This document shows, in pieces, positions 1 through 64,000 of a stretch of DNA of 64,000 nt; within the stretch, counting starts at the first letter, position 1, and each line of letters starts with the position of its first letter. Made by a program: the position numbers and the translations under genes. Below the pieces are notes generated by a model. That model was given only the letters and a program-made list of their open reading frames with translations. It made no database searches and had not been told where the DNA came from. Location: positions 163,728 to 227,727 of the forward strand of contig JADIYA010000007.1 in NCBI GenBank assembly GCA_016705545.1, given 5' to 3'. Source of the DNA: Flavobacteriales bacterium. GTDB taxonomy: Bacteria > Bacteroidota > Bacteroidia > Flavobacteriales_F > PHOS-HE28.

Positions 1-87
1 GGCGGTGGCCGGGTCCTGTGCCAGCAGCAATCCGCTGGCGGCGATCAGGAAGGCAAGGAATAGTGTGGCGATGCGCTTGGCCATGGG
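1..87 (-). CDS. Hypothetical secreted protein, N-terminal fragment; the gene continues beyond the window start.
   Basis: The reverse complement of 1..87 reads ATG MAKRIATLFLAFLIAASGLLLAQDPATA, a signal-peptide-like N-terminus. Start codon is at 85..87. The body of the gene is outside the window. Confidence 0.35.
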
Positions 88-198
88 ATGTTTTCTTCAA
101 AAGCGCTGTTCATACGCCGCATACCTGTTAAGGTTCAGCGCTCCGGGCCGCGCCTATGTTTGCCGCGCACCGCATGGAGCGGCCCCAATCCGATCAAC

Positions 199-1317
199 AT
201 GGCCAAGAAGAAGCAAGGCAAACACAAGAACGAGGTGAAGAGCCTGCTCACCAAGGATTCACTCGCGTTCCTGGAGCGCTATCTCAACAACCCCTCGCCC
301 ACCGGCTTCGAGAGCGAAGGGCAGAAGCTCTGGCTCGAGTACATCAAGCCTTATGTGGACACGCACTTGGTGGATCCCTACGGCTCTGTGGTGGGCATCA
401 TCAATCCGGAAGCGAAATGGAAGGTGGTGATCGAGGCCCACGCCGATGAGATCAGCTGGTTCGTGCACTACATCACCAAGGAAGGCTTCATCTACGTGAA
501 GCGCAACGGCGGCAGCGACCACATGATCGCGCCCAGCATGCGGGTGAACATCCACACGGAGAAGGGCATCGTGAAGGCGGTGTTCGGATGGCCCGCGATC
601 CATGTGCGCACCGCGAAGAACGATCCGGTGCCCACCACCGAGAACATCTTCCTCGACTGCGGCTGCGACAGCAAGGAGGAGGTGGAGAAGCTCGGGGTGC
701 ATGTAGGCTGCGTGGTCACGTTCGAGGATGAATTCATGGTGCTCAACGGCCGGCACTTCACCGGGCGCGCGCTCGATAACCGGATGGGCGGCTTCACGAT
801 CGCCGAGGTGGCGCGGCTGCTGAAGGAGGAACGCGCCAAGCTGCCCTTCGGGCTCTACATCACCAACAGCGTGCAGGAGGAAGTAGGGCTGCGCGGCGCC
901 GAAATGATCGTGGAGCGCATCAAGCCTGATGTGGCCATCGTGACCGATGTGACCCACGACACGCAGACGCCCATGATGAGCAAGGTGCAGAGCGGCGATA
1001 TCGCCTGCGGCAAAGGACCGGTGCTCAGCTATGCGCCCGCCGTGCACAACAGCGTGCTCCGCCACATCGTGAAGACCGCCGAGGCCGCGAAGATCCCCTT
1101 CCAGCGCCTGGCAGCCAGTCGTGCCACCGGCACAGATACCGATGCCTTCGCTTATGGCGGCGCCGGCGTGCCCAGTGCGTTGATCAGCCTTCCGCTCAGA
1201 TACATGCACACCACCGTGGAGACCGTGAGCCGCGTGGACGTGGAGAACGTCATCCGGCTGATCCACACCAGCGTGAAGGCGCTGAAGGCTGGACAGGACC
1301 TGCGCTATTTCAAGTGA
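199..1317 (+). CDS. M42 family metallopeptidase (glutamyl aminopeptidase / CelM-like).
   Basis: The 88..1317 ORF has an internal ATG at 199 giving MAKKKQGKHKNEVKSLLTKDSLAFLERYLNNPSPTGFE...HADEISWFVHYI...DNRMGGF. This is the typical M42 (FrvX/CelM) peptidase architecture, with metal-binding His and Asp motifs. Confidence 0.8.
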   Translation: MAKKKQGKHKNEVKSLLTKDSLAFLERYLNNPSPTGFESEGQKLWLEYIKPYVDTHLVDPYGSVVGIINPEAKWKVVIEAHADEISWFVHYITKEGFIYVKRNGGSDHMIAPSMRVNIHTEKGIVKAVFGWPAIHVRTAKNDPVPTTENIFLDCGCDSKEEVEKLGVHVGCVVTFEDEFMVLNGRHFTGRALDNRMGGFTIAEVARLLKEERAKLPFGLYITNSVQEEVGLRGAEMIVERIKPDVAIVTDVTHDTQTPMMSKVQSGDIACGKGPVLSYAPAVHNSVLRHIVKTAEAAKIPFQRLAASRATGTDTDAFAYGGAGVPSALISLPLRYMHTTVETVSRVDVENVIRLIHTSVKALKAGQDLRYFK

Positions 1318-1401
1318 TGCGCCGAGGGAGCTGGTGAACGCTGACAGCGGCAGATCATTGCGAGCGGCAACGCCTTCCCCGCGAATCCGTCTTCTAGTCG
1401 T

Positions 1402-1836
1402 ATGGATATCCAACGCATCACCACTGAAGAAACCTATCCCTTGCGCCTGCTTGTGCTCCGGCCGGGCGGCGCACTGAGGGAGGTTCAGTGGCCGCACGAC
1501 AACGATGAAGCCGCATTCCACCTGGGTGCGCAGAACGGTGCCGGGTTGATCGGCGTGGGTACCTTCTACCCTGAGAAGCACAAGGGCATCAAAGGCCCGC
1601 GCCCCTTCCGCCTGCGCGGCATGGCCACGCACCCCGACCATCGTGGCCGCGGCGCCGGTGGCCTCATCGTGCGCCACGCCATCGAGGAACTGCGCAAGCT
1701 CGATTGCACGCTGCTCTGGTGCAACGCGCGGATCAAGGCCGTGCCCTTCTATGAGCGCGAAGGCTTCCAGATACATGGTGAGGCCTTCGAACTGCCGGTG
1801 ATCGGCATGCACTACGTGATGTGGAGGAAGGTGTGA
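1402..1836 (+). CDS. GNAT family N-acetyltransferase.
   Basis: A 144-aa ORF. The motif RGRGAGGLIVRHAIEELRKLDCTLLWCNARIKAVPFYEREGF is a GNAT acetyl-CoA binding motif (R/Q-x-x-G-x-G/A). Confidence 0.8.
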   Translation: MDIQRITTEETYPLRLLVLRPGGALREVQWPHDNDEAAFHLGAQNGAGLIGVGTFYPEKHKGIKGPRPFRLRGMATHPDHRGRGAGGLIVRHAIEELRKLDCTLLWCNARIKAVPFYEREGFQIHGEAFELPVIGMHYVMWRKV

Positions 1837-1977
1837 GGATCGGAGTGGACTGATTCGCTGCCGATTTCAGGTAGTGCTTTACGGGCTATGGCCGGTTCTG
1901 CATTCTGCGATGCATTCCTTCCGCTGGTGCGACAATGATCCGGTTTCGGGTTACGTGCGCAGGATTAACCTTGCGCC

Positions 1978-3375
1978 GTGAGGCCGTCCTTGAATCACCG
2001 CATCGTCCTATTCGCCCTCATCGCCTTCAATCTGGTGGTGAAGCTGCTTTGGCTGGGCATCAACGACCTCGCGCACGACGAGCCCTTCACGGTGTACTGG
2101 TCTCAGCGGCCCCTGCCGGAATTCAAGGAGATGCTGTTCGCGGAGAACAACCCGCCTCTGCATTTCCTGATCACGCGGTGGTGGAGCCAACTCGTTCCCT
2201 TCGAGGCAGCCTGGCTCAGGGTGCCCTCGGCCATGTTCAGTGCCCTGGCGGTTTGGCCGCTCTACTTCATCGGCCGAAAGCTCGGCGGTGAACGCGCGGC
2301 GCTGATCACGGCACTCCTCTTCAGCTTGAGCAACTACCATTACGGCTATGCGCATGAGGTGCGCGCTTATGCGCTGTTCACGCTGCTGGCCTGCTGCGGC
2401 GCTTGGCTCGTGGCGCGCCGCATGGGCGATGTCCACGTTGGCTGGCTCCCGCTGTTGCAACTGGCTCTGGTGAATGCCGTGATGGTTTACACGCATTATT
2501 TCGGCTGGCTGATGGTGGGCGCTCAGTGCCTCTTCATCGTGCTCGTTCCCGGCCTTCGTGCATGGCGCGGCGCATTCGCGGTGGGCACTATGATCACCGC
2601 GCTGCTCTTCGGGCCGATGCTGCTGGTGTTCCTGAAGCGGGCGGGCGAGAGCCTTGGCCAAGGCACCTGGCTCGCGTACCCTGTGCCGGAGGAGCTCTAC
2701 AATATGGTGTGGAAGTGGAGCAACGCCCCAGTGATAGCCGCTGCTTCCATCATCTTGATCGTTGCGGGCATCTCTCGTCGCCAGCGGGGCGACGCCGGCT
2801 TGCGGCTGGCCATTATCTGGGGCCTGGTCCCTTTGATAGGCCTTTTCATGCTGAGCCAGTTCAAGCCCATGTTCCTCGACCGCTACCTGGTGTTCTCCGC
2901 ACCGGGCTTCGCACTGCTGGTGGCTCTTTGCATCCAAGAATCGCGCTTACCGCAACTGGCTACCAAATTGATCGGAGCGGCTCTGGTGATTGCCATGGCC
3001 GTCACCTTCAGCCCATGGAAGAAAGGACTCTACCAGCCCTCACGCGTGGCGGCCCAAGTGGATGCTTGGTGCGCGAGCGATTGCCACTTAGAAGTGGTGC
3101 CGCCTTGGTATTGGCTCAACTTGAAAGCCGGGCAGGGCATTGCTGAGCTGCGGCTGGACCAGTCGCACCTTCTGGGCACGCGCATCCTGGTGCCTGATCC
3201 GGTGCAAGCCAGAGCGCTCGGCCCCTACGTGCTCGTGGACGCCAGTGGGAACGACGAGAGCGCATGGGTGCGCGATGCGGTGCGCCTGGCCTACGATACC
3301 ATGCAAGTGGCTGAGCCCGACCATCGCCTGCGGGTGTTCCTTTTCAACCAGAGGCGGGAATCCGTGCCGAACTGA
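1978..3375 (+). CDS. Glycosyltransferase family 39 membrane protein (ArnT/PMT-like).
   Basis: A 465-aa polytopic membrane protein. The N-terminal region DEPFTVYWSQRP...HYGYAHEVRAYALF resembles GT39 / dolichyl-phosphate-mannose mannosyltransferase-like proteins. It starts at GTG 1978 or TTG 1990. Confidence 0.65.
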   Translation: MRPSLNHRIVLFALIAFNLVVKLLWLGINDLAHDEPFTVYWSQRPLPEFKEMLFAENNPPLHFLITRWWSQLVPFEAAWLRVPSAMFSALAVWPLYFIGRKLGGERAALITALLFSLSNYHYGYAHEVRAYALFTLLACCGAWLVARRMGDVHVGWLPLLQLALVNAVMVYTHYFGWLMVGAQCLFIVLVPGLRAWRGAFAVGTMITALLFGPMLLVFLKRAGESLGQGTWLAYPVPEELYNMVWKWSNAPVIAAASIILIVAGISRRQRGDAGLRLAIIWGLVPLIGLFMLSQFKPMFLDRYLVFSAPGFALLVALCIQESRLPQLATKLIGAALVIAMAVTFSPWKKGLYQPSRVAAQVDAWCASDCHLEVVPPWYWLNLKAGQGIAELRLDQSHLLGTRILVPDPVQARALGPYVLVDASGNDESAWVRDAVRLAYDTMQVAEPDHRLRVFLFNQRRESVPN

Positions 3376-3525
3376 CCAGAGGCCTTGGGCCGGATGGTTG
3401 TTCGATGCTTCGGGCAACGGAAGGTCCTGAACAGCCGTCCAATGGCTGTGTAAACCTGGCCTTGCCATGAGGTGAGGTCAATGCTACCGGAGCCTCTACC
3501 TTTCCGCACCCAAGCCCAAGCCCTG

Positions 3526-6291
3526 ATGCTCTATCGCCCTCTGGTCCTTATAGTATCCGCCACGCTCCTCGGATTCAGCGCCTCGGCACAGGTCGTGATC
3601 AACGAAGTGAGTGCCGCCAATTGGACCGGACCAACAGACTCCTTCGGCGAGCGCGAGGATTGGATTGAATTGTTCAACAGCGGTGGCGCGGTGGCTGACT
3701 TGAGCGGCTGGTACCTGAGCGATAGCCAGAACAACAACACCAAGTACCAGATTCCACCTGGCACCACAATCGCAGCAGGTGGAAGGCTGGTGGTTTGGTG
3801 CAGTGGCCGTGGCACAACCGCCGCGCCTTTGCACACCAACTTCAAGATCACACAAGCGGCAGGCGAGCGGGCCGTGCTGAGCAATGCCTCTGGGACGATC
3901 GTCGACAATTACCAGATCATAAATACCACCCAGGCCGATCACAGTTGGGGCCGCACCACTGATGGCGCCGCCACTTGGAGCCTCTTTCTCGCTCCCACAC
4001 CGAACGCGGCCAATGCTGGCGCCAGCCCATCGTATTACGCCGCAACGCCAACCATGAGCCAGCCTTCGGGCTATCACGCCACACCCATCAATGTGGCCTT
4101 GTCGGCTGCGGGCGCCGGCATCACCATTCGCTATACCACCGATGGCAGCACGCCCACTGCAGCTAGCACGGCCTACTCGGGGCCCATCGCAATCAACACA
4201 ACAACGGTACTGCGCGCGCGTGCCTTCAGCGCCACTCCGGGCGTGCCACCGAGCTTCGTAGAGACCAACACCTACTTCATCAACACCACCCACTCCCTGC
4301 CGATCCTCAGCTGCAGCGGTGATCAGGTGACCACCCTACTCAATGGGAATGGCGGCATCGAGCCGGAGGGCATCATGGAATATTTCGGCGCTAACGGTGT
4401 GCTTCGCGACAAGACCGGATGCACCTTCGATGAGCACGGACAGGATAGCTGGGCGTACCAGCATCGCGGCTTCGACTTTGTGGCACGCGACCAGTTCGGG
4501 CAGAACGATGGCATCCATTATCCGGTTTTCCGCACCAAGGACCGCGACCATTTCCAGCGCTTGATCGTGAAGGCCTCGGCTGGAGACAACTACGACTATG
4601 GCCCAGGACAACCGGCCCATATCCGCGACCAGTACGTGCAGGCCCTCAGCCAGGTCGGGGACCTCCGCGTGGATGAGCGGAGCTATGAACCCTGCATCGT
4701 GTACATCAATGGCCAATACTGGGGCGTATACGATGTGCGGGAGAAGGTGGATGACCACGACTACACCAAATACTACTACGACCAGGACGAATACGACATC
4801 CAATTCATCAAGACCTGGGGCGGCACCTGGAGCGAGTACGGAGGCCCTCAGGCCCAAACGGATTGGGATGCCTTGGTGGCCTATATCATGGCCAACGACA
4901 TGGGTGTTCAGGCCAACTTCGATTACGTGGATAGCCAGTTCAACTGGAAGAGCCTCATCGACTACTTCTGCTTGAACAGCTACACGGTCTGCGCCGACTG
5001 GCTCAACTGGAACACTGGCTGGTGGCGCGGATCGAACCCCGCAGGGGAACACAAGAAGTGGGGCTACATCCTGTGGGACATGGACGCCACCTTTGGGCAC
5101 TATACCAACTTCACAGGCATCCCAGACCAGACCGCAAACGCCGACCCATGCGCTGTGGAGGACCTGCCCAACCCTGGTGGACAAGGGCACACGGACATCC
5201 TCGAGAAGCTGCTCGCGGAGAACGAGATGGTGCATGATTATTACATCAACCGCTACATCGATCTGGGCAACACGCTCTTCAACTGCGACTTCATGCTGCC
5301 CTTCCTGGACAGTTTGGTCGCCAACATCGCCCCGGAAATGCCGGGCCAAGTCGCGCGTTGGAACGGCACCCTCGCGGGATGGCAGAACAACGTGCAGACC
5401 CTACGCACCTTCATCGAGACCCGCTGCGTCACCATCCAGCAAGGGCTCATCGACTGCTACACGCTCGCCGGGCCTTTTCAGGTCACCTTCAATGTAGACC
5501 CACCCTTGAGCGGAGAGATTCAGGTGAACAGCATCGTTCTACCCGATTACCCATTCACGGGCACGTACTACGGCGGCATCAATACCACCTTGGCCCCAAT
5601 TCCCGAAACCGGTTGGGTCTTCAGCCATTGGGAGATTTTCGGCGCTGATGCGCTCACGCCCAGCACCACCGATTCATTGGTCCGCGTGAATTTCACCGAT
5701 GCCGACAGCATCGTGGCGCACTTCATCCCCCCTACCCGCTACGATGTGATGCTCAATGTCGTGCCCGCCAATTCCGGCAGCATCACCTTCGATGGAACCA
5801 CATACACCAGCTTCCCCACCGTGGCTTCTGTGGGCGAGGATGTCGATGTGCCGTTCAACATCAACCCTGCGCTCTATTACGACTTCCTCTATTGGGACTT
5901 CAAGAATGACACCGTGAACACTTACCTACCCGGTGATTCGCTCACCAAATCGCAGGTGGCGCGGTACCTCACTACCGACACGGTCATCGCCTACTTGAAG
6001 CCACAGGACTATGTGTTCTACATCGCGAACGCCTTCACGCCGAACGGTGATGGCTACAACGACTCCTTCAAGCCGATCATCAATGTGGTGGATCTGGCCA
6101 CCTACGAGCTGAACATCTTCGACCGTTGGGGCGGGATCATCTGGTCAAGCAATGATCCCTGGGCTGAATGGGATGGTCAGGCCAGTGGCAAGGAGGTGCC
6201 GGGTGGGGTTTACGCTTGGCAGGCCTATGCCGTGGATGCGATCAAGAAGGACCGCTACGAGCTCTTCGGGCACGTGACCATTGTCCGGTAG
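3526..6291 (+). CDS. T9SS-secreted CotH kinase-family protein with an N-terminal lamin-tail domain and a type B C-terminal sorting domain.
   Basis: Signal peptide MLYRPLVLIVSATLLGFSASAQ. Lamin-tail motif VVINEVSAANW...EDWIELFNSG...LSGWYLSD. CotH-like core YINGQYWGVYDVREK...YYYDQDEYD. C-terminal YIANAFTPNGDGYNDSFKPII...YELNIFDRWG is the gliding-motility C-terminal domain, T9SS type B. Start could instead be 3472 or 3481. Confidence 0.75.
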   Translation: MLYRPLVLIVSATLLGFSASAQVVINEVSAANWTGPTDSFGEREDWIELFNSGGAVADLSGWYLSDSQNNNTKYQIPPGTTIAAGGRLVVWCSGRGTTAAPLHTNFKITQAAGERAVLSNASGTIVDNYQIINTTQADHSWGRTTDGAATWSLFLAPTPNAANAGASPSYYAATPTMSQPSGYHATPINVALSAAGAGITIRYTTDGSTPTAASTAYSGPIAINTTTVLRARAFSATPGVPPSFVETNTYFINTTHSLPILSCSGDQVTTLLNGNGGIEPEGIMEYFGANGVLRDKTGCTFDEHGQDSWAYQHRGFDFVARDQFGQNDGIHYPVFRTKDRDHFQRLIVKASAGDNYDYGPGQPAHIRDQYVQALSQVGDLRVDERSYEPCIVYINGQYWGVYDVREKVDDHDYTKYYYDQDEYDIQFIKTWGGTWSEYGGPQAQTDWDALVAYIMANDMGVQANFDYVDSQFNWKSLIDYFCLNSYTVCADWLNWNTGWWRGSNPAGEHKKWGYILWDMDATFGHYTNFTGIPDQTANADPCAVEDLPNPGGQGHTDILEKLLAENEMVHDYYINRYIDLGNTLFNCDFMLPFLDSLVANIAPEMPGQVARWNGTLAGWQNNVQTLRTFIETRCVTIQQGLIDCYTLAGPFQVTFNVDPPLSGEIQVNSIVLPDYPFTGTYYGGINTTLAPIPETGWVFSHWEIFGADALTPSTTDSLVRVNFTDADSIVAHFIPPTRYDVMLNVVPANSGSITFDGTTYTSFPTVASVGEDVDVPFNINPALYYDFLYWDFKNDTVNTYLPGDSLTKSQVARYLTTDTVIAYLKPQDYVFYIANAFTPNGDGYNDSFKPIINVVDLATYELNIFDRWGGIIWSSNDPWAEWDGQASGKEVPGGVYAWQAYAVDAIKKDRYELFGHVTIVR

Positions 6292-6630
6292 CCGTTGCCT
6301 GTGCGCTGAATTGCGCCAAGCCGGTGCTGACCAAGGCTTCACTGAAGTCTCAAGAATCTGGATTCTAGGCCAATCTTCCTTGCGTGACACACCGTGGGTC
6401 TTGAGCAAGTGTATTGGGACTTGTGAGTTGCGTCAGTGACTAGCCCATCATGGGCCGCTAACCAGGCACAGCAATACTTCCGCGATAGTCCTTACTGTTT
6501 TCTCCATGCATCCTTTCAGGAGCGGCAAGTCGGGGCATTTGTTAATATGTTCAACTTTATTAGCGCATCACTGAACAATACTTTCTGAGCCTTGTTCTCC
6601 CGGTGTTGTCAACCTAAACCCGCAACACCG

Positions 6631-9038
6631 ATGAAACTCTTCCCTACCCTTCGAACCACCCTGATTGCCCCAAGCCTCGGCTTGGCAGTCTGGGCATCCG
6701 CGCAAACAGCGCGATTGCAAGTGATCCACAACTGCGCTGACTTGAATGCAGCCGTGGTGGATGTCTATGTGAATGGAAACTTGGCGGTGCCCGATTTCGG
6801 TTTCCGCACGGCCACTCCATTCATCGACCTCCCATCGGGGGTTGATCTGGATGTGGCCATTGCCCCGGGTAATAGCACGAGCGCCGGTGATGCCCTGTTC
6901 ACACAGACCATCAACCTTGCTGACGGAGAGACCTATATCGCCGTGGCGAGCGGCACCTTGGGCCTCGGCGGCTACAACCCTGCAACTCCATTCACCATCG
7001 AGGTCTTCAGTGGCGCACGCGAAACCGCCCAAGGTGCAGGAACCGACGTACTGGCCCTGCATGGCGCAACCGATGCCCCCACTGTAGACGTGTTCGAGAG
7101 CGCCGTGGTGAGCACTACCATCATCGGCGACTTCAGCTACAGCGACTTCGCCGGTTACCTCGAACTGCCCACGCTCGATTTCACCCTCCAAGTGCGCACG
7201 GCTGACAACAGCACCATCGTGGCTGCCTATGCCGCCCCTTTGCAGACCCTCGGCCTCCAGGGCGCTGCCCTCACCGTGCTCGCCAGCGGATTCCTGAACC
7301 CGGCGAACAACAGCAATGGACCCGCCTTCGGCCTCTGGGTGGCGCTGCCCAGCGGCGGAGCCCTCGTTGAATTGCCCGCAGCAACCATTCCCACCGCCCG
7401 TATCCAGGCCATCCACAACAGCGCCGATGCCGCTGCCAGCGAAGTGGACGTTTACCTGAATGGTGCCCTGCTCGTTGATGATTTCGCTTTCCGCACCGCC
7501 ACGCCATTCGTTGATGTGCAGGCCGGCGTCGACCTCACGCTCAGCATCGCTCCAGCCACGAGCACCAGCGTGGCCGATGCCATCGCCAATTTCAATTACA
7601 ACCTGCCTGCCGATGAGACCTTCATCCTGGTGGCCAACGGCATCGTGAGCGCGAGCGGCTACAATCCCGCTACGCCCTTCGACATCCTTGTTTTCCCGGG
7701 TGCGCGCGAAACCGCCCAAGGTGCAGGAACCGACGTACTGGCCCTGCATGGCGCAACCGATGCCCCCACTGTAGACGTGTTCGAGAGCGCCGTGGTGAGC
7801 ACTACCATCATCGACGACTTCAGCTACAGTGATTTCGCCGGTTACCTCGAACTGCCCACGCTCGATTTCACCCTCCAAGTGCGCACGGCTGACAACAGCA
7901 CCATCGTGGCTGCCTATGCAGCCCCTTTGCAGACCTCGGCCTCCAGGGCGCTGCCCTCACCGTGCTCGCCAGCGGATTCCTGAACCCGGCGAACAACAGC
8001 AATGGACCCGCCTTCGGCCTCTGGGTGGCGCTGCCCAGCGGCGGAGCCCTCGTTGAATTGCCCGCAGCAACCATTCCCACCGCCCGTATCCAGGCCATCC
8101 ACAACAGCGCCGATGCCGCTGCCAGCGAAGTGGACGTATACCTGAACGGTGCCCTGCTCGTTGATGATTTCGCTTTCCGCACCGCCACGCCATTCGTTGA
8201 TGTGCAGGCCGGCGTCGACCTCACGCTCAGCATCGCTCCAGCCACCAGCACCAGCGTGGCCGATGCCATCGCCAATTTCAACTACAACCTGCCTGCCGAT
8301 GAGACCTTCATCCTGGTGGCCAACGGCATCGTGAGCGCGAGCGGCTACAATCCGGCTACTCCTTTCGACATCTACGTGTACCAGGGTGCCCGCGAAGCTG
8401 CCCAAGGCGCAGGCACTGATGTGCTCGTGTTCCACGGCTGCACCGATGCGCCCACGGTTGACGTGTTCGAGAGCGCTGTGGTGAGCACCACCATCGTGAA
8501 TGACCTCTCCTACGGTGAGTTCGATGGCTATCTGGAACTGCCCACGCTCGATTTCACCTTGCAGGTGCAAACTGCTGACGGCACAACGACCGTGGCCTCT
8601 TACGCCGCTCCGCTTCAGACACTCGGCTTGCAAGGTGCCGCCCTCACCGTGCTCGCCAGCGGATTCCTGAACCCGGCGAACAACAGCAACGGTCCAGCCT
8701 TCGGACTCTGGGTGGCCTTGGCCAGCGGCGGTACCTTGGTGGAACTGCCCATCGCAACAAGCGTTTCGGAGCAAGGCGCGATCGCGTCTGCAACGGCATG
8801 GCCCAATCCGGCCAACGACCGGCTCACGCTTGATGTGGACGCCCTGCGCGACGCCAACCTTGAAGCGGACCTGATCGACGCTACTGGCCGCTCATCGCGA
8901 CTCTTGAGCAGCACCGCATTGAACACTGGCCGCACGCAGTTGAATGTGGACCTGAGCGGCTTGGCCAACGGAAGCTACACGCTCGTTCTGCGCAGCAACG
9001 GAGGCGCAGTGAACCTACCGGTCGTGATCGCGCGCTAA
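6631..9038 (+). CDS. DUF4397-repeat protein with a T9SS type A C-terminal domain. The frame is broken by a 1-bp deletion near 7935 (ORFs 6592..7983 and 7962..9038).
   Basis: Signal peptide MKLFPTLRTTLIAPSLGLAVWASAQ. Three roughly 228-aa repeats (IHNxADxxA..VDVYxNG...YNPATPF) typical of DUF4397. C-terminus AWPNPANDRLTLDV...YTLVLRSNGGAVNLPVVIAR is a Por-secretion tail. Copy A reads cagaccctcgg and copy B reads cagacctcgg at about 7931..7936, which gives the frameshift. Confidence 0.7.
7011..8383 (+). repeat. Intragenic tandem duplication: two nearly identical units of about 687 bp (7011..7697 and 7698..8383), followed by a diverged third unit.
   Basis: Long identical strings recur at an offset of 687 bp. 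For example, gaaaccgcccaaggtgcaggaaccgacgtactggccctgcatggcgcaaccgatgcccccactgtagacgtg occurs at 7021 and 7708. The offset becomes 686 after the 1-bp deletion at about 7935. Confidence 0.85.
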
Positions 9039-9057
9039 GCGATTCGTCCGCCATGCG

Positions 9058-9090
9058 GAAGGGCCCCCTAAGGTTTGGTGGGGGCCCTTC
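9058..9090 (+). terminator. Candidate intrinsic-terminator hairpin downstream of the DUF4397 gene.
   Basis: Perfect 11-bp inverted repeat gaagggccccc / gggggcccttc with an 11-nt loop, starting 20 bp after the stop at 9038. No clear U-tract, so this is a hairpin-only call. Confidence 0.45.
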
Positions 9091-9168
9091 CCATTTGGTG
9101 GTGAACAGAGCGCCCGCTCTAACGTTATCCACGCGTTCGTAACCACCCGTTTACATTCACCGCCGCCA

Positions 9169-10068
9169 ATGGGACCCTTCCTCATGCGATTCCAGATCCG
9201 TGATCTGGAGCAGTTCACCGGGGTGAAGGCGCACACCATCCGGGTCTGGGAGCGGCGATACGGCCTGCTGAAGCCAGACCGCACCGACACCAATATCCGC
9301 ACGTACGATATCGATGAACTGAAGACGATCCTCAATGTGGCCTACCTCAATCAGAAGGGCCATAAGATCTCCCGGATCGCCGCCATGCCCGTGGCAGAGC
9401 GCGACAGGGCCGTGCGCCAAGCCGCCTTAGAGGACCATGGGGCCTTGGGCATCCTCAACACGTTGGTGATGGCGATGCTCTCATTCGATGAGCCGCTGTT
9501 CGATGGCACCTGCGATGCCTATGCCGCGCAGCATGGCTTCCGTGCGCTCGTTGAGGACGTGCTCGTGAAGCTTCTGGAACGCATCGGGCTGCTTTGGCAG
9601 AGCAATACGATCTGCCCGGCTCAGGAGCACTTCGTGAGCAATCTGGTGCGGCAACGACTCATCACCGAGACAGCGAAGCTCCCGTTGAGCAATAGCCATT
9701 CGATTGACGTGCTGTACCTGCCGGAGGACGAGATCCATGAACTGGGCCTACTCTACGTGAATTACCTCCTCCGCTCCGCTGGAAATCGGACCATCTATTT
9801 GGGCCAGAGCGTCCCTGGCGACGACCTGCGACAAGTAGCGAGCCTTTACAATGGCCCCATCCGATTCATCACGCTGGTCGTGGTTCGGCCAACGGCCGAT
9901 GATGCGCCTGCTTACTTGAACGCGCTGCGCGCCAGCATGCACGACCCACGGATCACGTTCATGGCTGCTGGCATGCCCCTGCGTGGGATCGAGGCCTCCG
10001 CGGTGCCGGAAGGCATGCAGCTCTTTCCGGATCTGGCAACGCTCATTGCAACGGTGGCTCCTCGCTAA
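9169..10068 (+). CDS. MerR family transcriptional regulator with a C-terminal domain that may be B12-binding-like (CarH/LitR-type).
   Basis: N-terminal MerR HTH: IRDLEQFTGVKAHTIRVWERRYGLLKPDRTDTNIRTYDIDEL. C-terminal roughly 130 aa: VLYLPEDEIHELGLLYVNYLLRSAGNRTIYLGQSVPGDDL, with an E/DxHxxG-like motif that resembles cobalamin-binding domains. Start could instead be Met6 at 9184. Confidence 0.75.
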   Translation: MGPFLMRFQIRDLEQFTGVKAHTIRVWERRYGLLKPDRTDTNIRTYDIDELKTILNVAYLNQKGHKISRIAAMPVAERDRAVRQAALEDHGALGILNTLVMAMLSFDEPLFDGTCDAYAAQHGFRALVEDVLVKLLERIGLLWQSNTICPAQEHFVSNLVRQRLITETAKLPLSNSHSIDVLYLPEDEIHELGLLYVNYLLRSAGNRTIYLGQSVPGDDLRQVASLYNGPIRFITLVVVRPTADDAPAYLNALRASMHDPRITFMAAGMPLRGIEASAVPEGMQLFPDLATLIATVAPR

Positions 10069-11468
10069 GGCAGCACCTTGCCGGGATTCATGATGCCCTG
10101 CGGGTCGAAGGCTTGCTTGATGGCGCGCATCACATTGAGCTGTGCAGCATTGAAGGCGATATCCATGTAGGGCCGTTGAACCAAGCCGATGCCGTGCTCG
10201 CCGCTGAGCGTGCCGCCCAACGAAACGGTTAGCGCGAAGATCTCGCGGATGGCTTTCGGCAATTCGTGCTCCCAAAACGCATCGGATAGATCGCCCTTGA
10301 TGATGTTCACGTGCAGGTTGCCATCGCCGGCGTGGCCGTAGCACACGCTGCTGAAGCCATATCGCGCGCCGATCTCCTTCACGCCCTTCAGCAATCGCGG
10401 CAGCTCGTAACGCGGCACCACGGTATCCTCTTCCTTGTAGACGCTATGGGCCTTCACGCTCACGGGCACGCTGCGCCGCATGCGCCAAAGGGCATCCTTC
10501 TCGGCTGAGCTTTCTGCGAAGAGCACCTCTCCCGCCTCATGCTTCTCCATCACCGTGACGATGGCCTCGCATTCGCGCATGATCGCATCGGCATGATCGC
10601 CATCGACCTCAATGAGCATGTAGGCGCCGGGCTCTGATGAGAGCTGTGCGGGAAGCCCCTCGGTGTGCTGCATCGTCCACACGATGGCATCGCGCTCGAT
10701 GAACTCCATGGCGCTGGGCGTTACGCCTGCTCGGAATGTGGCGCTCACCGCCTCACAGGCCTTCTCCGCACTGGCGAAGGGCACGAGCATGAGACGGTTC
10801 TCTTTCGGCAAAGGCGCCAGGCGCAACACGGCCTTGGTGATGATTCCTAAGGTGCCCTCGCTGCCCACGAGCAGTCGTGTGAGGTCATAGCCCGTGGCGT
10901 TCTTCAGCGTATTGGCACCGGTCCAAATCACTTCGCCATTGGGCAGCACCACTTCCAGATTGAGCACAAAGTCGCGCGTCACGCCATACTTCACGGCCCT
11001 TGGCCCACCGGCGTTCTCCGCGATGTTGCCGCCTAAGGTGCAACTGCCGCGGCTGCTGGGGTCTGGAGGGTAATACAGGCCCTTTGCCGCCACGGCCTCT
11101 TGCAGCACCTGCGTGATCACGCCTGGCTGCACCGTGACCTGCAGGTTCTGCTCATCGATGTGCTCGATGGCATTCATGCGGTCGAGCGCGAGGGCCACGC
11201 CGCCATGCACGCTCAGCGCGCCACCACTAAGACCCGTCCGCCCGCCGATGGGCGTGATGGGGAGGTTATGCTCCGCGCAGATGCGCACCACGGCGCTCAC
11301 CTGCCCGGTGCTCGCGGGCCTTGCCACTACAGAGGGCTGGAAGCAGAGATCCTCGGTCTCATCGTGTCCATAGGCTTTGCGCGCCTCGTCGGAACGCGAG
11401 AGGCCTTCCGGCCCTAGTGCAACCAAAAGCTGCTGATACACGGACTCAATGACGTCAATGATGGGCAT
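10065..11468 (-). CDS. FAD-binding oxidoreductase (GlcD / D-lactate dehydrogenase-like FAD-linked oxidase).
   Basis: A 467-aa protein. FAD-binding PCMH-type motifs PIGGRTGLSGGA and TLGIITKAVLRL. C-terminal FAD-linked oxidase domain GTLSGEHGIGL. Confidence 0.85.
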   Translation of the reverse strand: MPIIDVIESVYQQLLVALGPEGLSRSDEARKAYGHDETEDLCFQPSVVARPASTGQVSAVVRICAEHNLPITPIGGRTGLSGGALSVHGGVALALDRMNAIEHIDEQNLQVTVQPGVITQVLQEAVAAKGLYYPPDPSSRGSCTLGGNIAENAGGPRAVKYGVTRDFVLNLEVVLPNGEVIWTGANTLKNATGYDLTRLLVGSEGTLGIITKAVLRLAPLPKENRLMLVPFASAEKACEAVSATFRAGVTPSAMEFIERDAIVWTMQHTEGLPAQLSSEPGAYMLIEVDGDHADAIMRECEAIVTVMEKHEAGEVLFAESSAEKDALWRMRRSVPVSVKAHSVYKEEDTVVPRYELPRLLKGVKEIGARYGFSSVCYGHAGDGNLHVNIIKGDLSDAFWEHELPKAIREIFALTVSLGGTLSGEHGIGLVQRPYMDIAFNAAQLNVMRAIKQAFDPQGIMNPGKVLP

Positions 11469-11723
11469 GGGAGCCGGTTAAGTGTTCGCGAAGTTGCGCA
11501 ACTGAAGCTATGAGCGTGAAGGAATTGGAACAGGGAGCGAATGGAATCGAGCATGGGAAATGTCAGGCTTCCGCACGGAATGTGCTCAATGAACCCGTAT
11601 CGCAGAAGAGAGTGTCTTCATGGCCTGAGTGCAAGGCGTGAAGTGCCGGGAATCTCAAAGATGCCGCAGACTGGAGCGAAATCAACCCCATTGCACACAG
11701 CTAACACCGGCCGGTCTTCTGCC

Positions 11724-12014
11724 TTATTGCACCACCACTTCCTTCACCACTTCGCGTCCGGCCCGTTCATTTATCCGTGCAAGTATATCGGCACGCAGAT
11801 AACTGAGTTCTTGCCGCAGCGGTGCACTGTCCACATTGATGCGCAGGACGGCGTTACGCAGGCGGAGCGCGGTGGTATGGCGCGCCACCATGGCACCCGC
11901 AACTTCGGGCCATGCTTCCGCGATGGCGGCCTCGTCGAGGCGCTCTCGCATGCCTGCGCCATCGACCAGGTGTCCGATGGCCTCAGCCAGCGATTGCTCG
12001 TTGCGGCGTTTCAC
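11724..12014 (-). CDS. DUF721-type (DciA-like) small protein immediately downstream of recF.
   Basis: The C-terminal 96 aa of ORF 11724..12182 read VKRRNEQSLAEAIGHLVDGAGMRERLDEAAIAEAWPEVAGAMVARHTTALRLRNAVLRINVDSAPLRQELSYLRADILARINERAG. A DUF721 family protein downstream of recF is a commonly observed arrangement. The proposed GTG start at 12014 is uncertain, and the first 55 aa of the longer ORF look non-coding. Confidence 0.5.
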   Translation of the reverse strand: MKRRNEQSLAEAIGHLVDGAGMRERLDEAAIAEAWPEVAGAMVARHTTALRLRNAVLRINVDSAPLRQELSYLRADILARINERAGREVVKEVVVQ

Positions 12015-13116
12015 GGGTGATGCCTTCGTGGGTGAGGTGGAAGAAGCGCGTCTCGAGGTCGAGGCCATCGAGCGCGGCATGGAGCCGCTTCGGATCGGTG
12101 TCGGTGATGAGCACTTGCCCGAAGCGGTGATCGCTGAGCAGCTGCAGCAGGTGGCGCATGCGCTGCGGGTCGATCTTATCAAAGATGTCGTCGAGCAGCA
12201 GGATGGGGCGTTGGCCGGTGCGCTGCGTGGTGAGCTCGAATTGCGCCAGCTTCAGCGCGATCAGATAGGTCTTCTGCTGGCCTTGCGATCCGAAGCGCTT
12301 CAAGGGTTGGCCATCGAGCGTGAAGAGCAGGTCATCCTTGTGGACACCCGCCGTGGTGTGCTGCGCGGCGCGGTCGCGTTCCCAGCTCGCGGATAGCAGG
12401 TCGCGCATCGATGCGTCATTGAGCGGTGATCGGTATTCAAGCGCCACTTGCTCAGGCCCTGAGCTGATTGCGGAATAATGCTCCCGCAGCAGCGGTGCCA
12501 GATCACTGATGAACGCGCTGCGCGCGGAATGCACTGCAAAGGCGAGCACGCAAAGCTGCTCATCCCACGGCTCAAGGGTTGAAGGCTGTATTCCACCTCG
12601 TCCAGCTGCCTGCTTCAGCAACGCGTTGCGCTGGGTAAGCGCACGGTTGTAGCGGATCAGCGCATCGAGGAAGGGCTTATCGAATTGGGCGATGAGGCCA
12701 TCGATGAAGCGGCGGCGCACCTCGCTGCCGTCGAGGATCAGCTGGCCATCGTAAGGCGTGATCATCACCACCGGGTACCGGCCCACGTGGTCGGCCAAGC
12801 GGTCGTATTCCTTGCGGTTGCGGCTGAGCACCTTGCGCATGCCGCGCCGCACGCTGCAGAGAATTGCATCATCGCCCTCATCACCGCGCATCACCCCTTG
12901 CACCACGAAGAGCTCCTCACCGTGCCGAACATTGTACTGGTCCTGCGCCTCCAGGTATCCCTTGCCCAGTGCGAGGTAGTGGACCGCATCGAGCAGGTTG
13001 GTCTTGCCCACGCCATTCGGACCGGTGAAGCAGTTCACCTCAGCGCACAGGTCGGCTTCCGCTTCGCGGTGATTGCGGAAGTTGAGCGCATGCAGCCGGG
13101 CGAGATGAAAGGCCAT
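11983..13116 (-). CDS. recF: DNA replication and repair protein RecF.
   Basis: A 377-aa protein. Walker A GPNGVGKTNLLDAV, an SMC-like signature and a C-terminal LLLDDIFDKID Walker B motif. Confidence 0.9.
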   Translation of the reverse strand: MAFHLARLHALNFRNHREAEADLCAEVNCFTGPNGVGKTNLLDAVHYLALGKGYLEAQDQYNVRHGEELFVVQGVMRGDEGDDAILCSVRRGMRKVLSRNRKEYDRLADHVGRYPVVMITPYDGQLILDGSEVRRRFIDGLIAQFDKPFLDALIRYNRALTQRNALLKQAAGRGGIQPSTLEPWDEQLCVLAFAVHSARSAFISDLAPLLREHYSAISSGPEQVALEYRSPLNDASMRDLLSASWERDRAAQHTTAGVHKDDLLFTLDGQPLKRFGSQGQQKTYLIALKLAQFELTTQRTGQRPILLLDDIFDKIDPQRMRHLLQLLSDHRFGQVLITDTDPKRLHAALDGLDLETRFFHLTHEGITRETPQRAIAG

Positions 13117-13216
13117 GCGGCGAAGCTAACGGCACCGCGAGCGTCTGAAGCTGCGGTCATCAACTCAGTACAAGCGTGCTTTTATCTTCGGCCCCGCCTC
13201 ATCGCCTCGTTCCGCC

Positions 13217-14245
13217 ATGCAAACCCAACCCGTCGCCAAGCCTTCGCCCACCCAAGCTGCCAGCGCTGCAGCGGGAGCACGGCCCGTTTCGGCATTCATC
13301 GAGAAGCACTTCCTTCACTTCAACGCCGCCGCCCTCGTGGATGCCGCCAAGGGCTACAAGGAGCACTTGGGCAAGGGGAGGAAGATGATGATCACCCTGG
13401 CCGGGGCCATGAGCACCGGTGAGTTGGGCAAGATCCTCGCGGAGATGATCCGCCAAGGGAAGGTCGATATCATCAGCTGTACCGGCGCCAACCTAGAGGA
13501 AGACGTGATGAACCTGGTGGCGCACGACCACTATGAACGGATCCCCCACTACCGCGACCTCACCCCTATGCAAGAGCGCGCATTGCTCGACCGCGGCATG
13601 AATCGCGTCACCGACACCTGCATCCCCGAGCACGAGGCCTTCCGCCGTTTGGAGAAGCACGTCCTCGACCTCTGGACCGCCGACGATAAGAGCGGCAACC
13701 GCCGATTCCCGCACGAGTACTTCTACGCCATGATCAAGAGCGGCGTGCTGCAGCAGTACTACCAGATCGATCCGAAGGACAGCTGGATGGTGGCTGCGGC
13801 CGAGCGGAACCTGCCCATCATCTGCCCCGGTTGGGAGGACAGTACGCTGGGCAACATCTTCGCCGGCCATTGCATGACCGGCGATTGCAAGCCGCAGATG
13901 ATGAAGAGCGGCATCGAGTACATGATGTTCCTGGCCGAATGGTACACGAATAATTGCGGTACGGACGGCATCGGCTTCTTCCAGATCGGCGGAGGTATCG
14001 CGGGCGACTTCCCCATCTGCGTGGTGCCCATGCTGCATCAGGACCTTCAGCGCGATCACATCCCCTTCTGGAGCTTTTTCTGCCAGATCAGCGACAGCAC
14101 CACCAGCTACGGCAGTTATAGCGGAGCCGTGCCCAACGAGAAGATCACCTGGGGAAAGCTCGATACCGACACCCCGAAGCACATCATCGAGAGTGATGCT
14201 ACTATTGTGGCGCCCCTCATCTTCGCCTACGTCCTCGACATGTAA
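13217..14245 (+). CDS. Deoxyhypusine synthase family protein.
   Basis: A 342-aa protein. The motifs MMITLAGAMSTGELG, ISCTGANLEED, GGGIAGDFPICVVP and TSYGSYSGAVPNEKITWGK match the deoxyhypusine synthase fold, including the conserved active-site lysine region. Confidence 0.85.
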   Translation: MQTQPVAKPSPTQAASAAAGARPVSAFIEKHFLHFNAAALVDAAKGYKEHLGKGRKMMITLAGAMSTGELGKILAEMIRQGKVDIISCTGANLEEDVMNLVAHDHYERIPHYRDLTPMQERALLDRGMNRVTDTCIPEHEAFRRLEKHVLDLWTADDKSGNRRFPHEYFYAMIKSGVLQQYYQIDPKDSWMVAAAERNLPIICPGWEDSTLGNIFAGHCMTGDCKPQMMKSGIEYMMFLAEWYTNNCGTDGIGFFQIGGGIAGDFPICVVPMLHQDLQRDHIPFWSFFCQISDSTTSYGSYSGAVPNEKITWGKLDTDTPKHIIESDATIVAPLIFAYVLDM

Positions 14246-14251
14246 TCACCC

Positions 14252-14674
14252 ATGCAGCGCCTGATCCGCTCCTTCAACACCTTGACCGATGCGCTCAAGG
14301 AGACCTTGCAGGAACAATATCCTGACGGGATCGACACCTCGCACATCAAGACCATCCCCACCGCCAAAGGCGAGATGCTGCGGGTGATCGAGCTCAGTAC
14401 GCCTGAAGCCTTGTACCTGATCAAGATCAATGCGGAGAGCCGCGCGGAGATCGAGGAATTCCTGGATCAGGACAACGAGCCCGCCGCTGCCGGTGATGAT
14501 GACCTCGATGCAGAGGATGGAATCGAAGGCGAGGCGGATGACGAAGGTGATGGCATCGACGACGCCGATGACGCGGATGACGACGATGATACCAATGACG
14601 GCGACGGCGACGACGATGATGAGGACGATGACGGGGACGCCGGTGATGATGATAAGGACGATGACGAGGACTGA
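14252..14674 (+). CDS. Hypothetical protein with a 65-residue poly-Asp/Glu C-terminal tail, 6 bp downstream of the deoxyhypusine synthase gene.
   Basis: An N-terminal domain of about 75 aa: MQRLIRSFNTLTDALKETLQEQYPDGIDTSHIKTIPTAKGEMLRVIELSTPEALYLIKINAESRAEIEEFL. It is followed by DDDLDAEDGIEGEADDEGDGIDDADDADDDDDTNDGDGDDDDEDDDGDAGDDDKDDDED. I could not recognise the family. Confidence 0.55.
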   Translation: MQRLIRSFNTLTDALKETLQEQYPDGIDTSHIKTIPTAKGEMLRVIELSTPEALYLIKINAESRAEIEEFLDQDNEPAAAGDDDLDAEDGIEGEADDEGDGIDDADDADDDDDTNDGDGDDDDEDDDGDAGDDDKDDDED

Positions 14675-14699
14675 TTCCCGCTGAACCATGCTCCCGACG

Positions 14700-14736
14700 C
14701 AGGCCCCGGATAACCCTGGGGCCTGTTTACTTTCGG
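14700..14736 (+). terminator. Candidate rho-independent terminator after the acidic-tail gene.
   Basis: An 8-bp stem caggcccc / ggggcctg with a 10-nt loop, followed by tttactttc. It starts 26 bp after the stop at 14674. Confidence 0.45.
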
Positions 14737-14751
14737 GGCAACACCCGCAAC

Positions 14752-15168
14752 ATGAACGGCACCTTTCACATCGCCATTGCCACCACGGACCTTAAGCGCA
14801 TGAAGGCCTTCTACGGGAGATTCCTCGGCCTCAAGGAAGGTCGGAGCGCCAAGACCTGGGTCGATTTCGACTTCTTCGGCCACCAGCTCACCATCCAGGA
14901 AGTGCCCGTGACTTACCGGACCGCGCGCATCTACAACCCGGAATCGAATGTTCCCAGCGACCATTGGGGCATCGTGCTTTCCATGAGCGACTGGAAAAAA
15001 CTGCGCGACAAGCTCAAGAAGGTCGGCCATCCCTTCTTCATTGAGCCGCGCATGGTGATGAAGGGCGAAGTGGGTGAGCAGCGCAGCATGTTCATCGAGG
15101 ACCCCGATGGTCACGCGATCGAGTTCAAGGCTTTCGAGGATGCGTATGATCTGTTCCGTAAAGCATGA
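14752..15168 (+). CDS. VOC family protein (glyoxalase/bleomycin-resistance/dioxygenase fold).
   Basis: A 138-aa protein. MNGTFHIAIATTDLKRMKAFYGRFLGL...DPDGHAIEF is the typical VOC metal-binding His/Glu arrangement. Confidence 0.75.
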   Translation: MNGTFHIAIATTDLKRMKAFYGRFLGLKEGRSAKTWVDFDFFGHQLTIQEVPVTYRTARIYNPESNVPSDHWGIVLSMSDWKKLRDKLKKVGHPFFIEPRMVMKGEVGEQRSMFIEDPDGHAIEFKAFEDAYDLFRKA

Positions 15169-15362
15169 CCGCGCGCGGAGCCATCGTGCTCTTTTTATTC
15201 GGCCTCGCCCTCACCATCATCGGTGCAACGATCAAGATCATGCATTGGCCCTATGCGGATGCCCTGCTCACCGGAGCATCGCTCATGCAGACCATCGCTG
15301 TCCTGGTGCTCGCCTACAAGGTCTTCACCTACCCCGGCGCGAAGGGCTTCCTGGACTGTTGA
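15165..15362 (+). CDS. Small hypothetical membrane protein.
   Basis: A 65-aa ORF with two predicted TM helices (IVLFLFGLALTIIGATI and LMQTIAVLVLAYKVF). An ATGA overlap with the VOC gene stop suggests translational coupling. Confidence 0.35.
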   Translation: MTARGAIVLFLFGLALTIIGATIKIMHWPYADALLTGASLMQTIAVLVLAYKVFTYPGAKGFLDC

Positions 15363-15416
15363 CAGACAAAGACGAAGGCGCCCGGATGAGCGCCTTCCCA
15401 ATCGAATCCAGCAAGC

Positions 15417-15818
15417 TCAATAATCGCGCATGGCCACCAATTCGCCTTGCTCGTCGTACTGCTCACCTCGCTGTATCACGCCTTCGCTGTAAACCAGCCG
15501 GCAGACCACGCTGTTCCGGTGGCTCCGGAATTCCCAAACGCCTTGCCGTAAGCCATTGCGGAAGCTCGCGTGCGCCAGCACCGCACCGGTATCGCTGAAC
15601 TGCTTCCATTCGCCATCGCGACGGCCGCTTCGGAAACAACCCATCTCCTTCACCCGACCGTTCTCGTGGTAGGTGATGAAGCGGATCCGATCGCCCTCAC
15701 GGTAGCGCGTCGCCCGGAGCGTGCCATCAGGAAAGCGCTCTTGAACAAGCAACTCCGCACGCTGCGCGAACAGCGAAATCGTAAGGAACAAGGCCGAGAG
15801 GAATGTGATGCTGCGCAT
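15417..15818 (-). CDS. MORN-variant repeat protein (YwqK-like), secreted.
   Basis: Signal peptide MRSITFLSALFLTISLFAQ. Repeats of the form xGxxxGxW (RRDGEWKQF, LRQGVWEF, YHENGRVKEMGCF) are typical of MORN-like / YwqK family proteins. Confidence 0.55.
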   Translation of the reverse strand: MRSITFLSALFLTISLFAQRAELLVQERFPDGTLRATRYREGDRIRFITYHENGRVKEMGCFRSGRRDGEWKQFSDTGAVLAHASFRNGLRQGVWEFRSHRNSVVCRLVYSEGVIQRGEQYDEQGELVAMRDY

Positions 15819-16176
15819 GGTGACAGGTTGATTGCCCCGTTGTACGGCCAAAGATAGCATCTTGTTCACCATGATTTAACCTTTGCTTAACACTCGATTT
15901 TTCAACCAAGCAGGCCCCAGAACTTTCCACTTTGAACCCTTAGACGAGCAGCACATGATGGCCCCGCGCATCACGATATCAGCATTGCAAAAGCGAATTG
16001 GTGTTACGTGACCACCATCCCAGATGCCCGCGCCTACCTTGTGCCTAACCAGAAGCAACCGGTCCCGATAAAGACAGGCAATCGTGCTCCTTGTTGTCGG
16101 CCAAGAACCCATCTCTGCAGACTCCATCCAGGCGCTCGTTCATGCGCGACAAGCTCCCGCATAACGCACTCGAATC

Positions 16177-17277
16177 ATGGCCAGCGCAGCACCCCGATAC
16201 ATCGGTCCTACGAATGAACAGGATTTCGGCAGGACAGTGCGCGCCCGTGTGGCCGCCGAGTTCAAGGAAGCCGGAATAAGCACCAAGGCCGATCGCCGGT
16301 TGGTGCCCAAGGTCATCATCCTGCTCGTGCTCTTCCTTGCCCCGCTTGCTGTTATCCTACTGGTGCCCATGCCTGCTTGGACGGCGCTGGGCTTAGCGCT
16401 GGTGATGGGCCTCGGCATGGCGGGCGTTGGCATGGGGGTGATGCATGATGGCCTGCATGGAGCCAGTTCCAAGCACGCATTGACCAATGATCTGCTCGGC
16501 AGCTCCATGTACCTGCTCGGCAGCGACCCTTTCACCTGGAAGATCCAGCACAACGGGGCACACCACACCCACACCAATGTGGACGGCATTGATCAGGACA
16601 TCGATCCCCCGGAACTGCTGCGCTTCAGTGAGCATGCACCGCTGCGCCGCGTGCATCGCTTCCAATTCGTGTACTCGTTCTTCTTCTACGGACTGCTTAC
16701 CCTGGTGAAACTGGGCAACGACTTCTTTTCGCTCAGACGCGTAGCCAGAAACGGTGATGCGCGCTATAAGGGCCGCAGCTTCGCGCTGGACCTTGGTGTC
16801 ATGGTGCTGGTTAAGCTGGCGCATCTGGCGGTCTTCATCGGGCTCCCTTTCCTATTCACCGACTTCGCATGGTGGCAGGTCCTGCTGGGCTTCCTGCTCA
16901 TGCATTTCACCTGCGGCGTGGTGCTGGGCACGGTCTTCCAGTTGGCACACGTGGTGGAAGGCGCGCAGCAACCGATGCTTGATGACAAAGGTGTCATACA
17001 CAACGATTGGGCGGTGCATGAGCTGCTGACCACAGCCGATTTCGCACCGAGGAACCGGATGCTGACCTGGTACACCGGCGGGCTCAACTTCCAAGTGGAG
17101 CACCACCTTTTTCCCGCCATGTCGCACCTGCATTACCCGCGCATAGCACCTATCGTCCAACGGACTGCACAGGAATTCGGCTTGCCATACAATGTGAAGC
17201 CGACCATGCTGGCCGCGCTTGGCTCGCACGTGCGTCGCCTCAAGCAGCTCGGGCGCCAATCGGATCCATCGGAATAA
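16177..17277 (+). CDS. Fatty acid desaturase family protein (membrane di-iron, His-box).
   Basis: Three His boxes: HDGLHG, HNGAHHTHTN and QVEHHLFP. These sit between hydrophobic segments, as in front-end / linoleoyl-CoA-type desaturases. Confidence 0.85.
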   Translation: MASAAPRYIGPTNEQDFGRTVRARVAAEFKEAGISTKADRRLVPKVIILLVLFLAPLAVILLVPMPAWTALGLALVMGLGMAGVGMGVMHDGLHGASSKHALTNDLLGSSMYLLGSDPFTWKIQHNGAHHTHTNVDGIDQDIDPPELLRFSEHAPLRRVHRFQFVYSFFFYGLLTLVKLGNDFFSLRRVARNGDARYKGRSFALDLGVMVLVKLAHLAVFIGLPFLFTDFAWWQVLLGFLLMHFTCGVVLGTVFQLAHVVEGAQQPMLDDKGVIHNDWAVHELLTTADFAPRNRMLTWYTGGLNFQVEHHLFPAMSHLHYPRIAPIVQRTAQEFGLPYNVKPTMLAALGSHVRRLKQLGRQSDPSE

Positions 17278-17480
17278 GGCCTTTGCCGTTGAAGATTAAG
17301 CTGCGCTGCGGGCGGCGGATCCGGTTCATCATCGCGGTGCCTCCTCCACCGCTTATCCGCGTAGCATTTCAGGAAGCCGGGTTCGAAAGCAAGCGCGGCG
17401 AGCACTAGCAGTCAAAACGTAAGGAATGAACCGCAAGGAAGGCGCCATCCGTTCGGGATGAGAGTCCTCCAGCGAGCTGC

Positions 17481-17819
17481 TCAGGCCTTCTTCACGAACT
17501 CGCTCTTCAGCGCCATCGCACCGAAGCCCTCGATCCGGCAATCAATGTTGTGATCACCTTCCACCAGTCTGATGCCGCGCACCTTGGTGCCTGCCTTCAA
17601 GGCCTTAGGCGCTCCTTTCACCGCCAGGTCCTTGATCATCACCACGTCGTCACCATCCTGTAGCACCTTGCCGTTGGCATCCTTCACCACAGGGCCCGCG
17701 TTCGCCGCGGCGACCTCCTCCGGATTCCATTCGTGGCCGCACTCGGCGCACATCTGTGAGGTGCCGGTGGGATAGGTGATGGATGAGGCGCATTCAGGGC
17801 ATTTCTGTGTATCACTCAT
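17481..17819 (-). CDS. Zinc-ribbon protein of the PhnA/YjdC family.
   Basis: A 112-aa protein. N-terminal [25 protein letters not shown] is a Cys4 zinc ribbon. The C-terminal domain with [25 protein letters not shown] is characteristic of PhnA-like proteins. Confidence 0.8.
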
Positions 17820-17983
17820 GCGGTCGGATTGGCCGCGAATCTATTCCCTAGTTCAGGTTCCGTTTTATCTGAGCCGACCTGATGCTCAAGAACACCTGTA
17901 TGCACTCCCCGTTGCAGCACCAATGACGATTGCCATTTTCCTCCCCAATCGCAGCCCATATCTTCACCGCAAAGCCGAACGCC

Positions 17984-18427
17984 ATGAAGTCGATCCTCGC
18001 TGCCATCGACTTTTCAGCGGTTACCCCGCGCCTGCTTGCCTTGGCAACCGAACTGGCCAAGGGCCACGACTCCAAGCTATGGATCATCCATGTAGCTGCT
18101 CCTGACCCCGACTTCATTGGCTTCAGGACAGGTCCGCAATACATCCGCGATCATCGCGCAGAGCAGTTGCGGCAGGAGCACATCGATGCACAGTCCTTTG
18201 CCGATGCGGCCAGGGCGAAAGGCGTTGAGGCCGAAGCATTGCTTGTGCAAGGACCCACCGTAGAGACGCTGCTCGCCGAGGTCAATCGCTTGATGATAGA
18301 TATGGTGGTGATCGGCTCTCATGGACGCAGTGCTCTCTATCGCGCCTTCGTTGGCAGCGTGAGTGAACAAATGCTCAGCGAATGCCGGGTTCCAATGCTT
18401 GTGGTGCCCTCCTTGGAACAGAAATAG
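17984..18427 (+). CDS. Universal stress protein (UspA family).
   Basis: MKSILAAIDFS...LWIIHVAAP...VVIGSHGRSALYRAFVGSVSEQMLSECRVPMLVVP is the canonical Usp ATP-binding motif G-x2-G-x9-G(S/T). Confidence 0.8.
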   Translation: MKSILAAIDFSAVTPRLLALATELAKGHDSKLWIIHVAAPDPDFIGFRTGPQYIRDHRAEQLRQEHIDAQSFADAARAKGVEAEALLVQGPTVETLLAEVNRLMIDMVVIGSHGRSALYRAFVGSVSEQMLSECRVPMLVVPSLEQK

Positions 18428-18815
18428 GCCAGACCGGACCTCGAATCAGGACCAATGGTCTTGACTTTCAGCATGTGCTGGGCTGAATCGATGCGTCATA
18501 GATTATTCTAATTGCAGATGAATAGATATTATTCTTCGACCAAGACTTGACAACAGCCTATCAATCCTGATACGTTCGCGCCACTCTTTTCGACCGGATC
18601 GCTCGTCAGACCCTGCCTTTGGACACTTGTTCAGCCTACTGAGCAAGACCATGCGATACATGCAACGACGACCCGTTGCACCTCATCCTGAGGTGCTTTG
18701 GCTCGAACCTGAACAAGGCCTTTGGCACCGTGAAAGCGGCGCACATGCGGAACCTCCACTAGGGGTTACCTGGCCATTCCTGAATCCTGAGCACCCCCTT
18801 ACACCTCCATCACAG

Positions 18816-21800
18816 ATGAAGCACCGAAACCCATTGATAACCCAACTCGTGCGATTGGGTTCATTGCTCCTGCTCCTAGCCATTGGCTTGAGTTCAGCTG
18901 CACAGCACCGGCACGACCCGGTGAAGCCACGCGCGCAGCATCCCGGCCAAGACCATAGCCACGACCACGAGGGCATCGATGCACTGCTGAACCGGCATGA
19001 TCAGCGCATCACCTTCATGAAGAATGGCGGGCAGTTCGGATCCACAGTACTCTACCGTGCCGATTTCCCGCTTGGCCAGGCTGTCGCCACCGACAAAGGC
19101 ATGGTGGTCACCGCCTTCGATCCCATTGAAGTGGACAAGCGCACAGCGGAAGGCTTCCGCATCGAGGAAGAGATGGCGCAAGGCCTTCCGATGCGCGAGC
19201 TGCAATGGCGCAAACGCGGCCATGCGTGGCGCCACCGCTTCGTGGGCGCATCGAGTGAGATGCGCATCGAAGCGCGGGACAAGCACGCAGAATTGACGAA
19301 TTACTTCGTTGGCGACCGCAGCGCGCTGGATGTGGCCAGCTATCAGGAGGTCTGGTACACGGGCATCTATCCCAACATTGATGCACGCTACTACCCGGCT
19401 GCGGATGGCTCGCTCGAGTACGACGTGATCGTGATGCCAGGGGGCGACCCCAGCGAAGTCGCCATCGCTCATGACGGCATCGAACGCATGCGCGTGAACG
19501 AGAAGGGCGAGCTGGTCATCGAGACGATACTCGGCGAGATGGCCCACCCCGCGCCGTACGTGTACCAGCGCAACAATGGCCGCGAAATGCGGATCGACGC
19601 GACTTACAAGGTGGACGGGAACGTGCTGCGATTCGCCCTCGGTGCATATGACCGCACGCAGCCACTAGTGATTGATCCCATCGCCATGCGGTGGGCCACT
19701 TGGATCAACACCAACAGCAGCAGCGATAACCACGGTCATTGCATCTGGGTAGATCCGACCGATGGCGCGATCTACGTCGTTGCACGCGTAACAGGAACCA
19801 CCGACCAGATCACGCCCGGCGCATTCGATGAGACCGCAAATGGCGCCCTGGAGATGATTGTTGGCAAATACCTCGAGCCTGCCGCAATCGGCGGTAGCGG
19901 CACCCGCGTGTGGCAGACCTACATCGGCGGCAACGGCGATGACAACCCGTACGCAATGGAGCAAGGTCCCGATGGCAACCTCTACATCACCGGCCAGACC
20001 AGCAGCACCAACTTCCCGCTCCTAGGAGGCACGGCCTTCAGCGGCAGCAGCCTGAATCAGCAGGCGCAGAGCGACATCGATGTCTTCGTGCTGAAGATCA
20101 ACACTGCCGGAAATTCGATCAAGGCTGCGGTGGTTGGCGGCAACGGTGCCGATAACAACTTCGACGTGCGGCTGGCCGCCAATGGCGACGTGTTCGTAGC
20201 CGGAAGCACAACCAGCACCAACTTGCTCACGCTGAACCCCGGCAGTGGTGCAAGCAACACCAACAATGGTGGAAGCGATGTCTTCCTCTTCCGCATCAAC
20301 CAAGACCTTTCATCATTGGTATGGATGCGCAACTACGGAGGCGGCGCAACTGACCGGGCCAGCATCATGCTGCACGACCCAGCCACCGGTGACCTTTTTG
20401 TAGGTGGAAATACCAGCAGCACGAACTTCCCGACAGCAAGTCCACGCCAGGGCACGCGGGGCGGCAATACGGCTGGCTTCCTACAGCGCCTCAATGGTGC
20501 CACGGCGGCTACCTCATGGAGCAGCTATTTCTCCAGCGCAGCCAGTCAGAATGCCAACCTGCTCTGCATGGAGTTCAACACCTCAAAGGATGAGCTCTTC
20601 TTCGGCGGCGTCACCAGCGGCCTCAATAGCGCCAACATCACGGCCGGATCATATGACACAAGTCACAATGGCAACAATGACTTCTATGTCGGTCGCATGA
20701 CTGTCGACCAGACGTTCATCGCCGGCACCTACATCGGCGGCTCTGGCAATGAAGTGAACATGATGGGCCTCAACACCGATCTGAACAACGACGCGTATGT
20801 ATTCGGCTACAGCGCCAGCACGAACTTCCCGGTGAGCGCCTCGCCCAACGTGCCGCTGCAGACCACCAACCAAGGCAGCAATGACAAGGTGTTCTTCAAG
20901 CTGAAGAGCAGCCTGAACCAGCTTGAGTTCAGCACCTACTATGGCGGCACCAGCGACGACTACGACCCCGTCGGCGAGCGCGGCATCAAATTCAACGACT
21001 GCCGCATCTACACCATCGTCACGGCACAGAGCAACAACATCCCGCTCACCCAAGGCGCGCTCAACACCACGAAGAACAGCCCGACGAACCGCTACGAACC
21101 GGGGTTGGTGGTGTGGGCCAACCCACCCGACCTGCTGGGCAACAGCATCACCTATCAAGGCGTGTCCATCTGCCCAGGCGCAACACCCGGTGACATCACC
21201 GGATCGGAGCCGAGCTATTCGTTGCCCACCATCGTCCGCAACAACTCCGCATCGGGTTATCCCGCTTTCGCCAGCGCCGCAACTTATCAGTGGCAGATCA
21301 GCCTCGATAGCCTCAATTGGACCGACATCAACGGCGCCACCGGCCAGAACCTGCCTGGCTCGCTGATCGGGGCGATTACGCAGGACACATACATCCGCCG
21401 CATCATCGGCGGTGATGCCTGCATCCTTGCGGGCGCGGCCGATCAAGTGGTGAAAGTGCAATTGATGACCGCCGGCGGCAGCGTGACCGACGCACTCTGC
21501 AACGGCGCCGCAACAGGCAGCATCGCGGCAACAGCCGATGGTCAGGCCCCTTTCACATACGTATGGAGCGACGGCCAGACCACGGAGACCGCCATCAACC
21601 TCGCTGCTGGCCCCTATTCGGTAATCGTGACCGACTTCAACGGCTGCAGCGCCTCGGCAAATTTCGTCGTTGGGCAGCCTGCACCATTGAGCGCCGATGT
21701 TAACACCATGCTTGATGCCTGCGCAACTGGCACAGGCAGCGCGACCGCCACTGGTACGGGCGGCACACCTGGTTATGGCTATTTGTGGAGCACCGGCACC

Positions 21801-24800
21801 ACCGGTCCGAACCTCACGAATGTGAGTGCTGGCGCATACTCCGTGCAGGTCACCGACTTCAACCAATGCAGCGCGGTGGTGCTGGTCAATATCGATGGAA
21901 CCTTGCCGCCCTCTGCAAACGCTGGCGACGACCTGGAGATCAACTGCACTACCGGAACTTCCGTGCAATTGAATGGTTCCAGCCAGACGCCAGGCGTGAA
22001 CTTCAGCTGGACCGGCCCTGGCATCGTCAACGGCGGCGGTTCAGCCAACCCTACGGTGAACGCACCCGGTACCTATACACTAACGGTCACCAATCCCCAG
22101 ACAGGCTGCACCGCGACAGATCAAGTTGATGTCACAGTAAACACGACTGTCCCCGGCGCCCAGGCCGCTGGCGGGACCATCACCTGCAGCAACGAGTGCG
22201 TGATGCTCAGCGGCACCGGCAACGGAAGCTTCGCATGGAGCGGCCCGAGCAACTTCAACAGCACCGAGCAGAACCCCACCGTGTGCGCCCCGGCATCTAC
22301 ACCCTCGTGGTCACCGGCAGCAACGGCTGCACCAGCACCGCCACCGCTGAGGTGGAGCAGGACACCGATGTCCCCGGCGCCCAAGCCGCTGGCGGGACCA
22401 TCACCTGCAGCAACGAGTGCGTGATGCTCACGGGCACCGGCAACGGAAGCTTCGCATGGAGCGGCCCGAGCAACTTCAACAGCACCGAGCAGAACCCCAC
22501 CGTGTGCGCCCCCGGCACCTACACCAAGCACCGCCACCGCTGAGGTGGAGCAGGACACCGATGTCCCCGGCGCCCAGGCCGCTGGCGGGACCATCACCTG
22601 CAGCAAGAGTGCGTGTGCTCAGGGCACCGGCAGGAAGCTTGCATGGAGCGGCCGAGCAACTTCAACAGCACCGAGCAGAACCCACCGTGTGCGCGGCACC
22701 TCCCTCGGGCGGCCCGCCCAGGGGGCCGAGTCCCGGCAGGGCGGACCCCAGCCCCACCACCACCGGTGGTCACCGGCAGCAACGGCTGCACCAGCACCGC
22801 CACCGCTGAGGTGGAGCAGGACACCGATGTCCCCGGCGCCCAGGCCGCTGGCGGGACCATCACCTGCAGCAACGAGTGCGTGATGCTCACGGGCACCGGC
22901 AACGGAAGCTTCGCATGGAGCGGCCCGAGCAACTTCAACAGCACCGAGCAGAACCCCACCGTGTGCGCCCCGGCATCTACACGCTCGTGGTCACCGGCAG
23001 CAACGGCTGCACCAGCACCGCCACCGCTGAGGTGGAGCAGGACACCGATGTCCCCGGCGCCCAGGCCGCTGGCGGGACCATCACCTGCAGCAACGAGTGC
23101 GTGATGCTCACGGGCACCGGCAACGGAAGCTTCGCATGGAGCGGCCCGAGCAACTTCAACAGCACCGAGCAGAACCCCACCGTGTGCGCCCCGGCACCTA
23201 CACCCTGGTGGTCACCGGCAGCAACGGCTGCACCAGCACCGCCACCGCTGAGGTGGAGCGCCACCACAAGGACAACCGGCCAGGCCGCTGGCGGACCATC
23301 ACCTGCAGCAACGAGTGCGTGATGCTCACGGGCACCGGCAACGGAAGCTTCGCATGGAGCGGCCCGAGCAACTTCAACAGCACCGAGCAGAACCCCACCG
23401 TGTGCGCCCCGGCACCTACACCCTCGTGGTGACCGGCAGCAACGGCTGCACCAGCACCGCCACCGCTGAGGTGGAGCAGGACAACGATGTCCCCGGCGCC
23501 CAGGCCGCTGGCGGGACCATCACCTGCAGCAACGAGTGCGTGATGCTCACGGGCACCGGCAACGGAAGCTTCGCATGGAGCGGCCCGAGCAACTTCAACA
23601 GCACCGAGCAGAACCCCACCGTGTGCGCCCCCGGCACCTACACCCTGGTGGTCACCGGCAGCAACGGCTGCACCAGCACCGCCACCGCTGAGGTGGAGCA
23701 GGACACCGATGTCCCCGGCGCCCAAGCCGCTGGCGGGACCATCACCTGCAGCAACGAGTGCGTGATGCTCACGGGCACCGGCAACGGAAGCTTCGCATGG
23801 AGCGGCCCGAGCAACTTCAACAGCACCGAGCAGAACCCCACCGTGTGCGCCCCGGCACCTACACCCTGGTGGTCACCGGCAGCAACGGCTGCACCAGCAC
23901 CGCCACCGCTGAGGTGGAGCAGGACACCGATGTCCCCGGCGCCCAGGCCGCTGGCGGGACCATCACCTGCAGCAACGAGTGCGTGATGCTCACGGGCACC
24001 GGCAACGGAAGCTTCGCATGGAGCGGCCCGAACAACTTCAACAGCACCGAGCAGAACCCCACCGTGTGCGCCCCGGCACCTACACCCTGGTGGTCACCGG
24101 CAGCAACGGCTGCACCAGCACCGCCACCGCTGAGGTGGAGCAGGACACCGATGTCCCCGGCGCCCAGGCCGCTGGCGGGACCATCACCTGCAGCAACGAG
24201 TGCGTGATGCTCACGGGCACCGGCAACGGAAGCTTCGCATGGAGCGGCCCGAGCAACTTCAACAGCACCGAGCAGAACCCCACCGTGTGCGCCCCCGGCA
24301 CCTACACCCTGGTGGTCACCGGCAGCAACGGCTGCACCAGCACCGCCACCGCTGAGGTGGAGCAGGACAACGATGTCCCCGGCGCCCAGGCCGCTGGCGG
24401 GACCATCACCTGCAGCAACGAGTGCGTGATGCTCACGGGCACCGGCAACGGAAGCTTCGCATGGAGCGGCCCGAGCAACTTCAACAGCACCGAGCAGAAC
24501 CCCACCGTGTGCGCCCCCGGCACCTACACCCTGGTGGTCACCGGCAGCAACGGCTGCACCAGCACCGCCACCGCTGAGGTGGAGCAGGACAACGATGTCC
24601 CCGGCGCCCAGGCCGCTGGCGGGACCATCACCTGCAGCAACGAGTGCGTGATGCTCACGGGCACCGGCAACGGAAGCTTCGCATGGAGCGGCCCGAACAA
24701 CTTCAACAGCACCGAGCAGAACCCCACCGTGTGCGCCCCCGGCACCTACACACCTGGTGGTCACCGGCAGCAACGGCTGCACCAGCACCGCCACCGCTGA

Positions 24801-27644
24801 GGTGGAGCAGGACACCGATGTCCCCGGCGCCCAGGCCGCTGGCGGGACCATCACCTGCAGCAACGAGTGCGTGATGCTCACGGGCACCGGCAACGGAAGC
24901 TTCGCATGGAGCGGCCCGAGCAACTTCAACAGCACCGAGCAGAACCCCACCGTGTGCGCCCCCGGCACCTACACCCTGGTGGTCACCGGCAGCAACGGCT
25001 GCACCAGCACCGCCACCGCTGAGGTGGAGCAGGACACCGATGTCCCCGGCGCCCAGGCCGCTGGCGGGACCATCACCTGCAGCAACGAGTGCGTGATGCT
25101 CACGGGCACCGGCAACGGAAGCTTCGCATGGAGCGGCCCGAGCAACTTCAACAGCACCGAGCAGAACCCCACCGTGTGCGCCCCCGGCACCTACACCCTG
25201 GTGGTCACCGGCAGCAACGGCTGCACCAGCACCGCCACCGCTGAGGTGGAGCAGGACACCGATGTCCCGGCGCCCAGGCCGCTGGCGGGACCATCACCTG
25301 CAGCAACGAGTGCGTGATGCTCACGGGCACCGGCAACGGAAGCTTGCATGGAGCGGCCCGAGCAACTTCAACAGCACCGGAGCAGAACCCCACCGTGTGC
25401 GCCCCGGCACCTACACCCTGGTGGTCACCGGCAGCAACGGCTGCACCAGCACCGCCACCGCTGAGGTGGAGCAGGACACCGATGTCCCCGGCGCCCAGCC
25501 GCTGGCGGGACCATCACCTGCAGCAACGAGTGCGTGATGCTCACGGGCACCGGCAACGGAAGCTTCCGGCATGGAGCGGCCCGAGCAACTTCAACAGCAC
25601 CGAGCAGAACCCCACCGTGTGCGCCCCGGCACCTACACCTGGTGGTCACCGGCAGCAACGGCTGCACCAGCACCGCCACCGCTGAGGTGGAGCAGGACAC
25701 CGATGTCCCCGGCCCAGGCCGCTGGCGGGACCATCACCTGCAGCAACGAGTGCGTGATGCTCACGGGCACCGGCAACGGAAGCTTCGCATGGAGCGGCCC
25801 GAGCAACTTCAACAGCACCGAGCAGAACCCCACCGTGTGCGCCCCGGGCACCTACACGCTCGTGGTCACCGGCAGCAACGGCTGCACCAGCACCGCCACC
25901 GCTGAGGTGGAGCAGGACACCGATGTCCCCGGCGCCCAGGCCGCTGGCGGGACCATCACCTGCAGCAACGAGTGCGTGATGCTCACGGGCACCGGCAACG
26001 GAAGCTTGCATGGAGCGGCCCGAGCAACTTCAACAGCACCGAGCAGAACCCCACCGTGTGCGCCCCCGGCACCTACACCCTGGTGGTCACCGGCAGCAAC
26101 GGCTGCACCAGCACCGCCACCGCTGGGTGGGCAGACATGTCCCCGCCCCAGCCGCTGGCGGGACCATCACCTGCAGCAACGAGTGCGTGATGCTCACGGG
26201 CACCGGCAACGGAAGCTTCGCATGGAGCGGCCCGAGCAACTTCAACAGCACCGAGCAGAACCCCACCGTGTGCGCCCCCGGCACCTACACCCTGGTGGTC
26301 ACCGGCAGCAACGGCTGCACCAGCACCGCCACCGCTGAGGTGGGCGCCGATTTCGATGCACCACAAGCCACACTGACCAGCACCCTGATCGGTTGCGAAG
26401 GCGAACCCGCAACGGTGAGCTACACCAGCACCAGCGCAATCGCCTCGGCTGAATGGTACAACGCCAATGGCCTCGTGGGCAGCGGCAGTTCCATCTCAAC
26501 GAGCACACCAGGTGCCTACACGCTCATTCTCACCGCGCTCAATGGCTGCACTAATGAATTCAGCATCGAGGTGCAGCAGAACACCGATTGTGACAAGGAC
26601 TGCGAGCCCTTGATCCTCACCTGCCCGTCTGATATCACGGTGGCCTGCGCCGACGACTTCTCACCCTTCGGGCTCGGTGGCGAACCTGTCTTCAATAAGA
26701 ACAAGGACGACGAATGCCCGGATGTCGTTCAGGCATGGTGGAGCGATGTGATCCTAAGCAACTGCCCATACGTGATCCGCCGCACCTGGCATGCTGTGGG
26801 TAGCGATGGCAGCACCGAGACCTGCACGCAGTACATCACCGTGATCGACGACGTGGCGCCCATCTTCTACAATGTGCCCGACGGCATCAACATCGCCTGC
26901 GATGCGGACATGGACGCGATCACCACGCCCGATGTGACTGCCTACGATGAATGCACCAAGGTGGATGTTGCCGTCTATCACAATATGGAAATCGTGCAAG
27001 GCAATTGCGCTGGCAACTACTCCATCATCCATACCTGGACATCGCAGGACCAGTGCGGGAACATCGGTACGGCCACTTGGACAATTGAGGTGATCGACAA
27101 CGTACCGCCTGTCATCAGCTGCCCGGTGGAAGACATCTCGGTAGAATGCAAGGATGTGCCGGAGCCCACCGACAAATGTGAAGCCTCGGACAATTGCTCA
27201 GCGGAAGTAACCATCACCGTGGAGGAGGAGAAGGGCGAACAGGATGAAGACGGCAAATACGTCATCACCCGCACCTACATCGCCATTGACGAATGCGGCA
27301 ACACGAGCACTCAGGTGCAGCTCATCACCGTGTGGTGCGACAAGAAAGAGGAAGACGGAAAAGGCCCGGTGCAAGCAGGCATCAAGATGGTAGCGAGCGC
27401 ATGGCCGAACCCCTTCCGCGAGGAGAGCAGCATCAGCATCACAGCGCAGGAGAGCGGACTTGTCCAAGTGATCGTCACTGACCTGCAAGGGCGCGTGGTG
27501 AGCGAGTTGTACAACGGCCATGTGGAGGCTGGCGCAATGGTGGTGCTGCCCTTCCGCCCAGCCGAGCGCAATGGCGGCGCCTATCTCTACCGCGTAAGGC
27601 TCAATGGCGAGGAACTCATGGGCCGCATACTGGCGCAGCCCTGA
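18816..27644 (+). CDS. Giant T9SS-secreted adhesin-like protein of about 2,900 aa if read continuously. It contains SBBP beta-propeller repeats, SprB repeats, about 19 tandem 74-aa Ig/PKD-like repeats and HYR-like repeats. The frame is broken many times inside the tandem array.
   Basis: Signal peptide MKHRNPLITQLVRLGSLLLLLAIGLSSAAQ at 18816. SBBP-type repeats: LYITGQTSSTNFP...DVFVLKINTAG, DVFVAGSTTSTNL...DVFLFRINQD. SprB repeats: CNGAATGSIAATADGQAPFTYVWSDGQTTETAINLAAGPYSVIVTDFNGC. The repeat array runs 22145..26340. HYR-like Cys-rich repeats span 26580..27300. C-terminal VASAWPNPFREESSISITAQ...YLYRVRLNGEELMGRILAQP is a T9SS type A tail. It is continuous from 18816 to about 22285 and from about 26340 to 27644, and fragmented into overlapping ORFs in all three forward frames in between. 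Confidence 0.75.
22145..26340 (+). repeat. Tandem array of about 19 near-identical 222-bp coding repeats (74-aa unit ...PGAQAAGGTITCSNECVMLTGTGNGSFAWSGPSNFNSTEQNPTVCAPGTYTLVVTGSNGCTSTATAEVEQDTDV), flanked by diverged edge copies.
   Basis: The 222-bp period is visible by eye. Interior units are about 97-100% identical, with recurrent variants (gacaccgat/gacaacgat giving D/N; agcaac/aacaac giving S/N). Indels cluster in C/G homopolymers (gcgcccccggcacc vs gcgccccggcatc). Copies at 22600..22800 and 25260..26200 are badly degraded. Confidence 0.9.
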
Positions 27645-27736
27645 TGCACACCCTGTAACGGAACCGATGGAGCCCTGGCGCAAGCCGGGGCTTCTTCGTT
27701 CCTCGTCCCCCATGCGCGCGATCCTATCTTGGCCGC

Positions 27737-29578
27737 ATGGCCGGTCGTCTTTTCCCGCGCTGGGGCATCCTCTTCATCGACTTGGTGCTGTGCATGGTGG
27801 CGCTGGCCTCAGCGTACCTGCTCCGATTCAACTTCAAGGTGCCTGCGCATGAGGTTGACCTTCTGCTGCCCGTGCTGCCCCTATTCCTGATCGTGCGCGC
27901 CGCTACCTTCCTGATCGCTGGCATTCCGCGCATCATGGTGCGGCACACCAGCACGGAGGATGCGCGCCGCCTCTTCCTCACCGTTGCTACTGGCACAGCG
28001 GTGCTCGGCGCGATCAGCATGCTGCGCTACCTCCTCTTAGATGGCCAGTACTTCCTGCCGCGCGCGGTGATCATCATCGACTTCATGGCCACCGCCATGC
28101 TGGTGATCTCAGCGCGCATCGCCTTCAAGCTGCTGCACCTGCGCAGCCGCGGCGCGGGCAAGGAGCGCGTGCGCGTGATCATACATGGTGCGGGCGAAGC
28201 GGGCCTGATCACCAAGCGCACGCTCGAGCGAGAGGGTTCGGTGAAGTACGAGGTCGTCGCGTTCATCGATGATGATGACCGCAAGGCCGGAAAGCGCCTT
28301 GAAGGGGTCGGCATAGCGAGCACCGGCCGATTGCCAGCCCTGCTCACCGAGAGCGTCGATCAGGTGATCATCGCCATCGGCAAGCCCGATCCGGAGAAAC
28401 GGCGCCAAGTGGTTGATGCCTGCATCGCCGCGAAGGTGCAGGTGCGCACCATTCCGCCTGTGAATGATTGGATCAACGGCCAGCTGAGCGCAGGGCAGAT
28501 CCAGCAGGTGCGCATCGAGGACCTGCTCGGGCGACAGGTGATCCACCTCGAGCAGGAAGCCGTGCGGCGACTCGTCGCCGGCAAGCGCGTACTGGTCACG
28601 GGTGCTGCGGGCAGCATCGGCAGCGAACTGGTTAGGCAGCTGGCGGAGATGGAAACGTCTGCTCTTGCGCTGGTGGACATCGCCGAGAGCGGCCTGTACG
28701 ATGTGCAGATGGAACTGGTGGGCAAGGGCCGCAGCGACAAGCTCCATGTGCACGTGGCCGATGCGCGCGACAGGAATCGCATGGAGGCCGTGTTCGCGCA
28801 GGAGCGTCCGCAACTTGTCTTCCATGCTGCAGCTTACAAGCATGTGCCCTTGATGGAAGCGCAGCCCGAAGAGGCCGTGCGCACCAACATCGGCGGCACG
28901 GGCACGGTGGCACGGCTGGCGTGCAAGCATGGGGTGGAGCGTTTCGTGCTCATCAGCACGGACAAGGCCGTGAACCCCACCAGCGTGATGGGGGCCAGCA
29001 AGCGCGCCGCCGAAATGCTCGTGGGCGCCATCGCGCAAGGCTGCGGAACCGTATTCGTCACAACGCGCTTCGGCAACGTTTTGGGCAGCAGCGGCTCGGT
29101 GATCCCGCTCTTTCGCAAGCAGATCGAGGCCGGCGGCCCGGTGACGGTGACGCATCCGGAAGTCACGCGCTTCTTCATGACCATCCCCGAAGCGTGCCGC
29201 CTGGTGATGGAAGCGGCGGCCATGGGCCAAGGCGGTGAGATCTACGTATTCGATATGGGCCAGCCCGTGCGCATCGCCGACTTGGCCGACAAGATGATCC
29301 GCCTCAGCGGCAAGGAGCCCGGTAGCGATATCACCATCACCTACACGGGCCTGCGCCCGGGCGAGAAGCTCTATGAAGAGTTGCTGACCACCGATGAGAA
29401 CACCTTGCCCACGCACCATCCTCGCATACTCATCGGGCAGGTGGCTCCGGTTGATGCCGAAGACGTGCTGCGCCGAACGGATGCGATGCTCCGGTTGATC
29501 GGCAATGAAGCCGTGCTCGCGCTGAAGGATATGATCCCTGAATACGGCCCAGAGAGCCGCGTGCGGACCGCACGTTGA
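27737..29578 (+). CDS. Polysaccharide biosynthesis protein of the CapD/WbpM/PglF type (membrane-anchored NDP-sugar 4,6-dehydratase).
   Basis: A 613-aa protein. N-terminal TM helices, then a Rossmann motif VLVTGAAGSIGSEL, the catalytic region FHAAAYKHVPLME and STDKAVNPTSVMGASKR. This is the typical CapD-like architecture. Confidence 0.9.
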   Translation: MAGRLFPRWGILFIDLVLCMVALASAYLLRFNFKVPAHEVDLLLPVLPLFLIVRAATFLIAGIPRIMVRHTSTEDARRLFLTVATGTAVLGAISMLRYLLLDGQYFLPRAVIIIDFMATAMLVISARIAFKLLHLRSRGAGKERVRVIIHGAGEAGLITKRTLEREGSVKYEVVAFIDDDDRKAGKRLEGVGIASTGRLPALLTESVDQVIIAIGKPDPEKRRQVVDACIAAKVQVRTIPPVNDWINGQLSAGQIQQVRIEDLLGRQVIHLEQEAVRRLVAGKRVLVTGAAGSIGSELVRQLAEMETSALALVDIAESGLYDVQMELVGKGRSDKLHVHVADARDRNRMEAVFAQERPQLVFHAAAYKHVPLMEAQPEEAVRTNIGGTGTVARLACKHGVERFVLISTDKAVNPTSVMGASKRAAEMLVGAIAQGCGTVFVTTRFGNVLGSSGSVIPLFRKQIEAGGPVTVTHPEVTRFFMTIPEACRLVMEAAAMGQGGEIYVFDMGQPVRIADLADKMIRLSGKEPGSDITITYTGLRPGEKLYEELLTTDENTLPTHHPRILIGQVAPVDAEDVLRRTDAMLRLIGNEAVLALKDMIPEYGPESRVRTAR

Positions 29579-29635
29579 ATCGGCTTGGCACCTTAAGCGC
29601 TTATCCGGTCCAGCAGCGAAATCCCCCCAGCACCC

Positions 29636-30133
29636 ATGAGCCAACACACCGAAGCCCAGTTCCTCGCCCGCATCGTTGAGCGCTCGCGGGAATATTCACG
29701 ATTCTACCTGAGCCAGCTCAAGGGCCAGGACCCGCATCGCGTATTCGTTTGCGAAGGCAAACCGCTGAATAGCCTGTTCTGGATCGTAGCGCACATGGCT
29801 ACTACGCAGAATGGCCTGCTGCTCTACAGCACGGGCGGCCCGTTCGAGAAATTCAGCTGGGCGAAGCACTTCAGCATTGGTGGAAAGGGACTGCCGCCTG
29901 ATCAGTGCCCGCCCTACGAGGAGGTGTGGGGCACCTTCAAGGCGGTGCATGAGAAAGCCATGGCCTACCTGCCCACGCTCACGGCGGAACAACTGGACGC
30001 TCCCAATCGCACAGGCTTGCCGCTGATCGGGACAACGGTGCGCGATGCGATCATCCATGCGGCCCGGCACGAATCGCTGCATACCGGGCACATCACCACC
30101 CTTTGCAAGCTCTACGGCATCGCCACGGTCTGA
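29636..30133 (+). CDS. DinB family protein (DinB_2 / damage-inducible four-helix bundle).
   Basis: A 165-aa protein. WIVAHMATTQNGLL...HESLHTGHITTL is the His-triad metal-binding pattern of the DinB/YfiT fold. Confidence 0.7.
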   Translation: MSQHTEAQFLARIVERSREYSRFYLSQLKGQDPHRVFVCEGKPLNSLFWIVAHMATTQNGLLLYSTGGPFEKFSWAKHFSIGGKGLPPDQCPPYEEVWGTFKAVHEKAMAYLPTLTAEQLDAPNRTGLPLIGTTVRDAIIHAARHESLHTGHITTLCKLYGIATV

Positions 30134-30143
30134 TCACCTGCGC

Positions 30144-30590
30144 ATGCTCACCGCACGCTTCCTCCTCGCCGTGATGCATCTGTTGGCGCTCGCCATCGGC
30201 ATCGCGGCGGTGTATGCGCGCGGCCGGGCATTGCGCCGCACCACCACCGCCGCCGACCTTCCCGACGTTTTCCATGCCGACAACTGGTACGGCATCGCGG
30301 CGCTGATCTGGGTCGGCAGCGGGCTCTGGCGCGCCTTCGGTGGCGTGGAGAAAGGCAGCGATCACTACTTGGAGAGCCACTGGTTCATCGGCAAGATGGG
30401 CCTCTTCCTGCTCGTGCTCGCGTTGGAGCTGCTGCCCATGATCACGCTGATCCGCTGGCGCATGGCCTTCAAGAAGTACAATGCCATCCCGCTGGAGAAG
30501 GCCCCGCTCCTTGCGCGGCTGACCTTTGCCCAATTGCCCTTACTCCTGCTCATGGTACTCATGGCAGCGGCCATGGCACGGGGGTTCTGA
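30144..30590 (+). CDS. Hypothetical integral membrane protein (possibly DUF2214-like).
   Basis: Internal ATG at 30144 (MLTARFLLAVMHLLALAIGIAAVY...). Four predicted TM helices. It overlaps the DinB gene stop by only 10 bp in another frame. Confidence 0.5.
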   Translation: MLTARFLLAVMHLLALAIGIAAVYARGRALRRTTTAADLPDVFHADNWYGIAALIWVGSGLWRAFGGVEKGSDHYLESHWFIGKMGLFLLVLALELLPMITLIRWRMAFKKYNAIPLEKAPLLARLTFAQLPLLLLMVLMAAAMARGF

Positions 30591-30626
30591 ATACCGCTTC
30601 TATCTTCCCGGCGAAACCTGTCCGGC

Positions 30627-33529
30627 ATGCCTGCACTGCGAATGCTCCTGCGCGGATTCCTCCGCCTCTTCGTCCCATGCTGCTGCTGTGCGGCGGCGGC
30701 TCATGCCCAGCAGTACAAGCTGCGCGGCATCGTGAGCGACGGCGCCACCGGTGAGACCCTCGTCGGCGCCAACGTGTTGCTCAAGGGCACCACAAACGGC
30801 ACGGTCACCGACATCGACGGGCGCTTCCAGTTGCTGGTGAGTGAGCTCCCGCCCTACACCCTTGTGGTGAGCTACATCGGATACACGCCGCTTGAACTCG
30901 TGGTGAAGAGCCTCGACAAGGAATTGAAGCTGAAACTCAGCACCGACCAGGTGCTGCTGGACGAGACCGAAGTCGTAGGCAGCCGCATCAGCGAGAAGCA
31001 GAAGCAGGCGCCGCTCACGGTGGAGAGCATGGACGTGATCGCCATCCGCGAAGCGCCCAGCGGCGACTTCTACGAGAGCCTCGGCACCCTCAAGGGCGTG
31101 GATATGACGGCAGCGAGCATGGGCTTCAAGGTACTCAACACGCGCGGCTTCAACAGCACCAGTCCCGTGCGCTCCTTGCAGCTGATCGACGGCGTGGACA
31201 ACCAGAGCCCCGGCCTCAACTTCTCACTGGGCAACTTCCTTGGCGCAAGCGACCTGGATGTGATGAAGGTGGACGTGATCGCCGGAGCAAGCACCGCCTA
31301 CTATGGCCCGGGCGCATTCAACGGCGTGGTGAGCATGACCACCAAGAGCCCGTGGAATTTCCCCGGCCTCAGCGTGAGCGCCAAGGGAGGTGAACGCGGG
31401 CTGCTTGAGGGAGCCGTTCGGTGGGCACAAGTCTTCAAGGACAAGGACGGCAAGCCGCGAGTCGCCTACAAGCTGAACATGTTCGGCATGCGTGCCGAGG
31501 ATTGGTACGCGCAGGATTATGGCGCAACGAGCAACAGCCCAACGCAACCGGGAAACCCTGGCCGCTACGATGGCGTGAACATCTACGGCGATGAGAACGT
31601 GACGGTGAACAACGACTTCAGTAACAACGCATTCGACCGCAGGACCTATCCCGGCCTTGGCTTATTCCTGCGACCTGGTTACCGAGAGGAAGACCTCGTT
31701 GACTACGGCACCACAACCTGAAGGCCGGCGCTTCGCTGCACTACAAGCTCACCGATAGCGTGGAGGTGATCGCAGCCGCCAACTACAGCACGGGCAGCAC
31801 GGTCTATCAAGGTGAGAATCGTTACCGCTTGGACGGCGTGCAATTCTGGCAACAACGGATCGAGCTGCGCAAGGAAGGCAAGTGGTTCGTGCGCGGCTAC
31901 TACACCGGCGAGGACGCCGGCAAGACCTACGACATCTTCACCACGGGCGTACGCCTCCAGGAAGCTGGCGGCGAAACGCGAGAGTGGAACGTCAAATACT
32001 TCACGCTGTGGGAGACCTGGATCAAGCCGCGCATCAACAACGAACGGCCTGATTTCATCACGGTGCAGGAGGCGCCCGGTGCGGGCATCACAACGCAAGC
32101 TGCCTACGATGCCTACATCCAGCAATTCGTCGCGGACAACAGCGGGCTATTCACTGGCTACCACAACGAGGTGGCCGATAGCATCGCCTTGATCGACAAC
32201 AACGAATTGAATCCATCCTACGTCGCGGGCACACAGCGCTTCAACGAGAAGCTCGATGAGATACGTGGCAAGCGCTTCACCGAAGGCGGATCGCTCTTCT
32301 ACGACCGGAGCGCGCTGGCGCACGCCATGGGCGAGTACCGCTTCAAGCCGAGGTTCGCAGAGATCGCCATAGGCGGCAGCTTCCGGCAGTACATGCCCAA
32401 CAGCGCGGGCACCATCTTCCGCGATACCGGCAATGTGGTGATCCGAAACAACGAATTCGGGCTCTATGCCGGCCTCGAGAAGAAGCTGATGAAGGAGAAG
32501 CTGAAGGCTACGGCCACGCTCCGAATGGACAAGAACCAGAACTTCAACGCGCTGCTCTCCCCTGCGCTGTCCTTCGTGTATGTGCCACGTCAGGACCGCA
32601 CCTTTCGGGTGAGCTTCAGCAGTGCGGTGCGCAACCCGACGCTCGCTGACCAGTACCTCTACTACAACGTGGGTCGCGCCATCCTCCTTGGCAATGTCGA
32701 TGGACAGTTCGAGGGCGGCCGCGACAGCCTGATCACCGTGGAGAGCTTCAACGATTACCGCTCCTCGCCCACCCTGCTCGAAGGCTTGGCAAAACTCGAC
32801 TACTTCAACGTTGACCGGCTGCGCCCCGAGCAGGTGCGCACCATTGAGGCCGGATACCGCGGAACGCATGCCGAGAAGTTCTACGTGGATGTGAGCGCCT
32901 ACAGCAGCTGGTACACCGATTTCATCGGTTACCTCATCGGGCTCAGCGCGCGCTTCGATCAGACCAATGGATTCCCCGTGGGCGGCCTTCAGGCCTACCG
33001 CCTTGCTGCCAACGCCACCACCACCGTGCGCACCCAAGGCGCCAACCTCGGCGTGAGCTACTTCCGCAAGCGGATGACCTACAGCGCGAACTACAGCTAC
33101 AACGAGCTCATCACCGGCGACGATGACCCCATCATCCCGGCCTTCAACACGCCGCGCAGCAAATTCAATGTGAGCTTTACCGGCCACGACATGAAGGTGC
33201 CCTTCAGCGGCAAGCCCAACCTCGGCTTCGGCATCAATTGGAAGTACGTGGAGGGCTTCACCTTCACCGGCTCACCGCAGTTCACCGGCCCTATCCCCAG
33301 CTACGACATGATCGATGCCCAGGTGAACGTCAAGTTCCCCGTGCAGCACCTCACGGTGAAGGTGGGCGGCAGCAATCTGTTCGGTTTCATCCCCATGTTC
33401 GAGGACTCGGAACCCAACAGGCCGCGGTGGGAACGCGTCTTCGACAATCAGGTGCGCATGGTGTACGGCGGCCCCTTCGTGGGAAGGCTGGCCTACGTGC
33501 AGCTGATCTATGAATTGGATAGGCGCTGA
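30627..33529 (+). CDS. TonB-dependent receptor with an N-terminal carboxypeptidase-regulatory-like domain. A single-base indel near 31712 splits the frame (ORFs 30627..31721 and 31760..33529).
   Basis: Signal peptide, CarbopepD_reg-like YKLRGIVSDGATGETLVGANVLLKGTTNGTVTDIDGRFQL, plug domain, and a beta-barrel ending in an aromatic C-terminus. At 31706..31716 ggcaccacaacctg is read where ggcacccacaacctg (GTHNLKAGASLHYKL) is expected. Confidence 0.8.
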
Positions 33530-36066
33530 TCACTTCAGCACTGCGAGCCGCTCCTCCAGTGCTTTGATCTTGGCCTCGGCGTCGGCCTTCTTCTTCCGCT
33601 CGGTTTCCAGCACCTGCGGCGGTGCTCCGTTCACGAATCGCTCGTTGCTGAGCTTCTTCTCCACGCTGGCGAGGAACCCACGCAGGTGCACGAGCTCTGC
33701 TTCAGCTTTCTTCGCTTCAGCCTCGGTGTCGATGTTGCCGCCGAGATCCACTGCATACTCGGTTGTTCCTACAAGGAAAGTGATGGAGCCTTCGCTGGCC
33801 TTCTCCACCTCGGCGATGGCCGTTACGTTGGCCAGCTTGTTCACCAACGCTGAAACGGCCGCACGCATGGGCGCAGCACCCTTGGCCAGCACTTCCAGCG
33901 GCGCCTTCGGACTCATGCCGCGCTCGTTGCGCACGTTGCGAACGGCAGTCACCAGGTCGAAGGCATGCTGCACCTCGGCATCGAGCCTCGCATCGCCCGC
34001 GCCGCCCTTGGGCCATGCAGCTACGACACGGTGGCCTCGTAGGTCTTACGATCGATCGGTTCGGCCACGCCCTCCCCCGCCGCGTTCTTCACGAAGGCAG
34101 TCTTGATGCTCTCCAGGTACCAGCTGCACAGGTCATCCCATACCAGCTTGTAGGTGGCCATGAGCGCCTCACTGATGCGGAACTGCGCAAAGAGCTGATC
34201 GATCTCGGTGGTGCTGCGTGACACACGGCTCTGCATCCAGGCGACAGCCGCCGCTGATGAAGCCGGTTGCGAACGGTCATCGACGCTCCAACCCTTCACC
34301 AAGCGGAAGGCGTTCCAGATCTTGTTGCTGAAGTTGCGGCCCTGCTCGCAGAGCGAATCGTCGTAGGGCAGGTCGTTGCCAGCGGGACTGGTGAGCAGCA
34401 TGCCCACGCGCACGCCATCGGCGCCGAACTTCTCGATCAGCTCCAAGGGGTCGGGGCTGTTGCCGAGGCTCTTGCTCATCTTTCGGCCCTGCTTGTCGCG
34501 CACGATGCCGGTGAGGTACACGTTCTTGAACGGCACCTCCTGGCGGTACTCCATGCCGGCCATGATCATGCGTGCCACCCAGAAGAAGAGGATTTCCGGC
34601 GCGGTGACGAGGTCGTTCGTAGGGTAGTAATACTTGATGTCGGCGTTGTTCGGGTCCTTGAAACCATTGAATACGCTGATGGGCCAGAGCCAGCTGCTGA
34701 ACCAGGTGTCAACGACATCCTCATCCTGCTTGATGCCGTTGGTGCTTTGTCCGGCAGCCTTGAATTGTGCCATCGCTTCGGCTTCGGACCTGCACACGGC
34801 GGCGTCACCCGCATCGTTGTACCATGCGGGCACTTGCTGCCCCCACCACAACTGGCGGCTGATGCACCAATCGCGCACGTTCTCCATCCAATAGGTGTAG
34901 GTGTTGGCGAACTTCTGCGGGTGCAGTTTCACCCGGCCATCCTTCACCACTTCCAAGGCGGGCTTGGCCAGCTCGCCCATCTTCACGAACCACTGCAAGG
35001 AGAGGCGCGGCTCAATAACAGCATCGGTGCGCTCGCTGTAGCCCACTTTGTTCTTGATGTCCTCGATCTTGACGATGTGCCCTTTCTCTTCCAGCTCCTT
35101 CACGATCTTCTTGCGCACAGCGAAGCGCTCCTCACCCACGTACAGCTGAGCGGCTGGGCTGAGCGTGCCATTCGGTTCCAGAATGTCGATGGTCTCGAGA
35201 TTGTGCTTCTTTCCCAGTTCGTGGTCATTCGTATCGTGCGCAGGCGTGACCTTCAGTGCACCGGTGCCGAATTCGCGCTCCACGTACTCATCGAAGATGA
35301 CAGGGATGCTGCGTCCGATCAGCGGTACCAAGGCGCGCTTGCCCTTCAGGTGGGCATAGCGCTCATCCTCCGGGTGGACCGCGATGGCGGTATCGCCGAG
35401 TATCGTCTCCGGGCGCGTGGTGGCTATGGTGACCCATTGCTCCGTTGCGCCATCAATCGCGTAGCGCACATGGAAGAGCCTTGAATTCTGCTCCTTCATG
35501 ATCACCTCTTCGTCGCTCACGGCCGTCAACGCCACCGGATCCCAGTTCACCATGCGCAGGCCGCGGTAGACCAGGCCTTTCTTATGCAGGTCGATGAAGA
35601 CGTCGATGACGGCCTCGCTGAGGTCGGGCTCCATGGTGAAGCGCGTGCGGTCCCAATCACAGCTGGCGCCGAGCTTCTTCAACTGCTCCAGGATCACGCC
35701 GCCGTACTTCTCCTTCCACGCAAAGGCATGCTTCAGGAATTCCTCACGTCCGATCGCGCTCTTCTTGATCCCTTGTTCGCCCAGCAGCCGCACCACCTTC
35801 GCTTCGGTCGCGATGCTCGCGTGATCGGTGCCGGGGACCCAGCAGGCGTTCTTGCCTTGCATGCGCGCGCGGCGCACCAGCACATCCTGGATGGTGTTGT
35901 TGAGCATGTGCCCCATGTGAAGCACGCCCGTCACGTTGGGCGGCGGTATCACCACGGTATAGGGCTCGCGCGCGTCGGGCACACTGCGGAAGTAGGCCTT
36001 GGCCATCCAATGCGGGTACCACCTGGCCTCGGCTTGCTGCGGATCGAAATGCTTGGGGATCTCCAT
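33530..36066 (-). CDS. valS: Valine--tRNA ligase. Reading frame is interrupted between 33973 and 34021.
   Basis: The N-terminal ORF 34021..36066 has HMGH ([17 protein letters not shown]), a KMSKS motif (KMSKSLGN) and editing and anticodon-binding domains. ORF 33530..33973 is the ValRS C-terminal coiled-coil domain (...[38 protein letters not shown]...). The two ORFs are separated by a frame break. Confidence 0.9.
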
Positions 36067-36150
36067 CGCCTGAAATGAGCGGCGAAAGTAGCCCGCTGGC
36101 AATCGCCGCAAGTCCTAGGACGCTCAGGGTATCTTGCCGCACAGTCCACC

Positions 36151-38163
36151 ATGCGTCGAAGCCCGCTCCGTGATGCCCTCGAAGCCATGGCCGCCAGCGA
36201 TGGCAGCGATGTGCAGCCGCTCGCCATGCTGGTGCAAGCCGTGCGGCCATCGCGCTCCGAAAGCAAGCGGGGTGAAGCGCCGCGATTCATGGCTCTTCTG
36301 CAGTTGATCGAGCACCACGACGATCTGCGCGAGGGCCTTTCGCGCTATGTGCACCGATACTTCAGCGGCAAGGCCATCAGCCGCACTCTCACCGATGCCG
36401 GCATGCCGAGCGGGACCTTCTGGCAAGAACTGCAGCAGCGCCTCACCTACAAGGTGCTGCCGTATCAGCCTGCGCCCGAAACGCTCGACCACGCCCTGAT
36501 CAACGCCTTTTTCCAGGAAGGGGATGCGGACTGGGTGAGCGCCCTGCCCGACGGCGACGTGGTGCGGCTGCTGGCCCTTCTCGGTGTCGATGGCATTGAT
36601 GCGCGCGAGCGCCACGGGCTGTTGATGCAGGAGCTCTTCTTCGCAGCCAAGGTGCTGGCGTTGCGCATCGCCGGGCGCGCCTTCGACGGCGAGGTGCTGC
36701 GCATGGTACCCGAGCATGCCAACTTCAACAGTCCCTTCGTACGCCTCGAGGATGCGCTGGACCGCTACCTCGACCAGCTGCGGCTGGGCGAAGCATCGCG
36801 CCGACCGGATGACCCAGAGCGCATGCCTGTGCTGGTCCTGCTCGACGATTGCCATGCGGCCATCGCCGATGCGTACCGCAATAGCGAGGCGCTGGGCATC
36901 ACGTTCCGTGTGAATCAGCACCTGGTCCTGATGGAGCGCATGCTTCGGCGCCTGCGCGGCGTGCTCGATGCCATTGCGCCGCCAGCGGAAATCGATGGTC
37001 GTACGGCATTGGCGCGCATGCTGAAGGAAGTGGTGCGCATCAGCAGTGGCCGCACGCGCGTCGGCGCTTTCATCCAGGAGAGCACCCAAGTGGTGGCGAG
37101 GGAGATCACGCAGCACACGGGCCGCAAGGGGGAGCATTACATCACCACCAGCCGCAGCGAGTACCTGTCCATGCTGCGCAGCGCGCTGGGAGGCGGCGCT
37201 ATTGTAGCCGTGGCGTGCATGCTGAAGGCCTGGTACGGCAGCATCGAGGGCAGCCTCTTCTTCCACGCCTTCTTGTACAGCATGAACTACGCGATGGCCT
37301 TCATCGCCATCTACCTCCTGCACCTCACCTTGGCCACCAAGCAGCCCGCCATGACCGCCGCCACCATTGCGCAAGCGCTCGACGAGGGCCGCCACGATGG
37401 GAGCATGCATTACGATTCGCTCAGTGAATTGGTGGCGCGCGTGTGGCGCAGCCAGTTCATCGCCTTCGTGGGAAATGTGGCCATGGCCTTCCCAGTGTCG
37501 TTGGCGCTCGCCTACGGGTGGAATGCGCTCTTCGGCCCGGAACTGCTCGCGCACAAATCGGAGAAGATGCTGCACGAGCTCGACCCCTTCCGGTCGCTGG
37601 CCATCCCGCACGCCGCCATCGCCGGGATCTTCCTCTTCATCAGCGGTCTCATCGCGGGCAGCATCACCAATGCGAGCATCCACCGCAATGTGCCGTTGCG
37701 CATCCAGGAGCATCCGGCGCTGAAGGTGGTGATGAGCGAGCGCTGGAGGCGGCGGATCGCCCGTGCGTACGAACAGCACGCAGGCGGCGTGATCAGCAAT
37801 TTCTGGTTCGGTGTCTTCATGGGGTCGGTCGGCGCGGTGGGTGCTTTCCTGGGCCTCGCGCTCGATATCCGCCACATCACCTTCGCCGCTGGCAACCTGG
37901 GCCTGGGGCTGGTAGGCATCGATTGGACCACGACGCTGTACACAGTGATCGCCTCTGTGCTCGGCATCGGCCTCATCGGGCTGTTCAACTTCATCGTCAG
38001 CTTCGCACTGTCGCTCATCCTGGCCATGCGCTCGCGCGGCATCGCCTTCCAGGACCTGCTGCCCATGCTCGTGGCCGTGCGGCACCGCTTCGCCCGGGAG
38101 CCTCGGTCGTTCTTCTTCCCTCCACTGGACCGATCTGCACCCGCTGCCGACCCAGAAACGTAA
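36151..38163 (+). CDS. Large hypothetical membrane protein. It may belong to the poorly characterised family annotated as site-specific recombinase (PF10136-like); function unknown.
   Basis: A 670-aa protein. A soluble N-terminal domain of about 330 aa is followed by a C-terminal half with at least six predicted TM helices (AIVAVACMLKAWYG, AMAFIAIYLLHLTLA, IAGIFLFISGLIAG, FWFGVFMGSVGAVGAFLGLAL, LGLGLVGIDWTTTLYTVIASVLGIGLIGLF). Family assignment is from memory and is not verified. Confidence 0.45.
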   Translation: MRRSPLRDALEAMAASDGSDVQPLAMLVQAVRPSRSESKRGEAPRFMALLQLIEHHDDLREGLSRYVHRYFSGKAISRTLTDAGMPSGTFWQELQQRLTYKVLPYQPAPETLDHALINAFFQEGDADWVSALPDGDVVRLLALLGVDGIDARERHGLLMQELFFAAKVLALRIAGRAFDGEVLRMVPEHANFNSPFVRLEDALDRYLDQLRLGEASRRPDDPERMPVLVLLDDCHAAIADAYRNSEALGITFRVNQHLVLMERMLRRLRGVLDAIAPPAEIDGRTALARMLKEVVRISSGRTRVGAFIQESTQVVAREITQHTGRKGEHYITTSRSEYLSMLRSALGGGAIVAVACMLKAWYGSIEGSLFFHAFLYSMNYAMAFIAIYLLHLTLATKQPAMTAATIAQALDEGRHDGSMHYDSLSELVARVWRSQFIAFVGNVAMAFPVSLALAYGWNALFGPELLAHKSEKMLHELDPFRSLAIPHAAIAGIFLFISGLIAGSITNASIHRNVPLRIQEHPALKVVMSERWRRRIARAYEQHAGGVISNFWFGVFMGSVGAVGAFLGLALDIRHITFAAGNLGLGLVGIDWTTTLYTVIASVLGIGLIGLFNFIVSFALSLILAMRSRGIAFQDLLPMLVAVRHRFAREPRSFFFPPLDRSAPAADPET

Positions 38164-38201
38164 GGAAACGCGACCTAGCGCGACCATCGCTGCAAATCCA
38201 C

Positions 38202-39257
38202 ATGCACATGCGCACCCCGCTTCTCTTGGCCGCGTCGTTCATCGCCTTCGGCTGCTTTGCCCAAGTGAGCACCGACCCACAGCCACGTAACGTGCTCTTG
38301 GAAGAATTCACCGCCATCAATTGCGGCAACTGCCCTGCTGGCCACGTATCTGCTGCGACCATTCTGAATGCCAATCCCGGCCGTGTGGTGTTAGTGAATG
38401 TGCACGCCGGATCACTCGCGAACCCATCCGGATCGCAGCCCGACTTCCGCACGCCCTGGGGCAACCAGTTGCACAGCACCTATGGCGTCACCTTCACGCC
38501 GCAAGGACTGGTGAGCCGCACGGCTTACAATGGCCCTACCCTGCTCTCCTCGGTGAATTGGAACGCGGCGGCAAACGTGCTCCTCGCTCAGACCGCCATT
38601 GTGAATCTGAGCATCACTACAGACTTTGATCCCGCAACGCGCTTGCTGCAAGTCTCCGTGGAGCACTATTACACCTCAACCAGCCCAGGTGCGGCCGACC
38701 GCCTGCATGTACTGCTCACCGAAGACCATTTGACCGCATACCAAGCGAATTACGGCGCAGGTGGCGCACAACCCAGCTACGACCACCGGCACGCCTTGCG
38801 CGTGGGACTGACACCTTTTGCTGGTGATGCGCTCGGAACAGGCGCATCCGGCGAGCAAGGGATGAATACCTACTCGCATGTCCTGCCCATCGGCTGGAAT
38901 GCGGACAACGTGCGCGTGGTGGCCTTCATCAACGAGGCTGCTGGAACCCTACCGGGCGAGGTGCATCAGGCAGCAGAGGCGCCGGCCATCGCCATTGCGA
39001 CGGGGGTAGTTGAAATGCCGCAACCAGCTGCATTGAATGCCTTCCCGAATCCGGCGCACGGCGCTTTCGTCCTGCAAGCGCTGGATGGGTCAATTGGCGC
39101 CATTACGGTTCGTGATGCGTCCGGCCGCATGGTGGGAGCGATTCAGCCTGCATCCAAGGCCAATGCCCTGATGCTGGATGCCTCGGCTTGGTCAGCTGGC
39201 ATTTACATCATTGCCACGGACGATGGACGCGTTGCGCGCTTGGTGGTCCAGCATTGA
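38202..39257 (+). CDS. Omp28-related outer-membrane protein with a T9SS type A C-terminal domain.
   Basis: Signal peptide MHMRTPLLLAASFIAFGCFAQ. The thioredoxin-like CxxC motif (NCGNCPAGH) is typical of Omp28-family proteins. C-terminal LNAFPNPAHGAFVLQ...YIIATDDGRVARLVVQH is a T9SS tail. Confidence 0.6.
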   Translation: MHMRTPLLLAASFIAFGCFAQVSTDPQPRNVLLEEFTAINCGNCPAGHVSAATILNANPGRVVLVNVHAGSLANPSGSQPDFRTPWGNQLHSTYGVTFTPQGLVSRTAYNGPTLLSSVNWNAAANVLLAQTAIVNLSITTDFDPATRLLQVSVEHYYTSTSPGAADRLHVLLTEDHLTAYQANYGAGGAQPSYDHRHALRVGLTPFAGDALGTGASGEQGMNTYSHVLPIGWNADNVRVVAFINEAAGTLPGEVHQAAEAPAIAIATGVVEMPQPAALNAFPNPAHGAFVLQALDGSIGAITVRDASGRMVGAIQPASKANALMLDASAWSAGIYIIATDDGRVARLVVQH

Positions 39258-39503
39258 TCAACCATCGATCCGCTTGAACACGGACCGCTGGAGCGCCTCC
39301 GTATCCAGCGGTTGCCCGATGTCCCGGCGCTGCTGCATCCACCGATCGATCATCACGCTCTGACGCTGGTAGGTACTGCAAGCCGTGCAGATGCGCAGGT
39401 GAAGCCAAAGGCCGATACGCTCTACGAGGCTCAAAGGCTTGAACACGCGACGCTCGATGAGCACGGTGGCCTTGCGGCAGGAGACGCTGCGTAGCTGGCT
39501 CAT
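39258..39503 (-). CDS. Anti-sigma factor (zf-HC2 zinc-finger type).
   Basis: An 81-aa protein with HLRICTACSTYQRQ, an H-x3-C-x2-C motif. It overlaps the upstream ECF sigma gene by 4 bp (ATGA). Confidence 0.6.
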   Translation of the reverse strand: MSQLRSVSCRKATVLIERRVFKPLSLVERIGLWLHLRICTACSTYQRQSVMIDRWMQQRRDIGQPLDTEALQRSVFKRIDG

Positions 39504-40096
39504 TCGCGGATCGGTTTGAGGCGCTGCTCGATGCAGGCGCGCAGCTTGAGCTTGGCGCGGTGCACTTGCTGCCAGTAATTGGCTTCACTCAGGCCAAGCG
39601 CTTCCTGAATGCGCGCGCCCTCCATGTCCTGCAGGTACTTCATCTCCACGGCGGCTCGCCAACGTTCAGGCAATGCATCCAAGCAATGGCGAAGCGCGCG
39701 ATCAAGCTTCTCGGACTGATCGTCCTGACGGAAGATCATGATGTCATGTGGTGCCTGTTCATTGTTCCAATGCCCCTCCTGATTGAAGAACTGTTCAGCA
39801 GGGTCGTCGGGATCGGACTCGCGGCCTGACAAACGGGCGGCATCGCGGTAGCTCTTGCGGTAGTGGTCGAGCAGCTTGTGCTTGAGGATGGCGAAAAGCC
39901 ATGTGCGCGGCGAACTCTCGCCCTGGAACCGATCAAGGGTCTCCCATGCGCTCACCAAGGCCACTTGCACGAGTTCCTCCGCATCATCGGGGTCCTTCAC
40001 GCGGTTCCGGGAGAAACGGAGCAGGTCGGCGGTGTGCGCCTTCACCCATTCCTCGAAGGTCCTTCTCCGGGCAGTCTCGTCCATCACCGTTGGCAC
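39500..40096 (-). CDS. RNA polymerase sigma-70 factor, ECF subfamily.
   Basis: A 198-aa protein. Region 2: LVQVALVSAWETLDRFQGESSPRTWLFAILKHKLLDHYR. Region 4: LDALPERWRAAVEMKYLQDMEGARIQEALGLSEANYWQQVHRAKLKLRACI. Confidence 0.9.
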   Translation of the reverse strand: MPTVMDETARRRTFEEWVKAHTADLLRFSRNRVKDPDDAEELVQVALVSAWETLDRFQGESSPRTWLFAILKHKLLDHYRKSYRDAARLSGRESDPDDPAEQFFNQEGHWNNEQAPHDIMIFRQDDQSEKLDRALRHCLDALPERWRAAVEMKYLQDMEGARIQEALGLSEANYWQQVHRAKLKLRACIEQRLKPIRE

Positions 40097-40114
40097 GGGG
40101 CCAAGGTAGCGGAG

Positions 40115-41722
40115 CTATTGCACGATGAAGCGCTGCGAGAGGGCACCGCCTTGAGTGGTGAATCGCGCCAGATAGGCACCCGGCGCCAAGCTGGAGACCA
40201 TGCTGCTGCTGCCTGGGGAAAGGCGCTGCTCACGCACGATGCGTCCAGCGCCATCGAGAACCACGAGCTGTCCGCTAGCGGTTGCCCGAACGCTGATCGG
40301 CCCAGTTGCAGGATTCGGGAAAACGGTGAATGATTCCGCTGGCTGCGCCACTTCGCCGGTGCCCACTGCGAACATGAGCGCATTGAACGCATTGATCCGC
40401 CCATGGCCGTGATAGTTGTCGAAGCCGGGCGTGTCCTCCAACGGATCACCCACCTGATCCTCTGCAGTGGCCTCGATGATGGCACGGATCTGCGCGGGCG
40501 TGCGCGTTGGTTGTTGGGCCTTCAGTAGCGCAGCCAAAGCGCTAACGTGCGGCGTGGCCTGCGAAGTGCCAGACCAATAGGTGGTAAAGGAGACGTTGCT
40601 CGTGTGACTGAGCCCGTAGATGTAATCGCCGGGCGCGCACACGCTGATGTGGCTGCCGTAGTTGCTGCCGCTGGAAGCGCTCCAATAGAATGGCACGGCG
40701 CGACGGTCATTCGGCTTGGTGCCGCCCACGGCCATGACGCCGTTGAGTGAGGCAGGGATGAACGGAACGCTGCTGTTGGTGTTCATCATGCAGGCCACCA
40801 CGAGCACACCATTGGCCAGTGCGTAATCGACGGCCGCCTGCATTTCCGGTGAAGGATCCGTTCCGCCCATGCTCATGCTGATGACGTCGGCCCCTTTGTC
40901 GACGGCGTAGTACATGCCCGCAACCCACCAGCTGTAGTAGCCTTGGTTCGAGCTGTTCAGCGCCTTGATCACCATCGCCTTGCAATTGAGGTCAACGCCC
41001 GTGAAGCCGATTCCATTGTCACCAGCAGCCGCCACGATGCTTGTGACGTTGGTTCCGTGGCCCTGATCGTCGGTGGGGTCGTTGTCGTTGTTGGCGAAGT
41101 CCCAGCCCTGCACGTCGTCAATGAATCCGTTGCTGTCGTCATCGATCCCGTTGCCCGCGATCTCCCCGCCGTTCTGCCAGATGCGATCGCCCCAGTCCGG
41201 GTGCTGCAAGCGCACGCCGCTGTCGATGATAGCCACGGTCACCTCTTCGCTGCCCTGCTCGATCTCCCATGCGGCCGTCATGTCGATGTCGGCGCCTGCT
41301 AAAGCCGGCGAGAGCGCGAAGGTGCCATCGTTGTGCAGCCCCCATTGCTTGGCGTAATGAGGATCGTTCGGCGTGAAGTCGCGATCGCCGCCGCCATGAC
41401 CCAAGTGATCCCGCTCGGCACGCAGAACGCCAGGAAGCAGGCGGTACGCCGCAAGTGCTTGATCGATCTCCGTGCCTTCGGGCAACTCAACGACGAAGAG
41501 GCTGGGCATGCCGGGCTTCGCAGGTGTGAGGCGATTGGCGCGCAATGCACCGAGCGATGCGCTCAGCCGATCCACCGGCACCGATCCGATGTTGGCCTTT
41601 GCCGCGATGGGCACAGCCTTCAGTTGCGCATCGGACGTGAGGCGGATCATGATGCGATTGTTCTGATGCGCTTGGAGCGAGGCGGACAACACGAGGAATG
41701 CGAACGTGGCGAGTAGTCTCAT
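40115..41722 (-). CDS. S8 family serine peptidase (subtilase) with a T9SS type A C-terminal domain.
   Basis: Signal peptide MRLLATFAFLVLSASLQA. Catalytic triad contexts: Asp VAIIDSGV, His DDQGHGTNVTSIVAA, Ser GTSQATPHVSALAALL. C-terminus SFTVFPNPATGPISVRA...ARFTTQGGALSQRFIVQ. Confidence 0.9.
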   Translation of the reverse strand: MRLLATFAFLVLSASLQAHQNNRIMIRLTSDAQLKAVPIAAKANIGSVPVDRLSASLGALRANRLTPAKPGMPSLFVVELPEGTEIDQALAAYRLLPGVLRAERDHLGHGGGDRDFTPNDPHYAKQWGLHNDGTFALSPALAGADIDMTAAWEIEQGSEEVTVAIIDSGVRLQHPDWGDRIWQNGGEIAGNGIDDDSNGFIDDVQGWDFANNDNDPTDDQGHGTNVTSIVAAAGDNGIGFTGVDLNCKAMVIKALNSSNQGYYSWWVAGMYYAVDKGADVISMSMGGTDPSPEMQAAVDYALANGVLVVACMMNTNSSVPFIPASLNGVMAVGGTKPNDRRAVPFYWSASSGSNYGSHISVCAPGDYIYGLSHTSNVSFTTYWSGTSQATPHVSALAALLKAQQPTRTPAQIRAIIEATAEDQVGDPLEDTPGFDNYHGHGRINAFNALMFAVGTGEVAQPAESFTVFPNPATGPISVRATASGQLVVLDGAGRIVREQRLSPGSSSMVSSLAPGAYLARFTTQGGALSQRFIVQ

Positions 41723-41794
41723 GGCGAGAGGATCAGGGTTGCCGAAAATAAGAAGGTGGATGCGTGTCCACGCCTTCACGAGTATCCGGGCCGG

Positions 41795-43405
41795 TCATCC
41801 GTGCTCGGTGAGCTGCTCCTGCAAGGTCGGTCCTGCATGCCCTGGTTTGCGCGGAACAAGGCTCATGGCATATTCCGCCAGCGCCGTGATGGTCAGGCTC
41901 GGGTTCACGCCCAGGTTCGCGGGGATGATCGAGCCATCCAGGATCCGTAGTTCGGGATAGCCGAAGGCCTCGAAACGGTCATTCACCACACCCTCAACGG
42001 CATCGGCACCCATGGGACAACCACCGAGGATGTGCGCCGTGCTGCTCATGTCGAGCAGTACTTCGGGCAATGCGTTCATGGCCGTGCCGCCGGTCTTCGC
42101 CGCGTATCGGTGCATCACCTCCTGTCCCACGCCGATGAAAGCGGGAATGCGCTTGCCACCATCGCGCGCAACGCTCAGCCTGCCGCCGAAGAGTCCGCGC
42201 TTCCACCGCACGCGCACGGCATTGTCCAGGCTCTGCATCACCAATAAGATGATGCTGTGCCTGCCAAAATCGCGGCGGAGCACTTGGAACGCCTTGCGCG
42301 GCTGCGCAATCGTGTTCCAAAGCGATTTCGCCACGCGCAGCAATGGCGGACCTTCACCTGCTGCCATCACCGCGAGCAGGCCCATGGCACCGGAGCCGTC
42401 GCCGTACTTCACCAGTTCGATGTGCGTGTGCGCATCGGGCTCGAACACGCGACTGATGGCCACGCCGTGGTTGACCTTATCCGGGATGCCGCTGATGCCG
42501 CAGAGCGATTCGCTATTGGTGCGCACCGTGGTACCGAGCCGATCGGACAGCTTGGGCAAGGTGCGCAGATCGTGTTTCTGCCGAAGGAGCAGCTTCAATG
42601 TGCCCATCACGCCCGCGCTCACCACAAGACCTTTTGATCGGAACACGCGCTCCTTGCGTCTGAAAAAGGCCGTTGTGCTGCGCACATGCACATGGTACGA
42701 TCCGTCCCTGTGCTCGATACGCGTGACCTCGGTCTCGGCCTCGATGCGCGCGCCGAATCGCTCCGCGAACCAGAGGTAGTTCTTGTCGAGCGTGTTCTTG
42801 GCGTTGAAACGGCAGCCCACCATGCAGTTGGCGCAGGCCGTGCATCCGGTGCGTTCTGGTCCAAGGCCGTTGAAGTACGGGTCGGTCGGGGTCTTCGCAT
42901 CGCCGAGGTACACGCCCACATGATCCACGGGCTTGTAGGTATCGGTCTTGCCCATGTCGCGCGCGATCTCCGCCAGCACACGGTCCTCAGGACCTTCCTG
43001 CGCGTAACGCGTACTGCCCAGCATGAAGCGGGCGGTGGCGTAGTGCGGAGCCAGGCGCTGCTTCCAATCGCCAAGGCGCGACCACGCGGGATGGCTGAAG
43101 AAGGCATCGCTGGGCATCATGTGCGTGTTGGCGTAGATGAGGCTTCCACCGCCCACACCCGCACCACTGAGCACCATGATCCGATTGAGCAACTCGATCT
43201 GCTGCGGACCGAAGCAGCGCAGCAGCGGTGCCCACAGGAACTTGCGGACGTTCCAATTGGTGCGCGGGAAATCCTTCGCCTCCCAGCGCTTGCCCTTCTC
43301 CAGCACGAGCACGCTGTAGCCCTTCTCCGCCAGCCGCATCGCGCTAACACTGCCACCGAAGCCTGAGCCGATGACGATGTGATCGAGGATGTCGTTGGTG
43401 GGCAT
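41795..43405 (-). CDS. GMC family oxidoreductase (cholesterol-oxidase-like flavoprotein).
   Basis: N-terminal FAD-binding motif DHIVIGSGFGGSVSAMRLAEKGYSVLVLEKG. C-terminal GMC motif ILGGCPMG...VVNDRFEAFGYPELRILDGSIIPANLGVNPSLTI. Confidence 0.9.
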   Translation of the reverse strand: MPTNDILDHIVIGSGFGGSVSAMRLAEKGYSVLVLEKGKRWEAKDFPRTNWNVRKFLWAPLLRCFGPQQIELLNRIMVLSGAGVGGGSLIYANTHMMPSDAFFSHPAWSRLGDWKQRLAPHYATARFMLGSTRYAQEGPEDRVLAEIARDMGKTDTYKPVDHVGVYLGDAKTPTDPYFNGLGPERTGCTACANCMVGCRFNAKNTLDKNYLWFAERFGARIEAETEVTRIEHRDGSYHVHVRSTTAFFRRKERVFRSKGLVVSAGVMGTLKLLLRQKHDLRTLPKLSDRLGTTVRTNSESLCGISGIPDKVNHGVAISRVFEPDAHTHIELVKYGDGSGAMGLLAVMAAGEGPPLLRVAKSLWNTIAQPRKAFQVLRRDFGRHSIILLVMQSLDNAVRVRWKRGLFGGRLSVARDGGKRIPAFIGVGQEVMHRYAAKTGGTAMNALPEVLLDMSSTAHILGGCPMGADAVEGVVNDRFEAFGYPELRILDGSIIPANLGVNPSLTITALAEYAMSLVPRKPGHAGPTLQEQLTEHG

Positions 43406-43440
43406 GCACCAAAGCTACCGGTAGGCCAGAAAGCCTAGCG

Positions 43441-43476
43441 CTCTAGAACTGGAAGTAAATGAAGGGCACCATCTCC
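43441..43476 (+). repeat. Upstream copy of a perfect 36-bp direct repeat (ctctagaactggaagtaaatgaagggcaccatctcc) that flanks the PKD/T9SS gene.
   Basis: Identical to 45040..45075. On the minus strand it encodes ...EEMVPFIYFQF-stop, a duplicate of the MBOAT C-terminus. Confidence 0.9.
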
Positions 43477-43619
43477 TCATTCTGGTTCGGACAGACCTAT
43501 GAACACCGCCGCTCCGTCGGGCCAATCAATCTACGGATAGTGCATATTACAGTATTACATTGCATGTGGCTTATTTAGATGGCATCACGAGCTGCACCTC
43601 AGCGAATCAACCTGAAGCG

Positions 43620-45038
43620 ATGAAAACGCGCACCATTCTCACCTTGCTCAGCGCTTTTGCTGGCCTGCTTGTCCGAGGCCAATGCAGCGCCGACTTCAGC
43701 CACGTTTCGAATTGGGACACCCTTGCGTTCACCAATCTCTCCTCGGTATCGAACGCGCGCTACTATTGGAACTTCGGCGATGGCTCCACGTCGTATGAGG
43801 CGGACCCAGAGCATGTCTTCATTGAGGCGGGTACCTTCCAAGTCACGTTGCATGCACTAGATACCCTAAGCCTCTGTCATAGCTATCACCAAACATGGAT
43901 CTCCGTTTCCCGGCCACCAGATTCGAGCTGCGAGCCGTACATGACCGATTCACAGTTCACGTACAACAACACGGACTATGTCGAGATCTTCGACCAGGCC
44001 ACCGGGTGCACTGGCATGATGCGACACATTGATTGCATGGGCGCGCAGAACTTCTCGCCAGGAAATTGGTTCAACCTAAGTAGCTGGAACAATGCGCTCA
44101 CCATGGCGCGTTTGCGATACACCAGCAACGACTCTATCAATGGACTCGTGTTCCGCCGGGCCTATTACCGCACCATTCCGTACAATCAAACACCCGCTAC
44201 CAGCTACGACACCTGCTCAGCCGACTTCGAGTATCTGATAGACTATCAGCCGAATGGCGCAGTGGTCACCTTCAAGCCGCTGGGATCCCCCAACGCCGAT
44301 ACCGTATGGGTAACGGGCTTCGGCAATCCGATTCCGCTGGTTGGCCAGACTTCAACCTTCACCTTCCCCTATACCGGGGGAAATCTGGGTAAATGGCAGA
44401 ACGTGTGGCGTCGGAACTATGATCCGGCTTACGGATGCCAGAGCCGGCAAGCGCACACCTTGATTATTAGGAACCCTTACTACATAGCCCCACCAACCTG
44501 CCATATCGGCGATCAGCCGCAGGATTTAATGGTCCAGCAGAATGGATCGGCACAGTTCATCATAACTACTGACGCTGGCTCGATCAAGCAATGGCAGCAA
44601 AACGCCGGTCTTGGATGGCAGAACCTCTTCAACGCAGGTCCTTATTCCGGAGTGAACACTGATACGCTCACGGTGGCCAATTGCCAGAATTGGTGGAGCA
44701 ACTACCTCTACCGCTGCGTGGTAACAGCACCTGGCAGCAGTTGCCATAACACAAGCACGGTGGCTGTGCTGAGCGTGACCGTAGGCCTGGAGGAACTGGA
44801 GCAAACTGGAATATCCGCCTTCCCGAATCCGGTGCAAGACAATTTATTCCTGCGATTCTCCGATGCCGGTGGTTCCGCGCGTATCACGATCATCGACACG
44901 CTCGGCAAGGAAGTCCGCAATTCAACTCAAACGGGGAGCACGGCGACAATCGACTTGAGCGACCTCAGCCAAGGGTTGTATATCATCGCGGCGAGGACCG
45001 GCAATCGGCTGTTCCAAGGCCGCATCGTGAAACAATGA
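43620..45038 (+). CDS. PKD-domain protein with a T9SS type A C-terminal sorting domain.
   Basis: Signal peptide MKTRTILTLLSAFAGLLVRGQ. PKD-like region ARYYWNFGDGSTSYEADPEHVFIEAGTFQVTL. C-terminus ISAFPNPVQDNLFLRF...GLYIIAARTGNRLFQGRIVKQ. Its upstream region (43480..43619) is AT-rich compared with the rest of the window. Confidence 0.7.
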   Translation: MKTRTILTLLSAFAGLLVRGQCSADFSHVSNWDTLAFTNLSSVSNARYYWNFGDGSTSYEADPEHVFIEAGTFQVTLHALDTLSLCHSYHQTWISVSRPPDSSCEPYMTDSQFTYNNTDYVEIFDQATGCTGMMRHIDCMGAQNFSPGNWFNLSSWNNALTMARLRYTSNDSINGLVFRRAYYRTIPYNQTPATSYDTCSADFEYLIDYQPNGAVVTFKPLGSPNADTVWVTGFGNPIPLVGQTSTFTFPYTGGNLGKWQNVWRRNYDPAYGCQSRQAHTLIIRNPYYIAPPTCHIGDQPQDLMVQQNGSAQFIITTDAGSIKQWQQNAGLGWQNLFNAGPYSGVNTDTLTVANCQNWWSNYLYRCVVTAPGSSCHNTSTVAVLSVTVGLEELEQTGISAFPNPVQDNLFLRFSDAGGSARITIIDTLGKEVRNSTQTGSTATIDLSDLSQGLYIIAARTGNRLFQGRIVKQ

Positions 45039-45039
45039 C

Positions 45040-45075
45040 CTCTAGAACTGGAAGTAAATGAAGGGCACCATCTCC
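45040..45075 (+). repeat. Downstream copy of the 36-bp direct repeat, overlapping the stop codon and last 11 codons of the MBOAT gene.
   Basis: Exact match to 43441..43476. Confidence 0.9.
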
Positions 45076-46709
45076 GCTGTCACAGTCTGGTAGATGAGCG
45101 CCACCGTGGCGGCGCAGGCCAGTGCCATGGCCCAGAGCGGAAGCGATGCGAAGCCCTCGCGGTAGCGCTGCTTGATGGATTCCGGCAGCCAATGCACCAC
45201 GAGGCCGATGAGCATCAGCATGAACACACTCTTGAATGCGACGAGCACATCGAGCATGTGCCTTGTACCGAAATCACCGGTGAGTTGATGCAGGAAGGCG
45301 TCGGCGGTCTCCAGATCGGGGCTTCTGAACCAGATGCGTGTGAAGGAGATGAAGGCGAAGGTGAGCGCCACCTTCCAGGCATGCGCGAGCCAGTGCGGGC
45401 TCTTCTCCCAGGGACTGATCCGCTTCCACTGCTTGTACACCAGCAGGCCGATCCCGTTGAGGCCGCCCCAGATCACGAACATCCAACTGGCACCATGCCA
45501 CAGACCGCCGATGAGCATGGTGATCATCAGGTTGCTGTTGGTGGTGATCGCTATCTGCAAGCCGGGCCAGAAGCGCGTGAGCACAGCGAACAGCGCAACC
45601 GCACTGAGGTAGACCACCGGCAACCACCACCACCCGGTGAGCAGCACGAGCGCCGCGCCGATCACGCTGAGCATGATCCACGAGAAGAGCGACCCCCCGC
45701 GATTGCCACCCATGGGGATGTAGAGGTAATCGCGCAGCCAGGTGCTGAGGCTCATGTGCCAGCGCTTCCAGAATTCGGCCACGTTGCGCGCCTTGTACGG
45801 GCTGTTGAAATTCATGGTGAGCCGGAAGCCCATGAGCAGCGCGACGCCGATGGCGATGTCGGTGTAGCCGCTGAAGTCGGCGTAGACCTGCAACGAGTAG
45901 CCGCCGAGCGCCATCAGGTTCTCGAAGCCGGTGAATCGGAGGGGATCGGCGAAGACGCGATCGATGAAGTTCACGGCGATGTAGTCGCCCACCACCATCT
46001 TCTTCACGAGGCCATTGAGGATCCAGAAGACAGCGATCCCGAACTCGGCGCGTGCGAGCGCGAAGGGCTTGGTGATCTGCGGGATGAACTCGCTGGCGCG
46101 CACGATGGGGCCAGCCACCAGTTGCGGGAAGAAACTCACGTAGAAGCCGAAATCGAACAGGTTGCGAACGGGCTTAAGGTCGCCCCGGTACACATCGATC
46201 GCGTAGCTCATGCACTGGAAGGTGTAGAAGCTGACGCCCACGGGCAGGAGCACTTTGTTCTCCACGAAATGCGCATCCCACGCGAGGTTGGCCCAGCGCG
46301 CGAAGAAGTTCACCGGCTGGAACGCAGTGCCTGCGATGGCATTGATGTTCTCGACCACGAAGTGCGCGTACTTGAAAAAGAGCAGCACGCTCAGGTTGAG
46401 GGTGATGCTGACCGCGAGCAGCACGCGCTTGCGCAGGCGATCGTCCGTAGCACCGCTGGCACGGCCGATCACGAAATCCATGACGATGCTGAAGAGCAAC
46501 AGGCCCACGAAGAGCCCGCTGGTCTTGTAGTAGAAGAAGAGGCTCACGGCGAATAGCCAGCCGCTGCGAACCAGCGGACGCCGGTGCACCAGCGAATACC
46601 CGGCGAGCACCACGGCGAAGAAGCCCCAGAAGAAGAACCGCGTGAAGATCACCGGCGACTGCGCGTCGTACGCCAGGATCGAGGTCCAGTCGAAGGCGAG
46701 CGTGGTCAT
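45042..46709 (-). CDS. MBOAT family membrane-bound O-acyltransferase (AlgI/DltB/PatA-like).
   Basis: A 555-aa polytopic protein. The MBOAT core FWKRWHMSLSTWLRDYLYIPMGGNRGG has the conserved His. Upstream is FSGYTDIAIGVALLMGF. Confidence 0.9.
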   Translation of the reverse strand: MTTLAFDWTSILAYDAQSPVIFTRFFFWGFFAVVLAGYSLVHRRPLVRSGWLFAVSLFFYYKTSGLFVGLLLFSIVMDFVIGRASGATDDRLRKRVLLAVSITLNLSVLLFFKYAHFVVENINAIAGTAFQPVNFFARWANLAWDAHFVENKVLLPVGVSFYTFQCMSYAIDVYRGDLKPVRNLFDFGFYVSFFPQLVAGPIVRASEFIPQITKPFALARAEFGIAVFWILNGLVKKMVVGDYIAVNFIDRVFADPLRFTGFENLMALGGYSLQVYADFSGYTDIAIGVALLMGFRLTMNFNSPYKARNVAEFWKRWHMSLSTWLRDYLYIPMGGNRGGSLFSWIMLSVIGAALVLLTGWWWLPVVYLSAVALFAVLTRFWPGLQIAITTNSNLMITMLIGGLWHGASWMFVIWGGLNGIGLLVYKQWKRISPWEKSPHWLAHAWKVALTFAFISFTRIWFRSPDLETADAFLHQLTGDFGTRHMLDVLVAFKSVFMLMLIGLVVHWLPESIKQRYREGFASLPLWAMALACAATVALIYQTVTAEMVPFIYFQF

Positions 46710-46767
46710 GCCGGTGCGTAGCGTCGCTTGAATGCGATCCGGTAGCTCATAGCAGAACTTTCACGGG

Positions 46768-48033
46768 TCATGGGGCCGTGCGCTTGAGGTGCTCCCCGTA
46801 CTTCTCGATCATCGCACCGAACAGCAGGTCGCCCAGCAGTTCGTAGCCCGCGCGGTTCAGGTGAACACGGTCGGCTTTGGCCATGCCCGCCTTCTCCCAG
46901 CGCCTGATGCTGGCCTCTCCGCCCATCACGCCCCAGCTGTCCCAGACACCCACGCCTTCATTGGCGCTGAGGCGCAGCATGGCATCGCGCACCGCACCCG
47001 CGTTCTTGTTCACGAAGCGCCGCTTCATGTAGCTGTCCGTGTTGGTGGTGAGCAGGATCGCGGCACCCGGTTCCGCGACGCGGATGCGGCGGATCAGCTC
47101 CCGGTAGTTGGCCTCATACCGCGCCGCGTTGAAGTCGGGATCATGCGCGTCGTTGATGCCGATGGAGAGGATGACGAGGTCCGGTCCCAGGAGCAAGCTC
47201 CTCGCTGAAGCGCTGGCAGCGCAGCCAACTCGTGGTGCTCGCGCCATTCACGCCGAGGGCATGCAGCACCACACCGGGGTCGTCGCCGTCGAGCACGATG
47301 CCGCGCAAGGTGAATTGCCGCTGCATGGAATCGGTACGCGCGATGCGCAGCTGCAGCGTGTCCACGTACCGGTCGTAAGTGAACTCGGTGAACCCGCCGG
47401 CTTCATCCACGCGACGAGCGATGCGCAGCGTGCTGTCCCGATCCCACGCGGTGACGGCGTAGCTGCTGTCCGGGCGATGCAGCACCCGCACGCGCCGGAA
47501 AGGATATCCCGCATGGATGTCTGTTCGGAAGCTCACCTTCAGCTCAGCGAGCGTGTCACGCGTGGTGGCGCTGATTCCGCGATGCCGAGGATGCTGCTGT
47601 CGGCGCGCGTGACATTGCGCACGGCAGTCCACTTGCCGGTGTACTCCGGCCGGTACCACCATGGCGTGTTGCTCTTCGCCATGGCATAAGGGAAGACGAA
47701 GCCGCGTCCTGCGCGCATACCGGGCGACAATGTCTGCAAGCGGTGCCGCAACTGCATGCTCCATTGATCGGCCTGCACATGCGAACCGCCGATATGAGCA
47801 ATGCTCATTCTCCCTTCACCCTCGAAGACCAGCTTGTCCAATTTGGCGTGAAAACGTGCCCACGCCGCGCTATCGCCTTTGAAGATGATCCGGTTCGCAG
47901 CGGCGTTCACGAAGGGAAGCTCCTTCACGCGCACCGGATTGCCCTGCGAATGGGCCGATGATGCCAGCAACATCGCCAGCAGTGCGATGAGGAGGCGGCT
48001 ATTGCTGCGCGGCATGATGATCGGCGTAGGCAT
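46768..48033 (-). CDS. SGNH/GDSL hydrolase family protein (DltD/PatB-like), with the frame broken in two places.
   Basis: Three consecutive minus-strand ORFs encode parts of one protein: 47539..48033 (signal peptide ...MSIAHIGGSHVQADQW..., the SGNH block I Ser region), 47141..47764, and 46768..47247 (...LVILSIGINDAHDP...DRVHLNRAGYELLGD, blocks III and V). Confidence 0.55.
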
Positions 48034-49475
48034 CGATCAGAGCGGTGTAGAAGAGCTCGCCCACTTTGCGCGCGCCCAACGGGCTGAAATGCGTGTAGTC
48101 CTCGGCAGCGAGCGGCGGATCGGCCTGCACCCAGCTCACCATGCTGTTGCGGCCGCCCATGGCGTCGTACATGTCCCAGAACACCGCGCCTTGCGCGAGC
48201 GTGTTGGCCTTCATCGCGTCGCGCACGTCCTCGAGGTAGGGCCGCGTCACATAGTCTTCGCCTTCTTTGATGCTCATGTCGCTGGGGCCGATGACGACCA
48301 CCGGAACACCGGGCGCCAGCTTGCGGAAGCGGCCGATCTGCGCGCCGAAGAAGCGGCCATACTGCTCCGCTTCCTCCTTGCTCTTCAGGCTGGGGCACGT
48401 TGCCGCCGTATTGGAGGATCAACCAGGAAGGACCGAGCTGTGCGTACATCGACGCTAATAGCCCCTTGGTCCTGCCGCTTGAATTCTAGCCCGCGGCGCC
48501 GCGTGCCGCGATGTTGTCCACAGCCACTCCATTGCGGCCATCGAGGGCGATACCGAAGACGTCGGGACTGTCTGTCCCTCGGAAGCGAAGGGTCAACTCC
48601 TTCGGCGGCGATTCGAGTCGCCATTCGCGCAGCAGCAGTTCGTTCGCGGGGGCGATGGTCTCACTCGTAAGCTCCACCCCATCGGCTTCCACCGTGATGG
48701 TCACAGGTGCGCGGTGCCAACCGAACCAGAGCTTGCACCGGCTCCACGCCTGCGCTTTCGCGTAGCACTTGCGGTCGGGCTTCAAGGTCACGAATGCCTC
48801 ATGCACGATGGTGTCCGGCACGATGGTGTCGTTGAGGATAGGTGAGAATCGGGAGAATGCGGAGAGTGCGCCGAACCGATCGTGGCGCTGCTCTTTGGGC
48901 TTCTTGCCCATCACGCTGTACCGATTCCAATCGCCGCCGAGTACGCGCTCCACGCTGAAGTGCGGCACAATGTCCGCCACGGCAATGAGGCCCGGGCCGT
49001 TGCCTCCGAATTGCACTTGCAGTTTGTTCCGCACGTATGCCGTGATCCGATCGCCCTCGATCTGCGAATCACCGTAGTGCAGGATGCGGACCGGCTTCGC
49101 CTGCGCCGCAGCCGACTCCAGATCAGCGAAGAATGGCTGAAGCACCGACGCACCTTGCGCGGGGAAATGCAGCTTGATGCGCTCCTCCAATGGCGCTAGA
49201 GTGCTCGGGTCGAAGGCTGGCACCGATGCGGCCGAATCAGCGGGCACTTCCACGGTGATCGTGTCCAATGCCGCCTCTGTTGAATCCGTGGCCACCGCCA
49301 GGATATCACTGATGTCCACGCGCACCTGTTCCTCGGGAAAGAGAACGTCGCGCCAGCGCGGCATGCGTAACGTGAGCCCGCCGATGGATAGACCGTCCTG
49401 TGGGATCAGCTGCCCGATGAGCGTTAGCAAAGCCAGCACCGCGAGCAGGAAAACGAGCACGCGTGCCGGACTCAT
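47999..49475 (-). CDS. Second SGNH hydrolase family protein (paralogue, DltD/Ape-like), with an in-frame TAG at about 48486 and an additional frame break.
   Basis: ORF 48486..49475 has the N-terminus MSPARVLVFLLAVLALLTLIGQL...RILHYGDSQIEGDRITAYVR (GDS block). It continues past the TAG as ...GLLASMYAQLGPSWLILQYGGN. ORF 47999..48301 (...VVVIGPSDMSIKEGEDYVTRPYLEDVRDAMK...DYTHFSPLGARKVGELFYTALIDAY) is the C-terminal block. There is an ATGA overlap with the mltD-like gene stop. Confidence 0.5.
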
Positions 49476-50956
49476 CGCTTGGTGGGGACTTTGATGCGCT
49501 GGCCAGGCCGGATGCCAGGGCCGATGCCGTTCACCCGCATGAGGCTGTCGGCATCGACGCCGGGATAACGCTTCGCGATGCCGTAGAGCGAATCGCCCTT
49601 CCGCACCGTGTACCACGTGAAGCGTTCTCCCGTTGAATGCGAAAGCGCATCACCGGCCTTCAGCGGCACCTGCGCCGTCGAGCCATCGGGTTTCGGCGAA
49701 GCATCGTTCACCGGTTCATCGGCATCGTCGTTCTTCTCCTGCTGCTTCTCGAAGCGCGCGCGCTGCGCAGGCGTCACCCAGATAACCAGTTCCTCGCCCA
49801 CATCGATGTGATCGCTGCGCATGCGGTTCCAAGTCTTGATCTGCGACACCTTCACGTTGAAGCGCTGCGCGATACGGCCGAGGAAATCGCCGCTGCGCAC
49901 GCGGTAGTAGATAGCCTCACGGCCGCTCGGCCCTTGTGCCACGGCATCGGTGCCGGGCTCGCTAGCGGTGCGTGCGCGTTCAATCAGCGCTAGCTGCACA
50001 TGCGCAATGGAATCGGACAACGCCGTATAGCGGACGCCCTCGCCCTTGGGCACCAGCAGCGCATGGTAGGCGGGCACCTGCGCGCCGCAGAGCGTGGGAT
50101 TGAGTGCACGTAATCGGGGCACCGGCAGGCCCAAGGCCACCGCCAGCGCATCGAAGCGCACGGGCTGCGGGGATCGCAGGGTGTCTGCGGGCTCCATCGG
50201 TGTCACCATCATGGGCGCAATGCCGAGTTGGTCCTGGTGCAATGCGAGGTAGCTCATCGCCATCCATAAGGGCAGCGCATCGCGCACGCCTTCGGTCACA
50301 TGCGGATAGAGCTCGCGCAGCTCCGGAGTCGCGCGTGTGCGTCCGATCGCGCGCTGCACGTTTGCCGGTCCGCAGGCGAAGGCCATGATCGTTCGGCTCC
50401 AGTCGCTGTAGTGCTGGAAGAGGTCCTTGAGGTAGCGTGCCGCGGCCATCGTGCACAGGCGTGGATCGCGGCGCTCGTCCACTTCACCGTTCACTCGCAG
50501 GCCGTAGCGCAGTGCCACTGGATAGGTGAGCATCCAGAGGCCAGCGCCGCCTTCCGGACCCTCGGCCAACGTGTTCATGCACGAGAGCGCGAGCGGTAGG
50601 CGCTTCAGCTCCTTCGGCAAGCCGTGCTGCACCAATTCGCCCTCGATGAGTGCATCGTACGCACGGGCAAGTCCGAGAGCAGCCCGCAGGTCGTCGCGGC
50701 GCGCCTCACCGAGCACGTCCACGTAGCGCGCTACGAGGCTGTCAGCGAAGACGGGCAAGCCGGGCTGTCCGGTGCGCAGCTTGGCGTACAGGTCGCGCAT
50801 GTCCATGGCGCGTACCACGCCCGGCCCGTGCTGGCGACGGTCGGCTTCCTGTGCCGCTTGCACGGGCCACGTGGCGGCGAGGCTATCGAGCCGCCACAGT
50901 GGCTGCGCTGCTGCGCACGCAGTGGTGAGAACGGAGAGGAACGCGAAGGCGCGCAT
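49472..50956 (-). CDS. Membrane-bound lytic murein transglycosylase D-like protein (SLT domain plus two LysM domains).
   Basis: Signal peptide MRAFAFLSVLTTACAAAQ. SLT catalytic region LPLALSCMNTLAEGPEGGAGLWMLTYPVALRYGL...TIMAFACGPANVQRAI. Two LysM repeats: YYRVRSGDFLGRIAQRFNVKVSQIKTWN and WYTVRKGDSLYGIAKRY. Confidence 0.85.
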   Translation of the reverse strand: MRAFAFLSVLTTACAAAQPLWRLDSLAATWPVQAAQEADRRQHGPGVVRAMDMRDLYAKLRTGQPGLPVFADSLVARYVDVLGEARRDDLRAALGLARAYDALIEGELVQHGLPKELKRLPLALSCMNTLAEGPEGGAGLWMLTYPVALRYGLRVNGEVDERRDPRLCTMAAARYLKDLFQHYSDWSRTIMAFACGPANVQRAIGRTRATPELRELYPHVTEGVRDALPLWMAMSYLALHQDQLGIAPMMVTPMEPADTLRSPQPVRFDALAVALGLPVPRLRALNPTLCGAQVPAYHALLVPKGEGVRYTALSDSIAHVQLALIERARTASEPGTDAVAQGPSGREAIYYRVRSGDFLGRIAQRFNVKVSQIKTWNRMRSDHIDVGEELVIWVTPAQRARFEKQQEKNDDADEPVNDASPKPDGSTAQVPLKAGDALSHSTGERFTWYTVRKGDSLYGIAKRYPGVDADSLMRVNGIGPGIRPGQRIKVPTKR

Positions 50957-51050
50957 GGGGGCGCGTAAAGCAAGAACCGCGCGCACCTTGGAACACGCGA
51001 CGCAGCGTGGGCATTTTGCACGGATGGGTGTTGAGGGGGTGCAATGACCC

Positions 51051-52097
51051 TTAGGCCCCCAGCACCCCGCACAGATGCCACAGCAGACGTGCACCCACGT
51101 TGGCATCCCATTCATCCTTGCCGGGGCTCACCTCCACGAGATCGAAGCCGATGATGGTGCGCTTGGCGGCGAGGCGAGAGAGCAGATAGGTGGCTTCTTC
51201 GAAGGCGAGACCGCCCGGCACCGGCGTGCCCGTGTTTGGGCATAGCGTGGGGTCGAGCCCGTCGATGTCGAAGCTGATGTGCACCTTCTCCGGCAATGCG
51301 TTGATGATGGCCTCGCATTGCTGTTGCCAAGTAGCGCCTTCGAACTGCATGGCGCGGATGTCGGCGCTGCGCACAACGCGCACGCGGTCCTTCTGCTTCA
51401 GGAAGACATCGTTCTCCTGTTGGCAGAAGTCGCGGATGCCCACGCTCACGATGCGCTCCAGCTGCGGCAGCGCGAGCGCGTTGTGCATGATGCTGGCGTG
51501 GCTGTACAGGAAGCCTTCGTAGGCGATGCGCAGGTCGAGGTGCGCATCGATGTGCAGAATGCCGAATTTCTTGTGGCGCTTGGCCTGTGCGCGGAGGAGG
51601 CCGAGCGGCGTGCTGTGATCGCCGCCCACGAGGCCAACCCGTTTTCCCTTCTTCAACCAGTAGGCGCAGCGCTCCTCCACCCAATCGTTCATCACAGCGC
51701 ATTCCTCATTGATGAGCACCATGGCCTCGGCGGCTTTGGCGAGCTTTTTCGGACTCGTTTCGCCGGTCTGCGTCTCAATCACGAGCGCGGCGAGCTTCTT
51801 CAGGGTGGCGCTCTGCTGCTTCAAGGCCTTGGGTACTTCATCCATGGCGATGCCGCGTTTCCATAGCCCGGGGAACTCCGGATGGAATAGGTCCACTTGC
51901 AGGCTGGCTTCCCGGATGGCCTGGGGGCCCCGCGAGCATCCGCCGCCGTAGCTGGTGGTCACTTCCCACGGCACGGGCACGAGCACGATATCGGCCTCTT
52001 CGCAGGTGAAGGGCAGGCCGTAGATCTGCGCGCTGGGGTCAGCGGGGCTGTTCGGGTCGAAGGACTTGGTCTTGGCGGTCTTGCTCATGGCGGCCAA
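51051..52097 (-). CDS. Arginase/agmatinase/formiminoglutamase family protein (ureohydrolase).
   Basis: A 348-aa protein with Mn-binding motifs GGDHSTPLGL, ILHIDAHLDLR and SFDIDGLDP. Confidence 0.85.
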   Translation of the reverse strand: MAAMSKTAKTKSFDPNSPADPSAQIYGLPFTCEEADIVLVPVPWEVTTSYGGGCSRGPQAIREASLQVDLFHPEFPGLWKRGIAMDEVPKALKQQSATLKKLAALVIETQTGETSPKKLAKAAEAMVLINEECAVMNDWVEERCAYWLKKGKRVGLVGGDHSTPLGLLRAQAKRHKKFGILHIDAHLDLRIAYEGFLYSHASIMHNALALPQLERIVSVGIRDFCQQENDVFLKQKDRVRVVRSADIRAMQFEGATWQQQCEAIINALPEKVHISFDIDGLDPTLCPNTGTPVPGGLAFEEATYLLSRLAAKRTIIGFDLVEVSPGKDEWDANVGARLLWHLCGVLGA

Positions 52098-52112
52098 GGT
52101 AGGATCATGGCG

Positions 52113-52580
52113 TTACCTCAATCGGTCCGCGCTGCGCACCAATTCCTCATCCTTCCGGATGGCCCGTTCGGCCAGCATGCCGAACACGATCACCGCCACC
52201 GGCAGGAAGAACGAGACTCCGTAACGCCCTTGAGCTCCTACGCCCAAATAAGCATCGATGGAATTGCAGGAGATGAACTGCAACACGCCTGTGAGCAGCG
52301 CTACCATCCACCCACCGCGCACGAGCCTTGCCTGACGCATTCGGTTCCTGAAGAGGAAGACCGCGGCCAGCAACACCAGCGCTACCGCGGAATGCAGAAC
52401 GGCATACGGTATCGGCAGGCCGATGTCCAGGATCTCGGTGCCATCAGAGGTTCTCATTCCCGAAACAAAGAAGCGCGCCTCCGATTCGCCCAGAGACCAC
52501 GAACGGACAGGAAAGAACCACGTGGCACCGCTGGATAGAGCGGCTAAGAAGAGGAAAGCGGATTGGATGCGCTGGATCAT
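52113..52580 (-). CDS. Hypothetical integral membrane protein; family not confidently identified.
   Basis: Internal ATG at 52580 (MIQRIQSAFLFLAALSSGATWFF...). Four predicted TM helices. Confidence 0.5.
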   Translation of the reverse strand: MIQRIQSAFLFLAALSSGATWFFPVRSWSLGESEARFFVSGMRTSDGTEILDIGLPIPYAVLHSAVALVLLAAVFLFRNRMRQARLVRGGWMVALLTGVLQFISCNSIDAYLGVGAQGRYGVSFFLPVAVIVFGMLAERAIRKDEELVRSADRLR

Positions 52581-52776
52581 GTGAAGAACCGGTGGGCAAA
52601 GATGCTCCCGACCGGGCTTGCGCATATCGGGGATCCGCTTACGTTTGCGCCGTACTGCATCAACGGGCTCCGTTCGGAGCCTGTGACCCGACTGAAATCT
52701 TACCGGATCGCATGAGGCCCTGAAGGGCTTTCCGCATGGCGCAATGGCGCCACTCCATTCACACTACCGCACGCAT

Positions 52777-54599
52777 ATGCACGACCAAGAGGCGCTCAGC
52801 GCCATGAAGCTCGCTGAGCTGAAGGACATCGCGAAGAAGCTAGGCCTGAAGAAGACCGACACCCTGAAGAAGCAGGACCTGGTGGCCAAGATCCTGGAGG
52901 CCCAAGCTTCCAAAAAGGGCGAAGGGGAAAAGGCCATTGGCCCAGCCTTCCGCGGCGACGATAAGGACCTCACCGACCTAGCCACTTCGGACGAACCCAG
53001 CGTTGTAGAGGATCCCGAACCGGAGCCTACGACCATGGGCGATGACCATGACGACGACGAGGAGGACGGTGATGACGATGAGGAGGACGATGATGACGAG
53101 GACGAGGACGAGACCAGCGAAACGGACGTGAAGGCTGCTTCCGGCGCCCCTCCACCGCCTCCAGAGGCTCCATCCGGTCAGAATCCGAACCGCGAGACCC
53201 GGCAGGACCGTTGGCGAGATCGTCGCGAGCGTCAACGGCAGGAGCGTCAACAAGGAGGCGAACAACGTCCGGCGCAGGAGCAGCGCCCGCAGCAGGAACC
53301 CCGCTCCAGAACAGGGCGATCGCCCACGCGAGGATCGGCGCGATGACGCCGCGACGACCGGCGCGATGATCGCCGCGAACCGCGCCAGGACCGTCCGCAA
53401 GGCAATGGCGGAGAGCAGCGGGTCGACCAACGCGGCGATCAGCAGCGGCAGGACCGCCCTTTCCAGCCGCCGCGCGAGCAGGTCACCTTCGACGCCTTCG
53501 TGGAATGCGAAGGCGTGCTGGAAGTGATGCCCGAAGGCTATGGCTTCCTGCGCAGCAGCGACTACAACTACCTCGCATCGCCGGACGATGTGTACGTGAC
53601 GCAGCAGATCATCAAGCGCTGGCCTGAAGCTCGGCGACACGGTGAGCGGCTTCGTGCGCCCGCCACGCGAGGAGGACAAGTTCTTCCCGCTGGTGAAGAT
53701 CGATCGGATCAACGGCCGCGATCCCGAATGGGTCCGCGACCGTGTCCCCTTCAAGTTCCTAACCCCCTGTTCCCCGACGAGAAATTCACCTCGCCGCCAA
53801 GGACACCAACATCAGCATGCGCGTGCTCGACCTCTTCGCGCCCATCGGCAAGGGACAGCGCGGCTTGATCGTGGCTCAGCCCAAGACCGGCAAGACCGTG
53901 CTGCTGAAGGACGTGGCCAACGCCATCGCCGCGAATCATCCGGAAGCGTACCTGATCGTGCTGCTCATCGATGAGCGCCCGGAGGAAGTGACCGACATGG
54001 CCCGCAGCGTGAAGGCCGAAGTGATCGCGAGCACCTTCGACGAACCCGCCTCACGCCACGTGGCGGTCGCCGGCATCGTGCTGGAAAAAGCGAAGGCGCT
54101 CACGGAATGTGGTCACGATGTGGTGATCCTGCTCGACTCCATCACGCGCCTGGCCCGCGCCTACAACACCGTGCAACCGGCCAGCGGCAAGATCCTCAGC
54201 GGTGGTGTGGACGCGAACGCGCTGCAGAAGCCCAAGCGCTTCTTCGGAGCCGCGCGGAAGATCGAGAACGGCGGCTCACTCACCATCCTCGCCACCGCTC
54301 TGGTCGATACCGGCAGCAAGATGGACGAGGTGATCTTCGAGGAGTTCAAGGGCACGGGCAACATGGAACTCGTGCTCGACCGGAAGATCAGCAACCGCCG
54401 CATCTTCCCCGCCATCGACATCATGAGCAGCGGTACCCGCCGCGACGATCTGCTGCACCACAAGGAAGTCCTCCAACGCACGTGGATCCTGCGCAAGCAC
54501 CTCGCCGACATGAACCCCGTTGAAGCCATGGAGTTCGTGAAGAAGCACATGGAGGGTACGAAGAGCAACGAGGAGTTCCTGGTCTGGATGAATGGTTGA
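52777..54599 (+). CDS. rho: Transcription termination factor Rho with a long low-complexity N-terminal insertion (acidic, then R/Q/D-rich). An in-frame TGA at 53344 and at least three indels interrupt the frame.
   Basis: N-terminus [43 protein letters not shown]. Insertion: ...[21 protein letters not shown]...[18 protein letters not shown]...[21 protein letters not shown]-binding OB region [34 protein letters not shown]. ATPase core 53817..54599: [32 protein letters not shown]...[16 protein letters not shown]. The frame switches near 53619 (extra t) and at about 53766 and 53784 (C-run deletions). Confidence 0.9.
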
Positions 54600-54747
54600 G
54601 GGTGATGACGGTTGCGCGCGAAGCCGCCGTTCGTCGACCTAGGGGCGGGGAGCCAGGAATGCGGCTTCGTGGTCTTGGCTGTTCGCATCGTCGTCATCGC
54701 TTTGCGATTGCCCACGGCCTGATGCCGCGCCACAGGGTGCCGATTTC

Positions 54748-55137
54748 ATGCTGGTGCATTTCCTGGCGATCGTGACCGTGGTCTTCTTCAATCAGCTGCG
54801 CTTCCTGCGCAAGGCGAAGGAAGACGCCGGATTCCCACATCTGGTGCGCGAGGGATTCAAGGGCGCTGCGATCTACGCGCTGATCATGCTGCTCTTCCTC
54901 TGGTGGTACTACCATGCCATCGAGACGGACGCCTTCGAGCGGCGGGTGGAGCAACTCGTGTTCAGTGCTGTTGAAGAAGGACAGGAGGAGCTTCGGGTGC
55001 GCCCGATGATCATGCGCTTCTTCACTCCATTCAACTACGCGAGCATGAGCTTCTTCGCGCTCCTGGCGGCAGGGGTCGCGAACGCGCTCATCATCGGTGC
55101 CATCCACCACAAGATCCTGCGCCGCGCTATGCGGTGA
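54748..55137 (+). CDS. Hypothetical small membrane protein; family uncertain.
   Basis: A 129-aa protein with three predicted TM helices (MLVHFLAIVTVVFF, AAIYALIMLLFLWWYY, FFALLAAGVANALIIGAI). Confidence 0.5.
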   Translation: MLVHFLAIVTVVFFNQLRFLRKAKEDAGFPHLVREGFKGAAIYALIMLLFLWWYYHAIETDAFERRVEQLVFSAVEEGQEELRVRPMIMRFFTPFNYASMSFFALLAAGVANALIIGAIHHKILRRAMR

Positions 55138-56497
55138 AGGCCTCGCTGAGCGCCTGCAGGTCCAGTCCTCCGAAATTGCCGCTGCTCATCATCAAGAGCA
55201 CGCTGTCCCCTCCGATGCCCTTGCGCACCTCGCCCATCACGGCAATGGGGTCGTTGAGCACGATGAGGTCCTCGCGTGCGAAGGCACGCTTCACGCGCTC
55301 CACAGGGATCGGCGGCAGGCGCTTGAGTTCCACCGCATGCGGGTCGTAGAAAACGATGGCATGATCCGCCGCGTCCATGCAGCCGGCGTATTGGTCGATG
55401 AAGCCCTCGTTGAGGCTGCTGTAGGTGTGCAGCTCCATGCAGGCCACCAAGCGGCGATCAGGGAATTGCTCGCGCACGGCTTCCAAGGTGGCTTTCAACT
55501 TGCTCGGTGAATGCGCGAAATCCTTGAAGACGATGCGACCCGGGGACTCAGCCAGCTTCTCCAGCCGCTTTGCCGCTCCGTGGAAGGTGCCGATCGCCGC
55601 ATGGAACTCCTTTTCGCCGATGCCGAGCAGATGGCACACATGGCGCGCACCCTCGAGGTTCTGCAGGTTGTGCTTGCCGAAGACCTGCAGCGGGACATCG
55701 CCATGCGCGGTCTCGAGAATGGTGACGCCATCGACGATGCGATGCTTCGGCACGCCGTAGCCCACGCGCTGCGCCTTCACTTCTTTCTCCTCCCCCGCTT
55801 CCCTTACCGTGCCATCTTCCGTGCAATACACCAGCTTGCCGCCAGGCTCAATGCAGGCGATGAACTTGCGGAACTGGTCCACGTAGCTCTCGAAGGTCTT
55901 GAACACGTTCACATGATCCCATGCGATCCCGCTGATGAGCGCGATGTCCGGCTTGTACAGGTGGAACTTGGGTACCGGTTCCAAGGCAGAAGCGAGGTAC
56001 TCATCGCCCTCGATGATGGCCACCCGGCTGCTGTCGCTGAGCTTCACCATGCAATCGAAGCCGTCGAGTTGCGCGCCAACGAGGTAGTCGAATTCCACTT
56101 GGGCGTGGCGCAGCACATGCACGATCATGCTGGTGATGGTGGTCTTGCCGTGGCTCCCGCCGATCACCACACGGGTCTTGCTCTTGGTGCGCTCGTAGAA
56201 GTATGAGGGGTAGCTATAAACGGGGATGCCCAGTTCCTGGGCTCGCTTCAGTTCAGGATTGTCGATGCGGGCGTGCATGCCGAGGATCACGGCGTCAATC
56301 TCCTTGGTGATGTCCTCCGGATGCCAGCCGAGCCGATCGGGCAAGAGGCCAAGGCGATCCAATCGGCTGCGGCTGGGCTCGAAGATCTCATCGTCGCTGC
56401 CGGTGATGTCGAAGCCCTGGCGATGCAGCGCGATGGCCAGATTGTGCATGGCGCTGCCGCCGATGGCGATGAAGTGGAGGCGTTTAGGGGGGGGCAT
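55127..56497 (-). CDS. mpl: UDP-N-acetylmuramate:L-alanyl-gamma-D-glutamyl-meso-diaminopimelate ligase (Mpl) / Mur ligase family protein.
   Basis: Start MPPPKRLHFIAIGGSAMHNLAIAL. Mur ligase motifs GSHGKTTITSM and DEYLAS, plus a C-terminal domain. It lacks the MurC-specific N-terminal extension, which is consistent with Mpl. Confidence 0.75.
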   Translation of the reverse strand: MPPPKRLHFIAIGGSAMHNLAIALHRQGFDITGSDDEIFEPSRSRLDRLGLLPDRLGWHPEDITKEIDAVILGMHARIDNPELKRAQELGIPVYSYPSYFYERTKSKTRVVIGGSHGKTTITSMIVHVLRHAQVEFDYLVGAQLDGFDCMVKLSDSSRVAIIEGDEYLASALEPVPKFHLYKPDIALISGIAWDHVNVFKTFESYVDQFRKFIACIEPGGKLVYCTEDGTVREAGEEKEVKAQRVGYGVPKHRIVDGVTILETAHGDVPLQVFGKHNLQNLEGARHVCHLLGIGEKEFHAAIGTFHGAAKRLEKLAESPGRIVFKDFAHSPSKLKATLEAVREQFPDRRLVACMELHTYSSLNEGFIDQYAGCMDAADHAIVFYDPHAVELKRLPPIPVERVKRAFAREDLIVLNDPIAVMGEVRKGIGGDSVLLMMSSGNFGGLDLQALSEAFTA

Positions 56498-56611
56498 CTT
56501 CTCAAAGGCCAAGTGAGCATGTGCAACCGACCTCGCCGCGAAGCTGCGTGACACTGCGCAAGAGGAACTGCTCCGCGATGAATGATCGTGAACGATTCCG
56601 TGTGGAATGCG

Positions 56612-56770
56612 CTAGGACTTCACCAGCACCACTCTGCCATCGCGCATGAGGGCGATGGCAGTCCCATGCAGCTTGGCATCCATCCGGGCTGCTTTCGCGG
56701 CCCGTCGCATGGCCCGCCCGACTATCGCCGCGAACGTTTCCTGCTTCTTGGCGCGCTTGCGCTTTGCCAT
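56612..56770 (-). CDS. Possible small basic protein (52 aa). It is absent from the ORF track because it is under 60 aa.
   Basis: The reverse strand reads ATG MAKRKRAKKQETFAAIVGRAMRRAAKAARMDAKLHGTAIALMRDGRVVLVKS TAG. It occupies the otherwise empty intergenic space between mpl and the MBL hydrolase. No family recognised. Confidence 0.3.
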   Translation of the reverse strand: MAKRKRAKKQETFAAIVGRAMRRAAKAARMDAKLHGTAIALMRDGRVVLVKS

Positions 56771-56817
56771 GGCTGGTTAAGGTGCATCCTCCATTCAGCC
56801 GAGCGATCTTCGCCCCT

Positions 56818-57681
56818 ATGACCCTTCACCCCATCGACACGGGCTTCTTCAAGCTCGACGGCGGCGCCATGTTCGGCGTGGTGCCCAAGACCCTCTGGAG
56901 CAAGCACCATCCGCCGGATGAGAAGAACCTCTGCACCTGGGCCATGCGCTGCCTGCTGGTGGAGGATGGCCAGCGCCTCTTCCTCATCGACAACGGCATC
57001 GGCGATAAGCAGGAAGCGCACTTCTTCAGCCACTACGACTTGCATGGCGACGACACGCTCGTAGGCTCCCTGCACAAGGCCGGGTTCAGCAAGGACGATG
57101 TGACCGACGTCTTCCTCACGCACCTGCACTTCGATCATTGCGGCGGCAGCATCATGCGCGAGGGCGACAAGCTCATCCCTGCATTCCGCAATGCGAGGTA
57201 TTGGAGCAACGAGCACCACTGGGCCTGGGCCACACGGCCCAATCCACGCGAAAAGGCCAGCTTCCTCAAGGAGAACATCCTGCCCATCAAAGAGAGCGGG
57301 CAACTGGAGTTCGTGCCCGTGGGGCGCCGCAGCGAAGAAGAGAACGTTTACCTGAAGGAGGTCTTCCCTGCATTCGATGTGTTCCTGGTGAATGGCCACA
57401 CCGATGCGATGATGATCCCGCACATCCGGTACAAGGGACGCACCATCGCATACATGGCCGACCTATTGCCGAGCATCCACCATATCCCGCTGCCGTGGGT
57501 GATGGCCTACGATACGCGCCCGCTGCTCACCATGCAGGAGAAGTCCGATTTCCTCGGAGTGGCCGCCGACGAGGGCATCGTGCTCTTCTTCGAGCACGAC
57601 CCCGTGAACCAGTGCTGCACCGTGGAGCGCACGGAGAAAGGCGTTCGACTGAAGGAGGCGTTCCCCTTGAGCGCTTTGTGA
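56818..57681 (+). CDS. MBL-fold metallo-hydrolase.
   Basis: The HxHxDH motif THLHFDHCGG and downstream His/Asp ligands (NGHTDAMM). Start at the internal ATG 56818 (MTLHPIDTGFFKLDGG). Confidence 0.8.
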   Translation: MTLHPIDTGFFKLDGGAMFGVVPKTLWSKHHPPDEKNLCTWAMRCLLVEDGQRLFLIDNGIGDKQEAHFFSHYDLHGDDTLVGSLHKAGFSKDDVTDVFLTHLHFDHCGGSIMREGDKLIPAFRNARYWSNEHHWAWATRPNPREKASFLKENILPIKESGQLEFVPVGRRSEEENVYLKEVFPAFDVFLVNGHTDAMMIPHIRYKGRTIAYMADLLPSIHHIPLPWVMAYDTRPLLTMQEKSDFLGVAADEGIVLFFEHDPVNQCCTVERTEKGVRLKEAFPLSAL

Positions 57682-57917
57682 GCTGCTCTGTTTCGAGCAT
57701 CGGCCGGGACGAAGACTGCGCCGGGTCACAGCCACGGTTGATAACTTGACGGGTATTCCGTCGCGAAGATTCCGGGAAACAGGCCATATACTTGTGCCGG
57801 ATAATCGGCCAAGACCATGACGGATACCCTGGCATTGGTACCGTGTGCCGGCTTAATAACTCGCCATATCCCTCTAGCCCCCATCCTGCTTCAGACCAAC
57901 CTTCAACCTCCTTGACC

Positions 57918-58745
57918 ATGGCAAACACAGTCTTCGGCAGCAACATCAAGCTCCTGCGCACCCGACGCGGCCGATCACAGGAGGAAGTGGCGGTCGCGCT
58001 CGACGTGAAGCGATCGAGCTACAGCGGCTATGAGAACGGCAGCGCCGAGCCCACCTTCGAACTGCTTGTGCGCATGAGCGAGTACTACAAGCTCAGCATC
58101 GATAAGCTCTTGCGCGACGACCTCACCGCCTTGAGCGAGAGCCAACTGGGCATTCTGGAGCGCGGCGGCGACATCGACCTCAGCGGCCGGCGCCTGCGCG
58201 TGCTGGCCACCACGGTGGATAAGAACGACCGCGAGAACGTGGAACTCGTGCCCGAGAAGGCCAAGGCCGGCTATGCGTTGGGCTACGCCGATCCGGAGTA
58301 CATCAGCATCCTGCCCACCTTCCAGATGCCCTTCCTGGCCAAGGACCGCAAGTACCGCACCTTCCAGATCAGCGGCGACAGCATGCCACCCGTAGCCGAC
58401 GGTTCATGGGTGACCGGCGAGTACGTGCAGAACTGGCAGGCGCTGCGCGACGGCCAGCCCTACATCGTGATCACCAAGGAGGACGGCATCGTCTTCAAGG
58501 TCGTTTACAACCAGCTGAAGGAGAAGGGCTCCTTGCTGCTGTGCAGCACCAATCCGCTCTATGCGCCCTACGAGGTGCAAGTGGCCAACGTGCTCGAGAT
58601 CTGGAAATTCACCCACTTCATCAGCGCCGAGCTGCCCGAGCCCAATATGAGCCGCGACGAGCTGGCCCGCAGCGTGATGGAACTGCGCAAGGAGGTGAGC
58701 CAGCTGCGGCTATCCATGGAGCAGCAGGGCCGGTTGGCGTTCTGA
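57918..58745 (+). CDS. XRE-family HTH transcriptional regulator fused to an S24 (LexA-like) peptidase domain.
   Basis: HTH: IKLLRTRRGRSQEEVAVALDVKRSSYSGYENGSAEPTFELLVRMSEYYKLSIDKLL. C-terminal S24 region ISGDSMPPVADGSWV...VFKVVYN, with a Ser/Lys dyad context. Confidence 0.75.
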   Translation: MANTVFGSNIKLLRTRRGRSQEEVAVALDVKRSSYSGYENGSAEPTFELLVRMSEYYKLSIDKLLRDDLTALSESQLGILERGGDIDLSGRRLRVLATTVDKNDRENVELVPEKAKAGYALGYADPEYISILPTFQMPFLAKDRKYRTFQISGDSMPPVADGSWVTGEYVQNWQALRDGQPYIVITKEDGIVFKVVYNQLKEKGSLLLCSTNPLYAPYEVQVANVLEIWKFTHFISAELPEPNMSRDELARSVMELRKEVSQLRLSMEQQGRLAF

Positions 58746-58896
58746 GCGGCTTCGGGGAAACCACGTGCGCCAACGCATTCCCGCAGGCCGGGACCCGTGT
58801 TGGCGCTTGGTCTTTTTTAACGGCGGAACCCGCATGCTCCCGCCAAAACCGAACGGTTACATTTGGCACCCTTTCAACGACCTTATCCTCAGGAGA

Positions 58897-61062
58897 ATGA
58901 CACCGAAGAAGCTCTTGGCCGCGGCGTTCTGTGGCCTCTGCATCACGAACGCCAACGCCCAGAACGGAAGCGCCGACCCCGTGCTGATGACCGTGGATCG
59001 CCAACCAGTGACCCGCGCGGAATTCGAGGCCATCTATAAGAAGAACAACAAAGAAGCCTCTGTGACCAAGGAGGCCCTCGACGAATACCTCGAGCTCTTC
59101 ATCAACTACAAACTGAAGGTGCGCGAAGCGGAGACCTTGGGCATGGACACCATCAGCAAGTTCCGCAATGAGCTCGATGGCTACCGCAAGCAATTGGCCC
59201 GCCCCTATCTGATCGACCGGGAGCTGAATGATGCGCTGATGCGCGAGGCCTATGACCGCAGCACGCAGGAGGTGCGCGCCAGCCACATCCTGCTGCAAGT
59301 GTCACCAGACGCCAGTCCGGAGGATACCATGGCTGTTTGGAAGCGCATCACGGCGCTACGCGACCGCATCGTGAAAGGCGAGGACTTCGCAACGGTGGCC
59401 AAAGGCGTGGGTGGCAGCGAGGACCCCAGCGCGCAGAAGAACGGTGGCGACTTGGGCTGGTTCAGTGCCTTGCAGATGGTTTATCCCTTCGAAAACGCAG
59501 CCTTCAGCACACCCGAAGGCACCGTGAGCCAACCGGTGCGCACGCGTTTCGGCTACCATGTGGTGAAAGTGACGGGACGCCGGCCCGCACGCGGCCAAAT
59601 GAAGGTGGCGCACATCATGCTGCGCAGCACTGATCAAGACAGCCCCGAGAAGCAGCAGAATGCCGAGCAACGCATCCGCGAGATCCACCGCCAACTCGCC
59701 TCGAATGCCATCACCTTCAGCGAGGCCGCACTCAAATACAGCGAGGACGAGAGCAGCAGCACCAAGGGCGGTGAACTGGCGCAGTTCGGCACCGGGAAGA
59801 TGATCGAGGAGTTCGAGGATGCCGCCTTCGCTTTGAAACAGCCGGGTCAGATGAGTGAGCCGATCAAGTCGCGCTTCGGCTGGCACATCATCCGCTGCAT
59901 CGAAGCCATTCCGCCACCTACTTACGACCAGGCCAAATCGGAGCTCAAGACCAAGATTGCCCGCGACAGCCCAGCGGAGATCACTCGCAAGGCCTTCATG
60001 GAGCGCCTGCGCAAGGAATACGCATTCACCACCTATCCGAAGAACTTCGACAAGGCCATCGCCCTGATCGACACCAACGTGTTCAAGAAGGGCACCGCCA
60101 CCACCGACACGATCATCCGCCGCCAATACGCCGAAGGGCCATTCACCAAGGGGAAGGGCAAGAAGGCCGTGCGCTACCGCCGCGAACTGGCGGGAGCCAT
60201 CATCGGTGGCCGCATGCTCGCTGCGAAGAGCCGTCCGTATGAGGAAATGACGCAGACCCTCGACGATACCGTGGTGGTGCGCGAAGTGATGGAAGGCTGG
60301 GCCTACGACCGAAAGAAAGCCGCGAAGCTCACCAAGCCGGTCTTCACCTTCGCCGGCGGCACCGTGAGCCAGCGCGACCTGCTCGACCAGATTGAATCGC
60401 GCCAGCGCCGAGAGCGCGTGCAAGCAATCCCTGGATATGCGAGTGCTCGCATGATGGAATACGCCGACGAGCGAATCCTGGCCTATGAGGACAGCAAGCT
60501 CGAGGAGAAGTACCCCGAGTTCCGCATGCTGATGAAGGAGTACCGCGATGGCATCCTCCTCTTCGAGCTCACCGACCAGAAGGTCTGGGGCAAGGCCGTA
60601 AAGGACAGCACAGGCCTCGGTGCCTTCCACAAGGCCAATTCGGATCGATTCATGTGGCCAACACGCTACGAATGCGACCTGTACGCCTGCGCAGATGCCG
60701 CCGTGAGCAAGCAGATGCGCGCCAACCTGAAGCGCGGAAAGCGCGGAAAGGACCTGATGGATATCGTGAACAAGTCGAACCCGCTCGCATTGAGCATCGA
60801 TGGCGGGATCTTCTCAGCCGAGGAGAAACCTTTCCTCGCAGGGCTGAGCGCCATCGGCCTGAGCAAGGACATCGCCTTCGAGGGCAAAGTGATGGTGGCC
60901 GATGTGAAGCGCATCCTGCAACCCGCACCCAAAGCGATTGACGAGGCGCGCGGCGTGATCACCGCAGCTTACCAGGACCACCTGGAGAAGGAATGGATAG
61001 GCGAATTGCGCGCGAAATACCCGGTCACGGTGGACAAGGCCGTGCTGTATTCCATCAAGTGA
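58897..61062 (+). CDS. PpiC-type peptidyl-prolyl cis-trans isomerase (large SurA-like periplasmic chaperone).
   Basis: Signal peptide MTPKKLLAAAFCGLCITNANAQ. Two parvulin domains: RASHILLQV...GGDLGWFSALQMVYPFENAAF...TRFGYHVVKV and KGGELAQFGTGKMIEEFEDAAF...SRFGWHIIRC. Confidence 0.85.
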   Translation: MTPKKLLAAAFCGLCITNANAQNGSADPVLMTVDRQPVTRAEFEAIYKKNNKEASVTKEALDEYLELFINYKLKVREAETLGMDTISKFRNELDGYRKQLARPYLIDRELNDALMREAYDRSTQEVRASHILLQVSPDASPEDTMAVWKRITALRDRIVKGEDFATVAKGVGGSEDPSAQKNGGDLGWFSALQMVYPFENAAFSTPEGTVSQPVRTRFGYHVVKVTGRRPARGQMKVAHIMLRSTDQDSPEKQQNAEQRIREIHRQLASNAITFSEAALKYSEDESSSTKGGELAQFGTGKMIEEFEDAAFALKQPGQMSEPIKSRFGWHIIRCIEAIPPPTYDQAKSELKTKIARDSPAEITRKAFMERLRKEYAFTTYPKNFDKAIALIDTNVFKKGTATTDTIIRRQYAEGPFTKGKGKKAVRYRRELAGAIIGGRMLAAKSRPYEEMTQTLDDTVVVREVMEGWAYDRKKAAKLTKPVFTFAGGTVSQRDLLDQIESRQRRERVQAIPGYASARMMEYADERILAYEDSKLEEKYPEFRMLMKEYRDGILLFELTDQKVWGKAVKDSTGLGAFHKANSDRFMWPTRYECDLYACADAAVSKQMRANLKRGKRGKDLMDIVNKSNPLALSIDGGIFSAEEKPFLAGLSAIGLSKDIAFEGKVMVADVKRILQPAPKAIDEARGVITAAYQDHLEKEWIGELRAKYPVTVDKAVLYSIK

Positions 61063-61920
61063 CCCCGCAAAGGGCACGACGGCTCCGAACGGCCTGCGCA
61101 TCGCTTACGGCCTTGGCGTGCTTGGGCGCATGCTCGACTGGAACAGACGATGACGACCCCGTCGTTGCCCGCGCTTATGAGCAGCAATTGCGCTGGAGCG
61201 ACCTGCGCCAGCTCGTTCCCTTGGGCACGGAACCAGAGGACAGCGCAGCCTTGGTGCAGGCCTACGTGAACAATTGGCTCAGGCAACAGGTGGAACTGCG
61301 CCACGCTGAGCAGCAGCTCGCGGAGAACAGGAAACTCTTCGATGCCGAGCTGCGCGATTACCGCAATTCACTGCTGCTTCACGCATACGAGGAGGAACTC
61401 GTGCGGCAGCACCTCGATACGGCTTTCTCGGAGGGAGATATCGAATCGTACTACCAGGCCAACACCGACCGTTTCGTCCTCCGCGACGACCTGGTGCGTG
61501 CACGATGGTTCCGTGTCACCGAGAATGACCGCCGTGCACTCAAGCGCATCGAGGACCGTTTCCTCAGCGGGAAGGCCGACGACATGCGCGAGGTGGAGAT
61601 CCAGTGGCCATGAGGAGCATCACGATCACGGATCGCAGTGGAGCTGGACCTCCCTTTCGGAACTCCGCAACGAGGTGCCCATCGAGTCCATCTCCGCAGT
61701 GCCTCCTGCGGGAAGGCGGCTCACCTTGAGGGACGACGATGGCGCGTGGTTCCTGGACATCGTCGAACTTCGCCCCCGCTTGAGTCCATCGCCCATTGAA
61801 CTGGTGCGCCAGGACATCCGCTCCATCCTCCTGAACCAGCGCAAGCTCACCTTGATCGAGCGCATGCGCGAAGACCTATATCAACAAGCCCTAGCAAACG
61901 ATGCGATCGAAGCGCCTTGA
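61059..61920 (+). CDS. Hypothetical lipoprotein (SurA-N-like chaperone-associated), with a frame break near 61610.
   Basis: GTG start overlaps the upstream stop (GTGA). Lipobox-like LTALACLGACS. Frame 1 reads up to ...DDMREVEIQWP-stop at 61613 and continues in ORF 61342..61920 (...SELRNEVPIESISAVPPAGRRLTLRDDDGAWFLDIVELRPRLSPSPIELVRQDIRSILLNQRKLTLIERMREDLYQQA). Confidence 0.45.
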
Positions 61921-63268
61921 AATCCTCGCGCTCGCCGTTGCGATGCCGGTGGCGCTGCTCGCGCAGCCCCAGTCGCTGCTGATCGACAAGGTTGTAGCGG
62001 TGGTGGGCCGCGAAGCCTTGCTGCGCTCCGATGTGCTGGGGAAGTTGGAGCAGGCGCGTCAAGCAGGTGCTCCGTCTGACGGATTGGAATGCGCGATGCT
62101 CGATGAGCTGCTATACGAGAAGCTGCTGGTTGAGCAAGGCAAGCTCGACAGCGTTAATGTGGATGAGGCGCAGGTGAACTCGGAGCTCGACCGCCGCATC
62201 CGCTATTTCTCCCAGCAGATCGGCGGCGACCGAAAGCTGGAGGAATACTATGGCAAGAGCATCGCCGAGATCAAGGACGATTTCCGAAAGCAGGTGCACG
62301 ATCAATTGCTCATGCAGCAGGTGCAGCAGCGCATCACCGCCGAGGTTAGCCTCACCCCGCGCGATGTGAAGCGGTTCTTCGAGCGCATACCCGAGGACAG
62401 CATCCCGTACGTGGGCACCGAGGTGGAATTCTCCGTCATCCTGCGGGTGCCCAAGGCCAGTGAAGACGAAGTGAGGCGCGTGCGCAGGAAGATGGAGGAG
62501 TACCGGGAAGCCATCGTGAAGAAAGAGAAGGACTTCTGCGTGCTGGCCATGGCCTACTCCGAGGATCCAGGATCGGCCAAGGATTGCGGCGAACTCGGCA
62601 TGGTGCCGCCTGGTGTGATGGTGCCCGAATTCGATGCCGTGGCCATGAGCCTGAAGGATGGCGAGGTGAGCAATGTGTTCTCCACGCAGTTCGGATGGCA
62701 CTTCATGCAGATGGTGGAGCGACGGGGCGAGCAGTACAATGCGCGGCACGTGCTCATGATTCCCAAGGTCTCACCTGCCGACCTGCTGCGCGAACGCGAT
62801 CGCTTGGATAGCGTGCGCACGGCCGTGATCGCCGGCACGCTCGATTTCGGTGAGGCCGCGCTTGCCATGAGCGATGATGAAGAGAGCAAGGGCAACCGCG
62901 GGCTGATGGTGGAGCCCAATGCGAATTCGACCCGATGGGACCTGAAGGCCATTGACCAGCAGACCTTCTTCGTCCTTGATCGGCTGAAGCCCGGCGAGGT
63001 CAGCGAGCCCCAAGTGATCATCAACCCCGACGGAAGCAAGGCGTACCGGCTGCTCAAGCTCTTGAGCCGCAGCGAGCCGCACCGAGCCAATCTGCGCGAT
63101 GATTATCGCCTCATCCATCAGGCCGCCGAAGCGCGCAAACGACAAGAGAGCGTGGATCGGTGGGTGAGCGAACGGAGCGCAACCACCTATATCCGGATCG
63201 ACCCCGACTACCAGGAGTGTCCATTCACCCATCCTTGGAACCCGCCCGCTACAGGGCAACGACCATGA
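61901..63268 (+). CDS. surA: Peptidyl-prolyl cis-trans isomerase SurA.
   Basis: Signal peptide. SurA N-domain (LLIDKVVAVVGREALLRSDV...) and parvulin domain (RHVLMIPKV...; GELGMVPPGVMVPEFDAVAMSLKDGEVSNVFSTQFGWHFMQM). Confidence 0.85.
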   Translation: MRSKRLEILALAVAMPVALLAQPQSLLIDKVVAVVGREALLRSDVLGKLEQARQAGAPSDGLECAMLDELLYEKLLVEQGKLDSVNVDEAQVNSELDRRIRYFSQQIGGDRKLEEYYGKSIAEIKDDFRKQVHDQLLMQQVQQRITAEVSLTPRDVKRFFERIPEDSIPYVGTEVEFSVILRVPKASEDEVRRVRRKMEEYREAIVKKEKDFCVLAMAYSEDPGSAKDCGELGMVPPGVMVPEFDAVAMSLKDGEVSNVFSTQFGWHFMQMVERRGEQYNARHVLMIPKVSPADLLRERDRLDSVRTAVIAGTLDFGEAALAMSDDEESKGNRGLMVEPNANSTRWDLKAIDQQTFFVLDRLKPGEVSEPQVIINPDGSKAYRLLKLLSRSEPHRANLRDDYRLIHQAAEARKRQESVDRWVSERSATTYIRIDPDYQECPFTHPWNPPATGQRP

Positions 63269-64000
63269 GCAGCGACGTGCAGAGCGTAGAGCGATTCGGC
63301 GAGCAGTATCGCCGGCTGAAAGCCGAAGTGAACAAAGTGATCATCGGTCAGGATGCCGTGGTGGACCATGTGCTCCTGGGCATTTTCAGCCGGGGGCATT
63401 GCCTTCTGGTAGGCGTGCCTGGCCTGGCGAAGACCTTGCTGGTGAATACCGTGGCGCGTGCACTCGGATTGACATTCAACCGCATCCAGTTCACCCCTGA
63501 TCTGATGCCGAGCGACATCATCGGCAGCGAGATACTTGGTGAGGACCGTCACTTCCGCTTCATCAAGGGCCCCTTGTTCGCCAACATCGTCCTAGCCGAT
63601 GAGATCAACCGTACCCCGCCGAAGACCCAGGCCGCGCTGCTCGAAGCCATGCAGGAGAAAGCCGTGACCGCAGCCGGACAGACCCACCGATTGCCCGATC
63701 CGTTCTTCGTGCTCGCCACGCAGAACCCGATTGAGCAAGAAGGGACCTATCCCCTTCCAGAGGCGCAGCTTGACCGATTCATGTTCGACATCCGAGTCGA
63801 TTACCCCTCTTTCGCAGAGGAACTCGCCGTGGTGAAAGCCACCACCAGCGATGAACAACCTGAATTACGGCCGGTTCTCTCTGCAGAGGAGATCATCCAT
63901 TTCCAGGGCCTCGTGCGTCGAGTACCCGTTGCCGAGAATGTGCTTGAGTATGCCGTGAAACTCGCCACGCGCACCCGACCCGGCCTGCCCACAGCACCGG
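63265..64000 (+). CDS. MoxR-family AAA+ ATPase (partial; continues beyond the window end).
   Basis: ATGA overlap with the surA stop. Walker A LLVGVPGLAKTLLV, Walker B LANIVLADEINRTPPKTQAALLEAMQE, sensor ATQNP. Confidence 0.9.
   Translation, partial: MSSDVQSVERFGEQYRRLKAEVNKVIIGQDAVVDHVLLGIFSRGHCLLVGVPGLAKTLLVNTVARALGLTFNRIQFTPDLMPSDIIGSEILGEDRHFRFIKGPLFANIVLADEINRTPPKTQAALLEAMQEKAVTAAGQTHRLPDPFFVLATQNPIEQEGTYPLPEAQLDRFMFDIRVDYPSFAEELAVVKATTSDEQPELRPVLSAEEIIHFQGLVRRVPVAENVLEYAVKLATRTRPGLPTAP

Follow-up and report, generated by a model that had tools for sequence, protein, structure and literature searches.

Does a bacterium whose genome presents broken copies of the transcription terminator gene rho and the valyl-tRNA synthetase gene valS really carry these lesions, or were they introduced when its sequence was read and assembled? 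The question arises in a 64,000-nt stretch of a Flavobacteriales contig (hereafter, the window), in which the original prediction described eight interrupted genes (rho, valS, a TonB-dependent receptor gene, a DUF4397 gene, two SGNH hydrolase genes, a lipoprotein gene, and a giant adhesin gene) and attributed them to sequence errors, rather than to pseudogenes or phase variants, caused by single-base indels in C/G homopolymers. The open reading frames (ORFs) and the comparator alignments confirm that all eight genes are interrupted as described. The attribution to error is strongly supported by at least five independent same-species assemblies in which the genes are intact and by the signature of purifying selection, and we consider it very probable that the frameshifts are sequencing or assembly artefacts, not mutations of the organism. 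The proposed lesion type did not hold, given the loss of 103 nt in valS, the presence of three 2-nt deletions, and several single-base lesions outside runs. The features and lesions are compiled in Table 1.

Gene content and same-species comparators

The window has a G+C content of 61% and a gene set typical of Bacteroidota, encoding T9SS-tailed proteins, a TonB-dependent receptor, a Rho protein with a long disordered insert, and DUF4199 and DUF4293 proteins. Among the matches listed, the nearest named relatives are Flavobacteriales/Cryomorphaceae metagenome-assembled genomes, and the same-species matches come from wastewater metagenomes. When the large ValS fragment was used as a protein query, it retrieved an 879-aa ValS (P0121) that is 100% identical across the fragment and is encoded on a 564-kb contig of GCA_963851565.1 as well as on short-read (k141/k127) wastewater contigs. 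The comparison was extended by exact-sequence look-ups of the glyoxalase (14752-15165) and the HTH/S24 protein (57918-58742), both of which reached the same 564-kb contig and further short-read contigs; the MBOAT protein is one to two residues off the comparators and, hence, did not serve as an exact-match probe. Four loci (L169, L164, L165, and L175) jointly span positions 4753-64000 of the window except for 275 nt. More distant relatives were of lesser use: those of rho from the genome-contig scan are at most 86% identical among the matches listed, too distant for base-level comparison, and those of ValS from the metagenome-contig scan, at 85-87% amino-acid identity among the matches listed, make the deletion visible but not its exact size.

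The independent same-species assemblies are 99.5-99.9% identical to the window at the nucleotide level. For the GCA_963851565.1 contig, identity over 4753-64000 is 99.6-99.9% with one divergent tract excluded, amounting to 99.87% at 4753-22525 (22 mismatches), 99.64% at 34028-46066 (44 mismatches and zero gaps, that is, 12 kb free of indels), and approximately 99.7% at 47938-64000 without the divergent tract. The comparators represent different strains, 0.1-0.5% divergent from the window, so that any one lesion taken singly could in principle be a real strain-specific mutation. All nine genes found to be broken, the eight named above and a DUF4199 gene, are uninterrupted in GCA_963851565.1 and the short-read wastewater contigs, the intact products in GCA_963851565.1 being ValS of 879 aa, the TonB-dependent receptor of 962 aa, the DUF4397 protein of 802 aa, the SGNH hydrolases of 422 and 492 aa, Rho of 591 aa, the DUF4199 protein of 173 aa, and the lipoprotein of 244 aa. 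Thus, the comparison of rho and valS with close relatives, which the original prediction had proposed as a check, recovers both genes intact in same-species genomes. At least four other wastewater samples contributed short-read contigs, which match the reference at each lesion they span, and at lesions with several comparators, the comparators agree with one another and the window differs. A single comparator is available for the lesion at 7933, for the pair 47195/47578, for the group 48394-48486, and for each of 53305 and 53346.

Table 1. Broken genes, lesions, and associated features of the window (coordinates in nucleotides of the window)
Feature	Coordinates	Strand	Intact form or lesion	Comparator
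DUF4397 / T9SS-tail protein	6631..9038	+	802 aa intact; CCC->CC at 7933/7934	
Giant T9SS adhesin	18816..27644	+	DUF7948, SprB, and HYR-like domains; broken many times	
Tandem array in adhesin	22148..26343	+	19 near-identical 222-nt (74-aa) units; 4.2 kb	
TonB-dependent receptor	30642..33529	+	962 aa intact; split at 31711/31712, one A lost in GGCAC[A]CACAACC	
valS	33530..36066	-	intact same-species form 879 aa, 100% identical to the large fragment in the window	
valS lesion	34026..34028		104 nt replaced by 1 nt (G), net -103 nt	segment carried by 5 independent assemblies
SGNH/GDSL hydrolase 1	46768..48033	-	422 aa intact; -2 at 47195, CCC->CC at 47578	
SGNH/GDSL hydrolase 2	47999..49475	-	492 aa intact; -2 at 48394, +1 (C3->C4) at 48461, -1 (G, non-run) at 48486	
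rho	52777..54599	+	broken by five indels	
rho lesion 1	53305..53306		+1 insertion, CGCTCCAG vs CGCT-CAG; frame 1->2	L175
rho lesion 2	53344..53347		-1 deletion, T lost from GATGA[T]CGCC, within extra 24-nt RRDDRRDD unit	L082
rho lesion 3	53617..53621		-2 deletion and adjacent substitutions, AAGCGCT--GGCC vs AAGCAATACGGCC; left border of divergent tract	
rho lesion 4	53763..53767		C6->C5	
rho lesion 5	53789..53790		CCC->CC	
Shredded patch	54611..54720		intergenic and DUF4199 5' end; deletions of 1, 1, 7, 18, 6, and 5 nt and ~15 substitutions	
DUF4199 gene	~54640-55137	+	5' end in shredded patch; N-terminal helix in different frame	
Lipoprotein, no Pfam match	61113..61920	+	244-269 aa intact; -1 at 61604, -1 at 61644 (TT->T)	

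Lesions in valS and rho

On the minus strand, valS is divided into ORFs 34021-36111 and 33530-33973, consistent with the split at 33973..34021 that had been read from the sequence. The lesion takes 34 codons, and with them the conserved LLHPFMPFLSEEVWH motif, out of the anticodon-binding domain and shifts the frame, so that the Pfam Anticodon_1 domain is cut at position 54 of 148. This is a non-homopolymer event. A deletion size of 97 nt, obtained against the relative L086, is superseded by the 103 nt given by the same-species comparison, and a repeat-mediated deletion was considered and dropped: a 6-nt CGTAGC flanks the lost segment, but the junction does not cleanly match such an event. The gene valS is universally essential, and the window contains no second copy. 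That all or many of the lesions are genuine and mark a defective activated-sludge lineage living with broken valS and rho, whether by cross-feeding, through a second copy elsewhere, or as a hypermutator subpopulation, is in our assessment extremely improbable.

The rho gene is represented by four ORFs, 52744/52777-53346 and 53500-53868 in one frame, 53642-53974 in the second, and 53817-54599 in the third, with a TGA at 53344-53346 between the two same-frame ORFs; the ORF listing and the sequence itself thus bear out the earlier description of four ORFs and an in-frame TGA at 53344. When the codon usage of the window's long ORFs was used to train a Viterbi segmentation, five frame changes emerged in rho. 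In a protein search, the 260-aa C-terminal Rho fragment has relatives at 93-97% identity, and an exact look-up of this fragment gave no match elsewhere, as expected if it does not exist as a gene in other assemblies. The first nucleotide comparison, with the contigs of three relatives (L081, L082, and L083), revealed the missing T at 53346, the 2-nt deletion with adjacent substitutions at 53620, and the shortened C runs at 53763-53767 (C6 to C5) and 53789-53790 (CCC to CC). The relatives' contigs are themselves flawed in rho, with a 13-nt deletion in L081 and a run of N in L082, and all short-read contigs break in the repetitive disordered region of Rho. The remaining event, a +1, might seem to be one C too many in the C4 run at 53299-53302, but its position is 53305/53306 when the same-species genome is aligned.

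Deleting one base and supplying 1 + 2 + 1 + 1 at the five sites yields an uninterrupted ORF of 608 aa, which can be aligned over its full length with the 591-aa Rho of GCA_963851565.1 at ~98% identity, differing by one additional RRDDRRDD unit and 11 residues; the codon differences comprise 50 synonymous and 11 non-synonymous changes. The TGA lies within a 40-nt out-of-frame stretch bounded by the inserted base at 53305 and the deleted one at 53346. Because it vanishes once this flanking pair is repaired, it is neither a nonsense mutation nor a recoding signal, which argues against a programmed frameshift or TGA read-through in rho.

The 3' part of rho lies in a tract of a different character. 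Within the 1.1 kb between 53600 and 54720, we counted 77 of the 126 mismatches to the same-species genomes, a divergence of ~7% compared with ~0.3% elsewhere. The tract is bordered by the 2-nt deletion at 53620 on the left and by a shredded patch on the right, and includes the two C-run deletions, with the rho lesions at 53305 and 53346 located upstream of it, the latter inside a 24-nt repeat unit of the disordered region. The differences in the tract are mostly synonymous and, therefore, represent a genuine, selected allele, acquired either by recombination in the strain or through a consensus dominated by the reads of a co-occurring relative. The rho-DUF4199 tract and the gain or loss of the 24-nt RRDDRRDD unit are likely genuine recombination and repeat polymorphisms, independent of the errors. 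The lesions at the tract borders and inside it suggest that, in addition to repeats, mixed strains led to consensus failure.

Other broken genes and the adhesin array

The base-level reconstructions offered originally proved correct at three of four sites, namely, the two C-run deletions in rho and the CCC to CC change at 7933 in the DUF4397 gene; in the TonB-dependent receptor gene, the reconstruction called for a missing C, but the base actually lost is an A, in ggcac(a)cacaacc. The interruption of the lipoprotein gene near 61610 is likewise real in the sequence as given (at 61604 and 61644), although the label 'SurA-N-like' finds no support in Pfam. The DUF4199 gene was absent from the original list and is the ninth broken gene. 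The patch at its 5' end was measured against six assemblies, which are identical to each other there, and a second shredded patch is found at 26125-26150, inside the adhesin array. With many deletions of 1-18 nt packed into ~100 nt, these two patches look like local consensus failure rather than mutation.

Several other candidates were examined and set aside. Approximately ten further same-strand frame changes flagged by the codon-model Viterbi scan correspond, according to Pfam, to ordinary gene boundaries (RecF/DciA, glyoxalase, DinB/DUF2214, recombinase/Omp28, and sigma factor). A -1/+1 pair at 63565/63576 relative to L081 turned out, upon inspection of the codons, to be an alignment artefact of four synonymous changes, and the indels at 57872 and 57918 relative to the same contig are between-species intergenic differences that are absent in the comparison with the same-species genome.

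The adhesin gene stands apart by the number of its lesions. Compared with the unit consensus, its tandem array contains 33 deletion events, 8 insertion events, and 19 substitutions (41 indels vs 19 substitutions). In 8 of 18 units, GCCCCCGG is shortened to GCCCCGG, one C short at the same C5 run each time. The array of GCA_963851565.1 consists of 18 units spaced by exactly 222 nt save for one spacing of 223 nt, whereas the window retains the 222-nt spacing in only 5 of 16 measurable cases. In short-read contigs of the adhesin locus, the array is collapsed to a single unit. Since short reads collapse an array that is resolved here in a contig of at least 64 kb, the window must derive from long reads, a conclusion reached indirectly.

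Slipped-strand switching deserves consideration because the products of several broken genes (the adhesin, the TonB-dependent receptor, and the DUF4397 protein) are surface or T9SS proteins, and the site hit repeatedly in the adhesin gene is a run of C. In Neisseria, Haemophilus, and Campylobacter, phase-variable contingency loci contain homopolymeric tracts in genes for surface proteins, and the changes in C/G-run length in the surface-protein genes of the window are reminiscent of these. Unlike in such loci, the tracts of the window are only 2-6 nt long, too short for slipped-strand switching, the lesions are multiple and located mid-gene, and cytoplasmic housekeeping genes are broken as well. 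Furthermore, the conspecific and related genomes have plain ORFs at every site, with no conserved frameshift site. That recoding in rho or phase variation at the C runs of surface genes accounts for the lesions is, in our view, scarcely conceivable.

Lesion spectrum and the origin of the frameshifts

To characterize the lesions as a set, we compiled a census of the unique sequence, covering 54,770 compared bases with the array excluded. It comprises 21 indel events, of which 19 are deletions and 2 are insertions (binomial p = 2e-4); the only ones that preserve the frame are the 18-nt and 6-nt deletions of the patch. Three lesions are 2-nt deletions (47195, 48394, and 53620). Among the 13 single-base events, five fall in runs of at least 3 nt, all of them C/G (7933, 47578, 48461, 53763, and 53789), which, with such runs occupying 9.8% of positions, is an ~4-fold enrichment (p = 0.006), and single-base lesions outside runs occur at 31711, 48486, 53305, 53346, and 61604. 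Altogether, 16 of the 21 events lie outside runs of at least 3 nt, so that short C/G runs are one favoured lesion context but not the rule. Long runs were nearly always correct: 46 of the 47 runs of at least 5 nt in the 54.8 kb of unique sequence have the reference length, including a G8 at 56487, and shortening is frequent only in the array, at the C5 sites described above.

The systematic homopolymer-length signature posited by the original prediction is, therefore, present as an enrichment of C/G runs, and the 16 events outside runs together with the correct long runs contradict it as a general description. Pure homopolymer-length miscalling as the explanation of everything could draw on the five unique-sequence lesions in C/G runs and on the repeated shortening of one C5 run in the array. 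We nevertheless regard it as very unlikely, because most of the unique-sequence events, among them the 103-nt loss in valS, the three 2-nt deletions, and the patch deletions of up to 18 nt, are of another kind, and the long runs, up to the G8, are almost all intact.

The picture given by the substitutions differs from that of the indels. Compared with the same-species genomes, the window has 53 synonymous and 18 non-synonymous substitutions (75% synonymous), and 55 of the 71 coding differences from the same-species genome are at third codon positions, indicating purifying selection on the genes. With respect to base substitutions, the window sequence is of good accuracy. No substitution-derived stop was found in any broken gene, every stop being caused by an indel.

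These observations bear directly on the possibility that the lesions are genuine and the window belongs to a decaying lineage, a hypermutator or one that has recently become dependent on a host or community, with nine real pseudogenes. The lesions do bunch within genes whose neighbours are intact (five in rho, three in the second SGNH gene, and two each in the first SGNH gene and the lipoprotein gene), and there is nothing abnormal per se about the ratio of indels to substitutions, which is ~1 to 10 once array and patch are set aside. Pseudogene-rich genomes under reductive evolution, such as those of Mycobacterium leprae and Sodalis glossinidius, resemble the window in having several frameshifts per gene next to intact neighbours. 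In contrast to these genomes, indispensable genes are broken in the window, nonsense substitutions are lacking, dN/dS is low rather than near 1, as relaxed selection would have it, and the lesions are not shared with conspecifics that are 99.5-99.9% identical. Decay would also have to have taken from an indispensable gene, valS, which it should have spared, 34 anticodon-binding-domain codons and its frame, to have broken genes that are intact in every other assembly of the species, to have packed small deletions into ~100 nt in an unnatural mutation pattern, and to have placed 41 indels in an array of which the sister assembly has a near-perfect version. Twenty-one mostly frame-destroying indels and ~40 more in the adhesin, in genes that nonetheless bear the mark of purifying selection, form a pattern unexpected for true decay, and we deem nine real pseudogenes highly improbable.

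Assembly error, in contrast, accommodates most of the observations. The lesions are absent from the independent same-species assemblies; the spectrum is dominated by indels, biased toward deletions, and accompanied by few substitution errors, in the unique sequence and in the array alike; the array indirectly implies a long-read contig; and the errors concentrate where polishing is unreliable, with 41 events in the array and with three of the five rho lesions as well as a patch inside or bordering the divergent tract. The contig would then be the product of a long-read assembly of a wastewater Flavobacteriales population, the platform being deduced, and its consensus would have retained deletion-biased indel errors wherever correction or polishing failed, a polishing history that is likewise deduced. 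The presumed sites of failure are the 4.2-kb array, the 1.1-kb strain-divergent tract (~7%), the two poor-consensus patches, and a few scattered sites, with the 103 nt of valS lost in one event. Two features count against an error origin: the 103-nt and 2-nt deletions are unlike the classic homopolymer error, and several lesions are clustered per gene, which is also seen in true pseudogenes. Furthermore, the correct long runs in the unique sequence would require the added assumption of partial polishing.

Residual errors of long-read assemblies are described as fragmenting genes, with short-read polishing failing in repeats (PMC8812927, PMC9262707, and PMC12007338); after such polishing, long-read errors are reported to be fixed in unique sequence and to persist in repeats (PMC8812927; see also PMC9262707 and PMC12007338), which matches the contrast between the unique sequence and the array of the window. 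Among bacterial and metagenomic Nanopore or PacBio CLR assemblies, those with such residual errors (PMC8812927, Polypolish; PMC9262707, Sereika et al. 2022; PMC12007338, Kastor) are the closest known counterpart, and the window resembles them in its deletion-biased frameshifts, the enrichment of lesions in G/C homopolymers, their concentration in a tandem repeat where short reads cannot be placed, the appearance of essential genes as 'pseudogenes', the accurate substitutions, and the intact genes of better same-species assemblies. It differs from these assemblies in that its long unique-sequence homopolymers are almost all correct, and the 103-nt deletion and the pair of shredded patches do not look like simple homopolymer error. 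Such events suggest that the consensus failed locally, through low coverage or strain mixing.

For annotation, the consequences are tangible. Nine of the ~47 genes of the window, approximately one in five, would be annotated as pseudogenes or fragments, and the falsely broken valS and rho feed into inferences on completeness, essentiality, and metabolism. A polisher or an annotation rule restricted to homopolymers would miss most of the errors, namely, the 103-nt deletion in valS, the 2-nt deletions, and the shredded patches. Nothing in this is biologically new, and no gene decay, phase variation, or recoding is to be reported from the window; its value is practical, as a warning for annotation. 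GCA_963851565.1 provides an intact same-species reference that can be used for reference-guided repair. As a minor observation, a small number of lesions (53346, 25498, and 25639) are located at Dam (GATC) or Dcm (CCWGG) motifs, with ~5.7% of positions lying within 1 nt of such a motif.

Divergence and repeat variation around rho

A 1.1-kb tract covers much of rho and reaches into the DUF4199 gene (see the table). Six assemblies that match the window at ~99.7% identity elsewhere show ~7% divergence from it here. Within rho, the codon differences in this comparison comprise 50 synonymous and 11 non-synonymous changes, and both borders of the tract carry assembly lesions. The tract represents either a genuine product of recombination or a chimeric consensus. 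The DUF4199 gene is broken too: following the six-deletion patch, its N-terminal transmembrane helix lies in another frame. This break was missing from the list of interrupted genes in the original prediction.

Features discussed in this section and below, with window coordinates
Feature	Position	Description
Adhesin gene	18816-27644
Tandem array	22148-26343	Within adhesin gene
Aberrant array unit	22519-22754	Deletions of 36 nt (one) and 1 nt (several); G+C-rich insertion of 51 nt
SpecificRecomb gene	36151-38163	670-aa protein; full-length match to Pfam PF10136 (E = 8e-179)
PKD-domain gene	43477-45039	492-aa ORF; T9SS-tailed protein
Repeat unit in rho	53336-53358	Extra 24-nt unit encoding RRDDRRDD, in disordered insert of Rho
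Divergent tract	53600-54720	3' two-thirds of rho, intergenic region and DUF4199 5' end
DUF4199 gene	54611-55137	Broken; interval includes patch of six deletions
G8 run	56487-56494	Longest homopolymer of the window; 5' end of Mur-ligase (mpl-like) gene, minus strand

The RRDDRRDD unit is found in the window, minus one base, and in L082, a related-species metagenome contig, but is missing from the same-species assembly GCA_963851565.1; this looks like a copy-number polymorphism of a repeat in the disordered region of Rho. Five short-read contigs (L176, L178, L179, L081 and L082) each begin or break in this region. Two of these, the JGI metagenome contigs from a related species, have defects of their own in the same part of the gene, namely, a 13-nt deletion (L081:387) and a run of Ns (L082:430-439), so that rho is evidently a difficult target for assembly from mixed populations.

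The adhesin array

The array consists of 19 near-identical tandem units of 222 nt (74 aa) each, compared to 18 in GCA_963851565.1, where one unit is 223 nt long and accordingly introduces a single frameshift of that assembly's own. The aberrant unit has no counterpart in the GCA_963851565.1 array, in which the units are spaced at 222 nt. In short-read assemblies, the array is reduced to one unit, yielding a predicted protein of 1613 aa.

An intact neighbor of valS, strain-level gene content and the longest homopolymer

The SpecificRecomb gene, which adjoins valS, is unbroken in the window, and its position is conserved among conspecifics. The PKD-domain gene is present in GCA_963851565.1 (locus L164) but missing from the same-species short-read contig L165, which is a gene-content difference between strains. 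The length of the G8 run is unchanged in the same-species genome, and L081 carries GGGGTGGG at the corresponding position.
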